Source: a phage
DNA: 64,000 nucleotides
NCBI GenBank assembly: GCA_016390365.1
Contig: GCA_016390365.1_3043.1
Strand: one strand, 5' to 3'
Positions 1 through 64,000 of the stretch are shown piece by piece. The position numbers were made by a program, and so were the translations under genes. How positions within the stretch are numbered: the first letter of the stretch is position 1; each line of letters starts with the position of its first letter. Below the pieces are notes generated by a model. The model saw nothing but the letters and a program-made list of their open reading frames with translations, ran no database searches and was not told where the DNA came from.

Positions 1-34
1 GTTAACGAACGCTGAATGGTTTACGGATAAGAAT

Positions 35-295
35 ATGCTTCTGTGGTATATCATTAGTCTTCCTGCGTCATCATTCGTATTTTACTTCTTTGGAAAAAAT
101 CCAATGGACAGAATAGGAGATTGGGCTCTTTGTACTATATTTGTTAATATTTTTACTGCAGCAATATTATCCGGAATATGGTGTGTGTTCATTGAAATGC
201 CATGGCGGTTACGCAGACAACAAAAGATTTTTGATGAAAAGAAATATGCTCAAAATTTAAATAACTTTATCACTGAATGCAGGAAATTAAAATGA
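35..295 (+). CDS. hypothetical small membrane protein upstream of nudE
   Basis: 86-codon ORF with hydrophobic segments; overlaps nudE start; function unknown. Confidence 0.4.
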   Translation: MLLWYIISLPASSFVFYFFGKNPMDRIGDWALCTIFVNIFTAAILSGIWCVFIEMPWRLRRQQKIFDEKKYAQNLNNFITECRKLK

Positions 296-732
296 AAACA
301 TTATCAGCTGGTATTATCTTTATGACAGAAGATAAAGATTTATTTATGGGTCGGGTTACTGGTTCTCGTAAGCCTGGAATGATGGCACATCGTTGGGATA
401 TTCCAAAGGGCCGCGTAGAAAATTCTGATTTAAGCGCACTAGATGCAGCACGAAGAGAATGCTTAGAAGAGACTGGTTTTAGCAATTATAATCCAGACCT
501 TCTAGAAGACCTAGGTGTATTTAAATATTCTAGTAATAAAGACTTACAGTTATTTTATTATACGATTCCAGTAGAGCATGAGATGTTCAGAAATTGCTAT
601 TGTGAGTCTTATTTTGAAAATAAAGATGGCGTTATGATTCCAGAGATGGATGCTTTTGCTCTTATTCCTCGTACTCAGTGGCAATATGTGATGGGTCCTT
701 CACTTTACCGAATAATGAACAACCTCTTTTAA
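292..732 (+). CDS. nudE: Nudix hydrolase NudE (e.1)
   Basis: Nudix box GRVENSDLSALDAARRECLEETG; start moved to ATG 292 with SD aggaaa; N-terminus MKTLSAGIIFMTEDKD matches recalled T4 NudE. Confidence 0.85.
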   Translation: MKTLSAGIIFMTEDKDLFMGRVTGSRKPGMMAHRWDIPKGRVENSDLSALDAARRECLEETGFSNYNPDLLEDLGVFKYSSNKDLQLFYYTIPVEHEMFRNCYCESYFENKDGVMIPEMDAFALIPRTQWQYVMGPSLYRIMNNLF

Positions 733-1263
<531 letters not shown>

Positions 1264-1264
1264 A

Positions 1265-1300
1265 GTTGTTTACTTTCTCCTAGAATTGTGATAGTATATT
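1265..1300 (+). promoter_or_regulatory. early promoter (GTTTAC -35, 17-bp spacer, TGn-extended -10) for denV
   Basis: gtttac at 1268-1273; tgtgatagtat -10 region; SD ggaggg before ATG 1323. Confidence 0.5.
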
Positions 1301-1322
1301 CACAGTTAATTGGAGGGATAAA

Positions 1323-1739
1323 ATGACTCGTATTAATTTGACTTTAGTATCTGAACTTGCTGATCAACATTTAATCGCAGAATACCGTGAATTGCCACGT
1401 GTTTTTGGTATAGTTCGTAAACACGTGGCAAATGGTAAACGGGTTAAAGATTTTAAAATATCTTCCGAGTTTATTTTAGGTTCTGGTCATGTCACGTTCT
1501 TTTACGATAAGTTAGAATTTTTGCGAAAGCGTCAATCAGACATTATAACGGAATGCTTAAAACGTGGGTTTAGTATAAAAGATACTGAAGTTCCTGACAT
1601 CAGCGATATTCCAGCAGAATGGAAAAATGATTATAACCCATGCAAATCGGCTATTAAATTGAGTCAACAACGACTCGATGAAAAAATTTTAATGAAGCCA
1701 CACTGGTATAAATACTACGGCAAAAATATTTACATTTAA
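1323..1739 (+). CDS. denV: endonuclease V, pyrimidine-dimer DNA glycosylase
   Basis: 138 aa [17 protein letters not shown]..., matches recalled T4 DenV. Confidence 0.95.
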
Positions 1740-1748
1740 AGGAAACAC

Positions 1749-2222
1749 ATGAAAACATATCAAGAATTTATCACTGAAGCAGCTATTAATTCTCAAATTA
1801 TTGCTGAATCTTTTACTGATCTTTTGAAATTTAAAAAAGGTCAAAAAATCACTGCTGTATTAGATGATGGTACAGAAGTTGAGATGGATGTACAGGGATA
1901 TAATTATGCAGTAGATGGAAAACTGTATAATAAATCTCATGCTAAATTTGATTCATTTGACGATTTTGTTAATACAGTTGAAGATGAAAAAACTCGTAGA
2001 TCCATTGCAACTGGCGACGCTAAGGTTCTTATGGCACACGGTCATGAACGTATCCGCGCCAAACAGAATAAAATGGGCGAAGATAATTTTGCATTAGTTG
2101 GTTATCAATCTGGTAAACAAACTTATGGTTATCAGCGTACTGCTACCATGTATAATAAAAATGGTAAAATCGCTTTCGTGAATAGCAAAGGCTCTATTCA
2201 GTACGTCAAATCATTCAAATAA
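1749..2222 (+). CDS. internal head protein, IPII/IPIII-like, with capsid targeting sequence
   Basis: N-terminus MKTYQEFITEA matches the T4 internal-protein CTS (MKTYQEFIAE, cleaved after E by prohead protease); body differs from T4 IPs. Confidence 0.7.
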   Translation: MKTYQEFITEAAINSQIIAESFTDLLKFKKGQKITAVLDDGTEVEMDVQGYNYAVDGKLYNKSHAKFDSFDDFVNTVEDEKTRRSIATGDAKVLMAHGHERIRAKQNKMGEDNFALVGYQSGKQTYGYQRTATMYNKNGKIAFVNSKGSIQYVKSFK

Positions 2223-2375
2223 GCAAATAAGAAATATGGGAACAACCTGGACCTCATGATTCTATGAGGGATTCCCGCCAACCTGTAATAAGGTCGAGCC
2301 CAAGTGCGGTAATGGGTAAATACAGAAATGGACAATTCATGCGCCACGGAATGGCCCAAATTTAGAGAGAATAAA

Positions 2376-2915
2376 ATGAGAACATTTTTAACTGGCCCGT
2401 ATCTATCCCTGATGAATGCTTTTACACACCATTCTGATGCTAGAGTAGAAGAAATTTGTAAAAACGAATATATCCCGCCATTTGAAGAATTACTTAAACA
2501 GTACTGTACACTTCGACTAGATGGTGGACGTCAATCTGGTAAATCAACTGCGGTAACTAATTTTGCCGCTAATTGGTTGTATGATGGCGGAACAGTTATT
2601 GTTCTTTCTAATACTTCAGCTTACGCTAAAATTTCTGCAGGCCACATTAAAAAAGAATTTTCTCGTTATTCTAGTAATGATATTCGATTCCGCTTATTTA
2701 CTGATTCTGTCCGTAGTTTTATCGGTAATAAAGGAAGCAAGTTCAGAGGTTTATCTCTTTCGCGAATTTTGTATATAATCGATGAGCCTGTTAAATCTCC
2801 TGATATGGATAAAATTTACGATATTCATATTGAAACTGTGCAACACTGCTGTAATAGTAAATGTTGCATTGGTGGTATTACTCGTCCGCAGTTTTTCGTA
2901 ATCGGAATGCAATGA
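2376..2915 (+). CDS. hypothetical protein with P-loop-like motif
   Basis: Walker A-like GGRQSGKST and hhhhDE (ILYIIDE); start placed at ATG 2376 after SD gagaga. Confidence 0.5.
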   Translation: MRTFLTGPYLSLMNAFTHHSDARVEEICKNEYIPPFEELLKQYCTLRLDGGRQSGKSTAVTNFAANWLYDGGTVIVLSNTSAYAKISAGHIKKEFSRYSSNDIRFRLFTDSVRSFIGNKGSKFRGLSLSRILYIIDEPVKSPDMDKIYDIHIETVQHCCNSKCCIGGITRPQFFVIGMQ

Positions 2916-3241
2916 TGACAGACACACAGCTTTTCGAATATCTTTATTTTTCGCCAAAAACTATTAAAAATAAATTGGTGAATCATTTTGAAATTTTGGC
3001 AAATAACAACGTCTTGAGCGAATTTTATCCTAAGCAATACAAATTACAAAAAGGTGTATTCAAAGGATGCAGAGTTTTGTGTACTGCTCCTAATGCAAGA
3101 TTAATGAATAAAATTCCATATTTTACCATGGAATTTATTGATGGACCTTTTAAAGGACTAATCACCCAAAGTTTAATGGCATATGATTCTGAGCCATTTT
3201 TAATTAAAGAACAATCTTGGATAAATTTATTTTCTAATTGA
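2912..3241 (+). CDS. hypothetical protein
   Basis: ORF starting MMTDTQLFEY; ATGATG overlaps upstream stop codon. Confidence 0.45.
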   Translation: MMTDTQLFEYLYFSPKTIKNKLVNHFEILANNNVLSEFYPKQYKLQKGVFKGCRVLCTAPNARLMNKIPYFTMEFIDGPFKGLITQSLMAYDSEPFLIKEQSWINLFSN

Positions 3242-3247
3242 GGTTAT

Positions 3248-3610
3248 ATGAAAGCATATCAAATTCTTGAAGGCACACATAAAGGTACTATTTATTTTGA
3301 AGATGGTATTCAAGCACGAATTATTGTTTCTAAAACCTTTAAAGAGGACTCTTTTGTAGACCCAGAAATTTTCTACGGTTTGCATGCCCGTGAAATTGAA
3401 ATTGAGCCACAGCCTACAGTTAAAATTGAAGGTGGTCAACACCTGAACGTTAACGTTCTGCGTCGTGAAACTTTGGAAGATGCAGTTAAGCATCCGGAAA
3501 AATATCCGCAGCTGACCATCCGTGTATCAGGTTATGCAGTTCGTTTTAACTCTCTGACTCCGGAACAGCAGCGCGACGTTATCGCTCGTACCTTTACTGA
3601 GAGTCTGTAA
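3248..3610 (+). CDS. autonomous glycyl radical cofactor, GrcA/YfiD-like
   Basis: C-terminal [29 protein letters not shown] glycyl-radical motif; 3' half GC-rich with E. coli-like codons. Confidence 0.8.
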
Positions 3611-3831
3611 TGGCAAAGATAATTATTGAAGGTTCTAAAGATGTGCTAAATGCTTTCGCAGAATGGTTTAGTAATTCAGGCGAACAGCAATTTAATGAAG
3701 CGTGGAATATGGGTGATATTAGTGGAATTTATCCTACGACAGAAATTTCTGTTCAGGGATATGGCATTCATGAACCTATTCGTTTAGTTGAATATGATTT
3801 GGGAACGGGCGAGGAAGTCAAATATGATTGA
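3610..3831 (+). CDS. hypothetical protein
   Basis: 73-codon ORF, TAATG coupling to upstream gene. Confidence 0.5.
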   Translation: MAKIIIEGSKDVLNAFAEWFSNSGEQQFNEAWNMGDISGIYPTTEISVQGYGIHEPIRLVEYDLGTGEEVKYD

Positions 3832-4090
3832 AGATATTAAAGGTTATAAGCCTCACACTGAAGAGAAAATCGATAAAGTGAATGCTATCAAAGACGCTGA
3901 AGTTCGTTTAGGACTTATCTTTGACGCTTTATATGATGAATTCTGGGAAGCACTAGATAATTGTGAAGACTACGAATTCGCAAAGAATTATGCTGAAAGC
4001 CTAGATCAGTTAACTATTGCTAAAACGAAACTCAAAGAAGCTAGTATGTGGGCTTGTCGTGCTGTGTTCCAACCAGAGGAAAAATATTAA
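3824..4090 (+). CDS. hypothetical small helical protein at the T4 vs.4 position (candidate Acb2-like)
   Basis: start ATG 3824 after SD gaggaag; syntenic position two ORFs upstream of regB; identity to Acb2 not verifiable from memory. Confidence 0.5.
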
Positions 4091-4368
4091 TGGCTCAATT
4101 AAGCGCAGGGTTTGGTTATGAGTATTATACTGCCCCTCGTCGTGTATCTATTGCTTCTAAGAAAATTCAAAGTCTTGATGATTTCCAGGAAGTAGTCCGT
4201 AAAGCTTTCCAGGACTATGCACGTTATCTTAAAGAAGATTCACAGGACTGTCTCGAAGAAGATGAAATTGCTTACTATGAGCAGCGTCTTGAACAGCTTA
4301 AAAACTTACATGAGGTTCGTGCAGAAGTTTCAAAGTCTATGAATAAATTGATTAGATTTAAAGAATAA
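4090..4368 (+). CDS. hypothetical protein (vs.3 position)
   Basis: 92-codon ORF starting [18 protein letters not shown] coupling. Confidence 0.5.
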
Positions 4369-4375
4369 CTGTTTA

Positions 4376-4412
4376 CTTTTCCTCTTGACTGTGGTATAAT
4401 TTTTCTATCAGT
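4376..4412 (+). promoter_or_regulatory. early promoter for regB
   Basis: gtttac 4381-4386, 17-bp spacer, tgtggtataat. Confidence 0.6.
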
Positions 4413-4427
4413 TAAGAGGAGAATAAC

Positions 4428-4889
4428 ATGACTATCAATACAGAAGTTTTTATCCGTCGAAATAAGCTTCGTCGTCACTTTGAGTCGGAGTTTCGTCAAA
4501 TTAACAATGAGATTCGTGAGGCATCAAAAGCAGCAGGAGTCTCATCGTTTCATCTAAAATATTCTCAGCATCTTCTTGATCGTGCAATTCAACGGGAGAT
4601 TGATGAGACATATGTTTTTGAATTATTCCATAAAATAAAAGACCATGTTTTAGAAGTTAATGAATTCCTGAGTATGCCTCCGCGTCCTGACATTGACGAG
4701 GATTTTATTGATGGGGTTGAATATCGTCCTGGACGTTTAGAAATCACAGATGGAAATCTTTGGCTTGGATTTACAGTTTGTAAGCCTAATGAGAAGTTCA
4801 AAAACCCGTCACTTCAATGCAGGATGGCAATTATCAACAGTCGTCGTTTACCAGGAAAGGCTTCTAAAGCAGTAATTAAAACTCAATGA
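4428..4889 (+). CDS. regB: RegB sequence-specific endoribonuclease
   Basis: 153 aa MTINTEVFIRRNKLRRHFESEFRQINNEIRE, matches recalled T4 RegB. Confidence 0.95.
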   Translation: MTINTEVFIRRNKLRRHFESEFRQINNEIREASKAAGVSSFHLKYSQHLLDRAIQREIDETYVFELFHKIKDHVLEVNEFLSMPPRPDIDEDFIDGVEYRPGRLEITDGNLWLGFTVCKPNEKFKNPSLQCRMAIINSRRLPGKASKAVIKTQ

Positions 4890-4896
4890 GGTAAAC

Positions 4897-5442
4897 ATGA
4901 GAAAAGCACTACTCGCTGGTCTATTGGCCATTTCAATGATGGCACATAGCTCCGAGCATACTTTCAGTAATGTCCAACTCGATAACATGCGTTACGCGTA
5001 TCAATTCGGGGAACAATTTTCTAAGGATGGAAAATATAAAACACACAAAAATATCCACAAGAGCGGATTAGGTCATATAATGGCTGCCATTTTATGGCAA
5101 GAAAGCTCTGGCGGAGTTAATTTAAAATCTAAACCAAAGCATCACGCCTACGGAATGTTCCAAAATTATTTGCCTACTATGCGAGCAAGAGTTAAGGAAC
5201 TTGGTTATAATATGACCGATGCTGAAATAAAAAGAATGTTGAATAAACGGTCCAATTCAGCTTCCTGGGCGTACATTGAACTTTCTTATTGGTTAAATAT
5301 ACATAAGGGCGATATAAGAAAAGCAATATCCTCTTATAATTCGGGATGGAATGTTAAAGCAGGTTCTAAATATGCTTCTGAAGTCCTAGAAAAGGCTAAT
5401 TACCTTAAAAATAATAAACTTTTGGAAATAGTAAATGACTAA
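4897..5442 (+). CDS. secreted lytic-transglycosylase-domain protein (vs.1 position)
   Basis: signal peptide MRKALLAGLLAISMMAHS; SLT-like motifs WQESSGG, YGMFQ, SYNSG. Confidence 0.6.
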   Translation: MRKALLAGLLAISMMAHSSEHTFSNVQLDNMRYAYQFGEQFSKDGKYKTHKNIHKSGLGHIMAAILWQESSGGVNLKSKPKHHAYGMFQNYLPTMRARVKELGYNMTDAEIKRMLNKRSNSASWAYIELSYWLNIHKGDIRKAISSYNSGWNVKAGSKYASEVLEKANYLKNNKLLEIVND

Positions 5443-5776
5443 AATTTTGGTTTTATGTATAGGATTAATTTCATTTTCTGCGTTAGCAGATACATCATAT
5501 ACTGAAATTAGAGAGTATGTAAACCGTACTGCAGCGGATTATTGCGGGAAAAATAAAGCATGCCAAGCTGAATTTGCACAGAAATTAATATATGCATATA
5601 AAGACGGAGAAAGAGATAAATCAAGCAGATACAAAAATGATACATTGTTAAAACGATATGCTAAAAAGTGGAATACCTTAGAATGTTCAGTTGCGGAGGA
5701 AAAAGATAAAGCCGCTTGTCATTCAATGGTTGACCGTTTGGTAGATTCTTATAATCGAGGATTGAGTACTAGATGA
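5435..5776 (+). CDS. secreted small protein (vs position)
   Basis: N-terminal signal-like MTKILVLCIGLISFSALA; synteny with T4 vs. Confidence 0.45.
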   Translation: MTKILVLCIGLISFSALADTSYTEIREYVNRTAADYCGKNKACQAEFAQKLIYAYKDGERDKSSRYKNDTLLKRYAKKWNTLECSVAEEKDKAACHSMVDRLVDSYNRGLSTR

Positions 5777-6252
5777 TTGTAAAATATATCAAGGGCGATA
5801 TTGTCGCCCTATTTCTTCAAGGTAATATTATTGCGCACGGGTGCAATTGTTTTCATACTATGGGTTCAGGTGTAGCGGGTCAATTAGCCAGAGCCTATCC
5901 CAAAATTTTAGAAATAGATAAAACCACTACTGAGTACGGTTCTCGCGATAAATTAGGCGATATGTCTATTGTTTTTAAACATAAACCTAATGGTTTTGGC
6001 ATATGTTATAACTTGTATACGCAATACGAACCAGGTCCTAATCTTGATTATGGTGCTTTAGTAAACTGCATGATAGAATTAAATCTACAGGCAGAAACCC
6101 TTTTGTTTAAACCAGTAATTTACATTCCACGCATAGGTTGTGGTATTGCTGGCGGCGATTGGGATAAGGTTTCTAAATTAATCGACATGTTTACTCCTGA
6201 TATTGATTTAATAGTGGTGGATTATGAAAGTACATTACCCACATCCGTTTGA
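5773..6252 (+). CDS. macro-domain protein (TARG1/Poa1p-like ADP-ribose processing fold)
   Basis: motif HGCNCFHTMGSGVAGQL resembles the HCISxDCxMGAGIA signature of TARG1-type macro domains. Confidence 0.6.
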   Translation: MIVKYIKGDIVALFLQGNIIAHGCNCFHTMGSGVAGQLARAYPKILEIDKTTTEYGSRDKLGDMSIVFKHKPNGFGICYNLYTQYEPGPNLDYGALVNCMIELNLQAETLLFKPVIYIPRIGCGIAGGDWDKVSKLIDMFTPDIDLIVVDYESTLPTSV

Positions 6253-6436
6253 TCCTAAAAACAAAGTGGAAATTATTCGTCAATGGGAACGCATTTGCCG
6301 TACTAAATGTCCAATTAATAGTCCACATGATGTAGATAAAGACTACATTGGAACATTCGTTGAATATACCTTTATTGATAAGAAAGGTCGTAAACAACAT
6401 GTAGAAGAATATTGCTTAAAGGTTACATGGTTATGA
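6224..6436 (+). CDS. hypothetical protein
   Basis: 70-codon ORF; start uncertain (overlap with upstream gene). Confidence 0.4.
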   Translation: MKVHYPHPFDPKNKVEIIRQWERICRTKCPINSPHDVDKDYIGTFVEYTFIDKKGRKQHVEEYCLKVTWL

Positions 6437-6639
6437 GCCAAACTAGTATTCTTAAAAATGCCCACTGTGAAAAGTGTAAGTGGCCTGTTGTTTTTGCTTT
6501 ATGTAATGATGAAATGGCTTGTGATTTCGATTATTGGTGCTATTGTTCTAATAAAGGATGCATCAATCATAAAGGTGAAGGATTTTATTCAGGATTTTAT
6601 CCTTATCCTGATTTCGTTAAAGAAGGTAAACCGAAATGA
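6412..6639 (+). CDS. hypothetical Cys-rich small protein
   Basis: CEKCKW...CNDEMACDFDYWCYCSNKGC, likely metal-binding. Confidence 0.4.
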   Translation: MLKGYMVMSQTSILKNAHCEKCKWPVVFALCNDEMACDFDYWCYCSNKGCINHKGEGFYSGFYPYPDFVKEGKPK

Positions 6640-6809
6640 ATAGTTTTGAGTTACAATATGAAGTGTTACGTGAGCTTGATAATTTAATTGAACTCGCTGT
6701 CAATAAAGGTTTTGCCATTGGAATCGGTCAAAAAGATACTGGTCATTTAACTATGGAAATATTTAAGCAAAAGCGAATTATTTTAAAACTCCTGGAAATT
6801 AATATATGA
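6636..6809 (+). CDS. hypothetical small protein
   Basis: 57-aa ORF MNSFELQYEV..., not in ORF track; ATGA coupling to next gene. Confidence 0.35.
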   Translation: MNSFELQYEVLRELDNLIELAVNKGFAIGIGQKDTGHLTMEIFKQKRIILKLLEINI

Positions 6810-6991
6810 GTCTGAGTAAAGAACAAAAAGATAAATTGTTTGAGCTTATCCATGAACTTCTAGATGAGCATACAGAAGCAAACACCTTTTATGATGAATA
6901 CGGCCCGCTATCTCCCGATCAGCAAGAAGAATTTGCTGATCGGTTTGATAAGAAAGAAAACGAATTAATAGCTTATGTGAATATGCTTTAA
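6806..6991 (+). CDS. hypothetical acidic small protein
   Basis: 61-codon ORF immediately upstream of tk. Confidence 0.4.
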   Translation: MSLSKEQKDKLFELIHELLDEHTEANTFYDEYGPLSPDQQEEFADRFDKKENELIAYVNML

Positions 6992-7000
6992 GAAGGTGAT

Positions 7001-7582
7001 ATGGCGAGTTTAATTTTTACTTACGCAGCAATGAATGCTGGAAAATCTGCTTCTCTTTTGACTGCTGCACATAATTATAAAGAACGCGGAATGGGTGTAT
7101 TAGTTCTTAAGCCTGCTATTGATACTCGTGATTCTGTCTGTGAAGTCGTTTCTCGCATTGGAATTAAGCAGGAAGCGAATATTATTACGGATGATATGGA
7201 TATTTTTGAGTTCTATAAATGGGCTGAAGCACAAAAAGATATTCATTGTGTATTTGTAGATGAAGCTCAGTTTTTAAAAACTGAACAGGTGCATCAATTA
7301 AGTCGAATTGTTGATACATATAATGTTCCTGTTATGGCTTATGGGCTAAGGACTGATTTCGCTGGAAAATTATTTGAAGGTTCTAAAGAACTTTTGGCGA
7401 TTGCAGATAAACTTATTGAACTAAAGGCAGTTTGTCATTGTGGTAAAAAGGCTATTATGACAGCTCGATTAATGGAAGATGGAACACCGGTTAAAGAAGG
7501 TAATCAAATCTGTATTGGTGATGAAATTTATGTTTCTTTGTGTAGAAAACATTGGAATGAATTAACTAAAAAGCTCGGTTAG
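7001..7582 (+). CDS. tk: thymidine kinase
   Basis: 193 aa; P-loop AAMNAGKSASLL; zinc ribbon CHCGKK...C...C; matches recalled T4 Tk. Confidence 0.95.
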   Translation: MASLIFTYAAMNAGKSASLLTAAHNYKERGMGVLVLKPAIDTRDSVCEVVSRIGIKQEANIITDDMDIFEFYKWAEAQKDIHCVFVDEAQFLKTEQVHQLSRIVDTYNVPVMAYGLRTDFAGKLFEGSKELLAIADKLIELKAVCHCGKKAIMTARLMEDGTPVKEGNQICIGDEIYVSLCRKHWNELTKKLG

Positions 7583-7591
7583 TGCAAAAGT

Positions 7592-7599
7592 TATAAATA
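7592..7599 (+). promoter_or_regulatory. late-promoter box TATAAATA
   Basis: exact TATAAATA about 25 nt upstream of ATG 7625. Confidence 0.4.
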
Positions 7600-7624
7600 G
7601 GTTTATCTAACTAAAGGGGTATAT

Positions 7625-7837
7625 ATGCTACAATTAACTGAAAAGCAACTTCGCAATCTTACTGTTCTTCAATTAGATGAAATTCGTAGGGAAGTTGGAA
7701 ATATCATTTCAGCTTTGCGTCGGGAAGTATCACTCAACCAATCTCCGGCAGACTATACTAGATTGCGAAATTTTGAAAAATACCTTGATAAAGTTAAGGC
7801 CGTGCATCGGCATAAAGTAAATACAGGACAAAAATGA
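7625..7837 (+). CDS. hypothetical protein (rI.1 position)
   Basis: 70-codon ORF upstream of rI. Confidence 0.5.
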
Positions 7838-7849
7838 TAGGAGGCCTTT

Positions 7850-8143
7850 ATGGCCTTAAAAGCAACGGCACTATTTGCCATGCTAGGATTAGCGTTTGCT
7901 TTATCTCCACCAATTGAAGCGAATGTCGATCCTCATTTTGATAAATTTATGGAATCTGGTATTAGACACGTTTATATGCTTTTTGAAAATAAAAGCGTAG
8001 AATCATCTGAACAGTTCTATAGTTTTATGCGAACGACTTATAAAAATGACCCGTGCTCTTCCGATTTTGAATGTATAGAGCGAGGCGCGGAGATGGCACA
8101 ATCATACGCTAGAATTATGAACATTAAATTGGAGACTGAATGA
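7850..8143 (+). CDS. rI: lysis inhibition regulator RI (antiholin)
   Basis: 97 aa MALKATALFAMLGLAFALSPPIEANVDPHFDKF, matches recalled T4 RI. Confidence 0.9.
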   Translation: MALKATALFAMLGLAFALSPPIEANVDPHFDKFMESGIRHVYMLFENKSVESSEQFYSFMRTTYKNDPCSSDFECIERGAEMAQSYARIMNIKLETE

Positions 8144-8526
8144 AATTCAGCGACTTTTCACAAAGTGGAAAACCTTCAAAGGCAGATGAATACTTAGGTT
8201 TATTAATGGCTGCACAAGCTTATTTTCATTCTGCGCATTTTGAAACTAAAAGTTATGCTAGACACAAAGCATACGATTTTATTTTCTCTGAGTTGCCAGA
8301 TTTGATTGATAAATTTGGTGAGCAATATTTGGGGTATTCTGGTAGAAAATACACGCCTTCTATTCCAGATGCCAGTAAACTTCCTACCGACACAATTAGA
8401 ATGATTGATCACATACTAGACCAATCTAACAGCATTTATAAAGAAATGCCTCCAGCCATTCAAAGCACGATAGATGATATTACTGGGATGTTTTACCAGA
8501 GCAAATATCTTCTTTCCCTCGAATAA
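8140..8526 (+). CDS. hypothetical protein (rI.-1 position)
   Basis: 128-codon ORF, ATGA overlap with rI stop. Confidence 0.6.
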
Positions 8527-8530
8527 CATT

Positions 8531-8554
8531 AGTCTCCTTCGGGAGACTTTTTTC
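8531..8554 (+). terminator. rho-independent terminator, UUCG tetraloop
   Basis: agtctcc-ttcg-ggagact followed by T6. Confidence 0.75.
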
Positions 8555-8559
8555 ATTTT

Positions 8560-8595
8560 ACCAGTTTACTTTCAATTTGAGCTGTGATACTATAC
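8560..8595 (+). promoter_or_regulatory. early promoter
   Basis: gtttac 8564-8569, 17-bp spacer, tgtgatactat. Confidence 0.5.
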
Positions 8596-8621
8596 AACCA
8601 TCGGATAAAGAGGAGAACATC

Positions 8622-8810
8622 ATGAAAATTGAAGCACTCAATCAAGAAGGAAATATCTACGTCATCATTAATGGTGATTTTTTCGTCGACATGGATGAAG
8701 TTACTAGTGAAGAACTTGTAGAACTTCTTAAGAAACGTTATGATATGTGTGATGAAGCTGCAACTCATATGGCGTGTGCAATATTCTCTCTTTCATATGT
8801 GGTGGAATAA
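8622..8810 (+). CDS. hypothetical acidic small protein
   Basis: ATG 8622 after SD gaggaga. Confidence 0.45.
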
Positions 8811-9013
8811 TGATTAGAATTGAACAAGCAGATAAAATTAAAGAATTGGTAGCTTTAATTCGCAAAGCAGATGAGGAACTTAGTGACTTTGCTTGGTTTT
8901 CGGCAGGCATTGCAAATAAAGGTATTGAAAAATTTGAAGCTAAAGTTGATAATGCTGTAGAAGCTTTAGATATGTTTCTTGATGAAATTATCGATCATAA
9001 TACGAGAGTTTAA
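8810..9013 (+). CDS. hypothetical protein
   Basis: [21 protein letters not shown] coupling. Confidence 0.45.
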   Translation: MIRIEQADKIKELVALIRKADEELSDFAWFSAGIANKGIEKFEAKVDNAVEALDMFLDEIIDHNTRV

Positions 9014-9015
9014 GT

Positions 9016-9210
9016 ATGCTAACACGTGAACAGTTTGAAAAAATTATTAAATTAGCACGTGATGTTGAAATAGATTCATATCAATTAGCAGTTGAGCATT
9101 GTGAAGGATACTCATACGATGGTATAGAAGCAGCTAAAAAGGATTTGGATAAATCCAAAGCTAAGTTAGTTCAATATCTTGAAATGATTAGGTGGAATAA
9201 TGAAAACTGA
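9016..9210 (+). CDS. hypothetical protein
   Basis: 64-codon ORF. Confidence 0.45.
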   Translation: MLTREQFEKIIKLARDVEIDSYQLAVEHCEGYSYDGIEAAKKDLDKSKAKLVQYLEMIRWNNEN

Positions 9211-9373
9211 AAAGCAGATGTTTTTAATGAAGCTAATTGAAGAATATGCTAATGCAGTTTCTGACTATGAGTATTCTGCTCGAGAAAGAGGTACAGCTTT
9301 CGCAAAGGAAGAAATGAAAATCATGGTTGATGCTCACACAAAGCTTCAGAATTTTATTGAAAACGTCATTTAA
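9200..9373 (+). CDS. hypothetical small protein
   Basis: 57-aa ORF MKTEKQMFLMKLIEEY, not in track; overlaps upstream stop. Confidence 0.35.
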   Translation: MKTEKQMFLMKLIEEYANAVSDYEYSARERGTAFAKEEMKIMVDAHTKLQNFIENVI

Positions 9374-9406
9374 TGGTTTACAAGTTGGCAAGGTTATGAT
9401 ATAGTA
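9372..9406 (+). promoter_or_regulatory. early promoter
   Basis: gtttac 9376-9381, 17-bp spacer, tatgatatagt. Confidence 0.45.
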
Positions 9407-9534
9407 ATCTTGTCAACTGCCAAGGAGAAGAGAATGAAAGTTTTGTTTGTTGTGTATGTGATGATTCAATATAATTATCCTTTGTTTACCTATAATCTGG
9501 TGAATAACATTATTGATATGATTCAGAGGAGTAT

Positions 9535-9723
9535 GTGATGACAAGTGAGCAGGCTTTTAAATTAAGAGAATTAATTGAAACATATAGCAAAGCTGTTCAT
9601 ACAGCAACAGTTATTGATGAATCAGCTTTCTCCGGACATGCTAACAAGATTAAATACAAAACTCTTATGGAAGAAGCTAAAGTAAATCTTGATTCTTATA
9701 TTGAAACTTTAATTGGTAAATAA
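9535..9723 (+). CDS. hypothetical protein
   Basis: 62-codon ORF. Confidence 0.4.
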   Translation: MMTSEQAFKLRELIETYSKAVHTATVIDESAFSGHANKIKYKTLMEEAKVNLDSYIETLIGK

Positions 9724-9724
9724 T

Positions 9725-10267
9725 ATGAAAGCTGTAATTGAAACAACTGATTTGTTCGGTGACCTGGTTATCGAAAAACGTGGTAATGTATACGTTCTGA
9801 CGCAGGAAGACGATAGTATTACTATTCTTCCTATGGAACTGGCTGCGATTTTATCTTATGCTCCCTCAGGAGTTACCGGTGTAACTAATATTACAGACGA
9901 CCTCCAAGTTCGTTTTTATCGTGGCCTTTACGGCGGTAATATTGAAACTGAATTTATGTGTCTTTCTATCAGCAATTGGGCAACATTCGTTGTCAAGGTG
10001 AAAGAATTCTTAGAATCTGAAACAGTCGAAACACCCGAAAAGACTAAACTTCAATGGGCTAAAGATCGCGGTGCTAACATTATTAATCCAGTAGCTGCAA
10101 ATTATACTACGACTTTGGATGTCAAGACTTCTTATGAAGATGGTGATGTCTTAACTATTCGTCAAATTGATGATTTTCGATCGTATATTGTCACATTTAC
10201 CAAAGACGAAGCTATTGCGCTAAAGACTTATCTCGATTCTGTCATTCCAACTATGATTTCAAAGTGA
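9725..10267 (+). CDS. hypothetical protein, paralog of the next ORF
   Basis: start ATG 9725; C-terminus TFTKDEAIALKTYLDSVIPTM resembles SLSKSEAEAMIKYLTTVTPSM of 10274..10795. Confidence 0.55.
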   Translation: MKAVIETTDLFGDLVIEKRGNVYVLTQEDDSITILPMELAAILSYAPSGVTGVTNITDDLQVRFYRGLYGGNIETEFMCLSISNWATFVVKVKEFLESETVETPEKTKLQWAKDRGANIINPVAANYTTTLDVKTSYEDGDVLTIRQIDDFRSYIVTFTKDEAIALKTYLDSVIPTMISK

Positions 10268-10273
10268 GGAAAT

Positions 10274-10795
10274 ATGTTTATTTCAAGTGGAAGTGGTTTA
10301 ATTCGTGTTGAATTTAAAAATGACATCTTCCTTATTCAAGGAGATGATATTATTAAAATGAGTTATGATGAAATTAAGAAAATTTGTAATGCTCTTGAAA
10401 GTCATGGAAAAGTGAACGCTGTTATTGATATTGGTGATTTATGGGTGACACTTTATGAAGTATCCGAAGGATTTAATATTGAAGATGAAAACAACATCTT
10501 AGCTATTGATAAAAGAAGCGATTTGTTTGATGTGTTAAAAGTTTATGAACAGTCAAACGGTGGAAGAAAAGCTGTATTGATTTATCAAAAACCACATTCA
10601 TGTGGAACTGCTTCAATCATTTCAGATATTGAAGATGAAACTGATACTTATATGTGTGTTTTAAAAGCTGGTGGTGACCGTCATCCGGATTTTATTTCTA
10701 TTCGTCAAAACAATGGAGAAATTTCATTATCAAAATCAGAAGCTGAAGCTATGATTAAGTATTTAACAACTGTTACACCTTCAATGAAAGGATAA
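10274..10795 (+). CDS. hypothetical protein, paralog of the previous ORF
   Basis: 173-codon ORF with shared C-terminal motif. Confidence 0.55.
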   Translation: MFISSGSGLIRVEFKNDIFLIQGDDIIKMSYDEIKKICNALESHGKVNAVIDIGDLWVTLYEVSEGFNIEDENNILAIDKRSDLFDVLKVYEQSNGGRKAVLIYQKPHSCGTASIISDIEDETDTYMCVLKAGGDRHPDFISIRQNNGEISLSKSEAEAMIKYLTTVTPSMKG

Positions 10796-10797
10796 TT

Positions 10798-10998
10798 ATG
10801 ATTATTAATGAAAACTCTTGGCACTATAAATTATTCAAACTGTTTAACGACGAATGGAAACGACCTAAGACACTGTGTGCATACTTTTGGTCTATTGTTA
10901 TCCCTACATTTTTCGTTTCTTTTTTCGGATGTACTATACTCGCAGGTCTAACTATTATCTGTGCAGAAATCATACAGAAATGGCTTATTTTTTGGTAG
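10798..10998 (+). CDS. hypothetical membrane protein (N-terminal part, possible frameshifted gene)
   Basis: hydrophobic TM segment; ORF ends at a T6 run where the next frame continues. Confidence 0.4.
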   Translation: MIINENSWHYKLFKLFNDEWKRPKTLCAYFWSIVIPTFFVSFFGCTILAGLTIICAEIIQKWLIFW

Positions 10999-11260
10999 TT
11001 TATGGACTCTTATTCCATCAGCATTTATACTTGCCATTTTGCTTATTTTACTTATTATTGGTTCATTTGTTATTCCTGCACAACTGCATGAAAAATATAA
11101 AGATTATAAATGGAAAAAGGATTATGCTTTACATGTAGAAAATATTGATAGGGCGTATAAAGGTTTACCTCCTATTCAACCCAAGAAATCTATTATCGTC
11201 GAATTTTTAAAAGCGCGTAAAGCTAAAGTATGTCCTGTTATTGAATATAAGGCTGAATGA
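10961..11260 (+). CDS. hypothetical membrane protein (C-terminal part, possible frameshifted gene)
   Basis: no ATG (track start is GTG); strongly hydrophobic LIPSAFILAILLILLIIGSFVIP. Confidence 0.4.
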   Translation: MQKSYRNGLFFGSLWTLIPSAFILAILLILLIIGSFVIPAQLHEKYKDYKWKKDYALHVENIDRAYKGLPPIQPKKSIIVEFLKARKAKVCPVIEYKAE

Positions 11261-12270
11261 TGAAAACAGTAATGAAAAGCTATTTTGGTAGTCATCTTTA
11301 TGGAACTTCTACCCCAGAATCTGATGTAGATTTTAAAGAAATCTTTGTTCCTCCTGCTCGCGATATTCTTATCGGAAATGTCAAAGAGCACATGAGTAAA
11401 AACACTAACAACACATCATCTAAAAACACTAAAGATGATATTGACCATGAACTATACAGTCTTAAGTATTTCTTTAAATTAGCGGCAGATGGTGAAACTG
11501 TAGCGTTGGATATGCTTCACACTCCACCTGAACTAGTGGTTAAATCTGATTTGCCTGATGTGTGGAAGTTTATTCAAGACAACCGTTCTCGTTTTTATAC
11601 GACTAACATGAAATCATATTTAGGATATGTCCGCAAGCAAGCTTCTAAATACGGTGTCAAGGGTTCTCGTTTGGCTGCATTACGTGATGTATTGAAAGTA
11701 GTTAATCAAATCCCTGAGCAATGGGTTGATTACCAAGAAGATGGTTCTATTAAGCAGCGTCGTACTAAAGTTGAAGATATTAAGCATCGTCTTCCAGAAA
11801 ACGAATTCTGTGAATGGGTGTTCCATAATCATGAGAAAACAGGCCCACAAACGTTCTACACTGTGTTGGGTCGTAAATATCAGACAACTCTTTCTCTTAT
11901 TGAGCTTAAGCAGTCACTGAACAAATTAGATGCTGAATACGGTGAACGTGCTCGTAAGGCCGAAGCCAACGAAGGCATTGACTGGAAAGCTCTGAGCCAT
12001 GCTTGTCGTGGTGGACTTCAACTATTGGAAATTTACAAAACTGGTGACTTGGTTTATCCACTCCAAGATGCTCCATTTATTCTCGACGTGAAGTTGGGTA
12101 AGCATCCATTTAAAACAGTTCAAGAGTTTTTGGAAGATGTGGTCGATCAAGTAGAAGCAGCATCTACTGAAGCTTCTAAGAACGGTATGCAGCAAAAAGT
12201 AGACATGGGTTTCTGGGATGACTTCCTTGAGAAGGTTTATCTTGAAAACCACCGAAGTTATTATAAATGA
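11257..12270 (+). CDS. predicted nucleotidyltransferase (Pol-beta-like NTase fold)
   Basis: signature GS-x10-DVD in YFGSHLYGTSTPESDVDF. Confidence 0.6.
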   Translation: MMKTVMKSYFGSHLYGTSTPESDVDFKEIFVPPARDILIGNVKEHMSKNTNNTSSKNTKDDIDHELYSLKYFFKLAADGETVALDMLHTPPELVVKSDLPDVWKFIQDNRSRFYTTNMKSYLGYVRKQASKYGVKGSRLAALRDVLKVVNQIPEQWVDYQEDGSIKQRRTKVEDIKHRLPENEFCEWVFHNHEKTGPQTFYTVLGRKYQTTLSLIELKQSLNKLDAEYGERARKAEANEGIDWKALSHACRGGLQLLEIYKTGDLVYPLQDAPFILDVKLGKHPFKTVQEFLEDVVDQVEAASTEASKNGMQQKVDMGFWDDFLEKVYLENHRSYYK

Positions 12271-12272
12271 TA

Positions 12273-12298
12273 GGGAGCCTTCGGGCTCCCTTTTTTTT
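12273..12298 (+). terminator. rho-independent terminator, UUCG tetraloop
   Basis: gggagcc-ttcg-ggctccc followed by T8. Confidence 0.8.
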
Positions 12299-12319
12299 AT
12301 TTCAAAAATTTTTTCACAA

Positions 12320-12387
12320 AATTGTTTACAAGCATAAAGCTTTATGGTACTATACAACTATCAACTGATACGGATTTGGAGAATAAA
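12320..12387 (+). promoter_or_regulatory. early promoter plus conserved leader (PeSL-like cassette)
   Basis: gtttac 12324-12329; TGGTACTATACAACTATCAACT core; leader GATTTGGAGAATAAAATG shared with 38697..38745. Confidence 0.55.
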
Positions 12388-13356
12388 ATGAAAACTGTAA
12401 CTATCAATAAGGGTATTTACTTCGGTAAAGAAATCTCTGGAACTTTTGAGCTCTTAGGCGAATGGTTCCCAGATAATGCTCCAGTAGATGCACAAGGAGA
12501 TGGTAAAGTTTTTGTTGAAATTGACGGTAAACGTCGCGGTGTTTGGGTTTACAAATCAGACATTTCATATGATGGTGTAAAAGTTGAAGAAGTTAAAGAA
12601 TCGTATGAAGATATGAAAACCCGCATTAATAAAAGATTTAATGTTATGGGAATGATGACGAATGGTATTATTAACGGAAACATTCGTTCATTAATTATCT
12701 CTGGTGCGGCAGGCATTGGTAAAACGTATTCTTTAGATAAAGCTTTAAATAAAGCAAATGATATTGGATACATTGAATATAAAAGCATTAATGGTAAAAT
12801 CTCTGGTATTGGTCTTTATGAACAGCTTTGGAATAATCGTGAAGAGAATTCTGTCCTTTTGATTGATGATGTGGATGTTTTCTCTGATATGGACATTCTT
12901 AATCTTCTGAAAGCTGCTCTGGACACCGGAGAGACCCGTAAAGTCTGCTGGAGCACTGCGTCTTCTTACTTAGAAGAAAAAGGCATTGAGCGTGAGTTTG
13001 AATTTAAAGGAACGATTGTTTTTATCACAAACGTTGACATTGACCGCGAATTAGACCGTGGTACTAAACTTGCTCCACATTTACAAGCATTAGTGTCCCG
13101 CTCAGTTTATTTGGATTTGGGTGTTCACACTAATGAAGAAATTATGGTCAGGGTTGAAGATGTTATTCTTTCAACTGACATGATGCAAAAGCGCGGTCTT
13201 TCTGATGAAGAAACTTATAAAGCATTATCATGGATGAAAGTTAATGTTAATCGTTTACGCAATGTTTCACTGCGTACTGCTCTTTATCTTGCTGACTTTA
13301 TTATGACCGACAAAAACGGTTGGGAAGAAATTGCTGAGGTTACTCTTCTGAAATAA
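12388..13356 (+). CDS. AAA+/P-loop ATPase
   Basis: Walker A ISGAAGIGKT, Walker B VLLIDDVD, sensor-like FITN; start ATG 12388. Confidence 0.6.
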   Translation: MKTVTINKGIYFGKEISGTFELLGEWFPDNAPVDAQGDGKVFVEIDGKRRGVWVYKSDISYDGVKVEEVKESYEDMKTRINKRFNVMGMMTNGIINGNIRSLIISGAAGIGKTYSLDKALNKANDIGYIEYKSINGKISGIGLYEQLWNNREENSVLLIDDVDVFSDMDILNLLKAALDTGETRKVCWSTASSYLEEKGIEREFEFKGTIVFITNVDIDRELDRGTKLAPHLQALVSRSVYLDLGVHTNEEIMVRVEDVILSTDMMQKRGLSDEETYKALSWMKVNVNRLRNVSLRTALYLADFIMTDKNGWEEIAEVTLLK

Positions 13357-13454
13357 TTCATAAGAGGACTTCTATGACAAAAAGGCAGTTCAGAAATAGA
13401 TTATATGGACTGCCATTAAAAAGATGACTAGAATTAAACTGGTGAATGGAGGTA

Positions 13455-13760
13455 ATGATGTTATACTCAAAGGCTCGTGAAATTTACGAAACTAAAATTA
13501 AAGAAGCAGTATTTAAGTTCGCAACGACAATGCGATGGACAAATGACTGGGAGTATTCAAAAAATCATAAGAAGCCCATGGTGACAAGAAAGGCTCATAT
13601 GTTAGTGTTAATAGACCGTGAGCAGATTAAAGCCCGAGAAGCCCTCCAGAATCATAAAAAGGCTGCCTTTGAATGGTTTATGGATAACACTGCTCCTGAG
13701 ACTAAGAAAGCGGTAAGCGCATGGTTCAGTGGAAAAAATTGTGAAAGAAGTTTCTTTTAG
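13455..13760 (+). CDS. hypothetical protein
   Basis: start chosen at ATG 13455 after SD ggagg. Confidence 0.45.
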   Translation: MMLYSKAREIYETKIKEAVFKFATTMRWTNDWEYSKNHKKPMVTRKAHMLVLIDREQIKAREALQNHKKAAFEWFMDNTAPETKKAVSAWFSGKNCERSFF

Positions 13761-13805
13761 TGGTTTACAAGACTGTTCCTCTGTGGTACTATACAACTAT
13801 CAACT
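13760..13805 (+). promoter_or_regulatory. early promoter plus conserved core (PeSL-like cassette)
   Basis: gtttac 13764-13769; TGGTACTATACAACTATCAACT core 13784-13805. Confidence 0.5.
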
Positions 13806-13820
13806 ACGGAGGAACACAAA

Positions 13821-14348
13821 ATGAACGCTAAAGATATTTTCAACCTGGTAAATTACAACGATGGTAAATTTAAATCTGAAGCACAAAGCAAGTTCTTTAA
13901 TGACATCTCAATCGGAGGTGAAATCACGGTTGATGGAGGACAAATTTACAAATCTCGTTGGAATTGGATCGTTATTATCGATGAGATTGGTATTGTAGAA
14001 ATTTACAAGAATACGAATAAAAATCGTACATTACACTGGTCTCGTGATACTAACGAACAGTACAAAAAGGATAAAGCATCTAAATTATCTCGTGTAACTC
14101 AAGAAGATATTGAGTTCATCAAGAAAGATATTTTGATGTATGATAACTTAATTGCTGAAGAGCAAGCTGTTATTGATAAATTTGACGAGATTAAAGCTTC
14201 TCGTGAAATTCCTGATTTTATGAAAGAATCAGTAAATGAACGATACACTCTCATTTCAGAGCGTATTGAAACTTACAAAAAGCAAAGAGCTGAACGCCAG
14301 AATACTCTTCGGAAGTTTGAAGAACGGTTAAAGACGGTACTCGCATAA
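13821..14348 (+). CDS. hypothetical protein
   Basis: 175-codon ORF after SD ggagg. Confidence 0.5.
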   Translation: MNAKDIFNLVNYNDGKFKSEAQSKFFNDISIGGEITVDGGQIYKSRWNWIVIIDEIGIVEIYKNTNKNRTLHWSRDTNEQYKKDKASKLSRVTQEDIEFIKKDILMYDNLIAEEQAVIDKFDEIKASREIPDFMKESVNERYTLISERIETYKKQRAERQNTLRKFEERLKTVLA

Positions 14349-14403
14349 CCGCTTTATACCAAGGATGGTATAATGGTTCTAAGCCCTTTTAATTGAGATT
14401 ATT

Positions 14404-14811
14404 ATGAAACAGTTGATAATTAAAAGATTGAATTTATTGATATGTTGTTTATGTATAGTAATTGCATATGGTTATTACGCAATTAATGATTATATGCATT
14501 ATAAAGATTATGATGTTACTGTAGTTAATACCTTTACAGGAACTCAAGGAAAGGGGTCTAGTTTATCGTTTATTGCCGTATATGAACTAAATGACGGTTA
14601 TAGATTTAGCGAATATATTTCACCGGAGATGTATTCTTCAATAGAAAAAGGTGATAATATTACTGTAAGTTTACGTCCTTTCGACGTAAAACAGACATTG
14701 TTTGATAATATTGTTTGGTTCTTTGGAATGGTATTAGTTCAATCTGTGTGTGGTGCTTATATAGTCTGTTCCATCTTATTCTGTATATTTAGTAAAATTG
14801 AAATTGAGTGA
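14404..14811 (+). CDS. hypothetical membrane protein
   Basis: N-terminal and C-terminal hydrophobic segments. Confidence 0.45.
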   Translation: MKQLIIKRLNLLICCLCIVIAYGYYAINDYMHYKDYDVTVVNTFTGTQGKGSSLSFIAVYELNDGYRFSEYISPEMYSSIEKGDNITVSLRPFDVKQTLFDNIVWFFGMVLVQSVCGAYIVCSILFCIFSKIEIE

Positions 14812-14818
14812 GGAAAAT

Positions 14819-15706
14819 ATGTCAGTAGTAATTAATAATGTCAATGCAGTAATTAAATCTTTAGTTAATAAAAAATTGAATGAATGGACTGTACTTCGTC
14901 GTGGAGAGCCAGATAAATTTTTTCATAGATTTAACCCAACTTTGGATTTGAATGTTATTGACAGAGATGTTCATGCTGAAATATTAGATAAGTTTAAAGT
15001 TGATATTGGGTTTGGATTAGATAAACATTTACAACGAACAAACGGGTCTGGAATGGGTTTATCTAATCGCATCATGAAAGCCCTTAATAAAATTGGAGCG
15101 TTGTCTCGTATTAATGCGAGTGAAATCCTTCGCAATTATAATAAAGGATATGACCTTTATGGTCGACTAATGCCGAAATTATCATTCGATCAAATGATTG
15201 CGGATTTGTGGGAAAATCAACGACGATTATTAGCATTAGGCGCTCGATTAGCTAAAGGTCTAGATAAACAAATGATTTTTAAGACCAATAATACAGAAGA
15301 CCTTAAATGCTTTAAATTTAGTATTCGTGGCGATGATTATTATATCAGAGCTCACTCTACAGATTATGTTAATATGGGGCATCATCTCTGTTTAGCTTTT
15401 GAAGTTTTAAAAGAAGCCGGAACATTAGAATATTCATCTGGTGCAAAATGCCCTATTGGTTCAAGTTGTATTTTAATTTATCGCCCGGATGAATCCAGTT
15501 CAACTAAATTGCCTACAAAACCTGTACCAGTTCGTAGTAATGAAAAACATTCTGAGCAAATTGATTATTTTAATAAGCAAATTGAAGAGCTGAATATTTC
15601 TATTCAACAATATGATGATGAAATTTTCAGACTATCTGGACTGAGTAGTAAAGCTAAATCTGAGCGTGAAAAGTTAATTAAAATTATCGATTTACTTAAA
15701 TCTTAA
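14819..15706 (+). CDS. hypothetical protein with C-terminal coiled coil
   Basis: start ATG 14819 after SD gaggaaa; C-terminal heptad-like region. Confidence 0.5.
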   Translation: MSVVINNVNAVIKSLVNKKLNEWTVLRRGEPDKFFHRFNPTLDLNVIDRDVHAEILDKFKVDIGFGLDKHLQRTNGSGMGLSNRIMKALNKIGALSRINASEILRNYNKGYDLYGRLMPKLSFDQMIADLWENQRRLLALGARLAKGLDKQMIFKTNNTEDLKCFKFSIRGDDYYIRAHSTDYVNMGHHLCLAFEVLKEAGTLEYSSGAKCPIGSSCILIYRPDESSSTKLPTKPVPVRSNEKHSEQIDYFNKQIEELNISIQQYDDEIFRLSGLSSKAKSEREKLIKIIDLLKS

Positions 15707-15714
15707 GGAACACC

Positions 15715-16737
15715 ATGAAAACTCGTTCTCAAATTGAAGATATGGTTCGTAATGCCAGCTATACTCGTGATGCTATGACATTTTTGTGCGAAAATAATTT
15801 AGACCTTGGTAAAGTTAATTGTTCCATTCACGCCTTTAAACATCTGAACAGCAGTGAATGGGTGCGTAATTTTAATGAAGCTGGGTATATTACTCAAATG
15901 ACTGCTCGTGAACAGCTCACCGATTTCTGTAAAACTATTGATTATAAAAATCCTCTATTTGTTCAAGGTGTTGGTCAGAGTAAGGTCGATTTATCATCTG
16001 GATTTTTTAATCCAAATCATTATCGTCTTGAATGGAGATTTATTGCTCTATTCCGTAAACAATTAAAGCAAATTTTGTCGACGGCTAGTCGATTAAAAGG
16101 CTCTGATATTAACTTAAAGAATCTGAAATTTGATGGTTATACTCTTCAGATGGAAGTAAGACCGTTAAAAGAAAATAATAGAACTGCACGAATTAGCTTT
16201 AAGCCTAATACTAAAAATTCTCTTTCAATTTGTGAATGCCTTAAATCACAGTTGACAGAAGCATTTAAGTATATGGATGTAGTTGCCGTGGTTCAGTCTA
16301 AGATTTTACCTCATTTTGAGCGAAATTGGGAACATACAACAACGTATGAACTTGATATGATCGTTTCATTTAAATACGATTTTTTGAGAAAGGACGAAGT
16401 CCCGCAAGAGAAAAAGCAGGAAGTGCAAGATATCTTAAATTTATCCAATTACTCATCAAATGATCCTAAATTTTGGATGTATAGTTCAGGTAATAAAGAT
16501 ACATGGAAATTCAATAAAGTGAATTTTCTTCCTATTGAAAATCCGAGTCTTAAACCTGTTGAAAAATGGCACGCGGATGCGATTGAGAAGTCCCTTAAGG
16601 CAGTAGATGATGAACTCGTTAAAGCGACCAATGAAGTGTTAGAAGCTGAAAAGATGCTAGAAAAAGCACAAGAAAAAGTCAAAAATCTCACGAAGCAACG
16701 TTCTAAACTGAACAATGCATTAAATGCACTGAACTAG
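15715..16737 (+). CDS. hypothetical protein, member of tandem paralog family with C-terminal coiled coil
   Basis: MKTR N-terminus; internal motif RLEWRFIALFRKQLKQILSTASRL shared with 16795..17796. Confidence 0.55.
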   Translation: MKTRSQIEDMVRNASYTRDAMTFLCENNLDLGKVNCSIHAFKHLNSSEWVRNFNEAGYITQMTAREQLTDFCKTIDYKNPLFVQGVGQSKVDLSSGFFNPNHYRLEWRFIALFRKQLKQILSTASRLKGSDINLKNLKFDGYTLQMEVRPLKENNRTARISFKPNTKNSLSICECLKSQLTEAFKYMDVVAVVQSKILPHFERNWEHTTTYELDMIVSFKYDFLRKDEVPQEKKQEVQDILNLSNYSSNDPKFWMYSSGNKDTWKFNKVNFLPIENPSLKPVEKWHADAIEKSLKAVDDELVKATNEVLEAEKMLEKAQEKVKNLTKQRSKLNNALNALN

Positions 16738-16768
16738 TTTACTTTACCACAAGGATGTGGTATAATGT
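16735..16768 (+). promoter_or_regulatory. early promoter (30 nt identical to the copy at 61416)
   Basis: gtttac 16737-16742, 17-bp spacer, tgtggtataat. Confidence 0.6.
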
Positions 16769-16794
16769 TCTTACTTTCTACTGAGGAGATTATT

Positions 16795-17796
16795 ATGACT
16801 CGTAACGAATATATCAAATCATTCAATAGCGTTATTGATGATAAAGCTATACCGATGTTTGGTCAAAATATCGTTCTTTCTATTATCAATCAATGGCTCA
16901 ATAGTGTTGATGCAAGTATTGTTTCTTCTACTAAATTTATTCATGAAATTCGTAAAATTTCTAGCCGTGTAGATAAAGATGTTATCAAGAAAACCTTTAA
17001 AGAGTCTCGTCTTCTTTCATATTTGGTTAATCGGGATATTCTTGGTAATTTTGGGAAAGAAATTAAACGAACTAAAGATGTAGTAGGATATAATTGGTTC
17101 GGTGATGTTAATTCTTATCATCTCAATAATAAAGAAGACCCTGAGAATATTTTTACTCGTCGTTGGATTAGTAATTTCAGACTTTTCAAGAAGCAAATTC
17201 TAAAATCAGCTTCTAAATTATGTTATGGCGATTATCGTCAAATTCATCCTTTGGCTTCTGATATGATTATCATAAAAGAATATGAACTTGATAAAAATAA
17301 AGTAGCTATTTTTGTGAATTATGGATTTTTTACACCAGAAACTAACCAAAAGAACATTAATAAATTTTTCTCAATTGCTAGCACTATAACTCGTCAATTA
17401 GAGACCGCATTACTTTGTATGGAAACAGTAGAAAATATTCATACATATCCTTTTAAGAATATATGCGGTTGGGAAGGATATAAAATTGTAGTTAGTCTTC
17501 GTGAAGTGAAATGTACTTATTCACCTACTAGTAAAGAAATTTACCAACAAAAATGTGATGAAATTGTGAATACTCCTAAAGAAGAAACTACCCTTGAGGA
17601 ACTAATGGAATGTCTTGATGATTCACCTGAACCGGTAGAAATTCGTCCAGAAGTTATTGCACTAGAAAAAGCTTATAAAGAAGTTCTAGAAATTTCTAAT
17701 AAAGCGCAGAAAGAATATGAGCAGGCTAAAAGGATTTGGGAAGAATCTGTTAATCGCCTGGATCGTCTTGAACAAGCTTTACAGTTAATTAAGTAA
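16795..17796 (+). CDS. hypothetical protein, member of tandem paralog family with C-terminal coiled coil
   Basis: start ATG 16795 after SD gaggag (track ATG 16765 lies inside the promoter -10); motif FTRRWISNFRLFKKQILKSASKL. Confidence 0.55.
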   Translation: MTRNEYIKSFNSVIDDKAIPMFGQNIVLSIINQWLNSVDASIVSSTKFIHEIRKISSRVDKDVIKKTFKESRLLSYLVNRDILGNFGKEIKRTKDVVGYNWFGDVNSYHLNNKEDPENIFTRRWISNFRLFKKQILKSASKLCYGDYRQIHPLASDMIIIKEYELDKNKVAIFVNYGFFTPETNQKNINKFFSIASTITRQLETALLCMETVENIHTYPFKNICGWEGYKIVVSLREVKCTYSPTSKEIYQQKCDEIVNTPKEETTLEELMECLDDSPEPVEIRPEVIALEKAYKEVLEISNKAQKEYEQAKRIWEESVNRLDRLEQALQLIK

Positions 17797-17848
17797 TTTA
17801 AAGCCAAGGATGGCTCGGAGTATAAATCATTAACCAAGTGAGAAGAAC

Positions 17849-18778
17849 ATGAAAACTCGTAAACATTATATTGATTATTTTGACAGTCTTATTACTAAAC
17901 ATCGTAATTATCAGATAGGGCACAGAGCAGTAATCAATAATATTCTTCGTGATTTCCTTCAATATGTTGGCCAGGAAAATCATATCTGTAAAGATACTCA
18001 AAACGCTTATTCTCATTCGTTAGGCAATTTGCTTGAATGGTTTAAACGTTCTCGTATGTTATCTTCTACTGTAGCTCGCGATAACATTAAAAACTTTATG
18101 AAGCCGAGCTTCATTAAATCTGAGACATCTATAACCGATTTGGTTGAATTTACTATTGTTAACGATGTTAAAAAGACTCATTTGGCTGATTGGTTATCTA
18201 CCATTCCCGAAACTAAATTTGCTGATAAATTCGCTTGTCAATTCAATGACCAAGTGAATATGCTTTTTAAGCATGCTCGTAAACTATTTACCGCGGGCGA
18301 TGACCGTACAAATACAGTTCATGTTAAGGATTGGGTTATTGCTGATGAAGTAACACACAAGCCAGGTGGTTCATCAGTATTAATTAATATCCAGGTTCCT
18401 TATTATTACTCACGTAATCTCGGCACCATGACAGCTAGAGAAATTAATAAGCACAACAAAATTATTCGTTCGTTGTCTTATAAACTCTGCACGATGGTGG
18501 AGATGATGGACGTAGTGGAAATGTATGACGAAACCGAAGATAATGGTTCAATGCTGTACAGTTCACGCATTCTAATTAAACTGAAGAACCCTAATACATA
18601 TAAGCAAGTTGTAAAAGAACCTAAAGCAGAAAAGGCTGATAATCTGAGTGAAGAACGCGAATATCTCAATGCTCGTTTGATTGAAGTTGAAGCCCAAATT
18701 GCAGAACACACCAAATTGTTAAAAGCTCTTAATGCAAAAGCAAATGGTTTACGTAATGCTATTGAGGTATTGAAATGA
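17849..18778 (+). CDS. hypothetical protein, member of tandem paralog family with C-terminal coiled coil
   Basis: MKTRKHYIDYF N-terminus; C-terminal coiled coil EEREYLNARLIEVEAQIAEHTKLLKAL. Confidence 0.55.
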   Translation: MKTRKHYIDYFDSLITKHRNYQIGHRAVINNILRDFLQYVGQENHICKDTQNAYSHSLGNLLEWFKRSRMLSSTVARDNIKNFMKPSFIKSETSITDLVEFTIVNDVKKTHLADWLSTIPETKFADKFACQFNDQVNMLFKHARKLFTAGDDRTNTVHVKDWVIADEVTHKPGGSSVLINIQVPYYYSRNLGTMTAREINKHNKIIRSLSYKLCTMVEMMDVVEMYDETEDNGSMLYSSRILIKLKNPNTYKQVVKEPKAEKADNLSEEREYLNARLIEVEAQIAEHTKLLKALNAKANGLRNAIEVLK

Positions 18779-19089
18779 AAAAGCGTCTATTAGAAGACAT
18801 TGCAGCTTCAAGTAATTCCAGTTTAATTAAAATTATTATGGCCGGTGAAGAAGACGATTTGGAAATGCGTGGAAAGATTCATGGTTGTGATGATTATAGC
18901 AGCCCTATTAATTGGGATTCTGTAATGGTCATGGTTGAACGCCGCGAACGTGCTTCTAAAAACGTTCCTAATTGCCCTGAATGTGGAACTGAACAGGTGC
19001 AATTGGTCCATTGGCAGACTAGTAATCTTCGTTATAAATGTCGCCATTGTAAACACCGATTTGACCGAGAAGAAAATGACAAAGCGTAA
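18775..19089 (+). CDS. hypothetical zinc-ribbon protein
   Basis: CPECG...CRHCKH C-terminal CxxC pair. Confidence 0.5.
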
Positions 19090-19318
19090 AGAATATATGG
19101 AGGCTGCTGAAAAGGCAGTCCGTGAATTAGCAATAGCTTATTATAATGAACACGGTAAATTTCCTGATAGATACAGCGTGCTTAAATCTGCTTTAACTCG
19201 TTCATATAAAAATATGCTATCAGAAGTAAGTGATATTATATACAAACATAAAGAACAAACAGGCCAAAGTCTTGATTACGACGAGACTTTTAAACAAGTA
19301 TTAGGAATTAAGGAATAA
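19076..19318 (+). CDS. hypothetical protein
   Basis: start ATG 19076 (MTKRKEY), overlaps upstream stop. Confidence 0.45.
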
Positions 19319-19319
19319 T

Positions 19320-19583
19320 ATGTTTAAAGTATATGGTTATGATAGCAACATCCACAAATGCGTGTATTGCGATAATGCAAAACGTCTTTTGACCGTGAAG
19401 AAACAGCCGTTTGAATTTATCAACATTATGCCGGAAAAAGGTGTTTTTGATGATGAGAAAATCGCTGAGCTTCTGACTAAACTAGGTCGTGATACTCAAA
19501 TCGGCTTAACAGTGCCTCAGGTATTTGCTCCTGATGGAAGTCATATTGGTGGATTTGACCAATTGCGGGAATACTTTAAATGA
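19320..19583 (+). CDS. nrdC: thioredoxin/glutaredoxin NrdC
   Basis: 87 aa MFKVYGYDSNIHKCVYCDNAKRLL with CVYC active site, matches recalled T4 NrdC. Confidence 0.95.
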   Translation: MFKVYGYDSNIHKCVYCDNAKRLLTVKKQPFEFINIMPEKGVFDDEKIAELLTKLGRDTQIGLTVPQVFAPDGSHIGGFDQLREYFK

Positions 19584-19795
19584 TGCTCGAAGGAACTGAT
19601 TATATCCATGATTACCGCGGAAGCGCGGTATATGTAGGTGATGAAGTTGCAGTTTACTATGGGTATGGAACTTTAATGACAGCCAAGGTTATTCAAATTA
19701 AAAATAACCGTGCTAAACTCGAAGTTTATTATTCTAATGGCGAAAAGTCTATTTCTAAGTGGAAATACGGCGATTGCATGGTCAAACTGGGGTAA
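19580..19795 (+). CDS. hypothetical protein
   Basis: 71-codon ORF, ATGA coupling. Confidence 0.45.
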   Translation: MMLEGTDYIHDYRGSAVYVGDEVAVYYGYGTLMTAKVIQIKNNRAKLEVYYSNGEKSISKWKYGDCMVKLG

Positions 19796-19797
19796 AT

Positions 19798-19968
19798 ATG
19801 ATTTACGATATTAGTGTATCAAGAACTCCATCAATGGTTACTATTCCAGCTGAAGAACTAGATCGTCTTCAGAAAATTGAAGAGCTTCTTTGGGAAATTG
19901 AATCTGATTTGCCATCAGGACTAGAATCCTGGATTGATTATGAAGAACTTAATAAGCTTCGGGGTTAA
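19798..19968 (+). CDS. hypothetical small protein
   Basis: start ATG 19798 after SD ggggtaaat. Confidence 0.4.
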   Translation: MIYDISVSRTPSMVTIPAEELDRLQKIEELLWEIESDLPSGLESWIDYEELNKLRG

Positions 19969-20072
19969 ACCCTGGTGGGCGGCTAGATGGGAAACTGTAG
20001 AGCCAGAGCCGGAAGAACCGGTTTACACTGATGAAGAAACAGTATATAATGAACCAACGATAAATGACTTAA

Positions 20073-20576
20073 TTGATATGGAGATGGGACATGATTACAG
20101 TAGATAAGTGGTTTAGAATTAATCGTGTTGATACAGGGCTATGTAATTACTGGCCGGAACTTAGTGCAGGTACTGTCTTTAAAGTTCGTGAACTTACAAA
20201 AGAATGTGAAGATGATATAGAGCCTGATACTGGAATTATTGAAATTGAACTTTCCGACGGAAAGATTATTAACATCTATGATAAGCCAATTACGTATTGG
20301 TGCTTGTGGAATACTGAATCCGTTGAAAATGGCGAAATTGAAGAAGTTGTAGAGAGAACTAGCCAAGATGTTCAGAAGCCTAAAGCCGCTTTTCAAGGTG
20401 AACGTATTTCATATGCATTAGCTAAAGTGGCATTGAAAAAAGATATTGATGATTATGAAGGTAACCTGATGCAAGCTGCGGCAGAATATATTGAATGGCT
20501 TGAAACACAAAATTCTTTTTCTGACCAAAAGATTCGGCAATATAAGCGATTGAATCAAATGTTTTACAATACTTGA
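20073..20576 (+). CDS. hypothetical protein at the pin position (possible protease inhibitor Pin)
   Basis: 167 aa; synteny nrdC-x-x-pin-x-49 as recalled for T4; sequence identity to Pin not verifiable. Confidence 0.5.
   Translation: MIWRWDMITVDKWFRINRVDTGLCNYWPELSAGTVFKVRELTKECEDDIEPDTGIIEIELSDGKIINIYDKPITYWCLWNTESVENGEIEEVVERTSQDVQKPKAAFQGERISYALAKVALKKDIDDYEGNLMQAAAEYIEWLETQNSFSDQKIRQYKRLNQMFYNT
20529..20576 (+). repeat. direct repeat copy 1 (3' coding module ...IRQYKRLNQMFYNT)
   Basis: about 80 percent identical to 20742..20789; flanked by aaaattctttttctgac copies at 20509 and 20584. Confidence 0.6.
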
Positions 20577-20612
20577 AAAAACTCAAAATTCTTTTTCTGA
20601 CAAGGCATTTTA

Positions 20613-20789
20613 ATGAAAACCGAATTGGTTTATACTGAAAAGTTAAATGGCGGTAAGGTTTGGAAACTTTTTATTAAAGGACATTCTACGGACCCTCATA
20701 TGACCACTTGCGTAGGAACCTATTCTCGTCCTACTAAAAAGATGATTCGACAGTATAAACGATTGCATCGAATGTTTTACAATACTTAA
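20613..20789 (+). CDS. hypothetical small protein sharing C-terminal module with upstream gene
   Basis: 58 aa ending MIRQYKRLHRMFYNT; not in ORF track. Confidence 0.35.
   Translation: MKTELVYTEKLNGGKVWKLFIKGHSTDPHMTTCVGTYSRPTKKMIRQYKRLHRMFYNT
20742..20789 (+). repeat. direct repeat copy 2 (3' coding module)
   Basis: matches 20529..20576. Confidence 0.6.
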
Positions 20790-20790
20790 A

Positions 20791-20822
20791 AATAATAAAT
20801 ACCCTTATCTATTTAAGGTAAG
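20791..20822 (+). terminator. putative hairpin terminator
   Basis: accctta...taagggt stem followed by ttttatt. Confidence 0.45.
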
Positions 20823-20831
20823 GGTTTTATT

Positions 20832-21305
20832 ATGTTATTGACTGGCAAATTATATAAAGAAGAAAAACAGAAATTTTATGATGCACAAAACGGTAAATGT
20901 TTAATTTGCCAACGAGAACTAAATCCTGATGTTCAAGCTAATCATCTTGATCATGACCATGAATTAAATGGACCAAAAGCAGGAAAGGTACGTGGATTGC
21001 TTTGTAATCTCTGCAATGCTGCAGAAGGTCAAATGAAGCATAAATTTAATCGTTCTGGATTAAAGGGACAAGGTGTTGATTATCTTGAATGGTTAGAAAA
21101 TTTACTTACTTATTTAAAATCCGATTACACCCAAAATAATATTCACCCTAACTTTGTTGGAGATAAATCAAAGGAATTTTCTCGTTTAGGAAAAGAGGAA
21201 ATGATGGCCGAGATGCTTCAAAGAGGATTTGAATATAATGAATCTGACACCAAAACACAGTTAATAGCTTCATTTAAGAAGCAGCTTAGAAAGAGTTTAA
21301 AATGA
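20832..21305 (+). CDS. 49: endonuclease VII (Holliday junction resolvase)
   Basis: 157 aa MLLTGKLYKEEKQKFYDAQNGKCLICQ, matches recalled T4 gp49. Confidence 0.95.
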   Translation: MLLTGKLYKEEKQKFYDAQNGKCLICQRELNPDVQANHLDHDHELNGPKAGKVRGLLCNLCNAAEGQMKHKFNRSGLKGQGVDYLEWLENLLTYLKSDYTQNNIHPNFVGDKSKEFSRLGKEEMMAEMLQRGFEYNESDTKTQLIASFKKQLRKSLK

Positions 21306-23119
21306 CAATTGAAAAAGAAATTGAAGGATTGATTCATAAAACTAATAAAGACCTTTTAAACGAGAATGCTAATAAAGATTCTCGTGTTTTTCCAACTCAA
21401 CGGGACCTTATGGCTGGTATTGTGTCTAAACACATTGCCAAAAATATGGTCCCGTCTTTTATTATGAAAGCGCATGAAAGCGGAATTATTCATTTCCATG
21501 ATATTGATTATTCCCCTGCTCTCCCATTTACTAATTGCTGTTTAGTAGATTTAAAAGGAATGCTTGAAAACGGATTTAAGCTAGGTAATGCGCAGATTGA
21601 AACTCCTAAATCAATTGGCGTTGCTACTGCAATTATGGCGCAAATTACTGCGCAAGTTGCTTCCCATCAATACGGCGGAACGACTTTTGCGAATGTAGAT
21701 AAAGTACTTTCTCCTTATGTTAAACGCACCTATGCAAAACATATTGAGGATGCAGAAAAATGGCAAATCGCTGATGCGTTGAATTATGCTCAATCTAAAA
21801 CAGAAAAAGACGTATACGATGCATTTCAAGCTTATGAATATGAAGTAAACACTCTCTTTAGTTCAAACGGACAAACGCCTTTTGTAACAATTACATTTGG
21901 TACGGGAACTGACTGGACTGAACGAATGATTCAGAAAGCAATTCTGAAAAATCGTATTAAAGGTCTTGGTCGTGATGGGATAACTCCTATTTTCCCTAAG
22001 CTTGTTATGTTTGTTGAAGAAGGTGTTAATCTTTATAAAGACGATCCGAACTATGATATTAAGCAGCTTGCTCTAGAGTGCGCAAGCAAAAGAATGTATC
22101 CTGATATTATTTCAGCTAAGAACAATAAAGCTATCACCGGTTCATCTATTCCTGTTTCTCCGATGGGTTGCCGTAGTTTCTTGAGCGTATGGAAAGATTC
22201 GACTGGTAATGAAATTCTTGATGGACGTAATAATCTTGGTGTTGTAACACTGAATCTTCCTCGTATCGCATTAGATTCTTATATTGGAACACAGTTCAAT
22301 GAACAGAAATTTATCGAATTGTTCAATGAGCGAATGGATTTATGTTTTGAAGCTTTGATGTGTAGAATTAGTTCATTAAAAGGAGTTAAAGCGACTGTTG
22401 CTCCTATTCTTTACCAAGAAGGTGCATTCGGGGTTCGTCTTAAACCTGATGACGACATAATTGAGTTATTTAAAAACGGTAGAAGTTCAGTGTCCCTAGG
22501 ATACATTGGTATTCACGAATTGAATATTCTTGTCGGTCGTGATATTGGACAGGAAATTTTAACTAAAATGAATGCTCGTCTTAAACAGTGGACTGAAAGA
22601 ACCGGTTTTGCTTTTAGCTTGTATTCTACTCCCGCTGAAAACCTTTGTTATCGCTTCTGTAAACTTGATACTGAAAAATATGGAAGTGTAAAAGATGTTA
22701 CTGATAAAGGCTGGTACACTAATAGTTTCCATGTTTCAGTAGAAGAAAATATTACTCCGTTTGAAAAGATTTCTCGCGAAGCCCCATATCATTTCATTGC
22801 GACAGGTGGTCACATTTCTTATGTTGAACTTCCTGATATGAAAAATAACCTAAAAGGTCTTGAGGCTGTCTGGGATTATGCTGCACAACATTTAGATTAT
22901 TTTGGTGTTAATATGCCAGTAGATAAATGTTTTACATGTGGAAGTACCCATGAAATGACTCCTACTGAAAACGGATTTGTTTGTTCTATTTGTGGAGAAA
23001 CTGATCCTAAAAAGATGAACACAATAAGAAGAACATGTGGTTATTTGGGAAATCCGAACGAACGCGGATTTAATCTCGGCAAAAATAAAGAAATCATGCA
23101 TAGGGTTAAGCATCAATGA
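21302..23119 (+). CDS. nrdD: anaerobic ribonucleoside-triphosphate reductase NrdD
   Basis: 605 aa continuous ORF; C-terminal zinc site CFTCGSTHE...CSICG and glycyl-radical region RRTCGYLG. Confidence 0.95.
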   Translation: MTIEKEIEGLIHKTNKDLLNENANKDSRVFPTQRDLMAGIVSKHIAKNMVPSFIMKAHESGIIHFHDIDYSPALPFTNCCLVDLKGMLENGFKLGNAQIETPKSIGVATAIMAQITAQVASHQYGGTTFANVDKVLSPYVKRTYAKHIEDAEKWQIADALNYAQSKTEKDVYDAFQAYEYEVNTLFSSNGQTPFVTITFGTGTDWTERMIQKAILKNRIKGLGRDGITPIFPKLVMFVEEGVNLYKDDPNYDIKQLALECASKRMYPDIISAKNNKAITGSSIPVSPMGCRSFLSVWKDSTGNEILDGRNNLGVVTLNLPRIALDSYIGTQFNEQKFIELFNERMDLCFEALMCRISSLKGVKATVAPILYQEGAFGVRLKPDDDIIELFKNGRSSVSLGYIGIHELNILVGRDIGQEILTKMNARLKQWTERTGFAFSLYSTPAENLCYRFCKLDTEKYGSVKDVTDKGWYTNSFHVSVEENITPFEKISREAPYHFIATGGHISYVELPDMKNNLKGLEAVWDYAAQHLDYFGVNMPVDKCFTCGSTHEMTPTENGFVCSICGETDPKKMNTIRRTCGYLGNPNERGFNLGKNKEIMHRVKHQ

Positions 23120-23586
23120 ATTATGACAGAATATACCCGTGCTGCTTCGTGAATGGCCCTGGATGCAGGACCGTTCTTTTCGTTACAGGTTGTTTGCATA
23201 AATGCGAAGGGTGTTATAATAAATCAACATGGAATGCTAGAAATGGTATTCCATTTACTGGTGAAACACTAGAACAATTAATTGAATGTTTGAATAATGA
23301 TTATATAGAAGGATTAACTATAACTGGAGGAGACCCTCTTTATCCTGATAACAGAGACGTGATTCATTGCATTGTTCAAACAGTAAAAAATCTTTATCCC
23401 AATAAAAGCATTTGGTTGTGGACAGGATATAAATTTGAAGATATTAAACAACTAGAAATGCTTAAATATGTTGATGTTATTATTGATGGGAAGTATGAGA
23501 AAAATCTTCCGACTAAAAAGCTGTGGCGAGGATCAGATAATCAGCGGCTTTGGTCAAATACCGATGGGGTGTGGAAACATGATTAA
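23116..23586 (+). CDS. nrdG: anaerobic RNR activating enzyme NrdG (radical SAM)
   Basis: 156 aa with Cys cluster CRTVLFVTGCLHKCEGC. Confidence 0.9.
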   Translation: MNYDRIYPCCFVNGPGCRTVLFVTGCLHKCEGCYNKSTWNARNGIPFTGETLEQLIECLNNDYIEGLTITGGDPLYPDNRDVIHCIVQTVKNLYPNKSIWLWTGYKFEDIKQLEMLKYVDVIIDGKYEKNLPTKKLWRGSDNQRLWSNTDGVWKHD

Positions 23587-23701
23587 ATTGAATTATATTA
23601 TGGATACTATAAATGATATGATTTTTCATTTTGGTCCAGAATTTTATTCGCAATATAGTTTAGTGCTTATCAATGCTTGGTTAATTAATTAAGGGTAAAA
23701 T

Positions 23702-23917
23702 ATGTATAAATTTCGTAAAGGTTTAGCTGATTTTCTTACAACTGTAACATTCTTTCTGTTTATGGCAGTTGGAGCTATTTTCCTTATTCCTTTTATTGTT
23801 ATATTTTTCGTGATCAGTTTAATTTCTCCAGAAAAGGGCTTATCTTCTAGCGAGTTCAATGAGCGTCTGGATAAAATTACTAACAAACTGAATGCTGTTC
23901 TTGATAAAAAGGCCTAA
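23702..23917 (+). CDS. hypothetical small membrane protein
   Basis: TM segment VTFFLFMAVGAIFLIPFIVIFFVISLI. Confidence 0.45.
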   Translation: MYKFRKGLADFLTTVTFFLFMAVGAIFLIPFIVIFFVISLISPEKGLSSSEFNERLDKITNKLNAVLDKKA

Positions 23918-23919
23918 TT

Positions 23920-24231
23920 ATGATTAGTTTTGAGCGATATGTGGTAGAGAGTTGGAAGGGTTTTGATATGTTCGGTAATGACTATTATTTCTATGAATGT
24001 AGTCTAAATCCTAGTTTTTGGGCTGGACGTGAACGAGATCTCGAAGAAATTAATGCTCGTGTCGAATTGTTAGGTGAACTGCCTACGGTTTATTTTACCT
24101 TTGATGCATCTGGATTTGTTATCCAGGTTTATTTTCCTGAAGAAAACTCTGGTGAGGATTCTGTTAATCCTCCTTATTGGGCTTACCAAGGAATTATTTC
24201 TCGTGGAACAAAACTCGAACTTAAAGAATAA
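23920..24231 (+). CDS. hypothetical protein
   Basis: 103-codon ORF directly upstream of nrdH-like frame. Confidence 0.45.
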   Translation: MISFERYVVESWKGFDMFGNDYYFYECSLNPSFWAGRERDLEEINARVELLGELPTVYFTFDASGFVIQVYFPEENSGEDSVNPPYWAYQGIISRGTKLELKE

Positions 24232-24526
24232 GATTGAAGTCTATGGAATTCCAGATGAAGTAGGTCGTTGTCCTGGATGTCAATCAGTTACAAAACTTCT
24301 AAAGGAGCTCAATGCTCCTTTTACTTTCTATAAAGTTCTTACAAATAATGGTAAGATTGAGTATGATCGTCCACTGATTGTATCTCTTGCTAAACGCGCT
24401 GGATTCACATCTCTTAACATTCGTTATCCAGTCATTTTCATCAATGATTCTAGACAAAAGAACATTAAACACTTCAAAGAAACTCTCATTTCACTTGGAT
24501 ATGATAGAGATATCATAGAAGACTAA
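24203..24526 (+). CDS. nrdH: glutaredoxin-like protein NrdH (start codon uncertain)
   Basis: KIEVYGIPDEVGRCPGCQ with CPGC active site; no nearby in-frame ATG, GTG 24203 used provisionally. Confidence 0.6.
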   Translation: MEQNSNLKNKIEVYGIPDEVGRCPGCQSVTKLLKELNAPFTFYKVLTNNGKIEYDRPLIVSLAKRAGFTSLNIRYPVIFINDSRQKNIKHFKETLISLGYDRDIIED

Positions 24527-24553
24527 GGCGGGCCCTCTGGGCCTTTCTTTCTT
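24527..24553 (+). terminator. putative rho-independent terminator
   Basis: gggccc-tct-gggcc hairpin followed by T-rich tract. Confidence 0.5.
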
Positions 24554-24621
24554 ACATTCTGTATATTACCATTCTAAGCTATCGTTCCCTTCTTGTCATT
24601 CCCTAAAATATTTTTCACAAA

Positions 24622-24656
24622 GTTGTTTACAACAAGTTCAAACCGTGGTATTATTA
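24622..24656 (+). promoter_or_regulatory. early promoter
   Basis: gtttac 24625-24630, 17-bp spacer, cgtggtattat. Confidence 0.5.
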
Positions 24657-24684
24657 ACATATGAATTACCTTTGAGGAATTGAT

Positions 24685-24867
24685 ATGGTTGTGGTTGATA
24701 AAGAAATTAAAAAGGGACAATATTATTTTATTAATGGTAATGTTGTTCGTGTTACTTACGTAAATGGTTATGATGTTTATTATCTTATACTTAAGTTACA
24801 TAAACACATGATTTGTGATCGTGCTGTATTTAGTTCAGTTGCTAAGGAAATTAAACTCCATGGGTAA
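24685..24867 (+). CDS. hypothetical protein
   Basis: 60-codon ORF after SD gaggaa. Confidence 0.4.
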   Translation: MVVVDKEIKKGQYYFINGNVVRVTYVNGYDVYYLILKLHKHMICDRAVFSSVAKEIKLHG

Positions 24868-25153
24868 AACGTATCGTCGTAAAGACTTGAAAGTTCGTGA
24901 TTATGACTATTTCGGAAAGCGTAAAGCTCCTGATGGGGTAAGTCATAAAGATATGGTTGAAAACATTTTTCGTTCAGATAAATGGCGACGTATGCGAGGT
25001 GTTGATTCAGAGGTTAAGAATGAATTGAATCGTCAACTGCGTGGTGAAGTAAGAAAGTTGAAAAAATCAGTTTACATTGACGATGATTTTGATTATAATA
25101 CATCTCAACGAGTTGCTAAGCGCAAATCAAACGAGTGTTATCGTTACAGCTGA
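24860..25153 (+). CDS. hypothetical basic protein
   Basis: start ATG 24860; Arg/Lys-rich. Confidence 0.45.
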   Translation: MGKTYRRKDLKVRDYDYFGKRKAPDGVSHKDMVENIFRSDKWRRMRGVDSEVKNELNRQLRGEVRKLKKSVYIDDDFDYNTSQRVAKRKSNECYRYS

Positions 25154-25160
25154 GGAAAAT

Positions 25161-25292
25161 ATGAATATCAAACGAATGCTTTTTAAGCAGGGGTTATACA
25201 CTTTAAATGTTACTCCAAAAGGCGATACAACTAAGTGGTCAGTAAATGACTGGATTAAATTCATTGATGAAAATGGTAATTGGGAAATTTAA
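25161..25292 (+). CDS. hypothetical small protein
   Basis: 43-aa ORF after SD gaggaaa. Confidence 0.3.
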   Translation: MNIKRMLFKQGLYTLNVTPKGDTTKWSVNDWIKFIDENGNWEI

Positions 25293-25493
25293 ATGAATCC
25301 TGAATCTAAATTATCGCAGCGAATTGCTGAAGAACGCGCCAAATTTTTCCAGAACATGAAACACAATGGTATTGAGGATGAAGTTTTTCTAAATTGGTTC
25401 TGGAATAATAAGTATGCAGCATGCGAAGGAGCTTTGTCATTGTCAGTCGCAATGATGTATGAAGGCTGGAAGGGTGCCAAAAAGTTTAGCTAA
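25293..25493 (+). CDS. hypothetical protein
   Basis: 66-codon ORF followed by terminator. Confidence 0.4.
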   Translation: MNPESKLSQRIAEERAKFFQNMKHNGIEDEVFLNWFWNNKYAACEGALSLSVAMMYEGWKGAKKFS

Positions 25494-25512
25494 GGGCTTC
25501 GGCCCCTTTTTT
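25493..25512 (+). terminator. rho-independent terminator, UUCG tetraloop
   Basis: gggc-ttcg-gccc followed by T7. Confidence 0.6.
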
Positions 25513-25547
25513 GGATAATAAAATTTTAACGTAATTGAGGATAATGT

Positions 25548-25874
25548 ATGACTATTCAAATTAAAAACGCCATTAATTCTTACGCATATGATAAAGTAGT
25601 TTCTTTGCTAGAAAAAGGCGATATTGTAACTCCTCAAATTTTGGATAAATGGGAAAAAGAGCTTCATCAGACGATGAAACAGAATGATCAGAAGATTGGA
25701 CGCAATACTGTCCGTGAATTGTTAGTTCAATATATCTTGTCAGAATTTGATGTTAAAGCTTTTGGCGTAGAATCTAAAGCTTATCAAAAACATGAAATTT
25801 CCGATAAAACTATTCGTCGCATGAAAAATCAACGCAAGAAAAAATTTGCAGACCTGAAAATTACTAAGGTATGA
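25548..25874 (+). CDS. hypothetical protein
   Basis: 108-codon ORF after SD gagga. Confidence 0.45.
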   Translation: MTIQIKNAINSYAYDKVVSLLEKGDIVTPQILDKWEKELHQTMKQNDQKIGRNTVRELLVQYILSEFDVKAFGVESKAYQKHEISDKTIRRMKNQRKKKFADLKITKV

Positions 25875-26092
25875 ATATGAACGAAGCTCTTATTAACGAT
25901 TTACGTCTTGCCGGATATGAAGTAAATACAAACGGCAATGGTTTAACTCAAATTGAAGGAAATGGATTCATCATTGAGTATGAATTTAGCCAATGGTGGT
26001 TATATGCCAATTACGGCGAATTGATTGAATATGTTGACCAATTTGATTCACTAGATGCAGCTCTTGGAGCGGCTAAGTTGATGAATGTATGA
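25871..26092 (+). CDS. hypothetical protein
   Basis: 73-codon ORF, ATGA coupling. Confidence 0.45.
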   Translation: MNMNEALINDLRLAGYEVNTNGNGLTQIEGNGFIIEYEFSQWWLYANYGELIEYVDQFDSLDAALGAAKLMNV

Positions 26093-26358
26093 AATTTATT
26101 AATATTTCTATTACTATTGAAAATTATGGCATTTTCTATGTTGACCAATACATGAAAATTTCATTTTTCCCAAATAAGACTGGTGTTGGATATTGGGAAA
26201 GTCATGTTTCTGAATTAAATGAAAGTGAATATGTTAGCACACATGAAAAGTTTTTAGACTTTTTATATCATGCTGATTTAACTAGTCATTATATAGATAT
26301 TCATGAATTTAAAAAGATGATGGAGAAAGTGTTCCAAGCATACTGTTTACTTAGATAA
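26089..26358 (+). CDS. hypothetical protein
   Basis: 89-codon ORF, ATGA coupling. Confidence 0.4.
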   Translation: MKFINISITIENYGIFYVDQYMKISFFPNKTGVGYWESHVSELNESEYVSTHEKFLDFLYHADLTSHYIDIHEFKKMMEKVFQAYCLLR

Positions 26359-26371
26359 CCGATATCCTCTG

Positions 26372-26400
26372 TGCTTTAAGATAGATCTTCAAATATTATG
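26372..26400 (+). promoter_or_regulatory. candidate MotA-box middle promoter upstream of gene 55
   Basis: TGCTTTA at 26372-26378 followed by AT-rich -10 candidates; spacing not ideal. Confidence 0.4.
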
Positions 26401-26436
26401 ATATAATAGATCTATGAATTGAGCTAAGAGGTGAAA

Positions 26437-26994
26437 ATGTCAGAAACTAAGCCTAAATATAATTACGTAAACAATAAAGAGCTTTTACAAGCTATTATTG
26501 ATTGGAAAACAGAATTAGCAAATAATAAAGACCCAAATAAAGTAGTTCGTCAGAATGATACTATCGGATTAGCCATTATGCTTATTGCAGAAGGCTTATC
26601 TAAGCGTTTCAACTTTTCAGGATACACCCAGTCTTGGAAACAAGAAATGATTGCAGATGGTATAGAAGCTTCTATTAAGGGGCTTCACAATTTTGATGAA
26701 ACGAAATATAAAAACCCACATGCATATATAACTCAAGCTTGTTTTAATGCATTCGTCCAACGTATTAAAAAAGAACGTAAGGAAGTTGCAAAGAAATATA
26801 GTTACTTCGTTCACAATGTCTATGACAGTCGTGACGACGATATGGTTGCGTTAGTAGATGAAACTTTTATTCAAGACATCTACGATAAAATGACGCATTA
26901 CGAAGAATCAACCTATAGAACACCGGGGGCTGAAAAGAAAAGTGTTGTAGACGATTCTCCTAGTTTGGATTTTTTATATGAGGCTAACGATTAA
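26437..26994 (+). CDS. 55: late sigma factor gp55
   Basis: 185 aa [24 protein letters not shown] matches recalled T4 gp55; track start 26431 is GTG. Confidence 0.95.
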
Positions 26995-27196
26995 CCTCTC
27001 CGGATTCTTGGAAGAAATACCTGAAGTTGAAGCTATTCCCTATTTACTTAAAATGTATCTCAGGGAAGTTTTAGCTCTTGACATTGATATTGATCCAGAA
27101 AATCCGTACGATACCGCTTTTAAATCTAATGGTGTAGAATTAAATTACAGGTATCATTTAACAGATGATGATTTTTATTTTATATTAGAGAAATAA
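26978..27196 (+). CDS. hypothetical protein
   Basis: 72-codon ORF overlapping 55 stop. Confidence 0.4.
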
Positions 27197-27197
27197 T

Positions 27198-27515
27198 ATG
27201 ACTGATAAACCCGAAATTAATGATGAAGTGGAAAAGCTTATTTCTTCTATTGAAGAAAAGAACCGTCTTGAAGCAGAAAGAAAAGCAAATAAGTTATTGT
27301 CTAAAAACAAACGCGAACTGAATCGTCTTTATAAGCACGCTCAGATCGCAGCTGAAAATAATAATTTTGCTCAATACGAATATGCTATCAAGAAAAGTCG
27401 GGATATTCTAAAACAGCCATATAACGATGAACTTATCAGTATTCTTTGGAAGACTACTAGATCGCAAATTGAGGATATGATTGATGCTTACACACGTAAA
27501 ATTCAAGCGTCTTAA
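27198..27515 (+). CDS. hypothetical protein
   Basis: 105-codon ORF. Confidence 0.45.
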   Translation: MTDKPEINDEVEKLISSIEEKNRLEAERKANKLLSKNKRELNRLYKHAQIAAENNNFAQYEYAIKKSRDILKQPYNDELISILWKTTRSQIEDMIDAYTRKIQAS

Positions 27516-27687
27516 AATTAATGCAGGATTTACTGAATCTTTGAATGGTCATCTTTGTGTGAAAATTTCTGAAAAAGAATACCATGATAGTTCAATTAAA
27601 GAAGTTAATCCTCCTATTGTAAGAGCAGACCCTAATATGAAAGTGTGGGTTGATTCTTATCAAGTTAAAAAATGGTGGCAGTTATGA
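27481..27687 (+). CDS. hypothetical protein
   Basis: 68-codon ORF; start uncertain. Confidence 0.35.
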   Translation: MMLTHVKFKRLKINAGFTESLNGHLCVKISEKEYHDSSIKEVNPPIVRADPNMKVWVDSYQVKKWWQL

Positions 27688-27692
27688 AAGAT

Positions 27693-27866
27693 GAACATCC
27701 AGACTTCTGAAATAGATTATAATAAAATTCGTTCCTCTAAAGAGGAAATGATGAGACGCTTTAAAGAGTCTCATGATAAAGCTAAAGCAGAAGGAACTAT
27801 AACATATAAGCGCATAAAATTTAAAAGTTCTAATGAGCCTCTGTATGGCGTATTATGTGGATAGGA
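27693..27866 (+). CDS. hypothetical small protein
   Basis: 57-aa ORF MNIQTSEIDYNKIRSSKEE, not in track. Confidence 0.3.
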
Positions 27867-27888
27867 GCTTCGGCTCCTATATTGCTTT
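27862..27888 (+). terminator. hairpin terminator, UUCG tetraloop
   Basis: taggagc-ttcg-gctccta. Confidence 0.55.
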
Positions 27889-27906
27889 ATAAATTTTTGG
27901 TAAAAT
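27883..27906 (+). promoter_or_regulatory. candidate MotA-box middle promoter for a-gt
   Basis: TGCTTTA 27883-27889, 11-nt gap, TAAAAT. Confidence 0.4.
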
Positions 27907-27930
27907 AAACCAAAACAAAGAGGATATTAA

Positions 27931-29133
27931 ATGAAAGTATGTATTTTTATGGCTCGAGGTCTTGAAGGTTGTGGTGTAACAAAATTCTCACTCGAGCAAC
28001 GTGATTGGTTTATTAAAAATGGTCATGAAGTGACTTTGGTTTATGCTAAAGATAAATCATTTACTCGTAATTGCGCGCATGATTATAAATCATTTTCAAT
28101 TCCGGTTTTATTGGCAAAAGAATATGATAAAACACTTAAGCTGGTAAATGATTGTGATATTCTAATTATCAATTCAGTTCCTGCTACTTCGGTTGAAGAA
28201 GACACGATTAATAACTATAAAAAAATTATTGATAACATTAAACCTTCTGTTCGTGTTGTAGTTTATCAACATGACCATTCTTCTCTTTCTTTGCGTCGAA
28301 ATTTGGGATTAGAAGAAACTGTTCGTCGAGCTGATGTTATTTTTAGCCATTCTGATAATGGTGATTTTAATAAAGTTCTGATGAAAGAATGGTATCCTGA
28401 AACAGTTTCTCTGTTTGATGATATTGAAGAAGCACCGACAGTATATAACTTTCAGCCTCCTATGGATATTGCGAAGGTTCGGTCAACCTACTGGAAAGAT
28501 GTTTCTGAAATTAACATGAATATCAACCGTTGGATTGGTCGTACGACCACATGGAAAGGTTTTTATCAGATGTTTGATTTTCATGAAAAACATCTTAAAC
28601 CTGCAGGACTAAGTACTATTATGGAAGGTCTGGAACGTTCTCCAGCGTTCATTCCTATTAAAGAAAAAGGAATTCCATACGAGTATTATCGTCTTCATCA
28701 AGTAGACCAAATTAAAATTGCTCCTAATTTGCCAACGCAAATTCTTGACCGTTATGTAAATAGCGAAATGCTTGAACGTATGAGTAAATCCGGTTTTGGT
28801 TATCAGTTGAGTAAGTTGGATAAAAAATATCTACAACGTTCTTTAGAATATACTCATCTCGAGCTTGGTGCATGTGGAACAATTCCGGTATTTTGGAAAT
28901 CTACTGGCGAAAATTTAAAATTCCGTGTTGATAATACTCCTTTGACCTCGCATGATAGCGGTATCATTTGGTTTGATGAAAATGACATGGAATCAACATT
29001 TGAACGTATTAAAGAACTGTCATCTGACCGAACTCTTTATGACCGCGAACGCGAAAAAGCTTATGAATTTTTGTATCAGCATCAAGATTCAAGCTTCTGC
29101 TTTAAAGAACAGTTTGACATTATTACAAAATAA
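27931..29133 (+). CDS. agt: DNA alpha-glucosyltransferase
   Basis: 400 aa; N-terminus ICIFMARGLEGCGVTKFSLEQRDWFIKNGHEV matches recalled T4 alpha-gt. Confidence 0.9.
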   Translation: MKVCIFMARGLEGCGVTKFSLEQRDWFIKNGHEVTLVYAKDKSFTRNCAHDYKSFSIPVLLAKEYDKTLKLVNDCDILIINSVPATSVEEDTINNYKKIIDNIKPSVRVVVYQHDHSSLSLRRNLGLEETVRRADVIFSHSDNGDFNKVLMKEWYPETVSLFDDIEEAPTVYNFQPPMDIAKVRSTYWKDVSEINMNINRWIGRTTTWKGFYQMFDFHEKHLKPAGLSTIMEGLERSPAFIPIKEKGIPYEYYRLHQVDQIKIAPNLPTQILDRYVNSEMLERMSKSGFGYQLSKLDKKYLQRSLEYTHLELGACGTIPVFWKSTGENLKFRVDNTPLTSHDSGIIWFDENDMESTFERIKELSSDRTLYDREREKAYEFLYQHQDSSFCFKEQFDIITK

Positions 29134-29156
29134 AGGGCTTCGGCCCTTTAGCTTTA
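29133..29156 (+). terminator. hairpin terminator, UUCG tetraloop
   Basis: agggc-ttcg-gccct followed by ttagcttt. Confidence 0.6.
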
Positions 29157-29172
29157 TGCGGAGTTTGATATA

Positions 29173-29313
29173 ATGATATTTCTTGGATATGTGATACTTT
29201 TTCTCGCGTTTTATCTTTTCACTAGAGCGTGTTGGATTGGATTCTTTAGCACTCCAGATGGATTTATTTCAATAATTTTATTTTGCATTTCAATGACGGT
29301 TCTTGATATATGA
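29173..29313 (+). CDS. hypothetical small membrane protein
   Basis: 46-aa hydrophobic ORF MIFLGYVILFLAFYLF..., ATGA coupling to gene 47. Confidence 0.35.
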   Translation: MIFLGYVILFLAFYLFTRACWIGFFSTPDGFISIILFCISMTVLDI

Positions 29314-30329
29314 AAATTTTAAATTTAGGTGATTGGCATTTAGGCGTTAAAGCCGATGATGAGTGGGTTCAATCCATTCAGTTGGATGGAATTAAACAAG
29401 CAATAGAATATTCTAAGAAAAATGGAATTACTACATGGATTCAATACGGCGATATTTTTGATGTGCGAAAAGCAATCACGCATAAAACTATGGAGTTCGC
29501 TCGTGAAATAGTTCAAATGCTTGATGATGCTGGTATTACCCTACATACTGTTGTAGGAAACCATGATATGCACTTTAAAAATACTTTAACTCCAAATGCC
29601 TCTACTGAGCTTTTGGCTAAATATCCTAATGTTAAAGTATATGATAAGCCTACTACAGTAGATTTTGACGGATGTTTAATTGATTTAATTCCTTGGATGT
29701 GTGAAGAAAATACTGGTGAAATTCTTGAACACATCAAAACTTCATCTGCTTCTTTTTGCGTTGGTCACTGGGAACTGAACGGATTTTATTTTTATAAAGG
29801 AATGAAATCTCACGGTCTTGAACCTGATTTCCTTAAGACTTATAAGGAAGTGTGGTCTGGTCACTTCCATACTATCTCTGAGGCTGCTAACGTCAGATAT
29901 ATTGGGACACCATGGACACTAACTGCAGGTGACGAGAATGACCCTCGTGGGTTCTGGATGTTTGATACAGAAACAGAACGAATGGAATTTATTCCAAACA
30001 ATACTACCTGGCATCGTAGAATTCATTATCCATTTAAAGGAAAAATTGACTATAAAGATTTTACAAATCTATCAGTACGTGTTATAGTAACTGAGGTAGA
30101 CAAAAATCTGACGAAGTTCGAATCTGAACTAGAGAAAGTTGTGCATTCGTTACGAGTTGTGTCAAAGATTGATAACTCTGTCGAGTCAGATGACAGCGAA
30201 GAGGTTGAAGTTCAATCTCTTCAGACGTTGATGGAAGAATACATTAATGCAATTCCAGACATCACTGATTCTGACCGTGAAGCATTTATTCAATATGCAA
30301 ATCAGTTATATGTAGAGGCAACACAATGA
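29310..30329 (+). CDS. 47: recombination nuclease subunit gp47 (Mre11-like)
   Basis: 339 aa; phosphoesterase motifs GDWHLG, GNHD, GHWE, GHFH. Confidence 0.95.
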   Translation: MKILNLGDWHLGVKADDEWVQSIQLDGIKQAIEYSKKNGITTWIQYGDIFDVRKAITHKTMEFAREIVQMLDDAGITLHTVVGNHDMHFKNTLTPNASTELLAKYPNVKVYDKPTTVDFDGCLIDLIPWMCEENTGEILEHIKTSSASFCVGHWELNGFYFYKGMKSHGLEPDFLKTYKEVWSGHFHTISEAANVRYIGTPWTLTAGDENDPRGFWMFDTETERMEFIPNNTTWHRRIHYPFKGKIDYKDFTNLSVRVIVTEVDKNLTKFESELEKVVHSLRVVSKIDNSVESDDSEEVEVQSLQTLMEEYINAIPDITDSDREAFIQYANQLYVEATQ

Positions 30330-30589
30330 CTTTTGATGAATTTAAAAATGTTATGATGAGTCAGCATTTTGAATGCGAAGTAAAAGATGATATTGGGCAT
30401 AAAGAAATTATTGAATATTGGTTTGAACCGCTAGAGGTTGAAGATAATTGTATTAAAAAGGTTACGGTCTGCACTGACTGGGCTGTATCTTTTAACTTCA
30501 ACATTTTAGATAATGACACACCTAAATCATTGCGAGATATGGCCGTATCTTGTATTAAGGATGCATACTGTGAAGTTTTCGACATTTGA
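30326..30589 (+). CDS. hypothetical protein
   Basis: 87-codon ORF, ATGA coupling. Confidence 0.45.
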   Translation: MTFDEFKNVMMSQHFECEVKDDIGHKEIIEYWFEPLEVEDNCIKKVTVCTDWAVSFNFNILDNDTPKSLRDMAVSCIKDAYCEVFDI

Positions 30590-30776
30590 CATTAATGATG
30601 AATTCATAGCAAACATTGATTATACCGAAGAAGATTCTAGATATGTTGGAATAATTTATATTACATCAAAAACAGCACAAGGCGTTGTTTGCATGGCTGA
30701 ATTTGATGAATACTTTTTAGATTATAATGATATGATAGAATGGTCTAAAAGATACATTAAAAGGAATCTTTTGTGA
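30561..30776 (+). CDS. hypothetical protein
   Basis: start uncertain (ATG 30561 or GTG 30570). Confidence 0.4.
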   Translation: MHTVKFSTFDINDEFIANIDYTEEDSRYVGIIYITSKTAQGVVCMAEFDEYFLDYNDMIEWSKRYIKRNLL

Positions 30777-32455
30777 AGAATTTTAAACTAAACCGAGTTA
30801 GGTATCAAAATATAATGTCAGTAGGTGGAAATCCTATTGACATTCAATTAGATAAGGTTCAAAAAACTCTTATTACTGGCCGAAATGGCGGTGGTAAGTC
30901 TACTATGTTAGAAGCCATCACATTTGGGCTTTTTGGCAAGCCATTTCGTGATGTAAAGAAAGGTCAATTAATAAACAGCACAAATAAGAAAGAACTTTTA
31001 GTTGAATTGTGGATGGAATATGATGAGAAAAAGTACTATATCAAAAGAGGACAAAAACCAAACGTTTTCGAAATCACCGTTAACGGTACACGTCTTAATG
31101 AATCTGCCAGCAGTAAAGATTTCCAAGCAGAATTTGAACAGCTTATCGGAATGTCATATGCCAGTTTCAAGCAGATTGTTGTTCTTGGTACAGCAGGGTA
31201 TACCCCTTTCATGGGTTTGTCGACCCCTGCGCGAAGAAAGCTTGTGGAAGACCTGCTTGAGGTAGGAACATTAGCTGAAATGGATAAGCTTAATAAAGCA
31301 CTAATACGTGAATTAAATTCACAAAACCAAGTGCTTGATGTTAAAAAAGATAGTATTATCCAACAAATTAAAATATATAATGATAACGTTGAACGCCAGA
31401 AAAAATTAACGGGTGACAACCTTACTCGTCTTCAAAATATGTATGATGATTTGGCAAAAGAAGCTAGAACGCTAAAATCGGAAATAGAAGAAGCTAATGA
31501 AAGATTAGTTAATATTGTTTTAGATGAAGACCCGACTGATGCATTTAATAAAATCGGTCAAGAAGCATTTTTAATTAAATCAAAAATTGACTCGTATAAT
31601 AAAGTCATTAATATGTATCACGAAGGTGGATTATGTCCAACCTGTTTGTCACAATTAAGTTCCGGTGATAAAGTTGTTTCTAAAATTAAAGATAAAGTTT
31701 CTGAATGCACGCATTCGTTTGAACAGCTTTCAACACATCGTGATAATTTAAAAGTTCTTGTTGATGAATACCGAGATAATATTAAAACCCAGCAGTCGTT
31801 GGCAAATGATATTCGCAATAAAAAGCAATCTCTAATCACGACGGTAGATAAAGCTAAAAAAGTTAAAGCAGCTATAGAAAAAGCATCTTCTGAGTTTATT
31901 GACCATGCTGATGAAATAGCATTGCTTCAAGAAGAACTTGATAAAATTGTTGAGACAAAAACTAATTTAGTAATGGAAAAATACCACCGAGGAATTTTGA
32001 CTGATATGCTCAAAGATTCTGGTATTAAAGGTGCTATTATTAAAAAGTACATTCCATTATTTAATAAGCAGATTAACCATTATCTTAAAATAATGGAAGC
32101 GGATTATGTGTTTACATTAGATGAAGAATTTAATGAGACAATTAAATCTCGTGGTCGTGAAGATTTTAGTTATGCTTCATTTAGTGAAGGTGAAAAGGCA
32201 AGAATTGATATTGCTCTTTTATTTACTTGGCGTGATATTGCTTCTATTGTATCTGGTGTTAGTATTAGTACATTAATACTCGATGAAGTGTTTGATGGGT
32301 CATTTGACGCCGAAGGTATTAAAGGTGTAGCTAATATTATAAATTCAATGAAAAACACTAATGTTTTTATAATTTCGCATAAAGACCATGACCCGCAAGA
32401 ATATGGTCAGCATCTTCAAATGAAGAAAGTTGGTCGATTTACTGTAATGGTTTAA
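30773..32455 (+). CDS. 46: recombination nuclease subunit gp46 (Rad50/SbcC-like ATPase)
   Basis: 560 aa; Walker A GRNGGGKST, zinc hook CPTC, signature motif SFSEGEKARI, D-loop LILDEVFD; GTG start. Confidence 0.95.
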   Translation: MKNFKLNRVRYQNIMSVGGNPIDIQLDKVQKTLITGRNGGGKSTMLEAITFGLFGKPFRDVKKGQLINSTNKKELLVELWMEYDEKKYYIKRGQKPNVFEITVNGTRLNESASSKDFQAEFEQLIGMSYASFKQIVVLGTAGYTPFMGLSTPARRKLVEDLLEVGTLAEMDKLNKALIRELNSQNQVLDVKKDSIIQQIKIYNDNVERQKKLTGDNLTRLQNMYDDLAKEARTLKSEIEEANERLVNIVLDEDPTDAFNKIGQEAFLIKSKIDSYNKVINMYHEGGLCPTCLSQLSSGDKVVSKIKDKVSECTHSFEQLSTHRDNLKVLVDEYRDNIKTQQSLANDIRNKKQSLITTVDKAKKVKAAIEKASSEFIDHADEIALLQEELDKIVETKTNLVMEKYHRGILTDMLKDSGIKGAIIKKYIPLFNKQINHYLKIMEADYVFTLDEEFNETIKSRGREDFSYASFSEGEKARIDIALLFTWRDIASIVSGVSISTLILDEVFDGSFDAEGIKGVANIINSMKNTNVFIISHKDHDPQEYGQHLQMKKVGRFTVMV

Positions 32456-32510
32456 TTTATAAGAGATTATGCTTTAATTTATTAGAGTATAATCTCTATG
32501 GAGGAAAAAC

Positions 32511-32699
32511 ATGGAATATTCAACTGGACAGCATTTATTAACTTTTCCTGAAATAAAACGATATATTCTGAGAAATAATTTTTCTAATGAAGAGCATATA
32601 GTTACTGAATCTATGCTTAGGAATGCATTTAAAGCAGAATATACAAAAATAATGTCCAATAGAAATGAAGCTTGGACTGTTACTGATTATTATGACTAA
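32511..32699 (+). CDS. hypothetical protein
   Basis: 62-codon ORF after SD ggaggaaa. Confidence 0.45.
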   Translation: MEYSTGQHLLTFPEIKRYILRNNFSNEEHIVTESMLRNAFKAEYTKIMSNRNEAWTVTDYYD

Positions 32700-32708
32700 A
32701 GGTGTATT

Positions 32709-33098
32709 ATGACTAAAATTACTGTGAATTATACTGTTGATGTAAAAGATATTCAGCCAAAACACGTGCGTTCTGAATCAAATCCACAAAACCAAAATAA
32801 AATTCGTCGCGCATGGGTTTTGTCTCTTTCTGATAACGCAATGGAAGTTATTCAGAACAAAATTAAATCTGCACCTGCTCGTCATGCGTATTATGAAGCT
32901 ATCGATCGTGAAGTAAGTAATAAATGGATTGAACTAATGCGCAAACATACTACAGAATCCCTAAACGCCGGTGCTAAATTTATTATGACTTCATGCGGTG
33001 AACGTCTTGAAGATGATTATTGCGGTAATGCAGATGAACGTCTAATTGTTGCTGCTCAAATTGTTGCGGAAACAATTGCGGCTGATTTTAATCGTTAA
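32709..33098 (+). CDS. rpbA: RNA polymerase-binding protein RpbA
   Basis: 129 aa; position between 46 and 45; matches recalled T4 RpbA. Confidence 0.8.
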
Positions 33099-33099
33099 T

Positions 33100-33124
33100 T
33101 GCTTTATTAAATTAGTTATAAAAT
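33100..33124 (+). promoter_or_regulatory. candidate MotA-box middle promoter for gene 45
   Basis: TGCTTTA 33100-33106, 12-nt gap, TAAAAT. Confidence 0.4.
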
Positions 33125-33153
33125 TAAATCTCATTTGAATTGAAGGAAATTAC

Positions 33154-33840
33154 ATGAAACTGTCTAAAGATACTACTGCTCTGCTTAAAAATTTCGCTAC
33201 TATTAACTCTGGCATTATGCTTAAATCTGGTCAATTTATTATGACTCGCGCAGTTAATGGTACAACTTATGCGGAAGCAAATATTTCCGACACCATTGAT
33301 TTTGATGTAGCAATTTACGATTTGAACGGTTTTCTCGGTATTCTGTCCCTAGTTAATGACGATGCAGAAATTTCCCAGTCAGAAGATGGAAATATTAAAA
33401 TTGCTGATGCTCGTTCAACAATTTTTTGGCCAGCAGCCGATCCGAGTACAGTAGTTGCTCCTAATAAACCAATTCCATTCCCGGTAGCATCTGTTGTTAC
33501 TGAAATTAAAGCTGAAGACCTTCAACAGCTGTTGCGTGTATCTCGTGGTCTGCAGATTGATACAATTGCTATCACAGTAAAAGAAGGTAAAATCGTAATT
33601 AACGGTTTTAATAAAGTAGAAGATTCTGCTCTTACCCGTGTTAAATATTCTTTGACTCTTGGTGATTATGATGGTGAAAATACATTTAATTTCATTATCA
33701 ATATGGCAAATATGAAAATGCAACCAGGAAATTATAAACTTCTGCTCTGGGCAAAAGGTAAACAAGGTGCTGCTAAATTTGAAGGTGAACACGCGAATTA
33801 TGTAGTAGCTCTTGAAGCTGATTCTACCCACGATTTTTAA
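33154..33840 (+). CDS. 45: sliding clamp gp45
   Basis: 228 aa MKLSKDTTALLKNFATINSGIMLKSGQFIMTRAVNGTTYAEANI. Confidence 0.95.
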   Translation: MKLSKDTTALLKNFATINSGIMLKSGQFIMTRAVNGTTYAEANISDTIDFDVAIYDLNGFLGILSLVNDDAEISQSEDGNIKIADARSTIFWPAADPSTVVAPNKPIPFPVASVVTEIKAEDLQQLLRVSRGLQIDTIAITVKEGKIVINGFNKVEDSALTRVKYSLTLGDYDGENTFNFIINMANMKMQPGNYKLLLWAKGKQGAAKFEGEHANYVVALEADSTHDF

Positions 33841-33842
33841 TA

Positions 33843-33864
33843 GAGGGCTTCGGCCCTTAAATTT
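33843..33864 (+). terminator. hairpin terminator, UUCG tetraloop
   Basis: agggc-ttcg-gccct; weak T-tract. Confidence 0.5.
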
Positions 33865-33889
33865 ACACTAAAACTTGAATGAGGAAATT

Positions 33890-34849
33890 ATGATTACCGT
33901 AAATGAAAAAGAACACATTCTTGAACAGAAATATCGTCCATCTACTATCGATGAATGTATTCTTCCTGCCTTTGATAAAGAAACCTTTAAATCTATTACA
34001 AGTAAAGGTAAGATTCCACATATTATTCTTCATTCTCCTTCTCCAGGAACAGGTAAAACAACTGTAGCAAAAGCATTGTGTCATGATGTAAATGCTGATA
34101 TGATGTTTGTGAATGGTTCAGATTGTAAAATTGATTTCGTTCGTGGTCCTTTGACTAATTTTGCCAGCGCCGCTTCATTTGATGGTCGTCAAAAAGTAAT
34201 CGTTATTGATGAATTTGACCGTTCAGGTTTAGCAGAATCTCAGCGACATCTTCGTTCCTTTATGGAAGCTTATAGTTCAAACTGTAGTATTATTATTACT
34301 GCTAACAATATTGATGGTATTATTAAACCACTTCAGTCACGCTGCCGAGTTATTACGTTCGGTCAACCGACCGATGAAGATAAAATTGAAATGATGAAGC
34401 AGATGATTCGTCGATTGACTGAAATCTGTAAACATGAAGGTATTGCTATAGCTGATATGAAAGTTGTAGCAGCTTTGGTTAAAAAGAATTTTCCTGATTT
34501 TCGTAAAACTATTGGCGAGCTCGATAGTTATTCATCTAAAGGTGTTTTGGATGCTGGTATTTTATCACTGGTTACTAACGATCGTGGTGTTATTGATGAT
34601 GTTCTTGAGTCTCTCAAAAATAAAGATGTTAAACAACTCAGAGCTTTAGCACCAAAATATGCAGCCGATTATTCTTGGTTTGTTGGTAAACTTGCCGAAG
34701 AAATCTATTCACGTGTAACTCCACAGAGCATTATTCGTATGTACGAAATTGTCGGCGAAAATAATCAGTATCATGGTATTGCAGCTAATACTGAATTGCA
34801 TCTAGCTTATCTTTTCATTCAATTAGCATGCGAAATGCAGTGGAAGTGA
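33890..34849 (+). CDS. 44: clamp loader large subunit gp44
   Basis: 319 aa from ATG 33890 ([17 protein letters not shown]); Walker [11 protein letters not shown]. Confidence 0.95.
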
Positions 34850-34850
34850 T

Positions 34851-35414
34851 ATGAGCTTATTTGAAGATGATATTCAATTAAACAAGCATCAAGTTGCTTG
34901 GTATTCAAAAGATTGGACAGCTGTCCAATCCGCTGCTGATTCTTTTAAAGAAAAAGCTGAAAATGAATTTTTTGAAATAATTGGAGCTATTAATAATAAA
35001 ACTAAATGCTCTATTGCTCAAAAAGATTATTCAAAATTCATGGTTGAAAATGCATTATCACAATTTCCAGAGTGCATGCCAGCTGTATATGCTATGAATT
35101 TAATCGGTTCTGGATTAAGTGATGAAGCTCATTTTAATTATCTAATGGCTGCAGTTCCTCGGGGTAAAAGATATGGTAAATGGGCAAAACTAGTTGAAGA
35201 TTCCACCGAAGTATTGATTATTAAGTTACTTGCTAAGCGGTATCAAGTTAATACAAATGATGCAATTAACTATAAATCAATTATTACTAAAAATGGAAAA
35301 CTACCTTTAGTATTAAAAGAACTTAAAGGATTAGTCACGGATGATTTTTTGAAAGAAGTGACTAAGAACGTAAAAGAACAGAAACAGCTCAAAAAACTAG
35401 CATTGGAATGGTAA
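34851..35414 (+). CDS. 62: clamp loader small subunit gp62
   Basis: 187 aa [22 protein letters not shown]. Confidence 0.95.
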
Positions 35415-35415
35415 A

Positions 35416-35784
35416 ATGATTGAAATTACTCTTAAAAAACCTGAAGATTTTCTGAAAGTAAAAGAAACTTTGACTCGTATGGGAATTGCTAATAATAAAG
35501 ATAAAGTTCTGTATCAGTCCTGTCATATTCTTCAGAAAAAAGGACTATACTATATCGTTCATTTTAAAGAAATGCTTCGTATGGATGGTCGCCAGGTTGA
35601 AATGACAGAAGAAGATGAAGTTCGTCGTGATTCGATTGCATGGCTGTTAGAAGATTGGGGACTGATTGAAATCGTTCCTGGTCAAAGAACTTTTATGAAA
35701 GATTTAACTAATAATTTCCGAGTTATTTCTTTTAAACAAAAACATGAATGGAAACTCGTTCCTAAATATACGATTGGTAATTAA
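35416..35784 (+). CDS. regA: translational repressor RegA
   Basis: 122 aa MIEITLKKPEDFLKVKETLTRMGIANN. Confidence 0.95.
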   Translation: MIEITLKKPEDFLKVKETLTRMGIANNKDKVLYQSCHILQKKGLYYIVHFKEMLRMDGRQVEMTEEDEVRRDSIAWLLEDWGLIEIVPGQRTFMKDLTNNFRVISFKQKHEWKLVPKYTIGN

Positions 35785-35786
35785 GC

Positions 35787-35806
35787 AAGGGGCTTCGGCC
35801 CCTTAA
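35787..35806 (+). terminator. hairpin, UUCG tetraloop (weak T-tract)
   Basis: aagggg-c-ttcg-g-cccctt. Confidence 0.45.
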
Positions 35807-35819
35807 TTGGAGTATAATA

Positions 35820-35862
35820 TATCAAGAGCCTAATAACTCGGGCTATAAACTAAGGAATATCT
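35820..35862 (+). promoter_or_regulatory. gene 43 translational operator region (hairpin plus SD)
   Basis: gagcc-taataactc-gggct hairpin just upstream of SD aaggaa and ATG 35863, as described for gp43 autoregulation. Confidence 0.5.
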
Positions 35863-38559
35863 ATGAAAGAATTTTATATCTCTATTGAAACAGTCGGAAA
35901 TAACATTGTTGAACGTTATATTGATGAAAACGGAAAGGAACGTACTCGTGAAGTAGAATATCTTCCGACTATGTTTAGGCATTGTAAGGAAGAGTCAAAA
36001 TACAAAGACATCTATGGTAAAAATTGTGCTCCTCAAAAATTTCCATCAATGAAAGATGCACGAGACTGGATGAAACGAATGGAAGACATTGGTCTCGAAG
36101 CTCTCGGTATGAACGATTTTAAACTCGCTTATATCAGTGATACATATGGTTCAGAAATTGTTTATGACCGAAAATTTGTTCGTGTAGCTAACTGTGACAT
36201 TGAGGTTACTGGTGATAAATTTCCTGACCCAATGAAAGCAGAATATGAAATTGATGCTATCACTCATTATGATTCAATTGACGATCGTTTTTACGTCTTT
36301 GATTTGTTGAATTCAATGTACGGTTCAGTATCAAAATGGGATGCAAAGTTAGCTGCTAAGCTTGACTGTGAAGGTGGTGATGAAGTTCCTCAAGAAATTC
36401 TTGACCGAGTAATTTATATGCCATTCGATAATGAGCGTGATATGCTCATGGAATATATCAATCTTTGGGAACAGAAACGACCTGCTATTTTTACCGGTTG
36501 GAATATTGAGGGATTTGACGTTCCGTATATCATGAATCGCGTTAAAATGGTTCTCGGTGAACGCAGTATGAAACGTTTCTCTCCAATCGGTCGAGTAAAA
36601 TCTAAACTAATTCAAAATATGTACGGTAGCAAAGAAATTTATTCTATTGATGGCGTATCTATTCTTGATTATTTAGATTTGTACAAGAAATTCGCTTTTA
36701 CTAATTTGCCGTCATTCTCTTTGGAATCAGTTGCTCAACATGAAACCAAAAAAGGTAAATTACCATACGACGGTCCTATTAATAAACTTCGTGAGACTAA
36801 TCATCAACGATACATTAGTTATAACATCATTGACGTAGAATCAGTTCAAGCAATTGATAAAATTCGCGGGTTTATCGATCTAGTTTTAAGTATGTCTTAT
36901 TACGCTAAAATGCCTTTTTCTGGTGTAATGAGTCCTATTAAAACCTGGGATGCTATTATTTTTAACTCATTGAAAGGTGAACATAAGGTTATTCCTCAAC
37001 AAGGTTCGCACGTTAAACAGAGTTTTCCGGGTGCATTTGTGTTTGAACCTAAACCAATTGCTCGTCGATATATTATGAGTTTTGACTTGACGTCTCTATA
37101 TCCTAGCATTATTCGTCAGGTTAACATTAGTCCTGAAACTATTCGTGGACAATTTAAAGTTCATCCAATTCATGAATATATCGCAGGAACAGCTCCTAAA
37201 CCGAGTGATGAATATTCTTGTTCTCCGAATGGATGGATGTATGATAAGCATCAAGAAGGTATCATTCCAAAGGAAATCGCTAAAGTATTTTTCCAGCGTA
37301 AAGACTGGAAAAAGAAAATGTTCGCTGAAGAAATGAATGCCGAAGCTATTAAAAAGATTATTATGAAAGGCGCAGGGTCTTGTTCAACTAAACCAGAAGT
37401 TGAACGATATGTTAAGTTCAGTGATGATTTCTTAAATGAACTATCGAATTATACTGAATCTGTTCTCAATAGTCTGATTGAGGAATGTGAAAAAGCAGCT
37501 ACACTTGCTAATACAAATCAGCTGAACCGTAAAATTCTTATTAACAGTCTTTATGGTGCTCTTGGTAATATTCATTTCCGTTACTATGATTTGCGAAATG
37601 CTACTGCTATCACAATTTTCGGCCAAGTTGGTATTCAGTGGATTGCTCGTAAAATTAATGAATATCTGAATAAAGTATGCGGAACCAATGGCGAAGATTT
37701 CATCGCAGCAGGTGATACTGATTCGGTATATGTTTGTGTAGATAAAGTTATTGAAAAAGTTGGTCTTGACCGATTCAAAGAGCAGAACGATTTAGTTGAA
37801 TTCATGAATCAGTTCGGTAAGAAAAAGATGGAACCTATGATTGATGTTGCATATCGTGAGTTATGTGATTATATGAATAACCGCGAGCATCTGATGCATA
37901 TGGACCGTGAAGCTATTTCTTGCCCTCCACTTGGTTCAAAGGGCGTTGGTGGATTTTGGAAAGCGAAAAAGCGTTATGCTCTGAACGTTTATGATATGGA
38001 AGATAAGCGATTTGCTGAACCGCATCTAAAAATCATGGGTATGGAAACTCAGCAGAGTTCAACGCCCAAAGCGGTCCAAGAAGCTCTCGAAGAAAGTATT
38101 CGTCGTATTCTTCAGGAAGGTGAAGAGTCTGTCCAAGAATATTACAAGAACTTCGAGAAAGAATATCGTCAACTCGACTATAAAGTTATTGCTGAAGTAA
38201 AAACTGCGAACGATATAGCGAAATATGATGATAAAGGTTGGCCAGGATTTAAATGTCCGTTCCATATTCGTGGTGTGCTAACTTATCGTCGAGCTGTTAG
38301 CGGTTTAGGTGTAGCTCCAATTTTGGATGGAAATAAAGTAATGGTTCTTCCATTGCGTGAAGGAAATCCATTTGGTGACAAATGCATTGCTTGGCCGTCG
38401 GGTACAGAACTTCCAAAAGAAATTCGTTCTGACGTACTGTCTTGGATTGACTACTCAACTTTGTTCCAAAAATCGTTTGTTAAACCGCTTGCGGGCATGT
38501 GTGAATCGGCTGGTATGGACTATGAAGAAAAAGCTTCGTTAGACTTCCTGTTTGGCTGA
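35863..38559 (+). CDS. 43: DNA polymerase gp43 (family B)
   Basis: 898 aa; exo motifs and polymerase motifs SLYPS, YGDTDS. Confidence 0.97.
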   Translation: MKEFYISIETVGNNIVERYIDENGKERTREVEYLPTMFRHCKEESKYKDIYGKNCAPQKFPSMKDARDWMKRMEDIGLEALGMNDFKLAYISDTYGSEIVYDRKFVRVANCDIEVTGDKFPDPMKAEYEIDAITHYDSIDDRFYVFDLLNSMYGSVSKWDAKLAAKLDCEGGDEVPQEILDRVIYMPFDNERDMLMEYINLWEQKRPAIFTGWNIEGFDVPYIMNRVKMVLGERSMKRFSPIGRVKSKLIQNMYGSKEIYSIDGVSILDYLDLYKKFAFTNLPSFSLESVAQHETKKGKLPYDGPINKLRETNHQRYISYNIIDVESVQAIDKIRGFIDLVLSMSYYAKMPFSGVMSPIKTWDAIIFNSLKGEHKVIPQQGSHVKQSFPGAFVFEPKPIARRYIMSFDLTSLYPSIIRQVNISPETIRGQFKVHPIHEYIAGTAPKPSDEYSCSPNGWMYDKHQEGIIPKEIAKVFFQRKDWKKKMFAEEMNAEAIKKIIMKGAGSCSTKPEVERYVKFSDDFLNELSNYTESVLNSLIEECEKAATLANTNQLNRKILINSLYGALGNIHFRYYDLRNATAITIFGQVGIQWIARKINEYLNKVCGTNGEDFIAAGDTDSVYVCVDKVIEKVGLDRFKEQNDLVEFMNQFGKKKMEPMIDVAYRELCDYMNNREHLMHMDREAISCPPLGSKGVGGFWKAKKRYALNVYDMEDKRFAEPHLKIMGMETQQSSTPKAVQEALEESIRRILQEGEESVQEYYKNFEKEYRQLDYKVIAEVKTANDIAKYDDKGWPGFKCPFHIRGVLTYRRAVSGLGVAPILDGNKVMVLPLREGNPFGDKCIAWPSGTELPKEIRSDVLSWIDYSTLFQKSFVKPLAGMCESAGMDYEEKASLDFLFG

Positions 38560-38571
38560 TAGAATAAATCT

Positions 38572-38593
38572 AGGGACCTCCGGGTCCCTTTTT
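38572..38593 (+). terminator. rho-independent terminator
   Basis: gggacc-tccg-ggtccc followed by T5. Confidence 0.8.
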
Positions 38594-38671
38594 CATACAA
38601 GTAATATAAATCTATACTTAGGAAAAATAGATGATTCTGGACCCTTTGGATTCATTAAAATTTTTTCACAA

Positions 38672-38742
38672 AACTGTTTACATCCCTGTTCTTCCATGGT
38701 ACTATACAACTATCAACTACTGATACAGATTTGGAGAATAAA
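38672..38742 (+). promoter_or_regulatory. early promoter plus conserved leader (PeSL-like cassette)
   Basis: gtttac 38676-38681; core TGGTACTATACAACTATCAACT and leader GATTTGGAGAATAAAATGAAAA shared with 12345..12392. Confidence 0.55.
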
Positions 38743-38979
38743 ATGAAAATTGTTATGGGATGCTTAGCAGTTTGTTTAGTTGCATTAGCAGCAGTTCCAT
38801 TTGTTAGTGTTGAAAATGATACTCAACCTGTGATTGAATCTAGCACTGTTATTCACACTAATGGTAAAATATCAGTTAAAATTGATGATAATCTTCATGC
38901 GAATACAAATGGATCTTTAGGTGTGCAAATGGGTAATACCTGCATAAGCACTACTGGAGTAATTACTACTTGCATTTGA
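38743..38979 (+). CDS. hypothetical secreted small protein
   Basis: start ATG 38743; signal peptide MKIVMGCLAVCLVALAAVPFVSV. Confidence 0.5.
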   Translation: MKIVMGCLAVCLVALAAVPFVSVENDTQPVIESSTVIHTNGKISVKIDDNLHANTNGSLGVQMGNTCISTTGVITTCI

Positions 38980-38989
38980 GGAAATTATT

Positions 38990-39370
38990 ATGAAAATCGC
39001 TATTTTGGTTATTGCATTAGGTCTTACTGGTTGTGTAGCTCAAGGACCGGTAGTAAATCAGTCTGATGTAGGAAAAATTGTAAACTGTTCAAGCAAGTTT
39101 TATAATCCTAATGTCAAGTGTTATAAAGAAGCTCCAAAACAGACAGTAGAACAAATGCAGGCGAATTTTGACGAAGCTATTCGTCCAGATGAATCTGCTC
39201 AAGCATATCGTAATTCTGATGTAATTACACGCGAAGAAAAAATTGAAAACTACTGCGCCGAAATTTGGGCTAATTGGGCTAATAATTACCAATGGCGTAC
39301 TGGTAAAAATGCTCCGATGGAGTATGTAGTGAATTCTTATAATTCATGTGTAAAAAATTTGACTAAGTGA
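38990..39370 (+). CDS. hypothetical lipoprotein
   Basis: signal peptide with lipobox LTGC (MKIAILVIALGLTGC). Confidence 0.55.
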   Translation: MKIAILVIALGLTGCVAQGPVVNQSDVGKIVNCSSKFYNPNVKCYKEAPKQTVEQMQANFDEAIRPDESAQAYRNSDVITREEKIENYCAEIWANWANNYQWRTGKNAPMEYVVNSYNSCVKNLTK

Positions 39371-39377
39371 GGAAAAC

Positions 39378-39629
39378 ATGGAAACTTTAGTAGCAGGTTC
39401 AATTTTTATGGTTTTAGTTTCAGGTGTGTTGGCTATTATTATATACATGCTTCCATGGTTCATCGCCTTGATGCGTGGGTCAAAATCAACAGTAGGAATC
39501 TTTTTCACGTCTTTACTGTTTAACTGGTCAATTATTGGTTGGTTTATTACATTTATTTGGTCAATTGCGGGTGAAACTAAAAAGTCTGCACAACCAAATC
39601 AGGTAATTATCATCAGAGAGAAGGAATGA
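39378..39629 (+). CDS. imm: superinfection immunity membrane protein Imm
   Basis: 83 aa, two hydrophobic TM segments; position between 43 and 42. Confidence 0.7.
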   Translation: METLVAGSIFMVLVSGVLAIIIYMLPWFIALMRGSKSTVGIFFTSLLFNWSIIGWFITFIWSIAGETKKSAQPNQVIIIREKE

Positions 39630-39775
39630 AAAGCAAAATTATAACAGTGTTGCTTTTAATCTTGATGATTATAATAAGTATATACTATAGTGTAACGGTT
39701 CCTCTTATGATTCCAACTATTATTTTAGGTTGGAGCTTATTACTGTTACAAGTTAAATATGAATGTATCAATTGA
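39626..39775 (+). CDS. hypothetical small membrane protein
   Basis: 49-aa hydrophobic ORF, ATGA coupling to imm; not in track. Confidence 0.35.
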   Translation: MKSKIITVLLLILMIIISIYYSVTVPLMIPTIILGWSLLLLQVKYECIN

Positions 39776-39782
39776 GGTTTAA

Positions 39783-40523
39783 ATGATTAGTGACTCTATG
39801 ACAGTTGAAGAAATCCGTCTTCATTTGGGGCTTGCATTAAAAGAAAAAGATTTCGTAGTTGATAAAACCGGTGTTAAAACTATTGAAATTATTGGCGCAT
39901 CATTTGTAGCAGATGAACCGTTTATTTTTGGCGCTCTTAATGATGAATACATTCAGCGCGAACTTGAATGGTATAAATCTAAGAGCTTGTTTGTTAAAGA
40001 TATTCCAGGTGAAACACCAAAGATTTGGCAGCAGGTAGCATCTTCTAAAGGCGAAATTAACTCGAATTATGGTTGGGCTATTTGGTCAGAAGATAACTAT
40101 GCCCAGTATGATATGTGTTTAGCTGAACTTGGTCAAAATCCTGATTCTCGGCGTGGTATCATGATTTATACTCGTCCATCCATGCAATTTGACTACAATA
40201 AAGATGGTATGTCAGATTTCATGTGTACTAATACAGTACAGTACCTGATTCGTGATAAGAAAGTCAATGCAGTAGTAAGCATGCGCTCAAATGACGTGGT
40301 CTTCGGATTCCGTAATGATTATGCATGGCAAAAATATGTATTAGATAAATTAGTATCTGATTTGAATGCAGGCGATTCAACTCGTCAGTATAAAGCAGGT
40401 TCTATTATATGGAATGTTGGAAGTCTTCATGTATATTCTCGTCATTTTTACTTGGTTGATCATTGGTGGAATACTGGCGAAACTCATATTGTGAAAAAAG
40501 ATTATAACGGTGAGTGGAAATGA
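39783..40523 (+). CDS. 42: dCMP hydroxymethylase gp42
   Basis: 246 aa; thymidylate-synthase-like fold; matches recalled T4 gp42. Confidence 0.95.
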   Translation: MISDSMTVEEIRLHLGLALKEKDFVVDKTGVKTIEIIGASFVADEPFIFGALNDEYIQRELEWYKSKSLFVKDIPGETPKIWQQVASSKGEINSNYGWAIWSEDNYAQYDMCLAELGQNPDSRRGIMIYTRPSMQFDYNKDGMSDFMCTNTVQYLIRDKKVNAVVSMRSNDVVFGFRNDYAWQKYVLDKLVSDLNAGDSTRQYKAGSIIWNVGSLHVYSRHFYLVDHWWNTGETHIVKKDYNGEWK

Positions 40524-41362
40524 TTCAATTCGTAATTCCAAGCTATCAACGTGTAGGGGCAGTTTCTGCCCTTGATATGTTTCCGACTGATTATGAACCT
40601 CATATCGTAGTACGTGAACATGAAGAAAAAGCTTATTATGATGCCTATGGGTCTAGAGCTAAAATTATAACTATTCCTGATGATGTAAACGGAATTGCCG
40701 GTACTCGTAAAGCAATTACTGATATGTATGCAGGTCAACGAATCTGGATGATTGACGATGATACTACTATTCGTATGAGTTTAATGCGAAAAAGAGATGA
40801 CCGTCGTTGTGTAGATAAAGTCAATCAATTGACTCGTGAACAGTTCTATGAATTGATTCAATATGTTGAGGATGCCATGGATTGCGGGTATTATCATGGC
40901 CATGCTCGTCTACCAATTTTTAAAATTACTTCATCTTGGGGTAATTATCGTGAAAATTCATATGGATTTACGAATACATGGTATGACCTCGGAAAACTTA
41001 CGACAGAACAAATTGGGTATGGAAAAATTGATTTATGCGAAGATATGTATGCATTTCTCAATTTAATTAATCAAGGTTATCCGCATTTGGCCTTGTTCAA
41101 ATATCTGGTTGTATCTGGAAAAGCACAAGCTCCTGGCGGGTGTAGTTCAATTCGTAGTAATTCTAAACATAATAGAGCGCTTGAGCAAATCAATAGAGAG
41201 TTTCCAGAGCAAGCTCGTTGGAAAACTTCTAATATCGAAAAACGAAAATCGTTGGGTGAAGAAGACGAGCCATTAAAGGTTCTTCGCATGTGTGTTTCGC
41301 GCAAAGAAAAATCAGAAGCATTTCATAAGTTTAATGCTATTCATCCGATAGCAGTTGATTAA
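40520..41362 (+). CDS. DNA glucosyltransferase, GT-A-like with DxD motif (beta-alpha-gt type rather than T4 beta-gt)
   Basis: 280 aa with IWMIDDDTTI DxD motif; occupies the bgt slot between 42 and uvsX but does not resemble T4 beta-gt. Confidence 0.6.
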   Translation: MIQFVIPSYQRVGAVSALDMFPTDYEPHIVVREHEEKAYYDAYGSRAKIITIPDDVNGIAGTRKAITDMYAGQRIWMIDDDTTIRMSLMRKRDDRRCVDKVNQLTREQFYELIQYVEDAMDCGYYHGHARLPIFKITSSWGNYRENSYGFTNTWYDLGKLTTEQIGYGKIDLCEDMYAFLNLINQGYPHLALFKYLVVSGKAQAPGGCSSIRSNSKHNRALEQINREFPEQARWKTSNIEKRKSLGEEDEPLKVLRMCVSRKEKSEAFHKFNAIHPIAVD

Positions 41363-41439
41363 TGCCTAAATTTATTGTGTTATAATTACTCTATCTTTAA
41401 CCAGTGAGGAAAATATAATGATGCCTATGGAAAAAATGA

Positions 41440-42621
41440 ATGTCTATTGCAGATTTAAAATCCCGTTTGATTAAAGCTTCCACTTCTAAAATGACTGCTG
41501 AACTGACTACATCTAAATTCTTTAATGAAAAGGATGTAATTCGTACAAAAATTCCAATGCTTAATATTGCTATTTCTGGTGCGATTGATGGCGGCATGCA
41601 GTCTGGTTTAACTATTTTCGCAGGGCCTTCTAAACACTTTAAATCAAATATGTCTTTGACTATGGTTGCGGCGTATTTGAACAAATATCCTGACGCGGTT
41701 TGTCTATTCTATGATAGTGAATTTGGTATTACTCCAGCTTATTTGCGATCCATGGGAGTTGACCCGGAACGAGTAATTCATACGCCAATCCAGTCAGTTG
41801 AACAGCTGAAAATTGATATGGTGAATCAGCTTGAAGCTATTGAGCGCGGTGAAAAAGTTATTGTATTCATCGACTCAATTGGTAATATGGCTTCTAAGAA
41901 AGAAACGGAAGATGCCTTGAATGAAAAATCTGTGGCAGATATGACTCGTGCTAAATCACTGAAGTCATTATTCCGTATTGTTACTCCTTACTTTAGCATT
42001 AAAAATATTCCATGTGTTGCGGTTAACCATACAATTGAAACAATTGAAATGTTTAGTAAAACCGTGATGACAGGTGGTACAGGCGTAATGTATTCGGCTG
42101 ATACCGTATTCATTATCGGTAAGCGTCAGATTAAAGATGGTTCTGATCTTCAGGGGTATCAATTTGTTCTAAATGTAGAAAAATCTCGTACCGTTAAAGA
42201 AAAAAGTAAATTCTTTATTGATGTTAAATTTGACGGTGGTATCGATCCTTATTCTGGATTGTTAGATATGGCTCTAGAATTAGGATTTGTAGTAAAACCT
42301 AAAAATGGCTGGTATGCTCGTGAATTTCTTGACGAAGAAACCGGCGAGATGATTCGCGAAGAAAAATCTTGGCGTGCAAAAGATACTAACTGCACTACAT
42401 TCTGGGGTCCTTTATTTAAGCATCAACCATTCCGAGATGCTATTAAACGTGCTTATCAGTTAGGTGCTATTGATAGTAATGAAATTGTTGAAGCTGAAGT
42501 CGATGAATTGATTAACTCAAAGGTTGAAAAATTTAAATCTCCAGAAAGTAAAAGTAAATCAGCTGCTGATTTAGAAACTGACCTCGAGCAGTTAAGTGAT
42601 ATGGAAGAATTTAATGAATAA
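41440..42621 (+). CDS. uvsX: RecA-like recombinase UvsX
   Basis: 393 aa; Walker A GPSKHFKS; closely matches recalled T4 UvsX. Confidence 0.95.
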   Translation: MSIADLKSRLIKASTSKMTAELTTSKFFNEKDVIRTKIPMLNIAISGAIDGGMQSGLTIFAGPSKHFKSNMSLTMVAAYLNKYPDAVCLFYDSEFGITPAYLRSMGVDPERVIHTPIQSVEQLKIDMVNQLEAIERGEKVIVFIDSIGNMASKKETEDALNEKSVADMTRAKSLKSLFRIVTPYFSIKNIPCVAVNHTIETIEMFSKTVMTGGTGVMYSADTVFIIGKRQIKDGSDLQGYQFVLNVEKSRTVKEKSKFFIDVKFDGGIDPYSGLLDMALELGFVVKPKNGWYAREFLDEETGEMIREEKSWRAKDTNCTTFWGPLFKHQPFRDAIKRAYQLGAIDSNEIVEAEVDELINSKVEKFKSPESKSKSAADLETDLEQLSDMEEFNE

Positions 42622-42958
42622 AGATGATTTAGATTTAGATCTAGAAATTATCGATGAATCCCCCTCTTCGGAGGGGGAAGAAGAAAGAAAAGAACGTCTT
42701 TTTAATGAATCTCTTAAGATAATTAAATCCGCTATGGAAAATGTTATCCAGGAGATTGTCATTAAACTAGAAGATGGTTCTACACATATAGTGTATGTAA
42801 CTAAACTGGATTGGGTTGATGGAAAGGTTGTAATGGACTTTGCTGTTCTTGACCAAGAAAGAAAAGCTGAGTTAGCTCCTCATGTAGAAAAATGTATTAC
42901 AATGCAACTACAAGATGCATTTAATAAAAGGTCAAAGAAAAAGTTTAAATTCTTTTAA
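42614..42958 (+). CDS. 40: head vertex assembly chaperone gp40
   Basis: start ATG 42614 overlapping uvsX stop; acidic N-terminus. Confidence 0.75.
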   Translation: MNKDDLDLDLEIIDESPSSEGEEERKERLFNESLKIIKSAMENVIQEIVIKLEDGSTHIVYVTKLDWVDGKVVMDFAVLDQERKAELAPHVEKCITMQLQDAFNKRSKKKFKFF

Positions 42959-42967
42959 GGAGTAAGT

Positions 42968-44395
42968 GTGGTAGAAATTATTCTTTCTCATCTTATATTT
43001 GATCAAGCTTATTTTTCAAAAGTTTGGCCATATATGGATTCAGAATATTTTGAAAGTGGTCCAGCTAAAAATACATTCAAATTAATTAAATCTCATGTTA
43101 ATGAGTACCATAGCGTTCCATCTATTAATGCGTTAAATGTTGCATTAGAAAATAGTTCATTTACTGAAACAGAATATTCTGGTGTAAAAACACTTATTTC
43201 GAAACTAGCCGATTCTCCAGAAGACCATAGCTGGTTAGTAAAAGAAACAGAAAAATATGTTCAGCAAAGGGCGATGTTTAATGCTACGTCTAAAATAATT
43301 GAAATTCAAACTAATGCTGAGCTTCCTCCGGAAAAACGAAATAAGAAAATGCCAGATGTAGGTGCTATTCCTGACATCATGCGCCAAGCATTATCAATTT
43401 CATTTGATAGTTACGTTGGTCATGATTGGATGGATGACTACGAAGCACGTTGGCTATCTTATATGAATAAAGCTCGTAAGGTTCCATTTAGACTCAAAAT
43501 TCTAAATAAAATTACTAAAGGTGGAGCTGAAACTGGAACACTGAACGTTTTAATGGCTGGTGTTAACGTCGGTAAGTCATTAGGTCTGTGTTCATTGGCA
43601 GCAGATTATTTGCAGCTCGGACATAATGTTCTTTACATTTCCATGGAAATGGCAGAAGAAGTCTGTGCTAAGCGTATTGATGCTAATATGCTTGATGTTT
43701 CTCTTGATGACATTGATGACGGGCATATTTCTTACGCTGAGTATAAAGGAAAAATGGAAAAATGGCGCGAGAAATCTACTCTCGGTCGTTTAATAGTTAA
43801 ACAGTATCCTACTGGTGGAGCAGATGCTAATACATTTCGATCGCTTTTAAACGAATTAAAGCTCAAGAAGAATTTTGTTCCAACAATCATTATTGTCGAC
43901 TATCTGGGTATTTGTAAATCTTGCCGCATTAGAGTTTACTCAGAAAATAGTTACACAACTGTTAAAGCCATTGCAGAGGAATTACGTGCTCTTGCTGTTG
44001 AAACCGAAACTGTTCTTTGGACTGCAGCACAGGTTGGTAAACAAGCTTGGGATTCTTCTGATGTTAACATGAGCGATATTGCAGAATCTGCCGGTCTTCC
44101 AGCAACAGCTGATTTTATGCTTGCGGTCATTGAAACCGAGGAGTTAGCAGCTGCTGAACAACAACTTATTAAGCAAATCAAATCACGATATGGTGATAAG
44201 AATAAATGGAATAAGTTTTTGATGGGTGTTCAAAAAGGAAATCAGAAATGGGTAGAAATTGAACAAGATTCTACTCCAACTGAAGTGATTGAGGTAGCAG
44301 GTTCACAACAGATACAAGCTGAACAGAATCGCTATCAAAGAAATGAATCGACTCGAGCTCAGTTAGATGCTTTGGCAAATGAATTAAAATTTTAG
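42968..44395 (+). CDS. 41: replicative DNA helicase gp41 (DnaB-like)
   Basis: 475 aa, GTG start; Walker A GVNVGKS. Confidence 0.95.
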   Translation: MVEIILSHLIFDQAYFSKVWPYMDSEYFESGPAKNTFKLIKSHVNEYHSVPSINALNVALENSSFTETEYSGVKTLISKLADSPEDHSWLVKETEKYVQQRAMFNATSKIIEIQTNAELPPEKRNKKMPDVGAIPDIMRQALSISFDSYVGHDWMDDYEARWLSYMNKARKVPFRLKILNKITKGGAETGTLNVLMAGVNVGKSLGLCSLAADYLQLGHNVLYISMEMAEEVCAKRIDANMLDVSLDDIDDGHISYAEYKGKMEKWREKSTLGRLIVKQYPTGGADANTFRSLLNELKLKKNFVPTIIIVDYLGICKSCRIRVYSENSYTTVKAIAEELRALAVETETVLWTAAQVGKQAWDSSDVNMSDIAESAGLPATADFMLAVIETEELAAAEQQLIKQIKSRYGDKNKWNKFLMGVQKGNQKWVEIEQDSTPTEVIEVAGSQQIQAEQNRYQRNESTRAQLDALANELKF

Positions 44396-44426
44396 TTTAC
44401 AAGCTGACAAGACTATGGTATAGTAG
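44392..44426 (+). promoter_or_regulatory. early promoter with stem-loop around -10
   Basis: gtttac 44395-44400; inverted repeat acaagact/agtcttgt flanks atggtatagt. Confidence 0.55.
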
Positions 44427-44453
44427 TCTTGTTGGTTAAATGAGGAGATTGTT

Positions 44454-44636
44454 ATGGAATTGGTAAAGGTAGTTTTTATGGGGTGGTTTAAGAATGAAAG
44501 CATGTTTACTAAAGAAACCACAATGATGAAAGATGACGTTCAATGGGCTACTACTCAATATGCTGAAGTTAATAAAGCATTAGTTAAAGCTTTCATTGAT
44601 GACAAGAAAGTATGTGAAGTTGATTGCCGAGGATAA
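44454..44636 (+). CDS. dmd: Dmd, antitoxin against RnlA/LsoA
   Basis: 60 aa MELVKVVFMGWFKNESMFTKE... matches recalled T4 Dmd. Confidence 0.9.
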   Translation: MELVKVVFMGWFKNESMFTKETTMMKDDVQWATTQYAEVNKALVKAFIDDKKVCEVDCRG

Positions 44637-44637
44637 T

Positions 44638-44895
44638 ATGCATATTGTTTTATTTAAACCTACACCGTATAACATCAGGAAAAATACTCAATTCAAAGCA
44701 CTTATTGCAGATACGTGGGAATTGGTGTTAGATATTCCACCAGAAGAAAGTCCTCCATCTGGTCGAGTGGAATTTATTAAGTTTGCTGTACGTCCTACGA
44801 AGCGACAGATTCGCCAATGCAAAAGATACTTTCGTAAAATCGTCAAGCTAGAGAAACAGTTTGTAACATGTGATTACGCAGAAGTTTTAAAATAA
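44638..44895 (+). CDS. 61.4-like small protein (possibly TifA-like anti-ToxIN factor)
   Basis: start ATG 44638 after SD gagga; synteny dmd-61.4-sp; TifA identity from memory only. Confidence 0.5.
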   Translation: MHIVLFKPTPYNIRKNTQFKALIADTWELVLDIPPEESPPSGRVEFIKFAVRPTKRQIRQCKRYFRKIVKLEKQFVTCDYAEVLK

Positions 44896-44955
44896 CTATT
44901 TACTTTTGTTGGAAATTGAGATATTATATAAACATAAACTACCGAGGAGATTATC

Positions 44956-45249
44956 ATGAAAAAATTTATCTTTGCTGCAATTTTTGCTTTAGCTTCTTGC
45001 GCTGCTCAACCTGCCATGGCAGGCTATGATAAAGATTTGTGCGAATGGTCTATGACTGCGGATCAGACTGAGGTTGAAACTCAAATTGAAGCAGATATTA
45101 TGAATATCGTTGAGCGCGATCGCCCCGAAATGAAAGCTGAAGTGCAAAAACAGCTTAAGTCTGGTGGTGTAATGCAGTATAATTATGTTCTGTATTGCGA
45201 TAAAAACTTTAATAATAAAAATATCGTAACCGAAATCACAGGCGAATAA
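44956..45249 (+). CDS. sp: Spackle periplasmic protein Sp
   Basis: 97 aa MKKFIFAAIFALASCAAQPAMAGYDKDLCEW matches recalled T4 Sp. Confidence 0.9.
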   Translation: MKKFIFAAIFALASCAAQPAMAGYDKDLCEWSMTADQTEVETQIEADIMNIVERDRPEMKAEVQKQLKSGGVMQYNYVLYCDKNFNNKNIVTEITGE

Positions 45250-45250
45250 T

Positions 45251-45883
45251 ATGATTTATTATATGCACAAAAATCCACCGTTTAAATACGGTAAATTTCC
45301 TGATGCACAATGTTATAATATAACGCCTGATGAAAATAACCGTGGATATCTTATTGGCACAATTTTTGTAATTGTTAAAGATAACGAAATCGTTGCCTGG
45401 GCAGATTTTAAAGGTACAACATATGATGTTAATCCGGTGCCTTTCACATATTACAATTTAATGGATTTGGCATACGATTATAATTGGTTTAATCATGATA
45501 CTTTGGCTCATATTGAAGGTGTAGGATTTGATATTTCATATTCGGAATACACTTTAAGCCCTATGAGTCGAGCCCATAAAGAACCTGAATATTTTTCATT
45601 TAGGAAACGTGTAAACTTTAAACGCAGCACAGAGTATGTCGGTGGAATTTTTGTTAAAGATAATCGAATTATTCGTATTAATTATCCTTTGAGCGTTAGT
45701 CAAAAAGATATTGATGTTGATTTAGATTTCACTGAAAATAATATTAATAATATTGCTTCTGTGTATTTTGGTATCGATCACAAAATTGTAATATGTGGAT
45801 ATGAATTACCGTTTGAAGAACAGCCTAAAGTAAAAGTTTCTATTGACGATCAAATTTTTAATGCTTTTATGAATAAAGGTTAA
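45251..45883 (+). CDS. 61.2-like protein with internal repeats
   Basis: 210 aa; repeated VKDN-containing motifs; C-terminus IDDQIFNAFMNKG. Confidence 0.6.
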   Translation: MIYYMHKNPPFKYGKFPDAQCYNITPDENNRGYLIGTIFVIVKDNEIVAWADFKGTTYDVNPVPFTYYNLMDLAYDYNWFNHDTLAHIEGVGFDISYSEYTLSPMSRAHKEPEYFSFRKRVNFKRSTEYVGGIFVKDNRIIRINYPLSVSQKDIDVDLDFTENNINNIASVYFGIDHKIVICGYELPFEEQPKVKVSIDDQIFNAFMNKG

Positions 45884-45887
45884 TATG
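45839..45887 (+). repeat. direct repeat copy 1 (gene 3' end)
   Basis: 49 nt, about 4 mismatches to 46197..46245. Confidence 0.7.
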
Positions 45888-46241
45888 TATAGTTCTGAAT
45901 TTTCATATTTAAAAATGGAAAAAATTTCATACGATTTTATAGATGAAAAGGTTTATTACAGTTTCCATGAACCGCGTTTTAATAGTGAGGTTGGGTTTAT
46001 TGTAGTAAAAGACAATTTCATTTTAAAGATATATTCGGCATTAAAGGATTTTCACTACGAAAATATTAACCTAAAATTTGATAAAGAAAACGTTCGTAAT
46101 TGTGCAGTAACAATTACAGGAAATAAAGGTGCATGTGTTATGCTATCTGATGAAATTAATGATTTGCTAAATGATGCAGAAAATATTACTGCGCCATCTA
46201 TTGATGACCAAATTTTTAATGCTTTTATGAATAGAGGTTAA
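45885..46241 (+). CDS. hypothetical protein sharing C-terminal module with 61.2-like gene
   Basis: 118 aa ending IDDQIFNAFMNRG. Confidence 0.5.
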   Translation: MYSSEFSYLKMEKISYDFIDEKVYYSFHEPRFNSEVGFIVVKDNFILKIYSALKDFHYENINLKFDKENVRNCAVTITGNKGACVMLSDEINDLLNDAENITAPSIDDQIFNAFMNRG

Positions 46242-46245
46242 TATG
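46197..46245 (+). repeat. direct repeat copy 2 (gene 3' end)
   Basis: matches 45839..45887. Confidence 0.7.
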
Positions 46246-46407
46246 AAAACATATAAAGAATTTATCAAAGAAGATATGGTTGCTGGAGATTCAGGTGGTA
46301 ATCCTGAAAATATCTCTACTGGAACAGCGTCAGGCGCTGTAGTAAATAAAGGCCCTGAACAGATTTCTAAAAAGAAAAAAGAGGAATCTAAAGAAAAAGA
46401 AGAGTAA
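46243..46407 (+). CDS. hypothetical small protein with capsid-targeting-like N-terminus
   Basis: 54 aa MKTYKEFIKEDMVAGDSGG...; N-terminus resembles internal-protein CTS; Lys/Glu-rich tail; not in track. Confidence 0.4.
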   Translation: MKTYKEFIKEDMVAGDSGGNPENISTGTASGAVVNKGPEQISKKKKEESKEKEE

Positions 46408-46409
46408 AA

Positions 46410-47438
46410 ATGTCATCAATACCTTGGATTGATAATGAGTTTGCGTATCGTGCATTAGCTCATTTACCTAAATTCACACAAGTAAATAATAGTTCAACTT
46501 TTAAATTACGGTTTAGATGCCCAGTGTGTGGAGATTCAAAAACCGACCAGAATAAAGCCCGTGGATGGTATTATGGTGATAATAATGAAGGAAATATTCA
46601 TTGTTATAACTGTAACTATCATGCACCAATCGGAATATATTTAAAGGAGTTTGAACCCGATTTATATCGTGAGTATATCTTTGAAATAAGAAAAGAAAAA
46701 GGTAAAAGTCGTCCAGTAGAAAAACCTAAAGAACTTCCTAAACAACCTGAGAAGAAAATAATTAAATCTCTTCCGTCATGTGTTAGATTAGATAAACTGG
46801 CGGAAGACCATCCAATTATAAAATATGTAAAAGCTCGTTGTATTCCAAAGGATAAATGGAAATATCTTTGGTTTACAACTGAATGGCCTAAATTAGTTAA
46901 TAGTATAGCTCCAGGAACATATAAAAAGGAAACACCTGAGCCTCGTCTTGTTATTCCAATTTATAATGCTAACGGAAAAGCTGAGTCTTTTCAAGGACGT
47001 GCATTAAAGAAAGATGCTCCTCAAAAATATATCACCATCAAAGCTTATCCTGAGGCAACAAAAATCTATGGAGTCGAACGAGTCAAAGATGGTGATGTAT
47101 ATGTTCTAGAAGGACCTATAGATTCGCTTTTTATTGAAAATGGTATAGCTATTACAGGTGGTCAATTAGACCTAGAAGTTGTTCCATTTAAAGATAGACG
47201 TGTGTGGGTTTTAGATAATGAACCTCGTCATCCTGACACTATTAAGCGAATGACTAAATTAGTTGATGCAGGAGAAAGGGTTATGTTTTGGGATAAATCT
47301 CCCTGGAAATCAAAAGATGTTAATGATATGATTAGAAAGGAAGGTGCAACCACTGAACAAATTATGGAATATATGAAAAATAATATTGCTCAGGGGTTGA
47401 TGGCTAAAATGCGGTTATCTAAATATGCTAAGATTTAA
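46410..47438 (+). CDS. 61: DNA primase gp61
   Basis: 342 aa; zinc ribbon CPVCGDSK...CYNC; Toprim region. Confidence 0.95.
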   Translation: MSSIPWIDNEFAYRALAHLPKFTQVNNSSTFKLRFRCPVCGDSKTDQNKARGWYYGDNNEGNIHCYNCNYHAPIGIYLKEFEPDLYREYIFEIRKEKGKSRPVEKPKELPKQPEKKIIKSLPSCVRLDKLAEDHPIIKYVKARCIPKDKWKYLWFTTEWPKLVNSIAPGTYKKETPEPRLVIPIYNANGKAESFQGRALKKDAPQKYITIKAYPEATKIYGVERVKDGDVYVLEGPIDSLFIENGIAITGGQLDLEVVPFKDRRVWVLDNEPRHPDTIKRMTKLVDAGERVMFWDKSPWKSKDVNDMIRKEGATTEQIMEYMKNNIAQGLMAKMRLSKYAKI

Positions 47439-47647
47439 ATTAACCCAACTAAAGCGAATGCTAAATCTACGAATGTATCAAGAGTAACTACTGGAATATT
47501 AATACCATGTGCAATTGCAACAGGTGATAAAATAAAGTTCCAGAGTAAAATTCCTACCATAGCAGAAATAGTAAAAGCTATACGCTTTTTATTACCTTTA
47601 TGGCATTAACAAGTGCCATTAATTTTTGTACCATGTGTCCTCCTTAT

Positions 47648-47671
47648 TGCTTTATATATTTATTGTATAAT
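47648..47671 (+). promoter_or_regulatory. MotA-box middle promoter for gene 56
   Basis: TGCTTTA 47648-47654, 11-nt gap, TATAAT 47666-47671. Confidence 0.5.
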
Positions 47672-47705
47672 TAATCTACTAACCCATGAATTGAAAGGAA
47701 AAATA

Positions 47706-48224
47706 ATGGCATACTTTAATGAATGTTCACAACTGATTGAAGGCGCTGATAAAGCTCAAAATGAATACTGGGATATTCTCGGTGATGAAAAAGACCCGTT
47801 GCAAGTTATGCTTGATATGCAGAAATCTCTGCAGGTTCGTTTAGCTAAAGATAAACCTGAATATAACCGTCATCCTGATGATTTGGCTACTGCGGGTGAA
47901 GTTGTTGATTGGCTGCGTAATCAGAAAGATTATATTGATGATGAATTCCGCGAACTATTGACTTCTCTTGGTGGTATGAGCAATGGTGAAAAAGATGCAT
48001 CTGCTGTATGGAAGCCTTGGAAAGCTCAACATGGTGAACGACGTGAAACTCTGATTACTGATTTGTCTCCACAAGACCAGTTGGAAATTAAATTCGAAAT
48101 GATTGATATTCTTCATTTCGTTCTGAACATGTTCCAAGGCCTCGGTCTTACGGCTGAAGAAATCTTTAAACTTTATTATCTGAAAAATGCTGAAAACTTC
48201 GCTCGTCAAGACCGAGGTTATTAA
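47706..48224 (+). CDS. 56: dCTPase/dUTPase gp56
   Basis: 172 aa from ATG 47706 (MAYFNECSQLIEGADKAQNEYWDILGDEKDP), matches recalled T4 gp56. Confidence 0.9.
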   Translation: MAYFNECSQLIEGADKAQNEYWDILGDEKDPLQVMLDMQKSLQVRLAKDKPEYNRHPDDLATAGEVVDWLRNQKDYIDDEFRELLTSLGGMSNGEKDASAVWKPWKAQHGERRETLITDLSPQDQLEIKFEMIDILHFVLNMFQGLGLTAEEIFKLYYLKNAENFARQDRGY

Positions 48225-48424
48225 TGGCTCGTTTAAATAAACGCCAGCTTAAGAAAGCCCACAAGAAACGTATTGACCAGCTATTTAAAAATTATGACAA
48301 GGAGCTCACATACGAGCTCTTATCTAATCAGCTTCGTGTAGTTGATTGGGGTGTAGAAGAAGGTCTTGATGAAATTTTTGTCAGTAAAGAAGCCTTAAAA
48401 TTAATTATAGAGCATTCAAAATGA
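48224..48424 (+). CDS. hypothetical basic small protein
   Basis: 66-codon ORF, TAATG coupling to 56. Confidence 0.45.
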   Translation: MARLNKRQLKKAHKKRIDQLFKNYDKELTYELLSNQLRVVDWGVEEGLDEIFVSKEALKLIIEHSK

Positions 48425-48594
48425 AAATATCCAAAGAAGAATTTATTAGACGACAAAAAGCTTTAATTAATTTATACGAGTGGTATGCCTATCAACTTAA
48501 AGTAGATAGCTCTAATATAAATGCTGTAATGGCTTTATATAAACAAATTCAAGATGAACACGAATTCCTGGCACAAGTTTTCATTGAAGACTGA
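48421..48594 (+). CDS. hypothetical small protein
   Basis: 57-aa ORF MKISKEEFIRRQKAL; not in track. Confidence 0.4.
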   Translation: MKISKEEFIRRQKALINLYEWYAYQLKVDSSNINAVMALYKQIQDEHEFLAQVFIED

Positions 48595-48602
48595 TATAAA
48601 TA
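48595..48602 (+). promoter_or_regulatory. late-promoter box TATAAATA upstream of soc
   Basis: exact TATAAATA about 30 nt upstream of ATG 48634. Confidence 0.5.
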
Positions 48603-48633
48603 CACCTGTAATTAAACAATAAAGGAGTTTATT

Positions 48634-48870
48634 ATGGGTGGTTTCGTTAACATCAAGACCTTTACTCATCCAGCAGGTGAAGGCAAAGAAGTTAAAGGTA
48701 TGGAAGTTTCTGTAGCATTTGATGTATATTCAAATGAACACCGTATTGCAGATTCTCATTATCAAATCTTTCCGTCAGAAAAAGCAGCTTATTCTGATGT
48801 AGTTTCCGATGCAACAACTTGGAAAACTAAGAATGCTGCAATGTTTACGCCTACAGAAATAGGTGGTTAA
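48634..48870 (+). CDS. soc: small outer capsid protein Soc
   Basis: 78 aa GFVNIKTF...EVSVAFDVYS...HYQIFPSEKAAYS resembles recalled T4 Soc; late promoter upstream. Confidence 0.8.
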   Translation: MGGFVNIKTFTHPAGEGKEVKGMEVSVAFDVYSNEHRIADSHYQIFPSEKAAYSDVVSDATTWKTKNAAMFTPTEIGG

Positions 48871-48878
48871 TAATTCAA

Positions 48879-48903
48879 GGACTCCTTCGGGAGTCCTTTT
48901 TTC
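48879..48903 (+). terminator. rho-independent terminator, UUCG tetraloop
   Basis: ggactcc-ttcg-ggagtcc followed by T6. Confidence 0.8.
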
Positions 48904-48909
48904 ATTTTA

Positions 48910-48944
48910 CCGGTTTACTTTCCAAAATGAGTATGGTATAATAG
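48910..48944 (+). promoter_or_regulatory. early promoter
   Basis: gtttac 48913-48918, 17-bp spacer, tatggtataat. Confidence 0.55.
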
Positions 48945-48968
48945 AATTATCTTATAGAGGAGAGCACT

Positions 48969-49175
48969 ATGTTAAATCGCTGGATTAAACCAAATGAAGA
49001 TTTAGATATTATCATTTCACGGCATGTAATGAAGAAATATGAACTACAGCCATGGTCTACAGAAGTTGTTGTGCATTCATTTATGATGTACGCAGATGGT
49101 TCTGTTGAATTTAATGCAGAGATTCGATATGATTATGGCGAGAAGCAAGTTGAATTCAAAAGAGGCTTTTTGTAA
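48969..49175 (+). CDS. hypothetical protein
   Basis: 68-codon ORF after SD gaggagag. Confidence 0.45.
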   Translation: MLNRWIKPNEDLDIIISRHVMKKYELQPWSTEVVVHSFMMYADGSVEFNAEIRYDYGEKQVEFKRGFL

Positions 49176-49513
49176 TGTTTATCTTTAATTGGTTTAAAAG
49201 TTTCTTTACGGATTTTTTCTCTACAACTCCCGGAGAAGGTGTAGTTCCTATTTCAAATGACTACCTTCCTTTAACTGTAGTTGAATATGTTTATATGGGA
49301 GATGGAACAGTAGAAGCGGTTACTATGACTTATGAAGAAGCCCAGGAATATTATAAAAATCCTTGGCGTTGGTCAACACCTACATCATCTAATACGCAGA
49401 ATACACAGCCTAGTTCTGATTCATATGACACTAATGTTCCTGTTCATGTATGGACGGGCGATTCATGTGGAAGTTCTTGTGATTCTAGTTGTTCATCTAC
49501 ATCTTGTGATTGA
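49175..49513 (+). CDS. hypothetical protein with Ser/Cys-rich C-terminal tail
   Basis: C-terminus [17 protein letters not shown]. Confidence 0.45.
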
Positions 49514-49521
49514 GGAAAATT

Positions 49522-50007
49522 ATGGAAGCGATTTTGTTTGAAATGTATATTAGCAGTAATAGTATGTCGTTTGCTAAAGACGTTCCAATTACCGTAGCAG
49601 TAATGATTGATAAGGGTTATTGTGACCCAATGTATCTCGTAGAAAATTTCGTTTCAATGCCAGTTCCAGAAGATGCTGAAATAAAACTTAAAAAGATTGG
49701 TATTATTGAAACTGTACCAAATATTCCATTTAGAGCAATTGAAGCATTTACTAAATCCGAATACATTAATGTTAGCGCAGAACAATATAATGATAAGCCT
49801 TTATCTTTTTATTCGTACGATTCACTATATAGTTGGAAAATAGATAAAGGAAATAAATTTATAATTGCAAGTGAAGATGCGTTATCATACTTTATTTCTT
49901 CTGTATGGAATAGTTTACATCCAAATTTGCTAAAAATTCATGAATTTGATGATGCTCCTACTGTTGTTTTAGGTAAAACAAATGAAAGCTCTGAAGAAGA
50001 TGCTTGA
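49522..50007 (+). CDS. hypothetical protein (mrh position)
   Basis: start ATG 49522 after SD gaggaaa; 161 aa, same length as recalled Mrh; identity unverified. Confidence 0.45.
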
Positions 50008-50185
50008 ATGGTTCAATAGACCAAACTCAATGTATATTGATGATGGTTGGGTTGAACAAGCAAATAAAGAAATACAGAACGAGTCAGAAGAATGGATGAA
50101 ATCAATGATTAGTGCTGAGAAAGAAAAGAAATTAGAACGCTCAGCGCTTAAATTGATGAGAGACATCTATGGTGATAAATCATGA
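49982..50185 (+). CDS. hypothetical protein
   Basis: 67-codon ORF. Confidence 0.4.
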
Positions 50186-50345
50186 CCAAAGATATGACGT
50201 TAGAAGAGGCAAAGGCTAAAGCAAATGAAGCAATGGATTTGCTTCTTAAAATTGGCAGTAAAATGATGGAAGAAAATGAGAAATATATCCAGGAAAATAA
50301 AATTCCTGACGGTCCATTAGTAGGCAAGAGGAAATCGCATGATTG
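50181..50345 (+). CDS. hypothetical small protein
   Basis: 54-aa [19 protein letters not shown]; not in track. Confidence 0.35.
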
Positions 50346-50644
50346 AAGTAGCAAAACATTATTCAATAGAATTTATGTCTAAAGAAGGTAAATCAGTAAA
50401 TACACTTGATAAAAAATGCTCATTAATTATTCCTTTAGCAGAAAATCCGGATCTTTTAATTAAAGATATAAAAGAAAGAAAATATCCAGAAAATGTTATT
50501 CTAATTATAAAGCATACTGAAGATATTTTACAGAATACTGATTCACCGTTTTCTTCTTCTGAAGCTTTAACTATTAAAGGCTATAAAAGAGCTCATGAAT
50601 ATGGGGTCTTTTTGCCCTGTTTGAAGACGATAAAGTTAAATTAG
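50339..50644 (+). CDS. hypothetical protein (possibly 5' part of a frameshifted gene)
   Basis: 101-codon ORF; downstream frame stays open to 50823. Confidence 0.45.
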
Positions 50645-50831
50645 CACTTAATTTAGCAGGTCAACCTTCTAAAAGTAAAACATTCATTATTGAAGATATT
50701 AAAGATATAAATGCATTTGTTAAGATGGTCTGGGCTCATTTTGATGTTGGACTACGCTGGAGAATATCTGAAGAAGAAAGAAAGATTATTGAAGCTAATC
50801 GTTATTTTGGTTTTTATCGCTAGGAATTAAT

Positions 50832-51014
50832 ATGGATTTATTTGAGATGTTAGAAGATAATCATTCTACGAATATCCAGAATGATTCTAGTGATTATAAG
50901 AAAGAGTACCGTATAGTATTACAGAATTATGGAATTGAAGCCCCAGATGCTCTTCTAGAAGAACTAGCTTCATACCATCTTGACCCTCCGCCTTGGGCTC
51001 CCTGGGCAAAATAA
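50832..51014 (+). CDS. hypothetical protein
   Basis: 60-codon ORF. Confidence 0.4.
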   Translation: MDLFEMLEDNHSTNIQNDSSDYKKEYRIVLQNYGIEAPDALLEELASYHLDPPPWAPWAK

Positions 51015-51021
51015 TTCAAAA

Positions 51022-51057
51022 AGTTGTTTACTTTCCTTTCTAACGATGATATGATAG
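51022..51057 (+). promoter_or_regulatory. early promoter
   Basis: gtttac 51026-51031, 17-bp spacer, gatatgatag. Confidence 0.5.
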
Positions 51058-51082
51058 CTTCTGAAAGTATACGGAGGCTATC

Positions 51083-51694
51083 ATGATTATTAATCTTGCA
51101 GATGTTGAACAGTTATCTATAAAAGCTGAAAGCGTTGATTTTCAATATGATATGTATAAAAAAGTCTGTGAAAAATTTACTGACTTTGAGCAATCTGTTC
51201 TTTGGCAATGTATGGAAGCTAAAAAGAATGAAGCTCTTCATAGGCAGTTGAATAAAATCATTAAAAAGCATTTAACTAAATCACCTTATCAGCTATATCG
51301 TGGTATATCAAAATCAACAGAAGAACTTATTAAAGATTTACAAGTCGGAGAAGTGTTTTCAACGAACAGGGTAGATTCATTTACTACTAGTTTGCACATA
51401 GCATGTGGTTTTTCTTATGTGTATTTCACTGAAATAATATTTCGCTTAAAAACTAATAAAGCTTTTAATTATTCTGACCATATCAGCGATATTATACTTT
51501 CTTCTCCTAATACTGAGTTTAAGTACACGTATGAAGATACTGATGGATTAGATTCAGAGCGTACTGATAACTTAATGATGATTGTGCGTGAACAAGAATG
51601 GATGATTCCAATTGGAAAGTATAGAATAACTTCATTTCAAAAGAAAAATTACACGATTCATTTGGAACATTTAAAGTTTATGATATTGAGGTAG
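51083..51694 (+). CDS. modB: ADP-ribosyltransferase ModB
   Basis: 203 aa; R-S-ExE pattern: R73 (LYRG), TTS, EQE 170-172. Confidence 0.75.
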   Translation: MIINLADVEQLSIKAESVDFQYDMYKKVCEKFTDFEQSVLWQCMEAKKNEALHRQLNKIIKKHLTKSPYQLYRGISKSTEELIKDLQVGEVFSTNRVDSFTTSLHIACGFSYVYFTEIIFRLKTNKAFNYSDHISDIILSSPNTEFKYTYEDTDGLDSERTDNLMMIVREQEWMIPIGKYRITSFQKKNYTIHLEHLKFMILR

Positions 51695-51698
51695 TTGA

Positions 51699-52301
51699 AT
51701 GAAATACTCAGTAATGCAACTAAAAGATTTTAAAATAAAATCAATGGATGCATCGGTGCGTGCTTCTATTCGTGAAGAATTACTTTCTGAAGGATTTAAT
51801 TTATCTGAAATTGAACTTTTAATTCATTGTATTACCAACAAACCAGATGACCATACTTGGTTAAATGAAATAATCAAATCTCGTTTGGAACCAAACGATA
51901 AACCTCTTTGGAGAGGTGTTCCAGCTGAGACTAAGCAAGTATTAAATCAAGGAATTGATATTATTACATTTGATAAAGTAGTATCAGCTTCATATGATAA
52001 AAATATAGCTCTGCATTTTGCTTCTGGTTTAGAGTATAACACACAAGTTATTTTTGAATTCAAAGCTCCTATGGTATTCAATTTCCAGGAGTATGCTATA
52101 AAAGCTCTACGCTGTAAAGAATACAATCCAAACTTTAAGTTTCCAGATAGCCATCGTTATCGTAATATGGAATTAGTTTCAGATGAACAAGAAGTAATGA
52201 TACCAGCTGGAAGTGTATTTAGAATTGCAGATAGATATGAGTACAAAAAGTATTCAACATACACTATCTATACTCTTGATTTTGAAGGATTTAATCTATA
52301 A
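51699..52301 (+). CDS. modA: ADP-ribosyltransferase ModA
   Basis: 200 aa; R72 (WRG), SAS, EQE 163-165, matching recalled ModA catalytic residues R72/E165. Confidence 0.75.
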   Translation: MKYSVMQLKDFKIKSMDASVRASIREELLSEGFNLSEIELLIHCITNKPDDHTWLNEIIKSRLEPNDKPLWRGVPAETKQVLNQGIDIITFDKVVSASYDKNIALHFASGLEYNTQVIFEFKAPMVFNFQEYAIKALRCKEYNPNFKFPDSHRYRNMELVSDEQEVMIPAGSVFRIADRYEYKKYSTYTIYTLDFEGFNL

Positions 52302-52355
52302 TGGAAGGACTTAGATTCATTATACCATGAAAGTTTTAAAGCATTTTTACATAAA

Positions 52356-52390
52356 GTTGTTTACAAGTTAAGGTAAAAATGTTATAGTAT
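52356..52390 (+). promoter_or_regulatory. early promoter
   Basis: gtttac 52359-52364, 17-bp spacer, atgttatagtat. Confidence 0.5.
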
Positions 52391-52424
52391 AAGTAGTTAA
52401 CCGTCCGTAAGATGTGAGAAAAAT

Positions 52425-53171
52425 ATGAAGCTGTCTAATAATCAAATTCGTAAAATTAAACGTCGTTTAGAGCATACTCAGGCATCTGCTAAAAGACGTT
52501 CTAAAGATTTTAACTTAGACTTCAATTACATTAAGAACATTTTAGACCAAAAAGTTTGTGCTTACTCGGGAGAACCTTTTGATAATCGTATTGAAGGAGA
52601 GAAATTATCATTAGAACGTTTTGATAATAACGTTGGATACATTAAAGGGAATGTTATTGCAGTAAAGAAAAAGTATAATACATTTCGTTCTGATTATACT
52701 TTAGAAGAGCTGATTGAAAAGCGTGATTTATTTGCTTTGCGAATTGGTCGTTCATCTGCGAAAAAAGTTCATAAACTAAATTTAGATGAAAAGAAATGGG
52801 CTAAAATCAAAAAGACTTATAATCAAATTAAAGCTATACAGAAAAAACGTGAAAACCGAATTGAACACATTTCTCGGCTTTCTAAATCAAAACAAACCTC
52901 TGACGTTAAGCTAACGATTGTAGCACTCAAAGCTCGTATTGATGGTTCTCGTATAGCAGAAGGCGCTGAAGTTGTTAAATTGAACGTTCTTCTTAAAGGC
53001 TCTGATTGGAAAACTGTGAAAAAGTTGTCAGAAGCAGAAATGCAATATGATATGTGTGATAAAATTATTCAAGGTGTAGAGCGGTATCAAAACTTGTCTT
53101 TTATTGATAAACTTAAACTGAAAAGAGGATACCCGTTAAATTGTTCAATTTTTAAACTTATCCGAGGATAA
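52425..53171 (+). CDS. hypothetical basic protein at the srd position
   Basis: 248 aa, Lys/Arg-rich; synteny modA-srd-dda.1-dda; identity to Srd unverified. Confidence 0.5.
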   Translation: MKLSNNQIRKIKRRLEHTQASAKRRSKDFNLDFNYIKNILDQKVCAYSGEPFDNRIEGEKLSLERFDNNVGYIKGNVIAVKKKYNTFRSDYTLEELIEKRDLFALRIGRSSAKKVHKLNLDEKKWAKIKKTYNQIKAIQKKRENRIEHISRLSKSKQTSDVKLTIVALKARIDGSRIAEGAEVVKLNVLLKGSDWKTVKKLSEAEMQYDMCDKIIQGVERYQNLSFIDKLKLKRGYPLNCSIFKLIRG

Positions 53172-53172
53172 T

Positions 53173-53484
53173 ATGTTTTATGTATATGCGATAGTGTATA
53201 GAGATAAAGATGGATTTACGGCGCCAGTTCCACTTGATGAACATCGTCCTGCTGTATTTTTTGAAAGGGAGATTGCTGATAAAGTATTTACCACTCTTAA
53301 AGAGCAGTATCGACTAGCTTTAGGTATGGGAATTCCGAGATTAGTTGAGACTCCACGCAAGTTTTGGTTTAATAAAATAGAAGTTAAACATGTTAAGCCT
53401 GATGTAGACACACAAAGATTATATCGGCGAATTTTAGATACTGGGCGTATTGTTAGTATACCAATTGCAGGGAATTTACGATGA
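53173..53484 (+). CDS. hypothetical protein (dda.1 position)
   Basis: 103-codon ORF overlapping dda start. Confidence 0.5.
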   Translation: MFYVYAIVYRDKDGFTAPVPLDEHRPAVFFEREIADKVFTTLKEQYRLALGMGIPRLVETPRKFWFNKIEVKHVKPDVDTQRLYRRILDTGRIVSIPIAGNLR

Positions 53485-54800
53485 CATTTGATGATTTGAC
53501 TGAAGGCCAGAAAAATGCCTTTAACATCGTTATGAGGGCTATTAAAGAAAAGAAACATCATGTAACTATTAATGGACCTGCTGGTACTGGTAAGACTACT
53601 CTTACTAAGTTCATCATTGAAGCTTTAATATCTACGGGTGAAACTGGTATCATTTTGGCAGCTCCTACACATGCAGCTAAAAAGATTCTTTCAAAACTGT
53701 CGGGGAAAGAAGCAAGTACTATTCACAGTATTCTTAAAATTAACCCAGTTACGTATGAAGAAAACGTTCTTTTTGAACAGAAGGAAGTACCAGATTTAGC
53801 TAAATGCAGGGTATTAATCTGCGACGAAGTGTCAATGTATGATAGAAAGCTATTTAAAATTCTGCTTTCAACTATCCCGCCGTGGTGTACTATAATTGGA
53901 ATAGGGGATAATAAGCAGATTAGACCTGTTGATCCAGGAGAAAACACCGCTTATATCAGTCCGTTCTTTACACATAAAGATTTTTATCAGTGTGAACTCA
54001 CTGAAGTTAAACGCAGTAATGCTCCTATTATTGATGTAGCTACTGATGTTCGTAACGGTAAGTGGATTTATGATAAAGTTGTTGACGGGCATGGAGTACG
54101 TGGATTTACTGGTGATACCGCTTTACGCGATTTTATGGTAAATTATTTTTCAATCGTAAAATCATTAGATGATTTGTTTGAAAATCGCGTAATGGCATTT
54201 ACGAATAAATCTGTTGACAAGTTAAATAGCATTATTCGTAAAAAGATTTTTGAAACTGATAAAGATTTTATTGTCGGTGAAATTATTGTAATGCAGGAAC
54301 CATTAATTAAAACATATAAAATTGATGGAAAGCCTGTGTCAGAAATTATTTTTAATAATGGACAATTAGTTCGTATTATAGAAGCAGAGTATACATCGAC
54401 GTTTGTTAAAGCTCGTGGTGTTCCTGGAGAATACTTAATTCGTCATTGGGATTTAACAGTAGAAACTTACGGCGATGATGAATATTATCGTGAAAAGATT
54501 AAAATAATTTCATCTGATGAAGAGCTGTATAAGTTTAACTTATTTTTAGGTAAAACGGCAGAAACATATAAAAATTGGAATAAAGGCGGAAAAGCTCCAT
54601 GGAGTGATTTTTGGGATGCTAAATCACAGTTCAGTAAAGTGAAAGCACTTCCCGCATCAACATTCCACAAAGCTCAGGGCATGTCTGTAGACCGTGCTTT
54701 CATTTATACGCCTTGTATTCATTATGCAGACGCTGAACTAGCTCAGCAGCTTCTTTATGTTGGTGTTACTCGTGGTCGTTATGATGTGTTTTATGTGTGA
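53481..54800 (+). CDS. dda: Dda 5'-3' DNA helicase (SF1B)
   Basis: 439 aa; Walker A GPAGTGKTT; matches recalled T4 Dda. Confidence 0.95.
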   Translation: MTFDDLTEGQKNAFNIVMRAIKEKKHHVTINGPAGTGKTTLTKFIIEALISTGETGIILAAPTHAAKKILSKLSGKEASTIHSILKINPVTYEENVLFEQKEVPDLAKCRVLICDEVSMYDRKLFKILLSTIPPWCTIIGIGDNKQIRPVDPGENTAYISPFFTHKDFYQCELTEVKRSNAPIIDVATDVRNGKWIYDKVVDGHGVRGFTGDTALRDFMVNYFSIVKSLDDLFENRVMAFTNKSVDKLNSIIRKKIFETDKDFIVGEIIVMQEPLIKTYKIDGKPVSEIIFNNGQLVRIIEAEYTSTFVKARGVPGEYLIRHWDLTVETYGDDEYYREKIKIISSDEELYKFNLFLGKTAETYKNWNKGGKAPWSDFWDAKSQFSKVKALPASTFHKAQGMSVDRAFIYTPCIHYADAELAQQLLYVGVTRGRYDVFYV

Positions 54801-54806
54801 GGATAT

Positions 54807-54998
54807 ATGATTAACATCAATTCAAAATATTTAAATCGTCTAATAGATGGTATAAAGAAGCATACTGATAAGCAAGATAACCTCAGTGTTATGGTAACAG
54901 GAGCTGAGCTCCTTTATAAACTTAATCTTATAAGTGATACTATACTAGCAATTAAACGAATTGAAAACAATCATATCATAGTAATACAGACACGGTAA
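54807..54998 (+). CDS. hypothetical protein
   Basis: 63-codon ORF after SD gagga. Confidence 0.45.
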   Translation: MININSKYLNRLIDGIKKHTDKQDNLSVMVTGAELLYKLNLISDTILAIKRIENNHIIVIQTR

Positions 54999-55052
54999 TT
55001 ACATTAGATGAAAGTGTCTGTAAGCTGCTGATTAAATTTGAGGAAGCTATTC

Positions 55053-55298
55053 GTGGAAATAACTAAAGACCAGTTTTATCTGCTTCAAGATAAAGTGAGC
55101 GAAATTTATGAAATAGCTTATAGTAAAAATCGCAAAAACGTGAAAATTGAATCAGGCAAGTTAATGCTTCAATTGGAAGAAATTGAACGAGATTTGATTG
55201 CGTTAGAATTCTTTTGCGGTGAAGTGAAAACTGTTACAATCAATGATTATATTTTAGGCGAAATTAGCTATCTTTATAAGGCGATTATTAATGATTGA
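55053..55298 (+). CDS. hypothetical protein, paralog of next ORF
   Basis: GTG 55053 after SD gaggaag; motifs EIERDLIALE and VTINDYILGEI parallel the next ORF. Confidence 0.45.
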   Translation: MEITKDQFYLLQDKVSEIYEIAYSKNRKNVKIESGKLMLQLEEIERDLIALEFFCGEVKTVTINDYILGEISYLYKAIIND

Positions 55299-55533
55299 AT
55301 TAAGTTGGTGTCAGTTTAAATCTCTTATGACAAATGTTAAAGCTGTCATTGAGAAAAATTCTGGTCCTGAAAATATTACTATTCGCGAAAAAGCTTTAAA
55401 GATAATATACAGTCTTGAAGAGATGCAAAAAGATATTGAATCTATGGCAAAATTTATTGATGAGCCCATTAATAAAGTTTATATCCAAGATTATACTGTA
55501 GGTCAAATTCGCGATTTAGCGAGGAAAGTTTAA
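55291..55533 (+). CDS. hypothetical protein, paralog of previous ORF
   Basis: motifs EMQKDIESMA and VYIQDYTVGQI. Confidence 0.45.
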   Translation: MIELSWCQFKSLMTNVKAVIEKNSGPENITIREKALKIIYSLEEMQKDIESMAKFIDEPINKVYIQDYTVGQIRDLARKV

Positions 55534-56216
55534 TGTTTGATTTTATTATAGATTTTGAAACGATGGGAAGCGGTGAAAAAGCAGCTGTTATTGATTTGGC
55601 TGTAATTGCTTTTGACCCTAACCCGGAAGTTGTTGAAACATTCGATGAACTAGTTTCACGTGGCATTAAAATCAAATTTGATTTAAAAAGCCAAAAAGGA
55701 CATCGTCTTTTTACTAAAAGCACTATCGAATGGTGGAAAAATCAGTCTCCTGAAGCTCGAAAAAATATTGCACCATCTGATGAAGATGTAAGCACTATCG
55801 ATGGTATTGCAAAATTTAATGATTACATCAATGCGCATAATATCGATCCTTGGAAATCTCAAGGCTGGTGCCGTGGAATGTCGTTTGATTTTCCAATTTT
55901 AGTCGATCTCATTCGTGATATTCAACGTCTTAATGGTGTTTCTGAGAATGAGCTTGACACATTTAAGTTAGAACCGTGTAAATTCTGGAATCAGCGTGAT
56001 ATTCGTACCAGAATTGAAGCACTTCTGCTTGTTCGTGATATGACCACATGTCCTCTTCCAAAGGGAACTTTAGATGGATTCGTTGCACATGATTCTATTC
56101 ATGACTGTGCAAAAGACATCCTGATGATGAAGTATGCTTTGCGCTATGCTATGGGTCTTGAAGACGCTCCATCAGAGGAAGAGTGCGATCCTCTATCTCT
56201 TCCAACAAAACGATAA
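55533..56216 (+). CDS. dexA: exonuclease A DexA (DnaQ-like 3'-5' exonuclease)
   Basis: 227 aa; DFET exo motif (MFDFIIDFETMG); matches recalled T4 DexA. Confidence 0.95.
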   Translation: MFDFIIDFETMGSGEKAAVIDLAVIAFDPNPEVVETFDELVSRGIKIKFDLKSQKGHRLFTKSTIEWWKNQSPEARKNIAPSDEDVSTIDGIAKFNDYINAHNIDPWKSQGWCRGMSFDFPILVDLIRDIQRLNGVSENELDTFKLEPCKFWNQRDIRTRIEALLLVRDMTTCPLPKGTLDGFVAHDSIHDCAKDILMMKYALRYAMGLEDAPSEEECDPLSLPTKR

Positions 56217-56218
56217 AA

Positions 56219-56254
56219 AGTTGTTTACTTCCTCGGTTAGTTGTGGTATTATAA
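56219..56254 (+). promoter_or_regulatory. early promoter
   Basis: gtttac 56223-56228, 17-bp spacer, tgtggtattat. Confidence 0.5.
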
Positions 56255-56279
56255 CACCATAGCTACTGAGGATAATAAA

Positions 56280-56633
56280 ATGAAAATTTATCGTGTTGAA
56301 TCATCGTTTAGCGCATTAAATGATGATAGTGGTATAATGAAAATTAGGAAAGAGTTATGCGTCCAATCGACTCCTTATCGTGGATTTGATTCTATGAAAA
56401 CTCGAACTTGGTTAAAATTTTGTGGTATTAATTCATCATCATTTCATCATCATAGCGATAATTATGAAAGTCATGAAAGTATTCCTATTCCACACGATGA
56501 TAAGTTATTAGTTGAAAATGCTAATGATGCTATTAAAACTAAATGGAATAAAGATTATTTACGAATTGAAAATTATATTCCATTGTGGTTTATTGCATTA
56601 TATCTTTTGCTTTCGCTACTGAATATGATATGA
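56280..56633 (+). CDS. hypothetical protein with C-terminal hydrophobic segment
   Basis: start ATG 56280; His-rich SSSFHHHSDNYESHES; C-terminal TM-like tail. Confidence 0.45.
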   Translation: MKIYRVESSFSALNDDSGIMKIRKELCVQSTPYRGFDSMKTRTWLKFCGINSSSFHHHSDNYESHESIPIPHDDKLLVENANDAIKTKWNKDYLRIENYIPLWFIALYLLLSLLNMI

Positions 56634-56791
56634 TGAGATGGTTCACCCGAGAAGAGCGTGAAGACTTAAAAGATCGTGGAATGTACACTGCGATTTATGA
56701 AGTGCCAGATGACCAAGTTATCATTGGTGGGCATCAAGTAATGTTCCGTAAATCCCATGCTGAACTTGTAGATTTTATTGAAATGAGATAA
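56630..56791 (+). CDS. hypothetical small protein
   Basis: start ATGATG 56630 overlapping upstream stop. Confidence 0.4.
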   Translation: MMRWFTREEREDLKDRGMYTAIYEVPDDQVIIGGHQVMFRKSHAELVDFIEMR

Positions 56792-56793
56792 TT

Positions 56794-57336
56794 ATGAAAT
56801 TTAATTATAATCCTGAATACACACCGAATCCTGTAGATAAACCGTTTGATATGGATATAGCAAGCATGTACGGCACTCTTGTTAAACCATTAGAAATTAA
56901 GGAAACATTTATGACTGCTCGGACCATCGAAACTGGCAAAACCTACAAACTGGTTGAAACTGAAATTAAAACTACTGAACTAGATTTGGGTTATAAAGCA
57001 TTGACTAGTGTTTTTGGTGAAGGCGAGTTTGTGGTTAAAAGTTTTTCAAAAAGTAATTGGCATGATAAGAATAAAGCTTATGTGATTCGAGCACATCGCT
57101 TAGATAATGATGAAGTAATTAAAACTATAGTCTTTGAAGCAGAGCTTATCCTCTTCCAAGAAGTTGATCCTACTGACCTTTTGACTCGTGCAGTTGCTAT
57201 CAAGACTCCATTCATTTGCGTCTGCGGTTGGGTAACAGACCAATGGATTGAAGATGGTGTTGAACTCCTGAACGTTGTTCATGCAGGTGATTTTAGCGTA
57301 GTACCTCGTAGTGCAGTGGTAGCTATTTTGAATTAA
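56794..57336 (+). CDS. MotB-like paralog
   Basis: C-terminal motif ICVCGWVTDQWIEDGVELLNVVHAGDFSVVPRS parallels MCAYITDQWVEDGVKLYNAVFLGTYKVIPES of motB. Confidence 0.5.
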   Translation: MKFNYNPEYTPNPVDKPFDMDIASMYGTLVKPLEIKETFMTARTIETGKTYKLVETEIKTTELDLGYKALTSVFGEGEFVVKSFSKSNWHDKNKAYVIRAHRLDNDEVIKTIVFEAELILFQEVDPTDLLTRAVAIKTPFICVCGWVTDQWIEDGVELLNVVHAGDFSVVPRSAVVAILN

Positions 57337-57374
57337 TAGTTTACAAACTCTTGGGACCAGAGTATAATGGTCCT
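57337..57374 (+). promoter_or_regulatory. early promoter with stem-loop around -10
   Basis: gtttac 57339-57344; inverted repeat ggacca/tggtcc flanks agtataat. Confidence 0.55.
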
Positions 57375-57412
57375 GTGGAGTATAAAATCTTTTTAACAAG
57401 TGAGAGATAATT

Positions 57413-57904
57413 ATGAATATTAATATCGGTGAAATTGCTCGTGTATCTGATAAATCCCGTTCTAAAGCAGCAGGAAAATTGGTCGAAGTTGTAAGCATTC
57501 AGCTTAAACACGGTGTTAAAGATGAAGATTCTGAAGTAAAAGTACGTATCATTGCTAAAGATGGAATGTCTAAGCCCCAGTTTGGTTATGTTCGATGGAA
57601 ATTTCTTGAGCCTGCGTTTTTGAAAGCTGTTCCTGCTAAAGGAATTGAAACGATTGATACTTCGCATGTAGGTGTAGACTTTAAGTGGAAACTTGGTCAA
57701 GCTATCAAGTTCATTGCTCCTTATGAGTTTGAATTTACCGAAGGTGGACAACCACTTCCTCGGCGTACTCGCGCTATGTGTGCATACATTACTGATCAAT
57801 GGGTAGAAGATGGCGTTAAGTTATACAACGCGGTATTTTTAGGAACATACAAAGTCATTCCTGAAAGTTGGATTAAACACTATAGCAAAGCTCGCTATGC
57901 ATAA
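57413..57904 (+). CDS. motB: MotB (modifier of transcription B)
   Basis: 163 aa; position dexA-x-x-motB-cef-goF as recalled; sequence consistent with recalled T4 MotB. Confidence 0.7.
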   Translation: MNINIGEIARVSDKSRSKAAGKLVEVVSIQLKHGVKDEDSEVKVRIIAKDGMSKPQFGYVRWKFLEPAFLKAVPAKGIETIDTSHVGVDFKWKLGQAIKFIAPYEFEFTEGGQPLPRRTRAMCAYITDQWVEDGVKLYNAVFLGTYKVIPESWIKHYSKARYA

Positions 57905-57934
57905 AGTTTAAAATTTTTTCATAAAACTATATAC

Positions 57935-58004
57935 ATCAGTAGTTGATTATGGTACTATATCAATATCAACTACTGATATAGAAAATAATTTGGAGAATAA
58001 AATG
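57935..58004 (+). repeat. PeSL-like cassette with 13-bp perfect inverted repeat and orphan start
   Basis: atcagtagttgat ... atcaactactgat flank tatggtactatat; leader TTTGGAGAATAAAATG followed by only an 11-codon ORF. Confidence 0.55.
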
Positions 58005-58076
58005 GAAAATTTGCCAAAGGTGCTGCTACTCTTCTGAAACGCATCGCTCCAATGTTCAATTAACGAGGAAATTGTA

Positions 58077-58292
58077 ATGAAACGTAAAATTGTTCAGAAC
58101 TGCACTAATGACGAATTTGAAGATGTGTTATTCGATCCAGATTTGGTAGTAGTTCAAAAGGAACACACTGCTAAGTTTACTCACTTGACTTCGGTTTATG
58201 TGTATGAAAAGGTTGGGGATAAACAACCAATTTACGGTGTATTTCGTGAAATCACTGAAGATGGTACAACTTACTGGAAGGAAATTTATTAA
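58077..58292 (+). CDS. hypothetical protein (cef position)
   Basis: 71 aa; synteny suggests cef, unverified. Confidence 0.45.
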
Positions 58293-58711
58293 TGGCTATT
58301 AAATTTGAAGTTAATAAATGGTATCAATTTAAAAATAAACAAGCTCAAGAAAATTTTATTAAAGACCATACTGATAACGGAATCTATGCGCGGCGTTTAG
58401 GTATGGAACCTTTTAAAGTTATAGATATTGACCATCTTGGTCGTCCTACTAAAATTGTGACATCTACTGGAAGATTGGCGTTATCCTCCGGTAAAGATAT
58501 TTTGGATGAAGATTTTATTTGGCTTTCAACGAGCGAAGCTGAGTTCTTTAATGAAGTGGAAAATCCATATCAGGCAGCTGAAGAACAAGAGCAGGAAGAG
58601 CAAGAACAAATAGAAGATTTCACAGAATTCCCGATCATGAAAGTTACTATTGAAAATAATGAACAAGCATGGTCCTTGTATCAGATGTTGAAAGCACACT
58701 TTAAGGAATAA
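58292..58711 (+). CDS. hypothetical acidic protein (goF position)
   Basis: 139 aa with [10 protein letters not shown] tract; synteny suggests goF, unverified. Confidence 0.45.
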
Positions 58712-58713
58712 TT

Positions 58714-58890
58714 ATGCCAATGTATGATTATAAATGCCAATCCGAAGATTGCGGGCATGAATATGAAAAAATTAAAAAGATTTCTGAACGAGAAAATGAT
58801 GTTTGCCCTAAATGTCATCGTCTGTCTACTCGTCGGCCTTCTGCTCCTAAGCATGTGAATGGTGGATTTTACGACTTACTTAAAGGGTAA
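58714..58890 (+). CDS. FmdB-family zinc-ribbon small protein
   Basis: MPMYDYKCQSEDCGHEYE...CPKCH matches the MPxYxYxCxxCG zinc-ribbon pattern; not in track. Confidence 0.45.
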   Translation: MPMYDYKCQSEDCGHEYEKIKKISERENDVCPKCHRLSTRRPSAPKHVNGGFYDLLKG

Positions 58891-58892
58891 TT

Positions 58893-59264
58893 ATGTTTAA
58901 AATCGGTAAGAAATATCGCATTCGTGAAGGTGAAGAACAGAAATATCTACTTTCTGCTAGTAATAGGAATAGTTCTATTAATGCTGTAATATTGACTAGT
59001 GAATTTATCGTTGAAGATATGAAAGGTCATAATGTTACAATGATTAGTACAGCATCTGGAAATGATGGAAAAATTCTTCATAGTTGTCAGAGTAATGTTC
59101 TAATTTATGATGAAGAATTTGACTTCTTCAAAGAAGTTTCCGAAGATTTTGATTTTGAATGTACTATTACTATGAAATCTGGTGACCCTCTTTCTTTTAC
59201 AGTTAAAGATGAAAGAAGTCGTTTGAGAGTTATTAGTCTCCTTCAAGCCATTAAATTTGAGTGA
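58893..59264 (+). CDS. hypothetical protein
   Basis: 123-codon ORF. Confidence 0.45.
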   Translation: MFKIGKKYRIREGEEQKYLLSASNRNSSINAVILTSEFIVEDMKGHNVTMISTASGNDGKILHSCQSNVLIYDEEFDFFKEVSEDFDFECTITMKSGDPLSFTVKDERSRLRVISLLQAIKFE

Positions 59265-59268
59265 AATT

Positions 59269-59529
59269 ATGAAATATATTAATCGTTCTATCGCAGCATT
59301 AGTATTAGCAGTGTCTTTAGCAGGATGTACTGATACTGATAATGCAACCAAAATTTTATCATCAAGCGGTTTTACTAATATTGAAATCACTGGATATAAT
59401 TGGTTTGGTTGCTCTGAAAATGATTTCCAACACACTGGATTTCGTGCTATTGGACCTACCGGGCAGAAAGTAGAAGGAACAGTATGTTCTGGTCTATTCT
59501 TCAAAGATTCGACTATCCGTTTTAAATAA
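59269..59529 (+). CDS. hypothetical lipoprotein
   Basis: start ATG 59269; signal peptide with lipobox LAGC. Confidence 0.45.
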   Translation: MKYINRSIAALVLAVSLAGCTDTDNATKILSSSGFTNIEITGYNWFGCSENDFQHTGFRAIGPTGQKVEGTVCSGLFFKDSTIRFK

Positions 59530-59552
59530 AAGGCCTTCGGGCCTTTAGCTTT
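59530..59552 (+). terminator. hairpin terminator, UUCG tetraloop
   Basis: aggcc-ttcg-ggcct followed by ttagcttt. Confidence 0.6.
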
Positions 59553-59598
59553 ATGATTACCGGAGTATAATATTCCCGAAACCAAACGAGGATAAGTG

Positions 59599-61416
59599 AT
59601 GATTAAGAATGAAATTAAAATTCTGAGCGATATTGAACATATCAAAAAGCGTAGCGGCATGTATATTGGCTCTTCTGCTAATGAAATGCATGAGCGCTTT
59701 CTGTTTGGTAAATGGGAAAGTGTTCAGTATGTACCTGGTCTTGTTAAGCTTATTGATGAAATTATCGATAACTCAGTAGATGAAGGTATTCGTACTAAGT
59801 TTAAATTCGCAAATAAAATTAATGTTACTATTAAAAACAATCAAGTAACAGTTGAAGATAACGGTCGCGGTATTCCACAAGCGATGGTTAAAACACCTAC
59901 CGGTGAAGAAATTCCTGGTCCTGTTGCTGCATGGACTATTCCAAAAGCAGGTGGTAACTTTGGTGATGATAAAGAACGCGTCACTGGCGGTATGAATGGT
60001 GTTGGTTCTAGTTTGACAAACATTTTTTCTGTGATGTTTGTCGGTGAAACTGGTGATGGTCAAAATAATATTGTAGTTCGTTGTTCAAATGGCATGGAAA
60101 ATAAATCATGGGAAGATATTCCTGGAAAATGGAAAGGAACTCGTGTTACTTTCATTCCTGATTTTATGTCATTTGAAACTAATGAGCTGTCCCAAGTTTA
60201 TCTTGACATTACACTAGATCGTCTCCAGACACTTGCAGTAGTTTATCCTGATATTCAATTTACCTTTAATGGTAAAAAGGTTCAGGGCAATTTTAAGAAA
60301 TATGCACGCCAATATGATGAGCATGCTATTGTTCAAGAACAAGAAAATTGCTCTATTGCGGTTGGTCGTTCACCGGATGGTTTTCGTCAATTAACTTATG
60401 TGAATAACATTCACACTAAGAATGGTGGCCATCACATTGACTGTGTTATGGATGATATTTGTGAAGACCTTATTCCACAAATCAAACGTAAGTTCAAAAT
60501 TGATGTGACTAAAGCACGCGTTAAAGAATGTTTGACTATCGTTATGTTTGTCCGTGATATGAAAAACATGCGATTTGATTCTCAAACTAAAGAGCGTTTG
60601 ACTTCTCCATTTGGCGAAATTCGTAGTCATATTCAACTCGACGCTAAAAAGATTTCACGCGCTATTCTAAATAATGAAGCAATTCTGATGCCGATTATTG
60701 AAGCTGCACTAGCTCGTAAATTGGCGGCGGAAAAGGCAGCAGAAACTAAAGCAGCTAAAAAGGCTTCTAAAGCTAAGGTTCATAAACATATTAAAGCGAA
60801 TCTTTGTGGTAAAGATGCTGACACTACTCTTTTCTTGACTGAGGGTGATTCGGCTATCGGATATCTTATTGATGTTCGTGATAAAGAACTTCACGGTGGT
60901 TATCCATTACGTGGTAAAGTTCTCAACAGTTGGGGTATGTCTTATGCAGATATGCTTAAAAACAAAGAACTATTTGATATTTGCGCAATCACTGGATTAG
61001 TTCTCGGTGAAAAAGCTGAAAACTTGAATTATCATAATATCGCTATTATGACTGATGCTGACCATGATGGCCTAGGAAGCATTTATCCTTCTCTGCTTGG
61101 ATTTTTTAGTAATTGGCCAGAACTGTTTGAGCAAGGACGAATTCGCTTTGTCAAAACTCCTGTAATCATCGCACAGATTGGTAAAAAACAAGAATGGTTT
61201 TATACAGTCGCTGAATATGAGAGTGCTAAAGATGCTCTACCTAAACATAGCATCCGTTATATTAAAGGACTTGGCTCTTTGGAAAAATCTGAATATCGTG
61301 AGATGATTCAAAATCCAGTATATGATGTTGTTAAACTTCCTGAGAATTGGAAAGAGCTTTTTGAAATGCTCATGGGAGATAATGCTGACCTTCGTAAAGA
61401 ATGGATGAGCCAGTAG
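59599..61416 (+). CDS. 39: DNA topoisomerase II large subunit gp39 (GyrB-like ATPase), unsplit form
   Basis: 605 aa continuous; GHKL ATPase and Toprim motifs (EGDSA); no separate gene 60. Confidence 0.95.
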   Translation: MIKNEIKILSDIEHIKKRSGMYIGSSANEMHERFLFGKWESVQYVPGLVKLIDEIIDNSVDEGIRTKFKFANKINVTIKNNQVTVEDNGRGIPQAMVKTPTGEEIPGPVAAWTIPKAGGNFGDDKERVTGGMNGVGSSLTNIFSVMFVGETGDGQNNIVVRCSNGMENKSWEDIPGKWKGTRVTFIPDFMSFETNELSQVYLDITLDRLQTLAVVYPDIQFTFNGKKVQGNFKKYARQYDEHAIVQEQENCSIAVGRSPDGFRQLTYVNNIHTKNGGHHIDCVMDDICEDLIPQIKRKFKIDVTKARVKECLTIVMFVRDMKNMRFDSQTKERLTSPFGEIRSHIQLDAKKISRAILNNEAILMPIIEAALARKLAAEKAAETKAAKKASKAKVHKHIKANLCGKDADTTLFLTEGDSAIGYLIDVRDKELHGGYPLRGKVLNSWGMSYADMLKNKELFDICAITGLVLGEKAENLNYHNIAIMTDADHDGLGSIYPSLLGFFSNWPELFEQGRIRFVKTPVIIAQIGKKQEWFYTVAEYESAKDALPKHSIRYIKGLGSLEKSEYREMIQNPVYDVVKLPENWKELFEMLMGDNADLRKEWMSQ

Positions 61417-61447
61417 TTTACTTTACCACAAGGATGTGGTATAATTA
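61413..61447 (+). promoter_or_regulatory. early promoter (30 nt identical to copy at 16737)
   Basis: gtttactttaccacaaggatgtggtataat. Confidence 0.6.
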
Positions 61448-61470
61448 ATTGGGCAAATGAGGATATTGAA

Positions 61471-61674
61471 ATGAAATCATATAAAGTAAATTTAGAGCTT
61501 TTTGATAAAGCAGTTCATCGAGAATATAGAATAATTCAACGCTTTTTCGATATGGGAGAAGCCGAAGAATTTAAAAACCGCTTTAAGGATATTAGAGATA
61601 AAATTCAATCCGACACCGCAACTAAAGATGAACTACTAGAAGTTGCTGAAGTTATTAAACGCAATATGAATTAA
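61471..61674 (+). CDS. rIIA.1: rIIA.1 small protein
   Basis: 67 aa [22 protein letters not shown], position between 39 and rIIA. Confidence 0.8.
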
Positions 61675-61684
61675 TGAGGAAATT

Positions 61685-63862
61685 ATGATTATCACCACTG
61701 AAAAAGAAACAATTCTTGGTAATGGTTCTAAATCAAAAGCATTTAGCATCACAGCATCTCCTAAAGTATTTAAAATTCTATCATCTGATTTGTATACAAA
61801 CAAGATTCGCGCAGTAGTCCGTGAATTGATTACTAACATGATTGATGCCCATGCTCTCAATGGAAATCCTGAAAAATTTATCATACAAGTTCCAGGACGT
61901 TTAGACCCACGATTTGTTTGTCGAGATTTTGGTCCGGGTATGAGTGATTTTGATATTCAAGGTGATGATAATTCTCCTGGTCTGTATAATTCATACTTCA
62001 GTTCATCTAAGGCTGAATCTAACGATTTCATTGGCGGATTTGGTTTAGGTTCTAAATCTCCGTTTAGTTATACTGATACGTTTAGTATTACTTCGTATCA
62101 TAAAGGTGAAATTCGTGGTTATGTAGCTTACATGGATGGTGATGGTCCACAGATTAAACCTACATTCGTAAAAGAAATGGGTCCAAATGATAAAACTGGT
62201 ATTGAAATCGTAGTTCCAGTTGAAGAAAAAGACTTTAGAAACTTTGCTTATGAAGTTTCTTATATCATGCGACCATTCAAAGATTTGGCTATCATTAATG
62301 GTCTTGACCGCGAAATTGATTATTTTCCTGATTTTGATGACTATTACGGTGTAAATCCAGAAAGATACTGGCCAGATCGTGGTGGATTATATGCTATCTA
62401 TGGCGGTATTGTTTATCCTATCGATGGTGTTATTAGAGACCGTAACTGGCTAAGCATCCGCAATGAAGTGAATTACATTAAGTTTCCAATGGGTTCACTT
62501 GATATTGCTCCATCTCGCGAGGCTCTTTCACTGGATGATCGTACTCGTAAAAATATTATTGAACGAGTTAAAGAACTCAGTGAGAAAGCATTTAATGAAG
62601 ATGTAAAACGATTTAAAGAATCTACATCTCCTCGTCACACATATCGTGAATTGATGAAGATGGGGTATTCTGCTCGAGATTATATGATTAGTAATTCAGT
62701 CAAATTTACGACTAAAAATCTGTCATATAAGAAGATGCAAAGCATGTTTGAACCTGATAGTAAGTTATGCAACGCGGGGGTTGTGTATGAAGTAAATCTT
62801 GACCCTCGACTGAAACGAATTAAACAAAGCCATGAAACTTCGGCCGTTGCATCAAGTTATCGTCTGTTTGGTATTAATGCAACAAAAATTAATATCGTTA
62901 TTGATAATATTAAAAATCGTGTTAATATTGTCCGTGGATTAGCACGTGCGTTAGATGATAGTGAATTTAATAACACTTTGAATATTCATCACAACGAACG
63001 CCTTCTGTTTATTAATCCAGAAGTAGAATCGCAGATTGATTTGCTTCCTGATATTATGGCGATGTTTGAAAGTGATGAAGTTAACATTCATTATTTGTCA
63101 GAAATTGAAGCTTTAGTTAAAAGCTATATTCCAAAGGTAGTTAAAAGTAAAGCTCCTCGTCCTAAAGCTGCTACAGCATTTAAGTTTGAAATTAAAGACG
63201 GACGCTGGGAAAAAGAGGAATTATTTACGCTCACATCAGAAGCAGATGAAATTACTGGGTATGTAGCGTATATGCATCGTTCTGATATTTTCTCTATGGA
63301 TGGTACTACATCTCTTTGTCATCCATCTATGAATATTTTGATTCGTATGGCTAATCTTATTGGCATTAATGAATTTTATGTTATTCGTCCGCTTTTACAG
63401 AAAAAGGTAAAAGAACTCGGTCAGTGCCAATGTATTTTTGAAGCTTTGCGTGATTTATATGTAGATGCTTTTGATGATGTAGATTATGATAAGTATGTAG
63501 GTTATTCAAGTTCAGCTAAACGATATATTGATAAAATTATCAAGTATCCTGAGTTAGATTTTATGATGAAGTACTTCAGTGTAGATGAAGTTTCTGAAGA
63601 ATATACACGACTCGCTAATATGGTTAGTTCATTACAGGGTGTATATTTCAACGGTGGAAAAGATACCATCGGTCATGATATCTGGACAGTAACTAATCTT
63701 TTTGATGTATTATCAAATAATGCTTCAAAAAACAGTGATAAAATGGTTGCTGAGTTTACCAAGAAATTCCGTATTGTTTCCGACTTCATCGGATATCGCA
63801 ACTCTTTAAGTGATGATGAAGTTTCTCAAATCGCTAAAACTATGAAGGCCCTTGCGGCCTAA
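61685..63862 (+). CDS. rIIA: rIIA protein
   Basis: 725 aa [32 protein letters not shown], near-identical to recalled T4 rIIA. Confidence 0.97.
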
Positions 63863-63873
63863 TAAGGAAAATT

Positions 63874-64000
63874 ATGTACAATATTAAATGCCTGACCAAA
63901 AACGAACAAGCTGAAATTGTTAAACTGTATTCAAGCGGTAATTACACCCAGCAGGAATTGGCTGATTGGCAAGGTGTATCGGTTGACACAATCCGTCGTG
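63874..64000 (+). CDS. rIIB: rIIB protein (5' partial, runs off window)
   Basis: MYNIKCLTKNEQAEIVKLYSSGNYTQQELADWQGVSVDTIRR matches recalled T4 rIIB N-terminus. Confidence 0.9.
   Translation, partial: MYNIKCLTKNEQAEIVKLYSSGNYTQQELADWQGVSVDTIRR

Follow-up and report, generated by a model that had tools for sequence, protein, structure and literature searches.

The open reading frame at 1749–2222 is, by its sequence, Ip4 (IpIV), a named non-essential internal protein of T-even phages of the T2/K3 type. The best explanation of the gene as a whole, which is held here with moderate rather than high confidence, is that its product is packaged in the phage head, injected into the host and putatively directed against host restriction. 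The stretch of phage DNA that was analysed, hereafter the window, is 64,000 nucleotides long and is a Tequatrovirus (T-even) genome, the first 25 kb of which is ~96% identical to many such phages. The features that concern the protein itself are the following (predicted or observed cuts are marked ↓):

1749–2222, + strand: ip4 open reading frame, from the ATG to the stop codon at 2220–2222, 157 aa.
1749–1778, + strand: capsid-targeting sequence (CTS), residues 1–10, MKTYQEFITE, with the predicted prohead-protease cut ITE10↓A11, by match to the T4 CTS.
1779–1808, + strand: residues 11–20, with a second conserved [LIM]-x-E site, IAE20↓S, of which E20 is nearly invariant.
1779–2222, + strand: mature Ip4 body (residues 11–157) and stop codon, from PF24183, PHROG 3155 and the AF2 model.
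1722–1771, + strand: internal-protein leader, ribosome-binding site and CTS-coding block, by identity to the T4 ipII and ipIII leaders.

The reading frame opens with an ATG 5 nt beyond an AAGGA Shine-Dalgarno sequence (1739–1743), and the N-terminus of its product, MKTYQEFITEA, is identical in 10 of 11 residues to the MKTYQEFIAEA of T4 IPII and IPIII. The original prediction of a 157-residue protein with a T4-type CTS is borne out in this respect. Over its full length (ORF residues 1–157 on profile positions 1–158) the protein matches the Pfam family PF24183 (DUF7412) with 319.4 bits, against a cut-off of 27, and an E-value of 5.7e-96; it also matches PHROG 3155, annotated “internal virion protein”, over its full length (6e-102). 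The product is 100% identical to IpIV of T2 (YP_010073775), and the nucleotide sequence of ip4 is 100% identical in Shigella phage Sf21. A search of the BFVD structures returned Ip4 of phage K3 (UniProt Q38388), which is 99% identical to the ORF product, with TM-scores of 0.89 and 0.90. Existing records name the gene ipIV for T2 and PP01, and Ip4 for AR1, RB14, Shfl2 and others. Ip4 is already known: it has had a name since the 1990s, it defines Pfam and PHROG families, and it is annotated in T2 and in hundreds of genomes.

A divergent homologue of IPII or IPIII was considered and rejected, as Ip4 does not resemble IPI, IPII or IPIII past the first ~14–25 residues. In tblastn searches with T4 IPII and IPIII against L006, a locus identical to that of the window, no likeness past the CTS was found. 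Matches to other PHROGs of the internal-protein families reach only residues 1–14, 1–25 or 1–65, at E = 0.008 or weaker, and PF11634 (IPI_T4) is matched by the ORF neither in sequence nor in predicted fold. The PADLOC and NCBIfam family libraries returned nothing meaningful for Ip4, and a literature search found no paper on the function of Ip4 (IpIV, DUF7412).

The surroundings of the gene are best described by comparison with T4, for which three further features are needed:

1264–1322, + strand: e–denV intergenic region, the empty ipIII/ipII slot, from alignment with T4.
1323–1739, + strand: denV (endonuclease V), from ORF calling and the annotation of relatives.
2223–2375, + strand: spacer between ip4 and the vs.8 homologue, with the end of the insertion near 2242.

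The order of genes in the window is nudE, e, a gap of 59 bp, denV, ip4 and vs.8-, vs.7- and vs.6-like genes, leading on to tk, whereas in T4 it is nudE, e, ipIII, ipII, denV, vs.8; the internal-protein genes of T4 thus sit upstream of denV, and ip4 sits downstream of it. In direct alignment with T4, ip4 is a clean insertion of ~500 bp 3′ of denV. At the junction, the last codons of denV are replaced by the internal-protein leader, the protein ending in GKNIYI in the window and in GKAIYA in T4. Positions 1300–2400, which take in denV, ip4 and the beginning of the vs.8 homologue, are 99.5% identical to BW-1 and to the Yersinia phages PYps32T and PYps47T. In T2 (L080, NC_054931) there is no denV between e and ipIV, and ipIV therefore follows directly after e. 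The T2 RefSeq record also carries a 972-nt “nudE” CDS that overlaps all of e and looks like an annotation error.

Beyond the insertion, 2243–2370 agrees at ~97% identity with the opening ~125 nt of what is annotated in T4 as the vs.8 CDS (220 aa). In the window this vs.8-like stretch stops after 33 codons (ORF 2264–2365) and does not share the frame of the conserved vs.8 body, which starts MRTFLTGPY at 2376 (2376–2915, + strand, 179 aa; the PHROG 1488 profile has 177 aa). Either the N-terminal extension of vs.8 is over-annotated in T4, or vs.8 is split in the phage of the window. The segment 2243–2375 is more conserved than the adjacent denV. A structured RNA in the spacer (2223–2378) was considered and rejected, there being no Rfam match and a folding z of 0.03 relative to shuffled sequence.

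The CTS of Ip4 is a specific signal. When all six frames of the 64 kb were scanned for the CTS pattern, there were only two matches, both at the start of an ORF (ip4 and, at 46243, a 54-aa homologue of gene 61.1), and so specific a pattern would not be expected to occur by chance. M1, F7 and E10 are invariant or nearly so in the Ip4 family, and E10 is kept in 15–16 family members, including 34–36%-identical metagenomic relatives with variant CTSs. The (L/I)-x-E motif occurs twice, and only twice, in the precursor, as ITE10↓A and as IAE20↓S, and both glutamates are nearly invariant in the family.

The second match, the 61.1 homologue (46243–46407, + strand), lies just upstream of the primase gene 61 and consists of the start MKTYKEFIKE↓D followed by a 44-residue tail rich in Gly/Ser and Lys/Glu. 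The product of T4 gene 61.1 begins MKTFKEFIKED; the family is PHROG 1823, and in a T6 record it bears the label “putative head morphogenesis protein”. The 61.1 homologue may be an unrecognised small head-packaged peptide. Between spackle and 61.1 there are two other, adjacent ORFs on the + strand, 45251–45883 (210 aa) and 45885–46241 (118 aa), which have a common end motif, SIDDQIFNAFMN(K/R)G. The 118-aa ORF, in a region near dmd, is missing from T4, T6 and ~40% of relatives, and looks like either an accessory insertion or a copy of part of 61.2.

The likeness to the T4 internal-protein genes extends to the nucleotides around the start codon. Across 1722–1771, 49 of 50 nt are those of the T4 ipII leader and first codons, and across 1734–1771, 37 of 38 nt are identical to T4 ipIII. 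Since near-identical leader and CTS nucleotides stand in front of different bodies, the block looks like a portable recombination handle, behind which protein bodies would be exchanged. The position of ip4 is one of the hot spots for internal-protein genes, the e/denV region, the other being the 57B–tRNA region. Comparison with the internal-protein loci of related phages, which the original prediction had proposed, was made with IMG/VR loci in which denV is at least 76% identical (L006–L024, n = 19). CTS-ORF cassettes were found on both denV flanks in 18 of these 19 closest T4-like loci. At least nine unrelated bodies (86–198 aa) occur behind an MKTY(Q/N/K)EF(I/L)xE leader, with up to four cassettes in a locus, and homologues of IPIII are on the upstream or the downstream side of denV, depending on the phage.

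By inspection of translations, the IPII orthologue of the Klebsiella phage ValerieMcCarty03 (L082) is very close to T4 IPII. This closeness, far greater than that of neighbouring genes such as Ip4 (70% to the window), suggests that phages of different genera have recently exchanged the ipII cassette.

The claim that only one internal-protein gene is present here holds for the e/denV locus, where T4 has both ipIII and ipII. Because the ipI locus lies beyond the window, the claim says nothing about the phage as a whole. The ipI locus of the close relative BW-1 (L083, outside the window, beside 57B) contains a 77-aa CTS gene with the start MKTFKEFIAE↓S, and also an 85-aa CTS gene with a long leader in the style of IPI, MKTFKEFATKTTITE↓S. 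Counting these two further CTS genes of BW-1, the number of internal proteins packaged by such phages is therefore probably three or more.

Motifs upstream of the gene are consistent with both early and late expression:

1268–1273 (GTTTAC) and 1292–1299 (TAGTATAT), + strand: early-promoter-like element, from motif positions.
1707–1714, + strand: T4 late-promoter box TATAAATA, a consensus match inside the 3′ end of denV, 35 nt before the ATG.
735–742, 748–755, 1707–1714, 7592–7599 and 48595–48602, + strand: TATAAATA boxes, exact matches.

The e–denV spacer (1264–1322) contains a single early-promoter-like copy with flanking inverted repeats (GTTTAC...AATTGTGATAGTATATTCACA). In T4 (L002, 5357–6503) the GTTTAC...TAGTATAT element is repeated before ipIII, ipII and denV, and the window keeps one of these; the repeated element looks like a regulatory cassette and the site across which ipIII and ipII have come or gone. 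Judged by its motifs, it may be an early promoter driving denV and ip4. Early in infection, ip4 would then be transcribed by read-through from this promoter, which lies before denV; later in infection, the TATAAATA box at 1707 may act as the late promoter of ip4. Exact copies of TATAAATA occur five times in the 64 kb, all on the + strand, where 10.5 would be expected over both strands. Two are ahead of e, one is ahead of ip4, one follows tk, and one is ahead of a soc-like ORF of 78 aa (48634–48870). At the position equivalent to 1707 in the alignment, T4 has TACAAATA. Co-variation of the box with a downstream internal-protein gene was considered and rejected: the box is present in L016, which has no such gene, and is missing from L014, L015, L018 and L023, which do. 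As the box does not strictly co-vary with the gene, it is counted as supportive only.

Ip4 is very probably a packaged, CTS-processed internal protein. The original prediction had named presence in purified virions and cleavage at the CTS as the points to be checked, and both are seen in published mass spectrometry of virions for an orthologue that is 70% identical (PMC13119998). This orthologue, gp127/gp119 of the Klebsiella phages ValerieMcCarty03/04 (Jiaodavirus), is 159 aa long, is encoded right after lysozyme and matches Ip4 with E = 4e-85. Purified virions of each phage yielded 66 PSMs for it, on par with baseplate proteins (PMC13119998, Table 3, Data S2). The analysis covered all 66 rows for the orthologue in the ValerieMcCarty04 PSM table (PMC13119998). 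A semi-tryptic peptide, E.SRLATVGVMTESVGSNLLK.F (2 PSMs), starts exactly at residue 11 after Glu10, giving the new N-terminus E.SRLATVG..., and a further peptide, R.LATVGVMTESVGSNLLK.F, is represented by 1 PSM. None of the 66 PSMs from this phage corresponds to residues 3–12 (TYQEFLNESR). An N-terminus at residue 11 together with no PSMs from residues 3–12 is the pattern expected from a cut at the end of the CTS, and packaging and CTS processing are thereby supported, with the caveat that the orthologue belongs to phages of another genus, and that its preparation contained many non-structural proteins and commonly showed ragged semi-tryptic peptides. IAE20↓S was also considered as the mature N-terminus and was rejected; peptides of the orthologue span this site, which is therefore at most partly cut, and perhaps not at all.

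The same data bear on the suggestion that Ip4 is not packaged, its CTS-like start being a relic of cassette recombination and the protein acting inside the infected cell only, or not at all. This is very hard to credit. Leader and CTS do form a common nucleotide block, such that passive copying is possible, and gene 61.1 also has a CTS-like start though it is no recognised internal protein. However, the orthologue is found in purified virions with its N-terminus at residue 11, and the CTS residues are kept in 34–36%-identical relatives, beyond what passive copying of nucleotides can explain. Furthermore, dN is 0 across the CTS as well as the remainder of the gene.

The gene is widespread and strongly conserved. 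Essentially full-length ip4 is found in ~468 phage records, 326 of them at ≥90% nucleotide identity, the base for comparison being ~510 Tequatrovirus records that match the primase region. The other records are of T4-like phages of Klebsiella, Salmonella, Serratia, Raoultella and Citrobacter, with ~71–73% nucleotide and 61–71% protein identity. The T4-type ipIII and ipII pair, in contrast, is found in ~78 records. Among sequenced T-even phages ip4 is commoner than the ipII/ipIII pair of T4, and it is the commonest internal protein adjoining denV. The description of the protein as divergent has to be given up: Ip4 is a distinct named family, represented here by a protein with no amino acid difference from T2 IpIV, and the label was misled by comparison with T4 because the T4 arrangement is the minority one. 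Protein collections contain 16 clusters of Ip4 at 90% identity, including the 34–36%-identical metagenomic relatives, in which the CTS is MNFxxFLNE↓S; one metagenomic relative is on a T4-like contig, between the 57B/Acb1 and vs/rI regions.

Compared with T2 ipIV, 24 of 471 nt differ in ip4 and all 24 differences are synonymous (dS 0.30, dN 0, the CTS included). For the neighbouring lysozyme gene e, dN/dS relative to T2 is 0.027. The identity of Ip4 across phage genera (~70%) is as high as that of lysozyme e. NK, GYQ and GY are invariant motifs of the protein.

Mature Ip4 (residues 11–157) has a mass of 16.5 kDa, a pI of 9.14, 17 lysines and a net charge of +4; it is basic and Lys-rich, as are IPI*, IPII* and IPIII* (pI 9.0–9.65). 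A first AlphaFold model from a 13-sequence alignment was poor (pLDDT 54). After the addition of two 33–34%-identical relatives, the AF2 model reached a pLDDT of 86.7 and a pTM of 0.80, and consists of a low-confidence N-terminal helix (residues 4–25) and a compact alpha/beta body. A fold search of the PDB and BFVD gave no significant match except Ip4 itself (Q38388), and a sequence-profile search of the solved structures in the PDB gave weak matches only (E ≥ 0.06). The predicted fold of Ip4 is one without a known relative.

The composition of the mature protein raises the question of whether it is mainly structural, filling the head or neutralising the charge of the DNA, with no specific host target. 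Such a role would suit a basic, Lys-rich protein (pI 9.1, 17 Lys); lysines of the T4 internal proteins touch DNA phosphates in the head (PMC3012670), and the orthologue is abundant in virions (66 PSMs). It is nevertheless improbable. T4 and many of its relatives lack ip4 altogether, and a generic polycation needs neither the 53 invariant positions found among 61–82%-identical Ip4s of enterobacterial phages (17–20 once 33–36%-identical relatives are added), nor a confidently predicted compact fold, nor complete conservation of the protein. IPII and IPIII, moreover, were formerly considered structural and later proved to be specific inhibitors.

A specific activity against host defence is the reading developed here for Ip4, and it draws on precedents. 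IPI acts as an inhibitor of GmrSD from E. coli CT596, Ip2 of GmrSD-ECOR21 (BrxU) and Ip3 of GmrS1/GmrSD2 from ECOR17; Ip1–3 are thus directed against three GmrSD variants, with strict specificity in each case (PMC12373910; eLife 2022). Phage Bas37 encodes, at its ipI locus, a CTS protein (Bas37_0260) that inhibits McrBC (HIDEN-SEQ preprint, bioRxiv 10.1101/2025.11.20.689424), and this makes it plausible that the range of targets for Ip4 is wider than GmrSD. T-even internal proteins have been described as diverse defence proteins with the CTS alone in common (Rao and Black 2010; PMC3012670). Every internal protein characterised so far (Ip1, Ip2, Ip3, Bas37_0260) is anti-nuclease; therefore Ip4 is most likely an injected inhibitor of a modification-dependent nuclease. 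For the proposal, also by analogy, that Ip4 may inhibit a Type IV restriction enzyme, the chances appear evenly balanced. The original prediction's view of the protein as a candidate injected counter-defence effector agrees with the way in which the field reads orphan internal proteins (PMC3012670; PMC12373910), for which injection as anti-defence factors is the existing working hypothesis.

In the mechanism proposed, the 10-residue N-terminal CTS would direct the precursor to the prohead, into its scaffolding core, as suggested by its 10/11 identity with the experimentally defined CTS of T4. The prohead protease gp21 would then cut after Glu10 (ITE↓A), consistent with the residue-11 peptide in virions containing the 70%-identical orthologue. 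The basic, Lys-rich body of 16.5 kDa would stay in the head with the DNA and enter the cell along with it, by analogy with IPI–III; ejection with the DNA is inferred for Ip4 from these T4 proteins (PMC12373910). [quoted passage not shown] Its protection would be in place before any phage gene is expressed.

Ip4 may instead be packaged and injected in the same way and act on a target that is no Type IV enzyme. The target would then be either another first-response defence or some host factor that is conserved, for which a nuclease, the transcription machinery and a function of the membrane or periplasm are examples. This is a possible but doubtful alternative. In trials of ip4–10 against further GmrSD systems, Silas et al. 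obtained no reproducible inhibition, their ip4 being equated with Ip4 by the Repoila nomenclature, and T2, with an identical Ip4, is restricted by both GmrSD-ECOR21 and GmrSD-ECOR17 (PMC12373910). No common sequence past the CTS and no common predicted fold was found between Ip4 and Ip1–3, the fold being unrelated to that of IPI*. The protein is fully conserved relative to T2 at a dS of 0.30, and the ~70% identity in phages of Klebsiella, Salmonella and Serratia suggests a target conserved throughout the Enterobacterales; strong purifying selection and this degree of cross-genus identity fit a conserved target more obviously than they fit a fast arms race. Against this, all four of the functionally characterised CTS proteins inhibit Type IV restriction, the space of Type IV enzymes beyond the published trials is very large, and sequence and fold searches gave no clue to any alternative target. 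A frozen sequence, ~70% identity across genera, a fold without a relative and null GmrSD trials would together fit an effector with a conserved target, and Ip4 may tentatively be regarded as a widespread exception to the rule of “one Ip, one GmrSD variant”, acting on a conserved enterobacterial target, though this seems rather unlikely. If true, it would mean that Ip4 is aimed at a different class of immediate-early defence, or at a core host function.

Knowing the target of Ip4 would close a conspicuous hole in the present picture of Type IV restriction and anti-restriction, since no other internal protein is as common beside denV in sequenced T-even phages and T2 itself carries Ip4. By-products of the analysis, useful if unsurprising, are the processing site from public proteomics, the apparent leader/CTS recombination handle and the strictness of purifying selection.

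Among known systems, Bas37_0260 resembles Ip4 as a CTS-bearing orphan, and has been shown to act against Type IV restriction; it occupies a different locus, and the two are compared by description. T4 IPI/IPI* is, like Ip4, a CTS-directed, protease-processed and injected small basic protein, with I-T-E↓ as its cleavage motif too, but IPI differs in its 19-residue leader, its 57B–tRNA locus and its membership of PF11634. T4 IPII and IPIII have the same CTS as Ip4 (10 of 11 residues), a nearly identical leader, the same denV hot spot and a basic, Lys-rich composition, and the route of packaging, processing and injection is presumably the same; their bodies are unlike that of Ip4 after the CTS, and T2, which has Ip4, is not protected against the targets of Ip2 and Ip3. 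In Jiaodavirus phages ip4 follows e alongside ipII- and ipIII-like genes, unlike the arrangement in the window. The closest counterparts are Ip4 of K3, IpIV of T2 and Ip4 of RB14, AR1 and PP01, which are the same protein as that described here, in the same e/denV neighbourhood, with no difference of substance.

Follow-up and report, generated by a model that had tools for sequence, protein, structure and literature searches.

The analyzed 64-kb stretch of phage DNA (the window) carries vs.6, an ORF for a small protein related to the autonomous glycyl-radical cofactor GrcA (Table 1). The product was matched to the Pfam family Gly_radical (PF01228) over residues 61–101 with 66.8 bits (cut-off 22.2) and to GrcA (PDB 6owr) with an E-value of 8.6e-42. 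The glycine of its RVSGY motif, Gly95 (3530–3532), aligns with Gly102 of GrcA and is, from the alignment with residues 697–759 of PflB, the putative counterpart of PflB Gly734.

The gene corresponds to vs.6 (Y06I) of T4 (NC_000866.4, 63557–63919), which has the same neighbors, vs.7 and vs.5, and the same E. coli-derived tract. The two genes share 97.5% of their nucleotides and the proteins 119 of 120 residues, the exception being R73 in the window and H73 in T4. Their private synonymous changes differ; position 282 of the CDS is C in T4 and A in the window, and the tail reads GAGAGTCTG in the window and GAAAGTTTG in T4.

At the 3′ end, the TAA stop codon of vs.6 overlaps the ATG of vs.5 (3610–3612), and a Pfam search with Vs.5 gave no match. 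Sigma-70-like sites near vs.6 were no commoner than in shuffled sequence, and no MotA-box middle-promoter pattern was found between window positions 1 and 6053. In contrast to host grcA, vs.6 lacks the host promoter and 5′ region and is therefore not under host regulation.

Table 1. Positions of vs.6, its segments and related genes in the window.
Feature	Position	Strand	Description
vs.6 (Y06I) CDS	3248..3610	+	ATG-started 120-aa ORF; phage GrcA-like autonomous glycyl-radical cofactor
GAGG Shine-Dalgarno sequence of vs.6	3240..3243	+	4 nt 5′ of the ATG; overlaps the vs.7 stop codon (3239–3241); read from sequence
Phage-type 5′ half	3248..3425	+	CDS 1–178; AT-rich, probably a distant homologue of the N-terminal half of GrcA
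Putative host-derived conversion tract	3426..3598	+	CDS 179–351, codons 60–117; E. coli grcA sequence
RVSGY glycyl-radical motif	3521..3535	+	aa 92–96; motif scan
Phage-type 3′ tail	3599..3610	+	GAG AGT CTG TAA; E. coli: GAA AGC CTG TAA
vs.5	3610..3831	+	3′ neighbor overlapping the vs.6 stop; ORF list and T4 annotation; unrelated to host DNA
nrdD, anaerobic ribonucleotide reductase	21302..23119	+	Pfam NRDD 572.8 bits, Gly_radical 90.5 bits; motif RRTCGYLG
nrdG, radical-SAM activase of NrdD	23116..23586	+	Pfam Fer4_12 163.4 bits, Radical_SAM 31.6 bits; CX3CX2C motif at 23191

Composition and identity to host grcA

The GC content of the 5′ 180 nt of vs.6 was 0.339, the 46th percentile of the window (mean 0.345), and rose to 0.475 in the 3′ 183 nt, the highest value among 6,382 overlapping 183-nt windows in the 64 kb. 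In parallel, GC3 climbed from 0.20 in the 5′ half to 0.40 in the 3′ half. Within the tract, leucine is encoded by CTG in five of six cases, proline by CCG in three of three and isoleucine by ATC in two of two, whereas these codons reach a usage of 8%, 16% and 16%, respectively, in the 47 long ORFs of the window. The host-versus-phage codon score of the tract exceeds that of all 1,082 60-codon windows taken from phage ORFs. The claim of the first-pass annotation that the 3′ half is GC-richer and written in E. coli-preferred codons was thereby borne out, the profile along the gene being far from uniform.

The nucleotide comparison with grcA gave a corresponding result. The segment 3426..3610 is 96.8–97.8% identical to grcA in all 5,426 complete E. 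coli genomes, whereas the 5′ half had no nucleotide match in any of them; in a megablast search of the whole window against the same genomes, the tract was the only matching part. Compared with grcA of E. coli TK3896, the tract is identical at 171 of 173 positions, with a private T at CDS positions 226 and 297. A protein-guided alignment with grcA showed 53 of 114 identical nucleotides (46.5%) for residues 22–59 and 176 of 180 (97.8%) for residues 61–120 (Fisher p = 3e-26). No homology extends past the stop codon, the flanks being unrelated. The abrupt change in identity within vs.6 together with the matching shift in composition and codon usage, which is the pattern of intragenic recombination between a phage auxiliary metabolic gene and its host homologue, demonstrates a mosaic structure at the level of the sequence.

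The first-pass annotation had placed the host-derived half at about 3425..3610. This holds for 3426..3598, but the last 12 nt (3599..3610) are specific to the phage lineage, with CTA in Mosigvirus and CTG or TTG in Tequatrovirus. In phage KLB25, the equivalent of the GAG in this tail is annotated as the RBS of the next gene.

Like Vs.6, E. coli GrcA (YfiD; TIGR04365, IPR011140), which repairs pyruvate formate-lyase cleaved by oxygen, is a small stand-alone protein. As had been noticed before, the C-terminal 60 residues including RVSGY match: residues 61–120 of the window protein are identical to GrcA 68–127 (60/60), and the DNA of codons 60–117 is 98.8% identical. The window protein is seven residues shorter and its N-terminal 59 residues are phage-specific. 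The description of this half as phage-like proved correct as far as its AT-richness and the missing nucleotide match to E. coli are concerned, but it can be refined, since the half is probably a diverged grcA homologue, with 13 of 38 identical residues over positions 22–59. BLASTP and HMM alignments reach residues 20–22, with residues 20–120 placed on positions 25–126 of the GrcA profile TIGR04365. The score of 153.3 bits lies under the equivalog cut-off of 170 (E. coli GrcA: 234) because the N-terminal half is divergent; residues 1–59 alone had no Pfam match. The N-terminal motif MKAYQIL.G.H.GTIY is common to the T4-like homologues, and in those of T5-like, Aeromonas and jumbo phages just the first residues or a less strict form of it remain. 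Since the 5′ half thus appears to be a diverged grcA homologue, conversion of an old phage homologue is favored over a fusion of unrelated parts.

As for the donor, the 3′ half has an identity of 97.8% with E. coli and of 96.7% with Escherichia sp., and no other genus exceeds 91.3%. The dS between the tract and host grcA was 0.047 for E. coli, 0.48 for Citrobacter, 0.81 for K. pneumoniae and 1.1 for Salmonella, and the tract has the E. coli state at all 23 sites that are diagnostic between K. pneumoniae and E. coli. By these measures the donor is specifically Escherichia. The C-terminal glycyl-radical domains of PflB and TdcE share the fold and the motif (residues 58–120 of the window protein align with PflB 697–759); however, pflB and tdcE are only 80% and 75% identical to the tract at the DNA level compared to 98% for grcA, which identifies grcA and not pflB as the source.

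An identical protein alone predicts a nucleotide identity of 79–83%, with a maximum of 0.906 in 20,000 simulations. The observed value of 0.988 can therefore not be explained by protein constraint or codon optimization, and convergent codon optimization was rejected. Pseudotevenviruses encode the same 60 residues except for the last one, yet with only 83% nucleotide identity.

The tract in related phages

At least 95% identity to the 3′ end of E. coli grcA was found in 639 phage records, and 106 Klebsiella phage records are 95–99% identical to the K. pneumoniae tract. For Salmonella grcA, no phage exceeded 84% identity, so that the current data are without a Salmonella-specific tract. Homologues of Slopekvirus, Pseudotevenvirus, Karamvirus-like, T5-like, Aeromonas and jumbo phages are 71–87% identical to any sampled host, and the replacement by a host tract is not universal among phages. 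Four Karamvirus-like loci (L102–105) have approximately 78–82% identity to the host.

Between Tequatrovirus and Mosigvirus, the 5′ half has a dS of 0.417 and the tract one of 0.095, the latter being equal to the within-genus diversity. Nine fixed differences separate the genera in the 5′ half and none in the tract (p = 0.0035). The tract is younger than the split of the two genera. One Tequatrovirus-type and one Mosigvirus-type locus (L098 and L101) both match the allele of E. coli SK1144, a common one, at 173 of 173 positions. For the DNA 3′ of vs.6 including vs.5, the identity between the genera is only about 70%. The tract variants 195T, 201T, 219C and 282C are also found as E. coli-like host alleles. 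The coincidence of variable positions in the phages and in E. coli (195, 201, 219, 282) was not significant (p = 0.16) and was for this reason not counted as evidence for multiple E. coli donors.

A second version of the mosaic was found in the Klebsiella phages of the genus Jiaodavirus. Compared to K. pneumoniae grcA, the tract is identical at 158 of 158 positions in phage L204, at 157 of 158 in KPV15 and at 131 of 131 in 15882-1 (CDS 181–311), and KPV15 has the K. pneumoniae state at 20 of the 23 diagnostic sites. The 5′ junction lies at CDS 177–181 in this group and in the E. coli phages alike. Tracts of the E. coli type encode the peptide LEDAVKH, and those of the Klebsiella type LLDAVEH. 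In L203, L204 and KP179, the 5′ halves differ by 1–3 nt whereas the tracts differ by 11–14 nt (p = 0.014, 0.0002 and 0.008). The best matches of the KP179 and L203 tracts were K. pneumoniae or K. aerogenes, with 91% identity, and a Raoultella MAG, with eight differences. For K. aerogenes, the grcA record contains a 1-nt insertion and was not usable directly in the comparison. Phages of the L203 type have K. pneumoniae or K. variicola as their isolation hosts.

The histories of the segments are incongruent across related phages, in dS and fixed differences for Tequatrovirus and Mosigvirus and in nucleotide differences for Jiaodavirus. The sequences also establish a host-specific donor: E. coli phages have the E. 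coli type and the Klebsiella phages KPV15 and L204 the K. pneumoniae type, and Salmonella does not appear among the donors. Parallel events are equally evident from the comparison, with at least two independent ones among the Tevenvirinae, from E. coli to Tequatrovirus and Mosigvirus and from K. pneumoniae to Jiaodavirus. Within Jiaodavirus, at least one more replacement had a different donor from that of the K. pneumoniae event.

Proposed origin and role of the mosaic gene

The mosaic probably arose when an old phage homologue of grcA underwent repeated, host-templated gene conversion, and we hold this reading with good confidence. The recent capture or conversion from host grcA that the first-pass annotation had proposed for a chimeric gene is supported by the junction, the Escherichia donor and a tract younger than the Tequatrovirus/Mosigvirus split. 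Codons 60–117 would have been overwritten from the chromosomal grcA of the infected bacterium, presumably by strand invasion and copying from host DNA fragments. The 5′ edge of the tract coincides with the start of the phage–host homology, a conserved block of 10 residues, and the 3′ edge precedes the stop by a few codons, with only about 12 nt of homology left 3′ of the tract. The first conversion would require exchange between sequences of only about 78–82% identity, the state of the Karamvirus-like loci. T-even phages degrade the host DNA and carry modified cytosine, so that the use of host DNA as a template is expected to be rare.

Alternatively, a single host-to-phage capture per host group could have been followed by spread of the tract among co-infecting Tequatroviruses and Mosigviruses by phage–phage recombination, and conversion from the host would not continue. 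In both genera, most phages have C at CDS 282 as well as G at 354 and T at 357 in the tail, and some tract variants are common to members of a sub-lineage, such as 195T in several Mosigviruses, which fits vertical inheritance after one event; the non-significant polymorphism overlap is in line with this as well. However, 282C is also common among E. coli alleles, and the other E. coli allele, 282A, is present in the window and in one further locus (L099). Moreover, the island of low divergence between the genera, bounded by fixed differences at CDS 170 and 360, coincides within 9 nt with the host-homologous tract (179–351). Phage–phage exchange would have no reason to stop at the tract edges, since the 5′ half is 82–97% identical between the genera. 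The near-identical 5′ halves in Jiaodavirus with tracts of different donors also argue against spread. We regard this explanation as rather unlikely.

As stated in the first-pass annotation, T4 Y06I rescues oxygen-cleaved pyruvate formate-lyase (PFL); it does so after activation by PFL-AE, according to PMC8683613, which cites Wagner et al. (2001) for this result. From its near-identity to T4 Y06I, the window protein is probably a PFL-rescuing spare part as well. This 14-kDa protein would receive its glycyl radical from the host activase PflA and then dock on oxygen-cleaved PFL, restoring its activity. Its likely role would be to sustain the fermentative energy metabolism in an infected cell that no longer expresses its own genes. 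The selective reason for host-matched conversion may be that the radical domain is kept matched to PflA and PflB of the current host.

It is improbable that Vs.6 is instead a spare part or partner of the phage NrdD and its activase NrdG rather than of host PflB. Both genes are present in the same genome, as had been pointed out previously. The homologue directly adjoins nrdG and nrdC in Aeromonas phage Aswh_1 and lies one gene from an nrdG-type activase in Serratia phage BF. Nolan et al. (2006), who for the gene note only the Pfam match, suggested that it has a role in nucleotide metabolism. In contrast, the radical domain is of the PFL/GrcA type (RVSGYAV; E = 5e-26 to PflB 697–759) and not of the NrdD type (RRTCGYLG), and it is kept identical to host GrcA, not to NrdD. 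The rescue of PFL reported for T4 Y06I also speaks against this alternative.

A single ancient capture in a common ancestor, after which purifying selection and host-preferred codons kept the 3′ half nearly unchanged, is very unlikely. The 60 C-terminal residues are invariant in 14 of 15 aligned phages (dN about 0), with T4 (R73H) as the exception, and host grcA is highly conserved across E. coli, as would be expected under such selection. However, the inter-genus dS is 0.42 in the 5′ half compared to 0.095 in the tract, although the tract does accept private synonymous changes. In other phages, the same peptide is encoded by DNA that differs at 17% of its nucleotides, and at 20 of the 23 diagnostic sites Klebsiella phages show the synonymous state specific to K. 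pneumoniae.

Contaminating host reads in the assembly or acquisition of the segment by E. coli from a phage have a negligible probability and were rejected, given the same mosaic in the T4 reference genome, hundreds of independent isolates and metagenome-assembled contigs, and a host grcA that is full-length, located between ung and eamB, of host composition and diverging along the host taxonomy from Escherichia to Citrobacter to Klebsiella and Salmonella.

Going beyond repeated host-templated conversion, the tract might be re-copied continually from the chromosome of the current host. This would amount to concerted evolution of a virulent-phage gene with its host homologue, maintained for the match to PflA and PflB. 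We consider this extension possible and put it forward only tentatively.

Known systems and implications

In cyanophages, psbA and other photosynthesis genes reportedly undergo patchwise intragenic recombination with the host copies. The likeness lies in a phage copy of a host metabolic gene with segments of host-like composition and sequence, and host-like segments in a phage gene imply phage–host exchange within the gene. The situation of vs.6 differs from that of cyanophage psbA in several respects: the gene belongs to a virulent T-even phage, which degrades the host DNA, the tract measures only 173 nt and has a fixed 5′ junction that lies on a domain boundary, identity to extant host alleles reaches 100%, and sister genera show host-species-specific replacement.

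Full-text searches of the literature on grcA in T4-like phages and on glycyl radicals and gene conversion in phages yielded no report of the host-matched mosaic, although an earlier mention in Wagner et al. (2001), Miller et al. (2003) or Bowman et al. (2019) is possible. As far as this literature shows, the gene and its in-vitro PFL-rescue activity were already known and the host-matched mosaic, as read from the sequences, appears to be new. The novelty is evolutionary and not functional because the gene and the biochemical activity are known.

T4 is the best-studied virulent phage. To our knowledge, it is usually described as having essentially no DNA-level homology to E. coli. The 173-nt tract, its Klebsiella version and the differing donors argue that host chromosomal DNA serves T-even phages in nature as a recombination template, repeatedly and at a defined site. 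The tract may be useful as a sequence marker of the recent host of a phage. The finding also raises the hypothesis that a phage spare-part protein co-adapts with the host PFL and its activase under the micro-oxic conditions of the gut, and it makes the rate and the genetic requirements of host-to-phage conversion testable. If the tract is indeed continually re-copied, vs.6 would be a natural recorder of the recent host history of a T-even phage and would allow host-to-phage recombination to be assayed readily in phages that are regarded as shielded from host DNA by its degradation and by cytosine modification.

Anatomy of the vs.6 mosaic

The window is a genome segment of a Tequatrovirus (T4-type). 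Its vs.6 gene (Swiss-Prot Y06I) shares 99.7% nucleotide identity with that of phage ECML-363 and 97.5% with that of T4 (NC_000866.4, 63557-63919), with vs.7 and vs.5 as neighbors in both T4 and the window. The two proteins differ by one residue (H73 in T4, R73 in the window). In the region 769..2330, denV directly follows e, and behind it come the 157-aa ORF and, last, a vs.8-like ORF. The T4 record has denV between ipII (upstream) and vs.8 (downstream), both directly adjacent to it. The internal-protein region is thus differently arranged in the window.

Coordinates of vs.6 and further features of the window
Feature	Position	Strand	Remark
Lysozyme gene e	769..1263
denV	1323..1739
157-aa ORF	1749..2222
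Shine-Dalgarno sequence of vs.6	3240-3243	+	GAGG
vs.6	3248..3610	+	120 codons, ATG start
Host-like tract of vs.6	3426..3598		CDS 179-351
RVSGY motif	3521..3535		aa 92-96
tk	7001..7582
MotA-box-type middle-promoter pattern	21214..21239		TGCTTCA, 12 nt, TATAAT
nrdD	21302..23119
nrdG	23116..23586

The first-pass annotation described a C-terminal half resembling E. coli GrcA, with the RVSGY glycyl-radical motif, higher GC content and E. coli-preferred codons, and every element of this observation was borne out. Residues 61-120 are identical to GrcA 68-127 at 60/60 positions. The GC content was 0.475 in the 3′ 183 nt versus 0.339 in the 5′ 180 nt (sliding-window GC); the former is the top of 6382 overlapping windows across the 64 kb and the latter lies at the 46th percentile. 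Preferred codons prevail in the 3′ part (CTG 5/6, CCG 3/3, ATC 2/2; usage in the long ORFs of the window is 8%, 16% and 16%, respectively), and the host-versus-phage codon score of the tract is above all 1082 60-codon windows of phage ORFs.

The near-identity to the E. coli grcA locus begins at TTGAAGGTGG (window 3426, CDS 179) and ends at the stop codon, and both flanks of vs.6 are unrelated to those of the host locus. A protein-guided alignment had 53/114 identical nucleotides (46.5%) in aa 22-59 versus 176/180 (97.8%) in aa 61-120 (Fisher p = 3e-26). Positions 3426..3610 are 96.8-97.8% identical to grcA in all 5426 complete E. coli genomes, in which the 5′ half had no nucleotide match. When the full 64 kb were compared with 5426 E. 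coli genomes by megablast, only 3426..3614 matched (grcA, and pflB more weakly), and 25001..64000 contained nothing matching.

The final 12 nt of vs.6 (CDS 352-363) were found to be phage-lineage specific in a comparison of 15 Tequatrovirus and Mosigvirus genes, which delimits the host tract proper to CDS 179-351. This tail reads GAG AGT followed by CTG or TTG in Tequatrovirus and by CTA in Mosigvirus, compared to GAA AGC CTG in E. coli. The TAA stop of vs.6 overlaps the ATG of vs.5, and the GAG at codon 118 is the annotated vs.5 RBS in one related phage; the tail may have been left unconverted due to this role. Compared to E. coli strain TK3896, the tract of the window has two private synonymous differences in 173 nt (CDS 226 and 297). 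The grcA allele of E. coli SK1144 is matched at 173/173 positions by two other phages, L098 with a Tequatrovirus-type and L101 with a Mosigvirus-type 5′ half.

BLASTP aligned vs.6 aa 22-60 with GrcA 28-67 (13/38 identical over aa 22-59), the alignment to the GrcA profile TIGR04365 starts at residue 20, and that to PDB 6owr (GrcA) spans residues 22-120. Judged from these alignments, the 5′ half appears to be a diverged grcA homologue and not foreign DNA, and the simplest history would be gene conversion, in which the 3′ part of an old phage grcA lineage was overwritten, rather than a fusion of unrelated pieces. The N-terminus MKAYQIL.G.H.GTIY is common to T4-like vs.6 homologues; in T5-like, Aeromonas and jumbo-phage homologues, it is either reduced to the first residues or more loosely conserved. 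The protein belongs to Pfam Gly_radical (66.8 bits) and scores 153.3 bits, below the NCBIfam GrcA equivalog cut-off of 170, because the N-terminal half is divergent. It should work like GrcA, as a phage-specific branch of the family.

Donor, direction and age of the tract

Protein constraint alone was rejected as the cause of the identity. Back-translation of the identical peptide (20,000 draws) resulted in identities of 0.79 ± 0.02 with phage and 0.83 ± 0.02 with host grcA codon usage and a maximum of 0.906, compared to 0.988 observed for the tract. Pseudotevenviruses, a natural control, share all of these 60 residues but the last, yet are only 82-83% identical to E. coli at the nucleotide level.

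Among the grcA genes of 80 species-representative genomes, tract identity was 97.8% for E. coli, 96.7% for an Escherichia sp. and at most 91.3% for any other genus. The dS of the tract was lowest against E. coli (0.047) and rose through Citrobacter (0.48) and K. pneumoniae (0.81) to Salmonella (1.1). Host grcA lies between ung and eamB and its divergence tracks host taxonomy; therefore, the transfer was from host to phage.

Between Tequatrovirus and Mosigvirus, dS fell from 0.417 in the 5′ half to 0.095 in the tract, a value at the level of within-genus diversity (0.08-0.09). Fixed differences numbered nine in the 5′ half and none in the tract (p = 0.0035), and the sequences downstream of the vs.6 stop are only about 70% identical. 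Each phage tract is 0-4 differences away from the E. coli allele, in a near-star arrangement. The tract is thus much younger than the split of the two genera, and the recent capture or conversion proposed in the first-pass annotation is upheld, with E. coli as donor.

Tracts in other phages and the likely number of conversions

The 3′ 185 nt of E. coli grcA are at least 95% identical in 639 phage records (best 99.5%), and the K. pneumoniae version is 95-99% identical in 106 Klebsiella phage records. For Salmonella grcA, no phage match above 84% was found. The homologues of Slopekvirus, Pseudotevenvirus, Karamvirus-like, T5-like, Aeromonas and jumbo phages are 71-87% identical to any sampled host and represent old or unconverted states.

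In Jiaodaviruses infecting Klebsiella, a K. pneumoniae grcA tract starts from the same junction (CDS 177-181). The identity to K. pneumoniae grcA, taken from chromosome records filed among plasmids, was 157/158 in KPV15 (CDS 181-338), 131/131 in phage 15882-1 (CDS 181-311) and 158/158 in L204, a 165.7-kb metagenomic Jiaodavirus contig. Of the 23 tract sites at which K. pneumoniae and E. coli differ, all 23 are of the E. coli type in the window and 20 of the K. pneumoniae type in KPV15, two of whose three exceptions are at the 3′ edge of the tract. The GC step of KP179 (0.35 to 0.54) exceeds that of the window. The retrieved locus L203, L204 and KP179 are 1-3 nt apart in the 5′ 180 nt, compared to 11-14 nt over the 158 nt of the tract (p = 0.014, 0.0002 and 0.008). 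The L203 tract has states typical of Raoultella/Klebsiella-oxytoca-like grcA, and Raoultella phage Rp_M21a carries a Raoultella-type patch within a K. pneumoniae-type tract. These sequence patterns speak for repeated replacements in Jiaodavirus.

For the E. coli phages, a single conversion followed by phage-to-phage spread is less favored. In its favor, most phages of both genera have C at CDS 282, and most have the tail bases G (354) and T (357), while the polymorphic sites of phages and host did not overlap significantly (p = 0.16). Both 282C and 282A are common E. coli alleles, the window having 282A. Since the low-divergence island and the host-homologous tract have the same limits to within 9 nt, and given the Jiaodavirus data, repeated host-to-phage conversion appears favored.

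From this anatomy, grcA-bearing host DNA fragments would pair with vs.6 where the two are homologous and be copied into the phage genome, bounded by the end of homology (5′) and the last few codons (3′). A tract already in place offers about 170 nt of perfect homology, which should ease further conversion. T4 recombines efficiently with short cloned homologies, and the problem of unmodified cytosine would be avoided if copying draws on phage nucleotide pools. The two amino acids that distinguish the E. coli-type domain (LEDAVKH) from the Klebsiella-type domain (LLDAVEH) vary with the host across Tequatrovirus, Jiaodavirus and Slopekvirus; this suggests selection for a match to the local PflA and PflB. 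Neutral conversion driven by homology, without such selection, may also account for the pattern.

Intragenic, patchwise phage-host recombination in auxiliary metabolic genes is a known kind of event, and that in cyanophage psbA is of the same kind as the vs.6 mosaic. The vs.6 gene had already been annotated and its in-vitro activity described; a literature search, which lacked some key papers, returned no report of the nucleotide-level mosaic or of host-matched tracts. The vs.6 case is distinguished by its occurrence in T-even phages, the fixed junction and 100% identity to extant host alleles.

Further vs.6 lineages were found in the IMG/VR contigs L114-L119, L126 and L130/L132, with N-termini such as MKAIQIIDDFSNKRD. 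Their 3′ parts (full 183 nt) are mostly nearest to Pasteurellaceae grcA (Haemophilus or Gallibacterium, 79-84%), that of L117 to Pantoea; an expanded host panel gave other best hosts. The GC step in L114-L119 is from 0.34-0.36 to 0.40-0.45. These contigs may represent this process in further groups of hosts, as older or poorly sampled cases. The contig IMGVR_UViG_2706794630_000006 (L124 and L176; 19 kb, filed as viral) carries a grcA that has a non-phage N-terminus and a 3′ part 91.3% identical to Yersinia grcA; it is probably not a phage vs.6 but bacterial DNA or the flank of a prophage.

Several records show irregularities. In KPV15 (L121:401-762), a 1-nt deletion causes a frameshift in the 5′ half, and vs.6 of Klebsiella phage CPRSA (L085:301-665; 365 nt) is frameshifted in the 5′ half and annotated as two CDS, the gene of close relatives being intact (363 nt) in both cases. 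Both are either sequencing errors or decaying copies. For the homologue of phage T5 (L090:299-688), the annotated CDS (320-688) begins within the tRNA-Met gene (299-374). The conserved start, MKAYQNL, comes 23 codons later, so the CDS has probably been given too early a start. The plasmid collection includes whole or partial Klebsiella chromosomes labeled as plasmids (L190, CP125156.1, 5.37 Mb; L191, LR134122.1), and in the grcA record of K. aerogenes NCTC10006 a 1-nt insertion in an A-run truncates the annotated CDS.

Function of the Vs.6 protein

A function together with the phage's own NrdD and NrdG is disfavored, since the motif is of the PFL type (RVSGYAV in vs.6 versus RRTCGYLG in NrdD). 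In Aeromonas phage Aswh_1 (L091:328-687), the vs.6 homologue is directly flanked by nrdG and nrdC, and in Serratia phage BF (L094:325-687) it is one gene upstream of an nrdG-type activase; in T4-type genomes, unlike these two, vs.6 is located about 18 kb from nrdD/nrdG. The placement in these two phages may point to a functional connection with the anaerobic reductase. MotA-box-type patterns were found 15 times in the window (4.6 expected by chance), one of them about 60 nt upstream of nrdD and none upstream of vs.6.

According to a summary of Wagner et al. (2001) in PMC8683613, YfiD and T4 Y06I obtain the glycyl radical from the PFL-activating enzyme, form a complex with oxygen-cleaved PFL and restore its activity. 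As its radical domain is identical to that of the host, the window protein should likewise rescue oxygen-cleaved PFL. Fermentative acetyl-CoA and ATP supply would thereby be sustained in micro-oxic gut episodes, despite the shut-off of host expression by the phage.

Follow-up and report, generated by a model that had tools for sequence, protein, structure and literature searches.

What does the small open reading frame (ORF) upstream of regB encode in a T4-like phage whose DNA was analysed here over a stretch of 64,000 nucleotides (the window)? The original prediction, made from gene order, placed this 88-aa ORF in the slot of T4 vs.4 and stated that vs.4 had been identified as Acb2, a sponge that sequesters the cyclic nucleotide signals of CBASS immunity. 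The family name Acb2 reportedly comes from Huiting et al. 2023. Two questions follow: whether the ORF is the counterpart of vs.4 in sequence as well as in position, and whether the protein would behave as the T4 sponge does.

Gene order around the ORF

The window belongs to a Tequatrovirus, and several T4-like coliphages match its first 24 kb at ~96% identity. In the 2 kb surrounding the ORF, identity is 98-99% with Yersinia phages PYps32T and PYps47T and with Escherichia phage BW-1. The genes and junctions of the region are listed here in window coordinates.

277..732: nudE/e.1
769..1263: e lysozyme
1323..1739: denV
1749..2222: internal virion protein, 157 aa (phrog_3155, E = 6e-102)
2376..2915: vs.8; this start is favoured over an extended one at ATG 2328 by the BW-1 annotation and phrog_1488
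2912..3241: vs.7
3248..3610: vs.6, GrcA-like glycyl-radical protein (Pfam Gly_radical, E = 2.8e-18)
3610..3831: vs.5, 73 aa (phrog_1986, full-length match)
3811..3817, + strand: Shine-Dalgarno-like GAGGAAG, read from the sequence, with a 6-nt spacer to the ATG; T4 has the same bases
3824..4090, + strand: acb2/vs.4 coding sequence, 88 codons plus TAA stop (7UQ2 match, PF24729, identical protein in 8 phages)
3824..3831, + strand: 8-nt overlap of the vs.5 end and the acb2 start (ATGATTGA); phage BW-1 is annotated likewise
4088..4092, + strand: TAATG junction, a 1-base overlap of the acb2 stop and the vs.3 ATG; T4 vs.4/vs.3 have the same 1-nt overlap
4090..4368: vs.3, 92 aa (unlabelled PHROG; sub-threshold Tex_N match)
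4428..4889: regB (Pfam REGB_T4, E = 6e-69)

The order vs.8, vs.7, vs.6, vs.5, vs.4, vs.3, regB is also that of the T4 reference, whose vs.4 spans 63078-63344 and is 88 codons long as well. The synteny on which the original prediction relied thus holds for the vs.4 slot and for the single ORF (vs.3) before regB, but the ORFs between the internal protein (IP) gene and the candidate number four (vs.8, vs.7, vs.6 and vs.5) and not five. Its placing of the IP gene next to denV is likewise correct for the window but not for T4 itself, in which ipII and ipIII lie across denV, on the other side. The T4 genes denV and vs.8 are just 26 nt apart, whereas an IP gene stands between them in the window, and the IP locus is therefore placed differently in the window lineage. 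The ~150 nt that separate the IP gene from vs.8 (2223..2375) have a G+C content of 44%, above the 34.5% of the window as a whole; this segment gave no Rfam match, and nothing in the T4 denV-vs.8 junction corresponds to it.

Several neighbours of the ORF merit a remark of their own. The vs.6 homologue, two genes upstream, is, like GrcA, a spare part for pyruvate formate-lyase. The vs.3 homologue, which is translationally coupled to acb2, is called 'putative endoribonuclease' in one GenBank record, a label for which no support was seen. In the T4 reference (NC_000866; L002 6882..7058), vs.5 carries a 1-nt deletion ~50 nt into the gene (TTCGC-GAG versus TTCGCAGAA), which results in an annotated Vs.5 of 59 aa and a 36-nt gap before vs.4, where the window has 73 aa and the 8-nt overlap. 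Compared with the family, the T4 reference copy of vs.5 looks as if it were frameshifted or mis-sequenced.

Start site, junctions and transcription

The predicted ORF is present at exactly 3824..4090 on the + strand; the ORF list and translation give an ATG at 3824, a TAA at 4088-4090, a length of 267 nt and a product of 88 aa. A TTG-started alternative in the mechanical ORF list (3788..4090, 100 aa) was rejected in favour of ATG 3824 on the position of the ribosome-binding site and on the T4 and BW-1 annotations. ATG 3824 is taken as the true start because GAGGAAG lies 6 nt upstream of it and because it aligns with residue 1 of T4 Vs.4. The overlaps on both sides of acb2 are the tight packing typical of a T4 early-gene cluster, and the 8-nt overlap with vs.5 suggests translational coupling inside a single early transcript.

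A promoter and terminator scan of 1200..5200 returned a site count no higher than that of shuffled sequence. The only convincing site in this interval lies just upstream of regB, at 4372..4400: a strong sigma-70-like promoter with TTTACT, a 17-nt spacer and TATAAT preceded by TG, overlapping a TTGACT motif. It is probably a T4-type early promoter for regB. As no other convincing promoter was seen in the interval, acb2 would be read from a more distant promoter upstream, probably on a polycistronic early transcript. An Rfam scan of 1700..4500 yielded one sub-threshold snoRNA-like chance match and nothing else.

Identity with T4 Vs.4

Alignment to T4 Acb2, which the original prediction had proposed as a check, gave a clear answer. 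In a search of all PDB chains, the window protein matched T4 Vs.4 (7UQ2 chain A, from the cGAMP-bound hexamer) over its full length, with 86 of 88 residues identical (97.7%; E = 9.9e-55). The next PDB matches were the PaMx33 Acb2 structures 8H2J and 8IXZ, which were weaker yet significant (E ~0.004). The protein also matched Pfam PF24729 (Acb2_Tad1_hairpin; Acb2/Tad1, hairpin domain) at 72.3 bits (E = 3.7e-20), against a cut-off of 27 bits, and fell into phrog_717, a PHROGs family without a functional label. The match to the chain named 'Vs.4', together with the Pfam assignment, bears out the identification with vs.4. The statement that vs.4 is Acb2 also proved accurate, as the literature equates the two and describes a cGAMP sponge (PMC10097602, PMC12657218).

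Only two substitutions, G17D and C50Y, separate the window protein from T4 Vs.4. At the codon level, the gene differs from the T4 reference at 16 codons, of which 14 are synonymous and two non-synonymous; this ratio argues that the acb2 frame is under purifying selection. The same pattern, together with a crystallised protein that is 98% identical, rules out a chance reading frame. Judged from its sequence, the ORF is a genuine gene and is the orthologue of T4 vs.4/acb2 (anti-CBASS protein 2) in a Tequatrovirus, a gene that is already known.

Conservation of the functional residues

Vs.4 was found by a genetic screen as the T4 antagonist of a type II CBASS (Jenson et al., Nature 2023, PMC10097602). 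The T4 protein has a Kd of ~30 nM for 3',3'-cGAMP and assembles into a hexamer with three cGAMP molecules, in which the bases stack against Y8 and F82, and Y8, H11, K23 and R79 provide hydrogen bonds or salt bridges to the ligand (PMC10097602). Mutation of L29, A66, A73 or A77 abolished both the hexamer and binding, F33A destabilised the hexamer, and T12I, S74N and A77I were recovered as inactivating alleles in the screen (PMC10097602).

All 13 residues of Jenson et al. are kept in the window protein (Y8, H11, T12, K23, L29, F33, L60, A66, A73, S74, A77, R79 and F82). Those of the dinucleotide pocket (Y8, F82, K23, H11, R79 and S74) stand at the same positions as in T4, and the hexamer-interface residues L29, F33, A66, A73 and A77, kept at the sequence level, are nearly invariant among homologues. 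In an alignment of 40 distinct protein sequences, drawn from 45 related IMG/VR loci, Y8, H11 and K23 are invariant (40/40). S74, A77, R79 and F82 show no variation in the 38 homologues that reach these columns, the other two being the frameshifted L045 and L046. Of the 40, 38 have A66 and 37 have A73.

The two substituted positions behave differently from the invariant pocket. Among the 40 homologues, position 17 is occupied by G, E, D, T, S or N, and position 50 by E, Q, K, Y, C, G, A, D, N or H. Because both positions vary freely, G17D and C50Y occupy the sites of the protein that tolerate change best. In the HMMER alignment, moreover, residue 17 is aligned with an aspartate of PaMx33 Acb2.

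In L045 (~2501..2778) and L046 (~2501..2772), both T4-like IMG/VR contigs, the acb2 frame shifts mid-gene, so that the C-terminal half with R79 and F82 is out of frame. These frameshifts could be natural loss-of-function alleles, of the kind that the Panoptes guard system selects in the laboratory, or sequencing errors.

Ligand class

Cao et al. reported that PaMx33 Acb2 binds dinucleotides through Y11 and K26, and has a second pocket, with R67 and T74, for trinucleotides (PMC10312549). T4-Acb2, with D61 and T68 at these positions, binds the dinucleotide spectrum; it binds neither cA3 nor cAAG, and the D61R mutant does not do so either (PMC10312549). The window protein has D61 with T68, as T4 Acb2 does, and lacks the Arg of the PaMx33-type trinucleotide pocket (R67 + T74). 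It would therefore belong to the dinucleotide-only T4 type, for which binding of cA3 is not expected; membership of the trinucleotide-binding (PaMx33/JBD67 dual-pocket) subgroup was rejected, as D61 is not Arg.

Sullivan et al. observed that T4 Acb2 also binds 2',3'-c-di-AMP, with a Kd of ~62 nM, and that T4 owes its sensitivity to the Panoptes guard system (OptSE) to this binding (PMC12657218). Phages that escape Panoptes carry loss-of-function mutations in acb2, F82C among them (PMC12657218). Elsewhere in the family, ten Acb2 homologues inhibit type I Thoeris (PMC12393519), and some Acb2 homologues bind 3'cADPR. The one Thoeris-inhibiting homologue with a solved structure, Acb2_43, differs in its pocket residues and has additional beta strands at both the N and the C terminus, pocket elements that bind 3'cADPR (PMC12393519).

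Predicted structure

Structure prediction, likewise suggested at the outset, gave a helical-hairpin monomer whose best Foldseek match in the PDB is 7UQ2. The single-sequence AF2 model has helices at residues 13-45 and 50-81, disordered termini, no beta strands and a mean pLDDT of 78.5. The protomer fold of this monomer model consists of two long antiparallel helices (a helical hairpin) of ~90 aa, as in the Acb2 family. Foldseek ranked the 7UQ2 chains first (E = 1.6e-10), followed by Acb2 of 8H2X/8H2J. Superposition of the monomer model on 7UQ2 was moderate (TM 0.57, rmsd 5 A), as expected for a single-sequence model and for termini that are ordered only in the ligand-bound hexamer.

Proposed function

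It is proposed, with high confidence, that the gene encodes a functional Acb2 of the T4 type: an early-expressed, hexameric sponge for cyclic dinucleotides (CDNs) that blocks CBASS, binds no trinucleotides and is a target of Panoptes. None of the observations made here directly contradicts this account. Hexamer formation, ligand binding and the effects in vivo are extrapolated from the T4 experiments, on the strength of 98% identity to the crystallised hexamer. In this scheme, six copies of the 88-aa two-helix hairpin would assemble into a hexamer with three pockets at the dimer interfaces, each lined by Y8 and H11 of the N-terminal segment, by K23, and by the C-terminal residues R79 and F82. 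Every pocket would take up one CDN, either 3',3'-cGAMP or another. The signal made by the host CD-NTase would thus be held, undegraded, leaving CBASS effectors such as CapV inactive and allowing the phage to replicate. Binding of the decoy 2',3'-c-di-AMP would also make the phage sensitive to Panoptes (OptSE).

Alternative explanations

The two substitutions relative to T4 Vs.4 are both non-conservative: G17D falls between T12 and K23, close to where helix 1 begins, and C50Y at the start of helix 2. As homologues of the sponge family differ in specificity (PMC12393519), a D17/Y50 allele could belong to the same family and still have a shifted ligand spectrum, functionally unlike T4 Acb2, such as a weaker affinity for 2',3'-c-di-AMP (the Panoptes decoy) or another CDN preference. 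This is very unlikely. Positions 17 and 50 are absent from the residues that contact cGAMP or build the hexamer (PMC10097602), they vary freely among homologues whose pocket residues are invariant, and PaMx33 Acb2, a proven cGAMP binder, also has an aspartate in the residue-17 column. It is just as unlikely that D17/Y50, an allele that this phage shares with at least eight others, is adaptive and alters ligand preference, for example by lowering affinity for 2',3'-c-di-AMP with 3',3'-cGAMP binding kept; were it so, the phage would retain its anti-CBASS sponge without triggering the Panoptes guard.

Panoptes readily selects loss-of-function acb2 alleles (PMC12657218), and frameshifted copies occur in the two IMG/VR contigs described above. 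The window ORF might, by analogy, be a decaying or unexpressed relic that is functionless now. Its full-length intact frame, good ribosome-binding site and coupling to both neighbours speak against this, as do the purifying selection evident in the 14:2 ratio of synonymous to non-synonymous changes relative to T4 and the retention of every functional residue; decay is exceedingly improbable. The shared Pfam name (Acb2/Tad1 hairpin) and the ten Acb2 homologues that act against type I Thoeris (PMC12393519) raise the further thought of a Tad1-like Thoeris sponge for gcADPR or 3'cADPR in place of a CBASS sponge. The probability of this is next to nil, and both residues and fold led to its rejection: the protein shares 98% of its residues with T4 Vs.4, whose cGAMP binding is shown, it keeps the Y8/F82 base-stacking pocket, and it has no predicted strands, unlike Acb2_43 with its beta-strand elements (PMC12393519). 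No PDB chain named Tad1 was found at E <= 1 in the sequence search, and there was none among the listed Foldseek matches.

Distribution and annotation

Homologues of the T4-type sponge proposed here were found by tblastn in 1,233 of 50,697 phage records, mostly of Escherichia, Klebsiella, Shigella and Enterobacter phages. The identical protein is present in eight GenBank phages (PBM-1, Ec_YwIITB1, PYps32T, PYps47T, phage 107, BW-1, D5505 and vB_Eco_ZCEC15), and a further 218 records fall in the 95-99% identity band. Nearly all of the records listed, including all eight with the identical protein, carry the label 'hypothetical protein'; one among those listed is labelled 'anti-CBASS protein 2'.

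The locus holds nothing new: it is a characterised T4 gene with identical copies in public genomes, and it raises no fresh biological question. Its value is one of annotation only, and the label should be acb2 (anti-CBASS protein 2, cyclic-dinucleotide sponge). An anti-CBASS label predicts resistance to CBASS systems that signal through cGAMP or other CDNs, and sensitivity to guards of the Panoptes type. Such a prediction is of use when T4-like phages are selected for therapy or for host-range studies.

Comparison with known systems

The closest known system is T4 Vs.4 itself (NP_049728; 7UQ2), which has the same 88-aa length and occupies the same slot, vs.5 - vs.4 - vs.3, upstream of regB. 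The two proteins have in common the cGAMP-contact residues, the hexamer residues and D61/T68, and the two differences, G17D and C50Y, lie at positions that vary in nature.

PaMx33 Acb2 (p26; 8H2J, 8H2X and 8IXZ) shares the helical-hairpin fold and belongs to the same family of hexameric sponges. Its Y11 and K26 correspond to Y8 and K23 in the dinucleotide pocket of the window protein, and both proteins have D in the residue-17 column. Identity between them is ~24%, however, and PaMx33 Acb2 differs in also binding cyclic trinucleotides (R67, T74).

Tad1 (Thoeris anti-defence 1) has the hairpin domain PF24729 and the sequestration of immune signals in common with the window protein. Acb1, the product of T4 gene 57B, shares its target, the cyclic oligonucleotide signals of CBASS, and T4 carries both Acb1 and Acb2 (PMC10312549). 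The two are otherwise unrelated: Acb1 is an enzyme that cleaves these signals, whereas Acb2 binds them without degradation.

Follow-up and report, generated by a model that had tools for sequence, protein, structure and literature searches.

A diverged allele of the T4 anti-DarT gene tk.4 (adfM) in a T4-like Tequatrovirus encodes a predicted ALC1-like macrodomain protein with a glutamine-type active site

Phages T4 and T2 without adfA and adfN were reported to be still resistant to DarTG2, so that another factor was expected (PMC11825919). When a T4 transposon library was put on DarTG2-expressing E. coli (HIDEN-SEQ), tk.4 was the sole significant hit, and a clean tk.4 knockout made T4 sensitive to DarTG2; the gene was named adfM, for anti-DarT factor macrodomain (bioRxiv 10.1101/2025.11.20.689424, November 2025). 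In the same preprint the removal of ADP-ribose from DNA by T4 Tk.4 is inferred, and enzymatic removal only 'seems likely'. Together with AdfA and AdfN, which act against DarTG1, Tk.4/AdfM gives the T-even phages a layered anti-DarT toolkit. Among cellular macrodomains, SCO6735 is 54% identical to BT1257 and carries Gln85 at the position of K80 in DarG and K84 in TARG1, and its Q85A and Q85E variants are inactive (PMC9411070). SCO6735 cleaves thymidine-linked ADP-ribose (ADPr) on single-stranded DNA (ssDNA) faster than DarG or TARG1, shows no activity on guanine-ADPr and rescued E. coli from DarT; thymine-linked ADPr is also removed by TARG1 (PMC9411070). A further phage protein, PhiKZ gp104, was reported to strip DarT2-made T-ADPr in vitro (Cell Rep 2026, PMC13309987).

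The window is the whole stretch of phage DNA analysed here, 64,000 nucleotides of assembly GCA_016390365.1. It is colinear throughout with T4 coordinates 67766->1, reversed, with about a dozen mosaic gaps (blastn). A megablast search with 5000..7600 returned 838 phage records, nearly all Tequatrovirus or T4-like, 456 of which span at least 80% of the query; the best matches are 98-99% identical. Two BASEL phages that carry the window-type tk.4 allele, FriedrichMiescher and FriedrichZschokke, match 5000..7600 at 98.3%. By these comparisons the phage is a T4-like Tequatrovirus. The genes regB, vs.1, vs, tk.4 and tk.3 form one co-oriented, tightly packed string, and the features of this region are as follows:

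4372..4400, + strand, sigma-70-type promoter-like site (TTTACT-17-TATAAT with TG) upstream of regB, from a consensus scan only
4428..4889, + strand, regB (Pfam REGB_T4, E=6e-69)
4897..5442, + strand, vs.1, SLT-domain protein (Pfam/PHROG matches)
5435..5776, + strand, vs, valyl-tRNA-synthetase modifier (Pfam/PHROG matches)
5773..6252, + strand, tk.4/adfM orthologue, stand-alone macrodomain protein of 159 aa (ATG to TGA)
6224..6436, + strand, tk.3 homologue (DUF7202; Pfam PF23832; 93% identity to T4 Tk.3)
7001..7582, thymidine kinase, Tk (Pfam/PHROG matches)

The start codon of tk.4 lies on the stop codon of vs (a 4-nt overlap, ATGA), tk.3 starts 29 nt within the 3' end of tk.4, and three or four small ORFs lie between tk.4 and the thymidine kinase gene. 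Antisense ORFs across 5773..6252 are short (35 and 69 aa). Protein identity to T4 is 99% for RegB, 100% for Vs.1, 97% for Vs, 93% for Tk.3 and 99% for Tk. The T4 gene in the vs/tk.3 interval is tk.4 (RefSeq: 'phosphatase; contains A1pp phosphatase motif'), whose product matches the window protein with 57.4% identity (155 aa, 97% coverage, E ~7e-69; tblastn 2e-56). Because T4 tk.4 occupies the same position between vs and tk.3, ORF 5773..6252 is assigned as its orthologue (tk.4 = adfM, NP_049723) from order and similarity. An earlier note, made from the letters of this DNA, had placed the ORF in an accessory islet; that description fits only loosely, for growth on plain K-12 does not need the gene and the early region that holds it is plastic, but hundreds of relatives, as well as T4 and T2, keep it at this position.

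A promoter scan of 4200..7700 gave 11 sites, no excess over the 14.0±3.2 of shuffled sequence, and none of them makes a credible promoter just before tk.4. The site at 4372..4400, the one good sigma-70-like site in the vicinity, might possibly serve as an early promoter for regB-vs.1-vs-tk.4, and early co-transcription of the regB-vs.1-vs-tk.4-tk.3 string is a reasonable expectation. A GC-rich hairpin (AGGGCGATATTGTCGCCCT) at 5792..5810, in codons 7-13 of tk.4 and the same in T4, was flagged by the terminator scan; as it folds with ordinary energy (z=-1.2), it was rejected as a feature.

The stretch further downstream, 6438..7000, hardly matches T4 at the DNA level, with a replacement of the tk.2/tk.1 region. 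An extra ORF of 75 aa at 6412..6639 matches Pfam PF23895 ('phage zinc binding domain'), an ORF of 57 aa at 6636..6809 belongs to PHROG 3452, and an ORF of 61 aa at 6806..6991 is 54% identical to T4 Tk.2. Near the start of the window the denV homologue (1319..2233 region) is 78% identical to T4 denV, and the adjacent 1613..2233 has no T4 DNA match; T4 has the internal-protein genes ipII and ipIII there, and by this comparison the denV/ipII-ipIII region is another mosaic replacement. Against the first 72 kb of T4, 9550..11255, 19585..19966, 40506..41451, 48188..48594 and other segments are also without a blastn match. The T4 coordinates on either side put mobD at the place of 9550..11255, and segA and beta-gt at that of 40506..41451; in the unmatched segments homing endonucleases were probably gained or lost and the set of glucosyltransferases altered.

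The earlier note had read ORF 5773-6252 as a TARG1/Poa1p-class macrodomain protein from the motif HGCNCFHTMGSGVAGQL. The motif reads exactly as claimed, at residues 22-38, and Pfam, the PDB profile matches and the predicted structure agree on the class, although the TARG1 catalytic dyad is absent. The hit to Pfam Macro PF01661, at 33.1 bits (curated cut-off 22; E=6.2e-8), covers positions 2-117 of the 118-position profile, and PHROG 335, a family that PHROG labels 'phosphatase / A1pp motif', is matched with E=1e-71. A single-query sequence search of the PDB returned BT1257 (1.7e-10), Poa1p (1.2e-9), SCO6735 (8e-8), the Mycobacterium tuberculosis DarG macrodomain (2.4e-5) and human TARG1 (8e-3). 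With a family profile built from 114 homologues, reaching down to ~38% identity, the corresponding E-values were 7.5e-19, 2.4e-14, 5.5e-15, 2.2e-11 and 4e-16. The structure prediction and structure search proposed in the earlier note gave a macro fold: the AlphaFold2 model, made with the 114-sequence alignment (pLDDT 93.9, pTM 0.89), has a beta-alpha-beta architecture with the three-layer alpha/beta/alpha macro fold in a single domain of 159 aa, and Foldseek returned TARG1, Poa1p, BT1257 and DarG, all at probability 1.00. The nearest structural neighbours in Foldseek are ALC1-like members, set apart from the MacroD, viral and PARG classes. Both glycine-rich ADP-ribose/diphosphate loops are present and conserved in the family (MGSGVAG, residues 30-36; IGCGIAGG, residues 121-128). 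By sequence and model the window protein is an ALC1-like macrodomain (the class of TARG1, DarG, Poa1p and SCO6735), and it is predicted to bind ADP-ribose. The features of the putative active site are as follows:

5836..5886, + strand, residues 22-38 (HGCNCFHTMGSGVAGQL), first ADP-ribose-binding loop, with H22, G23, N25, C26, G33 and A35 invariant in the 114-sequence alignment
6022..6024, + strand, CAA codon of Gln84, which the profile-to-TARG1 alignment sets opposite the catalytic K84 of TARG1 (K80 in DarG)
6127..6162, + strand, residues 119-130 (PRIGCGIAGGDW), second (diphosphate-binding) loop, aligned to TARG1 MPRIGCGLDRLQW

The first loop HGCNCFHTMGSGVAGQL aligns with Poa1p HSCNCNGSWGGGIAYQL; H24 and N27 of SCO6735, at the positions equivalent to H22 and N25, were targets of mutagenesis (PMC9411070). 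Gln84 is found in 114 of 114 homologues, T4-type sequences included, as are H22 and N25, and D49, N80 and Y82 are further invariant residues of this alignment. Of the second-loop residues, P119 and W130 never vary and G122, G124, A126, G127 and G128 hardly do; A126 occupies the column of the catalytic D125 of TARG1 in the profile-to-TARG1 alignment. The Lys84/Asp125 dyad of TARG1 is absent, with Q84 and A126 in its place, and so is the catalytic lysine of DarG (K80), the equivalent column holding a Gln (TARG1 alignment and published SCO6735/DarG/TARG1 superposition). BT1257 also has a Gln at the Q84 column of the profile alignment. When the family profile was aligned by HMM directly to PhiKZ gp104, which is of the Lys type, K78 fell two residues off Q84 with no gap; this alignment is ambiguous, and the catalytic column was assigned from the TARG1 alignment, which has high confidence, and from the equivalence published on structural grounds. 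The signature of the SCO6735/BT1257 type, a Gln at the catalytic-Lys position with the His and Asn of the first loop, is present, and the extended 'mobile loop' of SCO6735/BT1257 is missing: compared with the phage profile, BT1257 has 6 extra residues following the Gln. Since Gln84 is invariant and BT1257 and SCO6735 share the Gln, the active site appears to be lysine-free and of the SCO6735 type; it resembles that of SCO6735/BT1257, not that of TARG1 or DarG. Given the absent lysine and the SCO6735-type Gln in the T4-type AdfM family, its chemistry probably differs from that of DarG, its published comparator. A bacterial homologue 40% identical to the Gln-type phage macrodomain is encoded by a stand-alone gene on the Pelagimonas phthalicica chromosome (locus L004, 6001..6459); no DarT, other ART or toxin-antitoxin genes occur in the neighbourhood of this protein (P0090). 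The Gln-type family is therefore not restricted to phages.

The window protein is 57% identical to T4 Tk.4, whereas the flanking proteins are 93-100% identical to their T4 counterparts. The strong divergence lies in one segment:

5900..6283, + strand, strongly diverged (swapped) segment relative to T4 by DNA identity, comprising tk.4 codons ~43-159 and ~20 codons at the start of tk.3

As far as the tk.4 start the DNA matches T4 at 98-100%; the initial ~125 nt of tk.4 match at 85-87%, and between ~5900 and ~6260 the value drops to 42-58%, apart from one 60-nt block at 73%, before reaching 93-100% again by ~6284. The first 42 codons are 83% identical to T4 Tk.4 at the protein level; their third positions are 76% identical, and those of codons 43-155 are 40% identical, near saturation. 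This bounded pattern argues for recombinational replacement rather than gradual drift and indicates that the tk.4 allele was acquired by a recombinational swap. In the phage collection, 319 records carry the window-type allele at no less than 90% protein identity and 117 carry an allele of the 60-80% type; T4 and T2 fall in the 57% type, and the T2 allele is exactly identical to that of T4. Tequatroviruses thus hold at least two deeply diverged alleles at the tk.4 locus, the DarTG2 phenotype being known for the T4 type. No DarTG2 data on the window-type allele were found in the published literature; the published data all concern the T4 type, so the same activity in the window allele is read from its conserved catalytic and binding residues. 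It is also conceivable, although we regard it as rather unlikely, that the tk.4/adfM locus is an arms-race hotspot in which the swap was selected for different specificities, that the alleles are not functionally interchangeable, and that T4-type AdfM is the first Gln-type phage counter-defence enzyme. The specificities in play could be DarT2 variants, sequence contexts, uracil-ADPr on RNA or direct binding of the toxin. If this were true, T4-type AdfM would be the first lysine-free, Gln-dependent phage counter-defence enzyme of the SCO6735 type, with a short mobile loop.

Counter-defence against DarT, offered as one option in the earlier note, is directly supported, the T4 orthologue being needed on a DarTG2 host (bioRxiv 10.1101/2025.11.20.689424). 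The genetics of the T4 allele, the enzymology of SCO6735 and the invariant active-site residues together make hydrolysis of thymidine-ADPr on ssDNA the best-supported mechanism. The function that we hold to be most likely, and probable, is that Tk.4 takes ADP-ribose added by DarT2 off phage ssDNA, using a Gln-type active site. The window tk.4 would be expressed from the early-region string regB-vs.1-vs-tk.4; as host DarT2 puts ADP-ribose on thymidines of single-stranded phage DNA, Tk.4/AdfM would bind the ADP-ribose and hydrolyse the base-ribose bond, a replicable template would be restored, and the phage would escape the DarTG2 abortive defence. With Gln84 in place of the catalytic lysine, catalysis is expected to proceed by Gln-assisted positioning and an activated water: Gln84, with His22 and Asn25, would position the substrate and the water would attack, no lysine being involved. 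Fold, family, orthology and residue pattern of the window protein come from its own sequence and model; by analogy it would hydrolyse DNA-linked ADP-ribose, and the 57%-identical allele would keep the function seen in T4. The anti-DarTG2 phenotype is established for the T4 allele only, and 43% of residues differ between it and the window allele.

By sequence the closest active-site motif is that of Poa1p, an ADP-ribose-1''-phosphate phosphatase, so a small-molecule substrate may be considered: the protein would be a Poa1p-like hydrolase of ADP-ribose-1''-phosphate, O-acetyl-ADP-ribose or an NAD-derived immune signal or toxin (Thoeris-type, RES-type), not of modified DNA. The first-loop motif and H22 match Poa1p (H23; an H23A mutant structure is in the PDB), a survey argued that phage macrodomains act mostly on soluble ADPr derivatives, and the bacterial homologue stands alone with no DarT neighbour. 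The names 'phosphatase / A1pp motif' given to the Tk.4 family by PHROG and RefSeq point the same way, but the label is a homology transfer, and we know of no phosphatase activity in phage members of the family. The orthologue has a single known phenotype, specific to DarTG2, which modifies DNA, and no Thoeris phenotype for tk.4 is reported in the literature found, which leaves the Thoeris-related role suggested in the earlier note without support. Activities on small molecules and on DNA may coexist; as the main role, a small-molecule one is improbable.

Since SCO6735 also inhibits DarT by binding, the protection given by Tk.4 need not be purely catalytic (PMC9411070). In its strict form this would mean that DarT2 is inhibited directly or that ADP-ribosylated sites are shielded, hydrolysis being dispensable. 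The inactive SCO6735 variant Q85A remains a strong DarT inhibitor in vitro (PMC9411070), the phage factor AdfB appears to bind DarT directly, and rapid allele divergence outside the active-site loops would fit co-evolution with a protein partner. However, the ADP-ribose-binding and putative catalytic residues are invariant to ~38% identity, which argues for an enzymatic function, and the one-domain protein of 159 aa lacks the C-terminal DarT-binding domain of DarG; protection by binding alone is quite improbable.

Removal of uracil-linked or other ADPr from phage transcripts modified by host RNA-targeting ARTs has a chemical precedent, as SCO6735 (efficiently), TARG1 and DarG hydrolyse uracil-linked ADPr on single-stranded RNA (PMC13036486), but no bacterial defence by a uracil-RNA ART appears in the literature found, and an RNA activity would probably extend the thymine-ADPr activity rather than form a separate role. 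Papers dealing with RNA uracil-ADPr or with synthetic ADPr-oligonucleotides have no data for phage Tk.4. Hydrolysis of uracil-ADPr on RNA is plausible by analogy as a side activity of Tk.4 and highly improbable as its purpose.

The earlier note had also proposed an eraser of the marks set by phage ModA/ModB, which in a wider form would remove Alt/ModA/ModB marks from host proteins, or RNAylation, and so tune host takeover. The modB/modA homologues are indeed present in the window, at 51083..52301 as the earlier note had them, and a writer and an eraser within one genome are a common arrangement. The target of Alt, ModA and ModB is arginine, whose ADPr adduct is taken off by ARH/DraG-type enzymes; to our knowledge arginine-ADPr is not a substrate of ALC1-like macrodomains. 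With ALC1-like macrodomains cleaving Glu/Asp esters, thymine and uracil linkages (PMC9411070, PMC13036486), tk.4 lying 45 kb from modA/modB and the T4 Tn-seq hit in tk.4 reported as DarTG2-specific (bioRxiv 10.1101/2025.11.20.689424), this role is scarcely credible, and it was rejected on substrate chemistry and the DarTG2-specific depletion of T4 tk.4 insertions.

Other genes of the window also concern ADP-ribose. The modB homologue (51083..51699) has a 1-nt deletion near 51637 relative to T4 (AACTTC-ATTTC here, AACTTCTATTTC in T4), which frameshifts the last ~19 codons, so that the protein ends in RITSFQKKNYTIHLEHLKFMILR before the stop here and in KITSISKEKLHDSFGTFKVYDIEVVE before the stop in T4; the EQEWMIP motif, upstream of the frameshift, is intact. 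Either a genuine variant C-terminus or an error in sequencing could account for the frameshift. A homologue of T4 gp61.2 (AdfA), described in the literature as an anti-DarTG1 factor, lies at 45251..45880 and is 73% identical to the T4 protein, with a second, weak and partial gp61.2 match just downstream (45945..46238, 35% identity). The NudE Nudix hydrolase at 277..729 is 98.7% identical to that of T4, which is annotated as active on ADP-ribose, NADH and FAD, and is thus another ADP-ribose-metabolising gene of the window.

Compared with the described systems, yeast Poa1p (PDB 6LFQ-6LFU), an ADP-ribose-1''-phosphate phosphatase, is ~20 residues longer than the window protein, and its match splits into two stretches in the single-sequence search. 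Human TARG1/OARD1 (PDB 4J5R/4J5S) is the top Foldseek match (E ~1e-9, TM 0.71-0.81) at ~21% sequence identity. PhiKZ gp104, also called 'AdfM' (PMC13309987), keeps a DarG-like N23/K78 pair where the window protein has Gln, and its BLASTP match to the window protein covers just 33 residues; since the lysine is retained and the similarity marginal, the two 'AdfM' proteins appear to be different branches of the class. The DarG macrodomain (PDB 5M3I, 5M31) keeps the catalytic K80, again a Gln in the window protein, and DarG carries a DarT-binding domain at its C-terminus and its gene adjoins darT, whereas the window protein has no such domain and its gene lies between vs and tk.3; the window protein scores 27.8 bits against the cut-off of 250 of the NCBIfam DarG model. 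SCO6735 of Streptomyces coelicolor (PDB 5E3B) and BT1257 (PDB 2AFC/2FG1), the top PDB match of the window protein, are products of cellular genes and have a longer mobile loop (~5 residues over TARG1/DarG); the SCO6735 lysines K34 and K89, targets of mutagenesis, correspond to S32 and G88. T4 Tk.4/AdfM has the same locus, vs-tk.4-tk.3, and the same fold class, with 155 aa against 159 aa here, and shares H22, N25, Q84, P119 and W130 with the window protein. It differs in the second loop (IGAGIGKGNW in T4, IGCGIAGGDW here) and at the C-terminus, which in the window protein has 4 more residues, its coding sequence overlapping tk.3 by 29 nt. The gene itself was known before, as an allele of an annotated T4 counter-defence gene that has been genetically characterised since late 2025; what goes beyond the literature found is the Gln-type, lysine-free active site, the two diverged alleles and the short mobile loop, which are incremental refinements of the T4 system.
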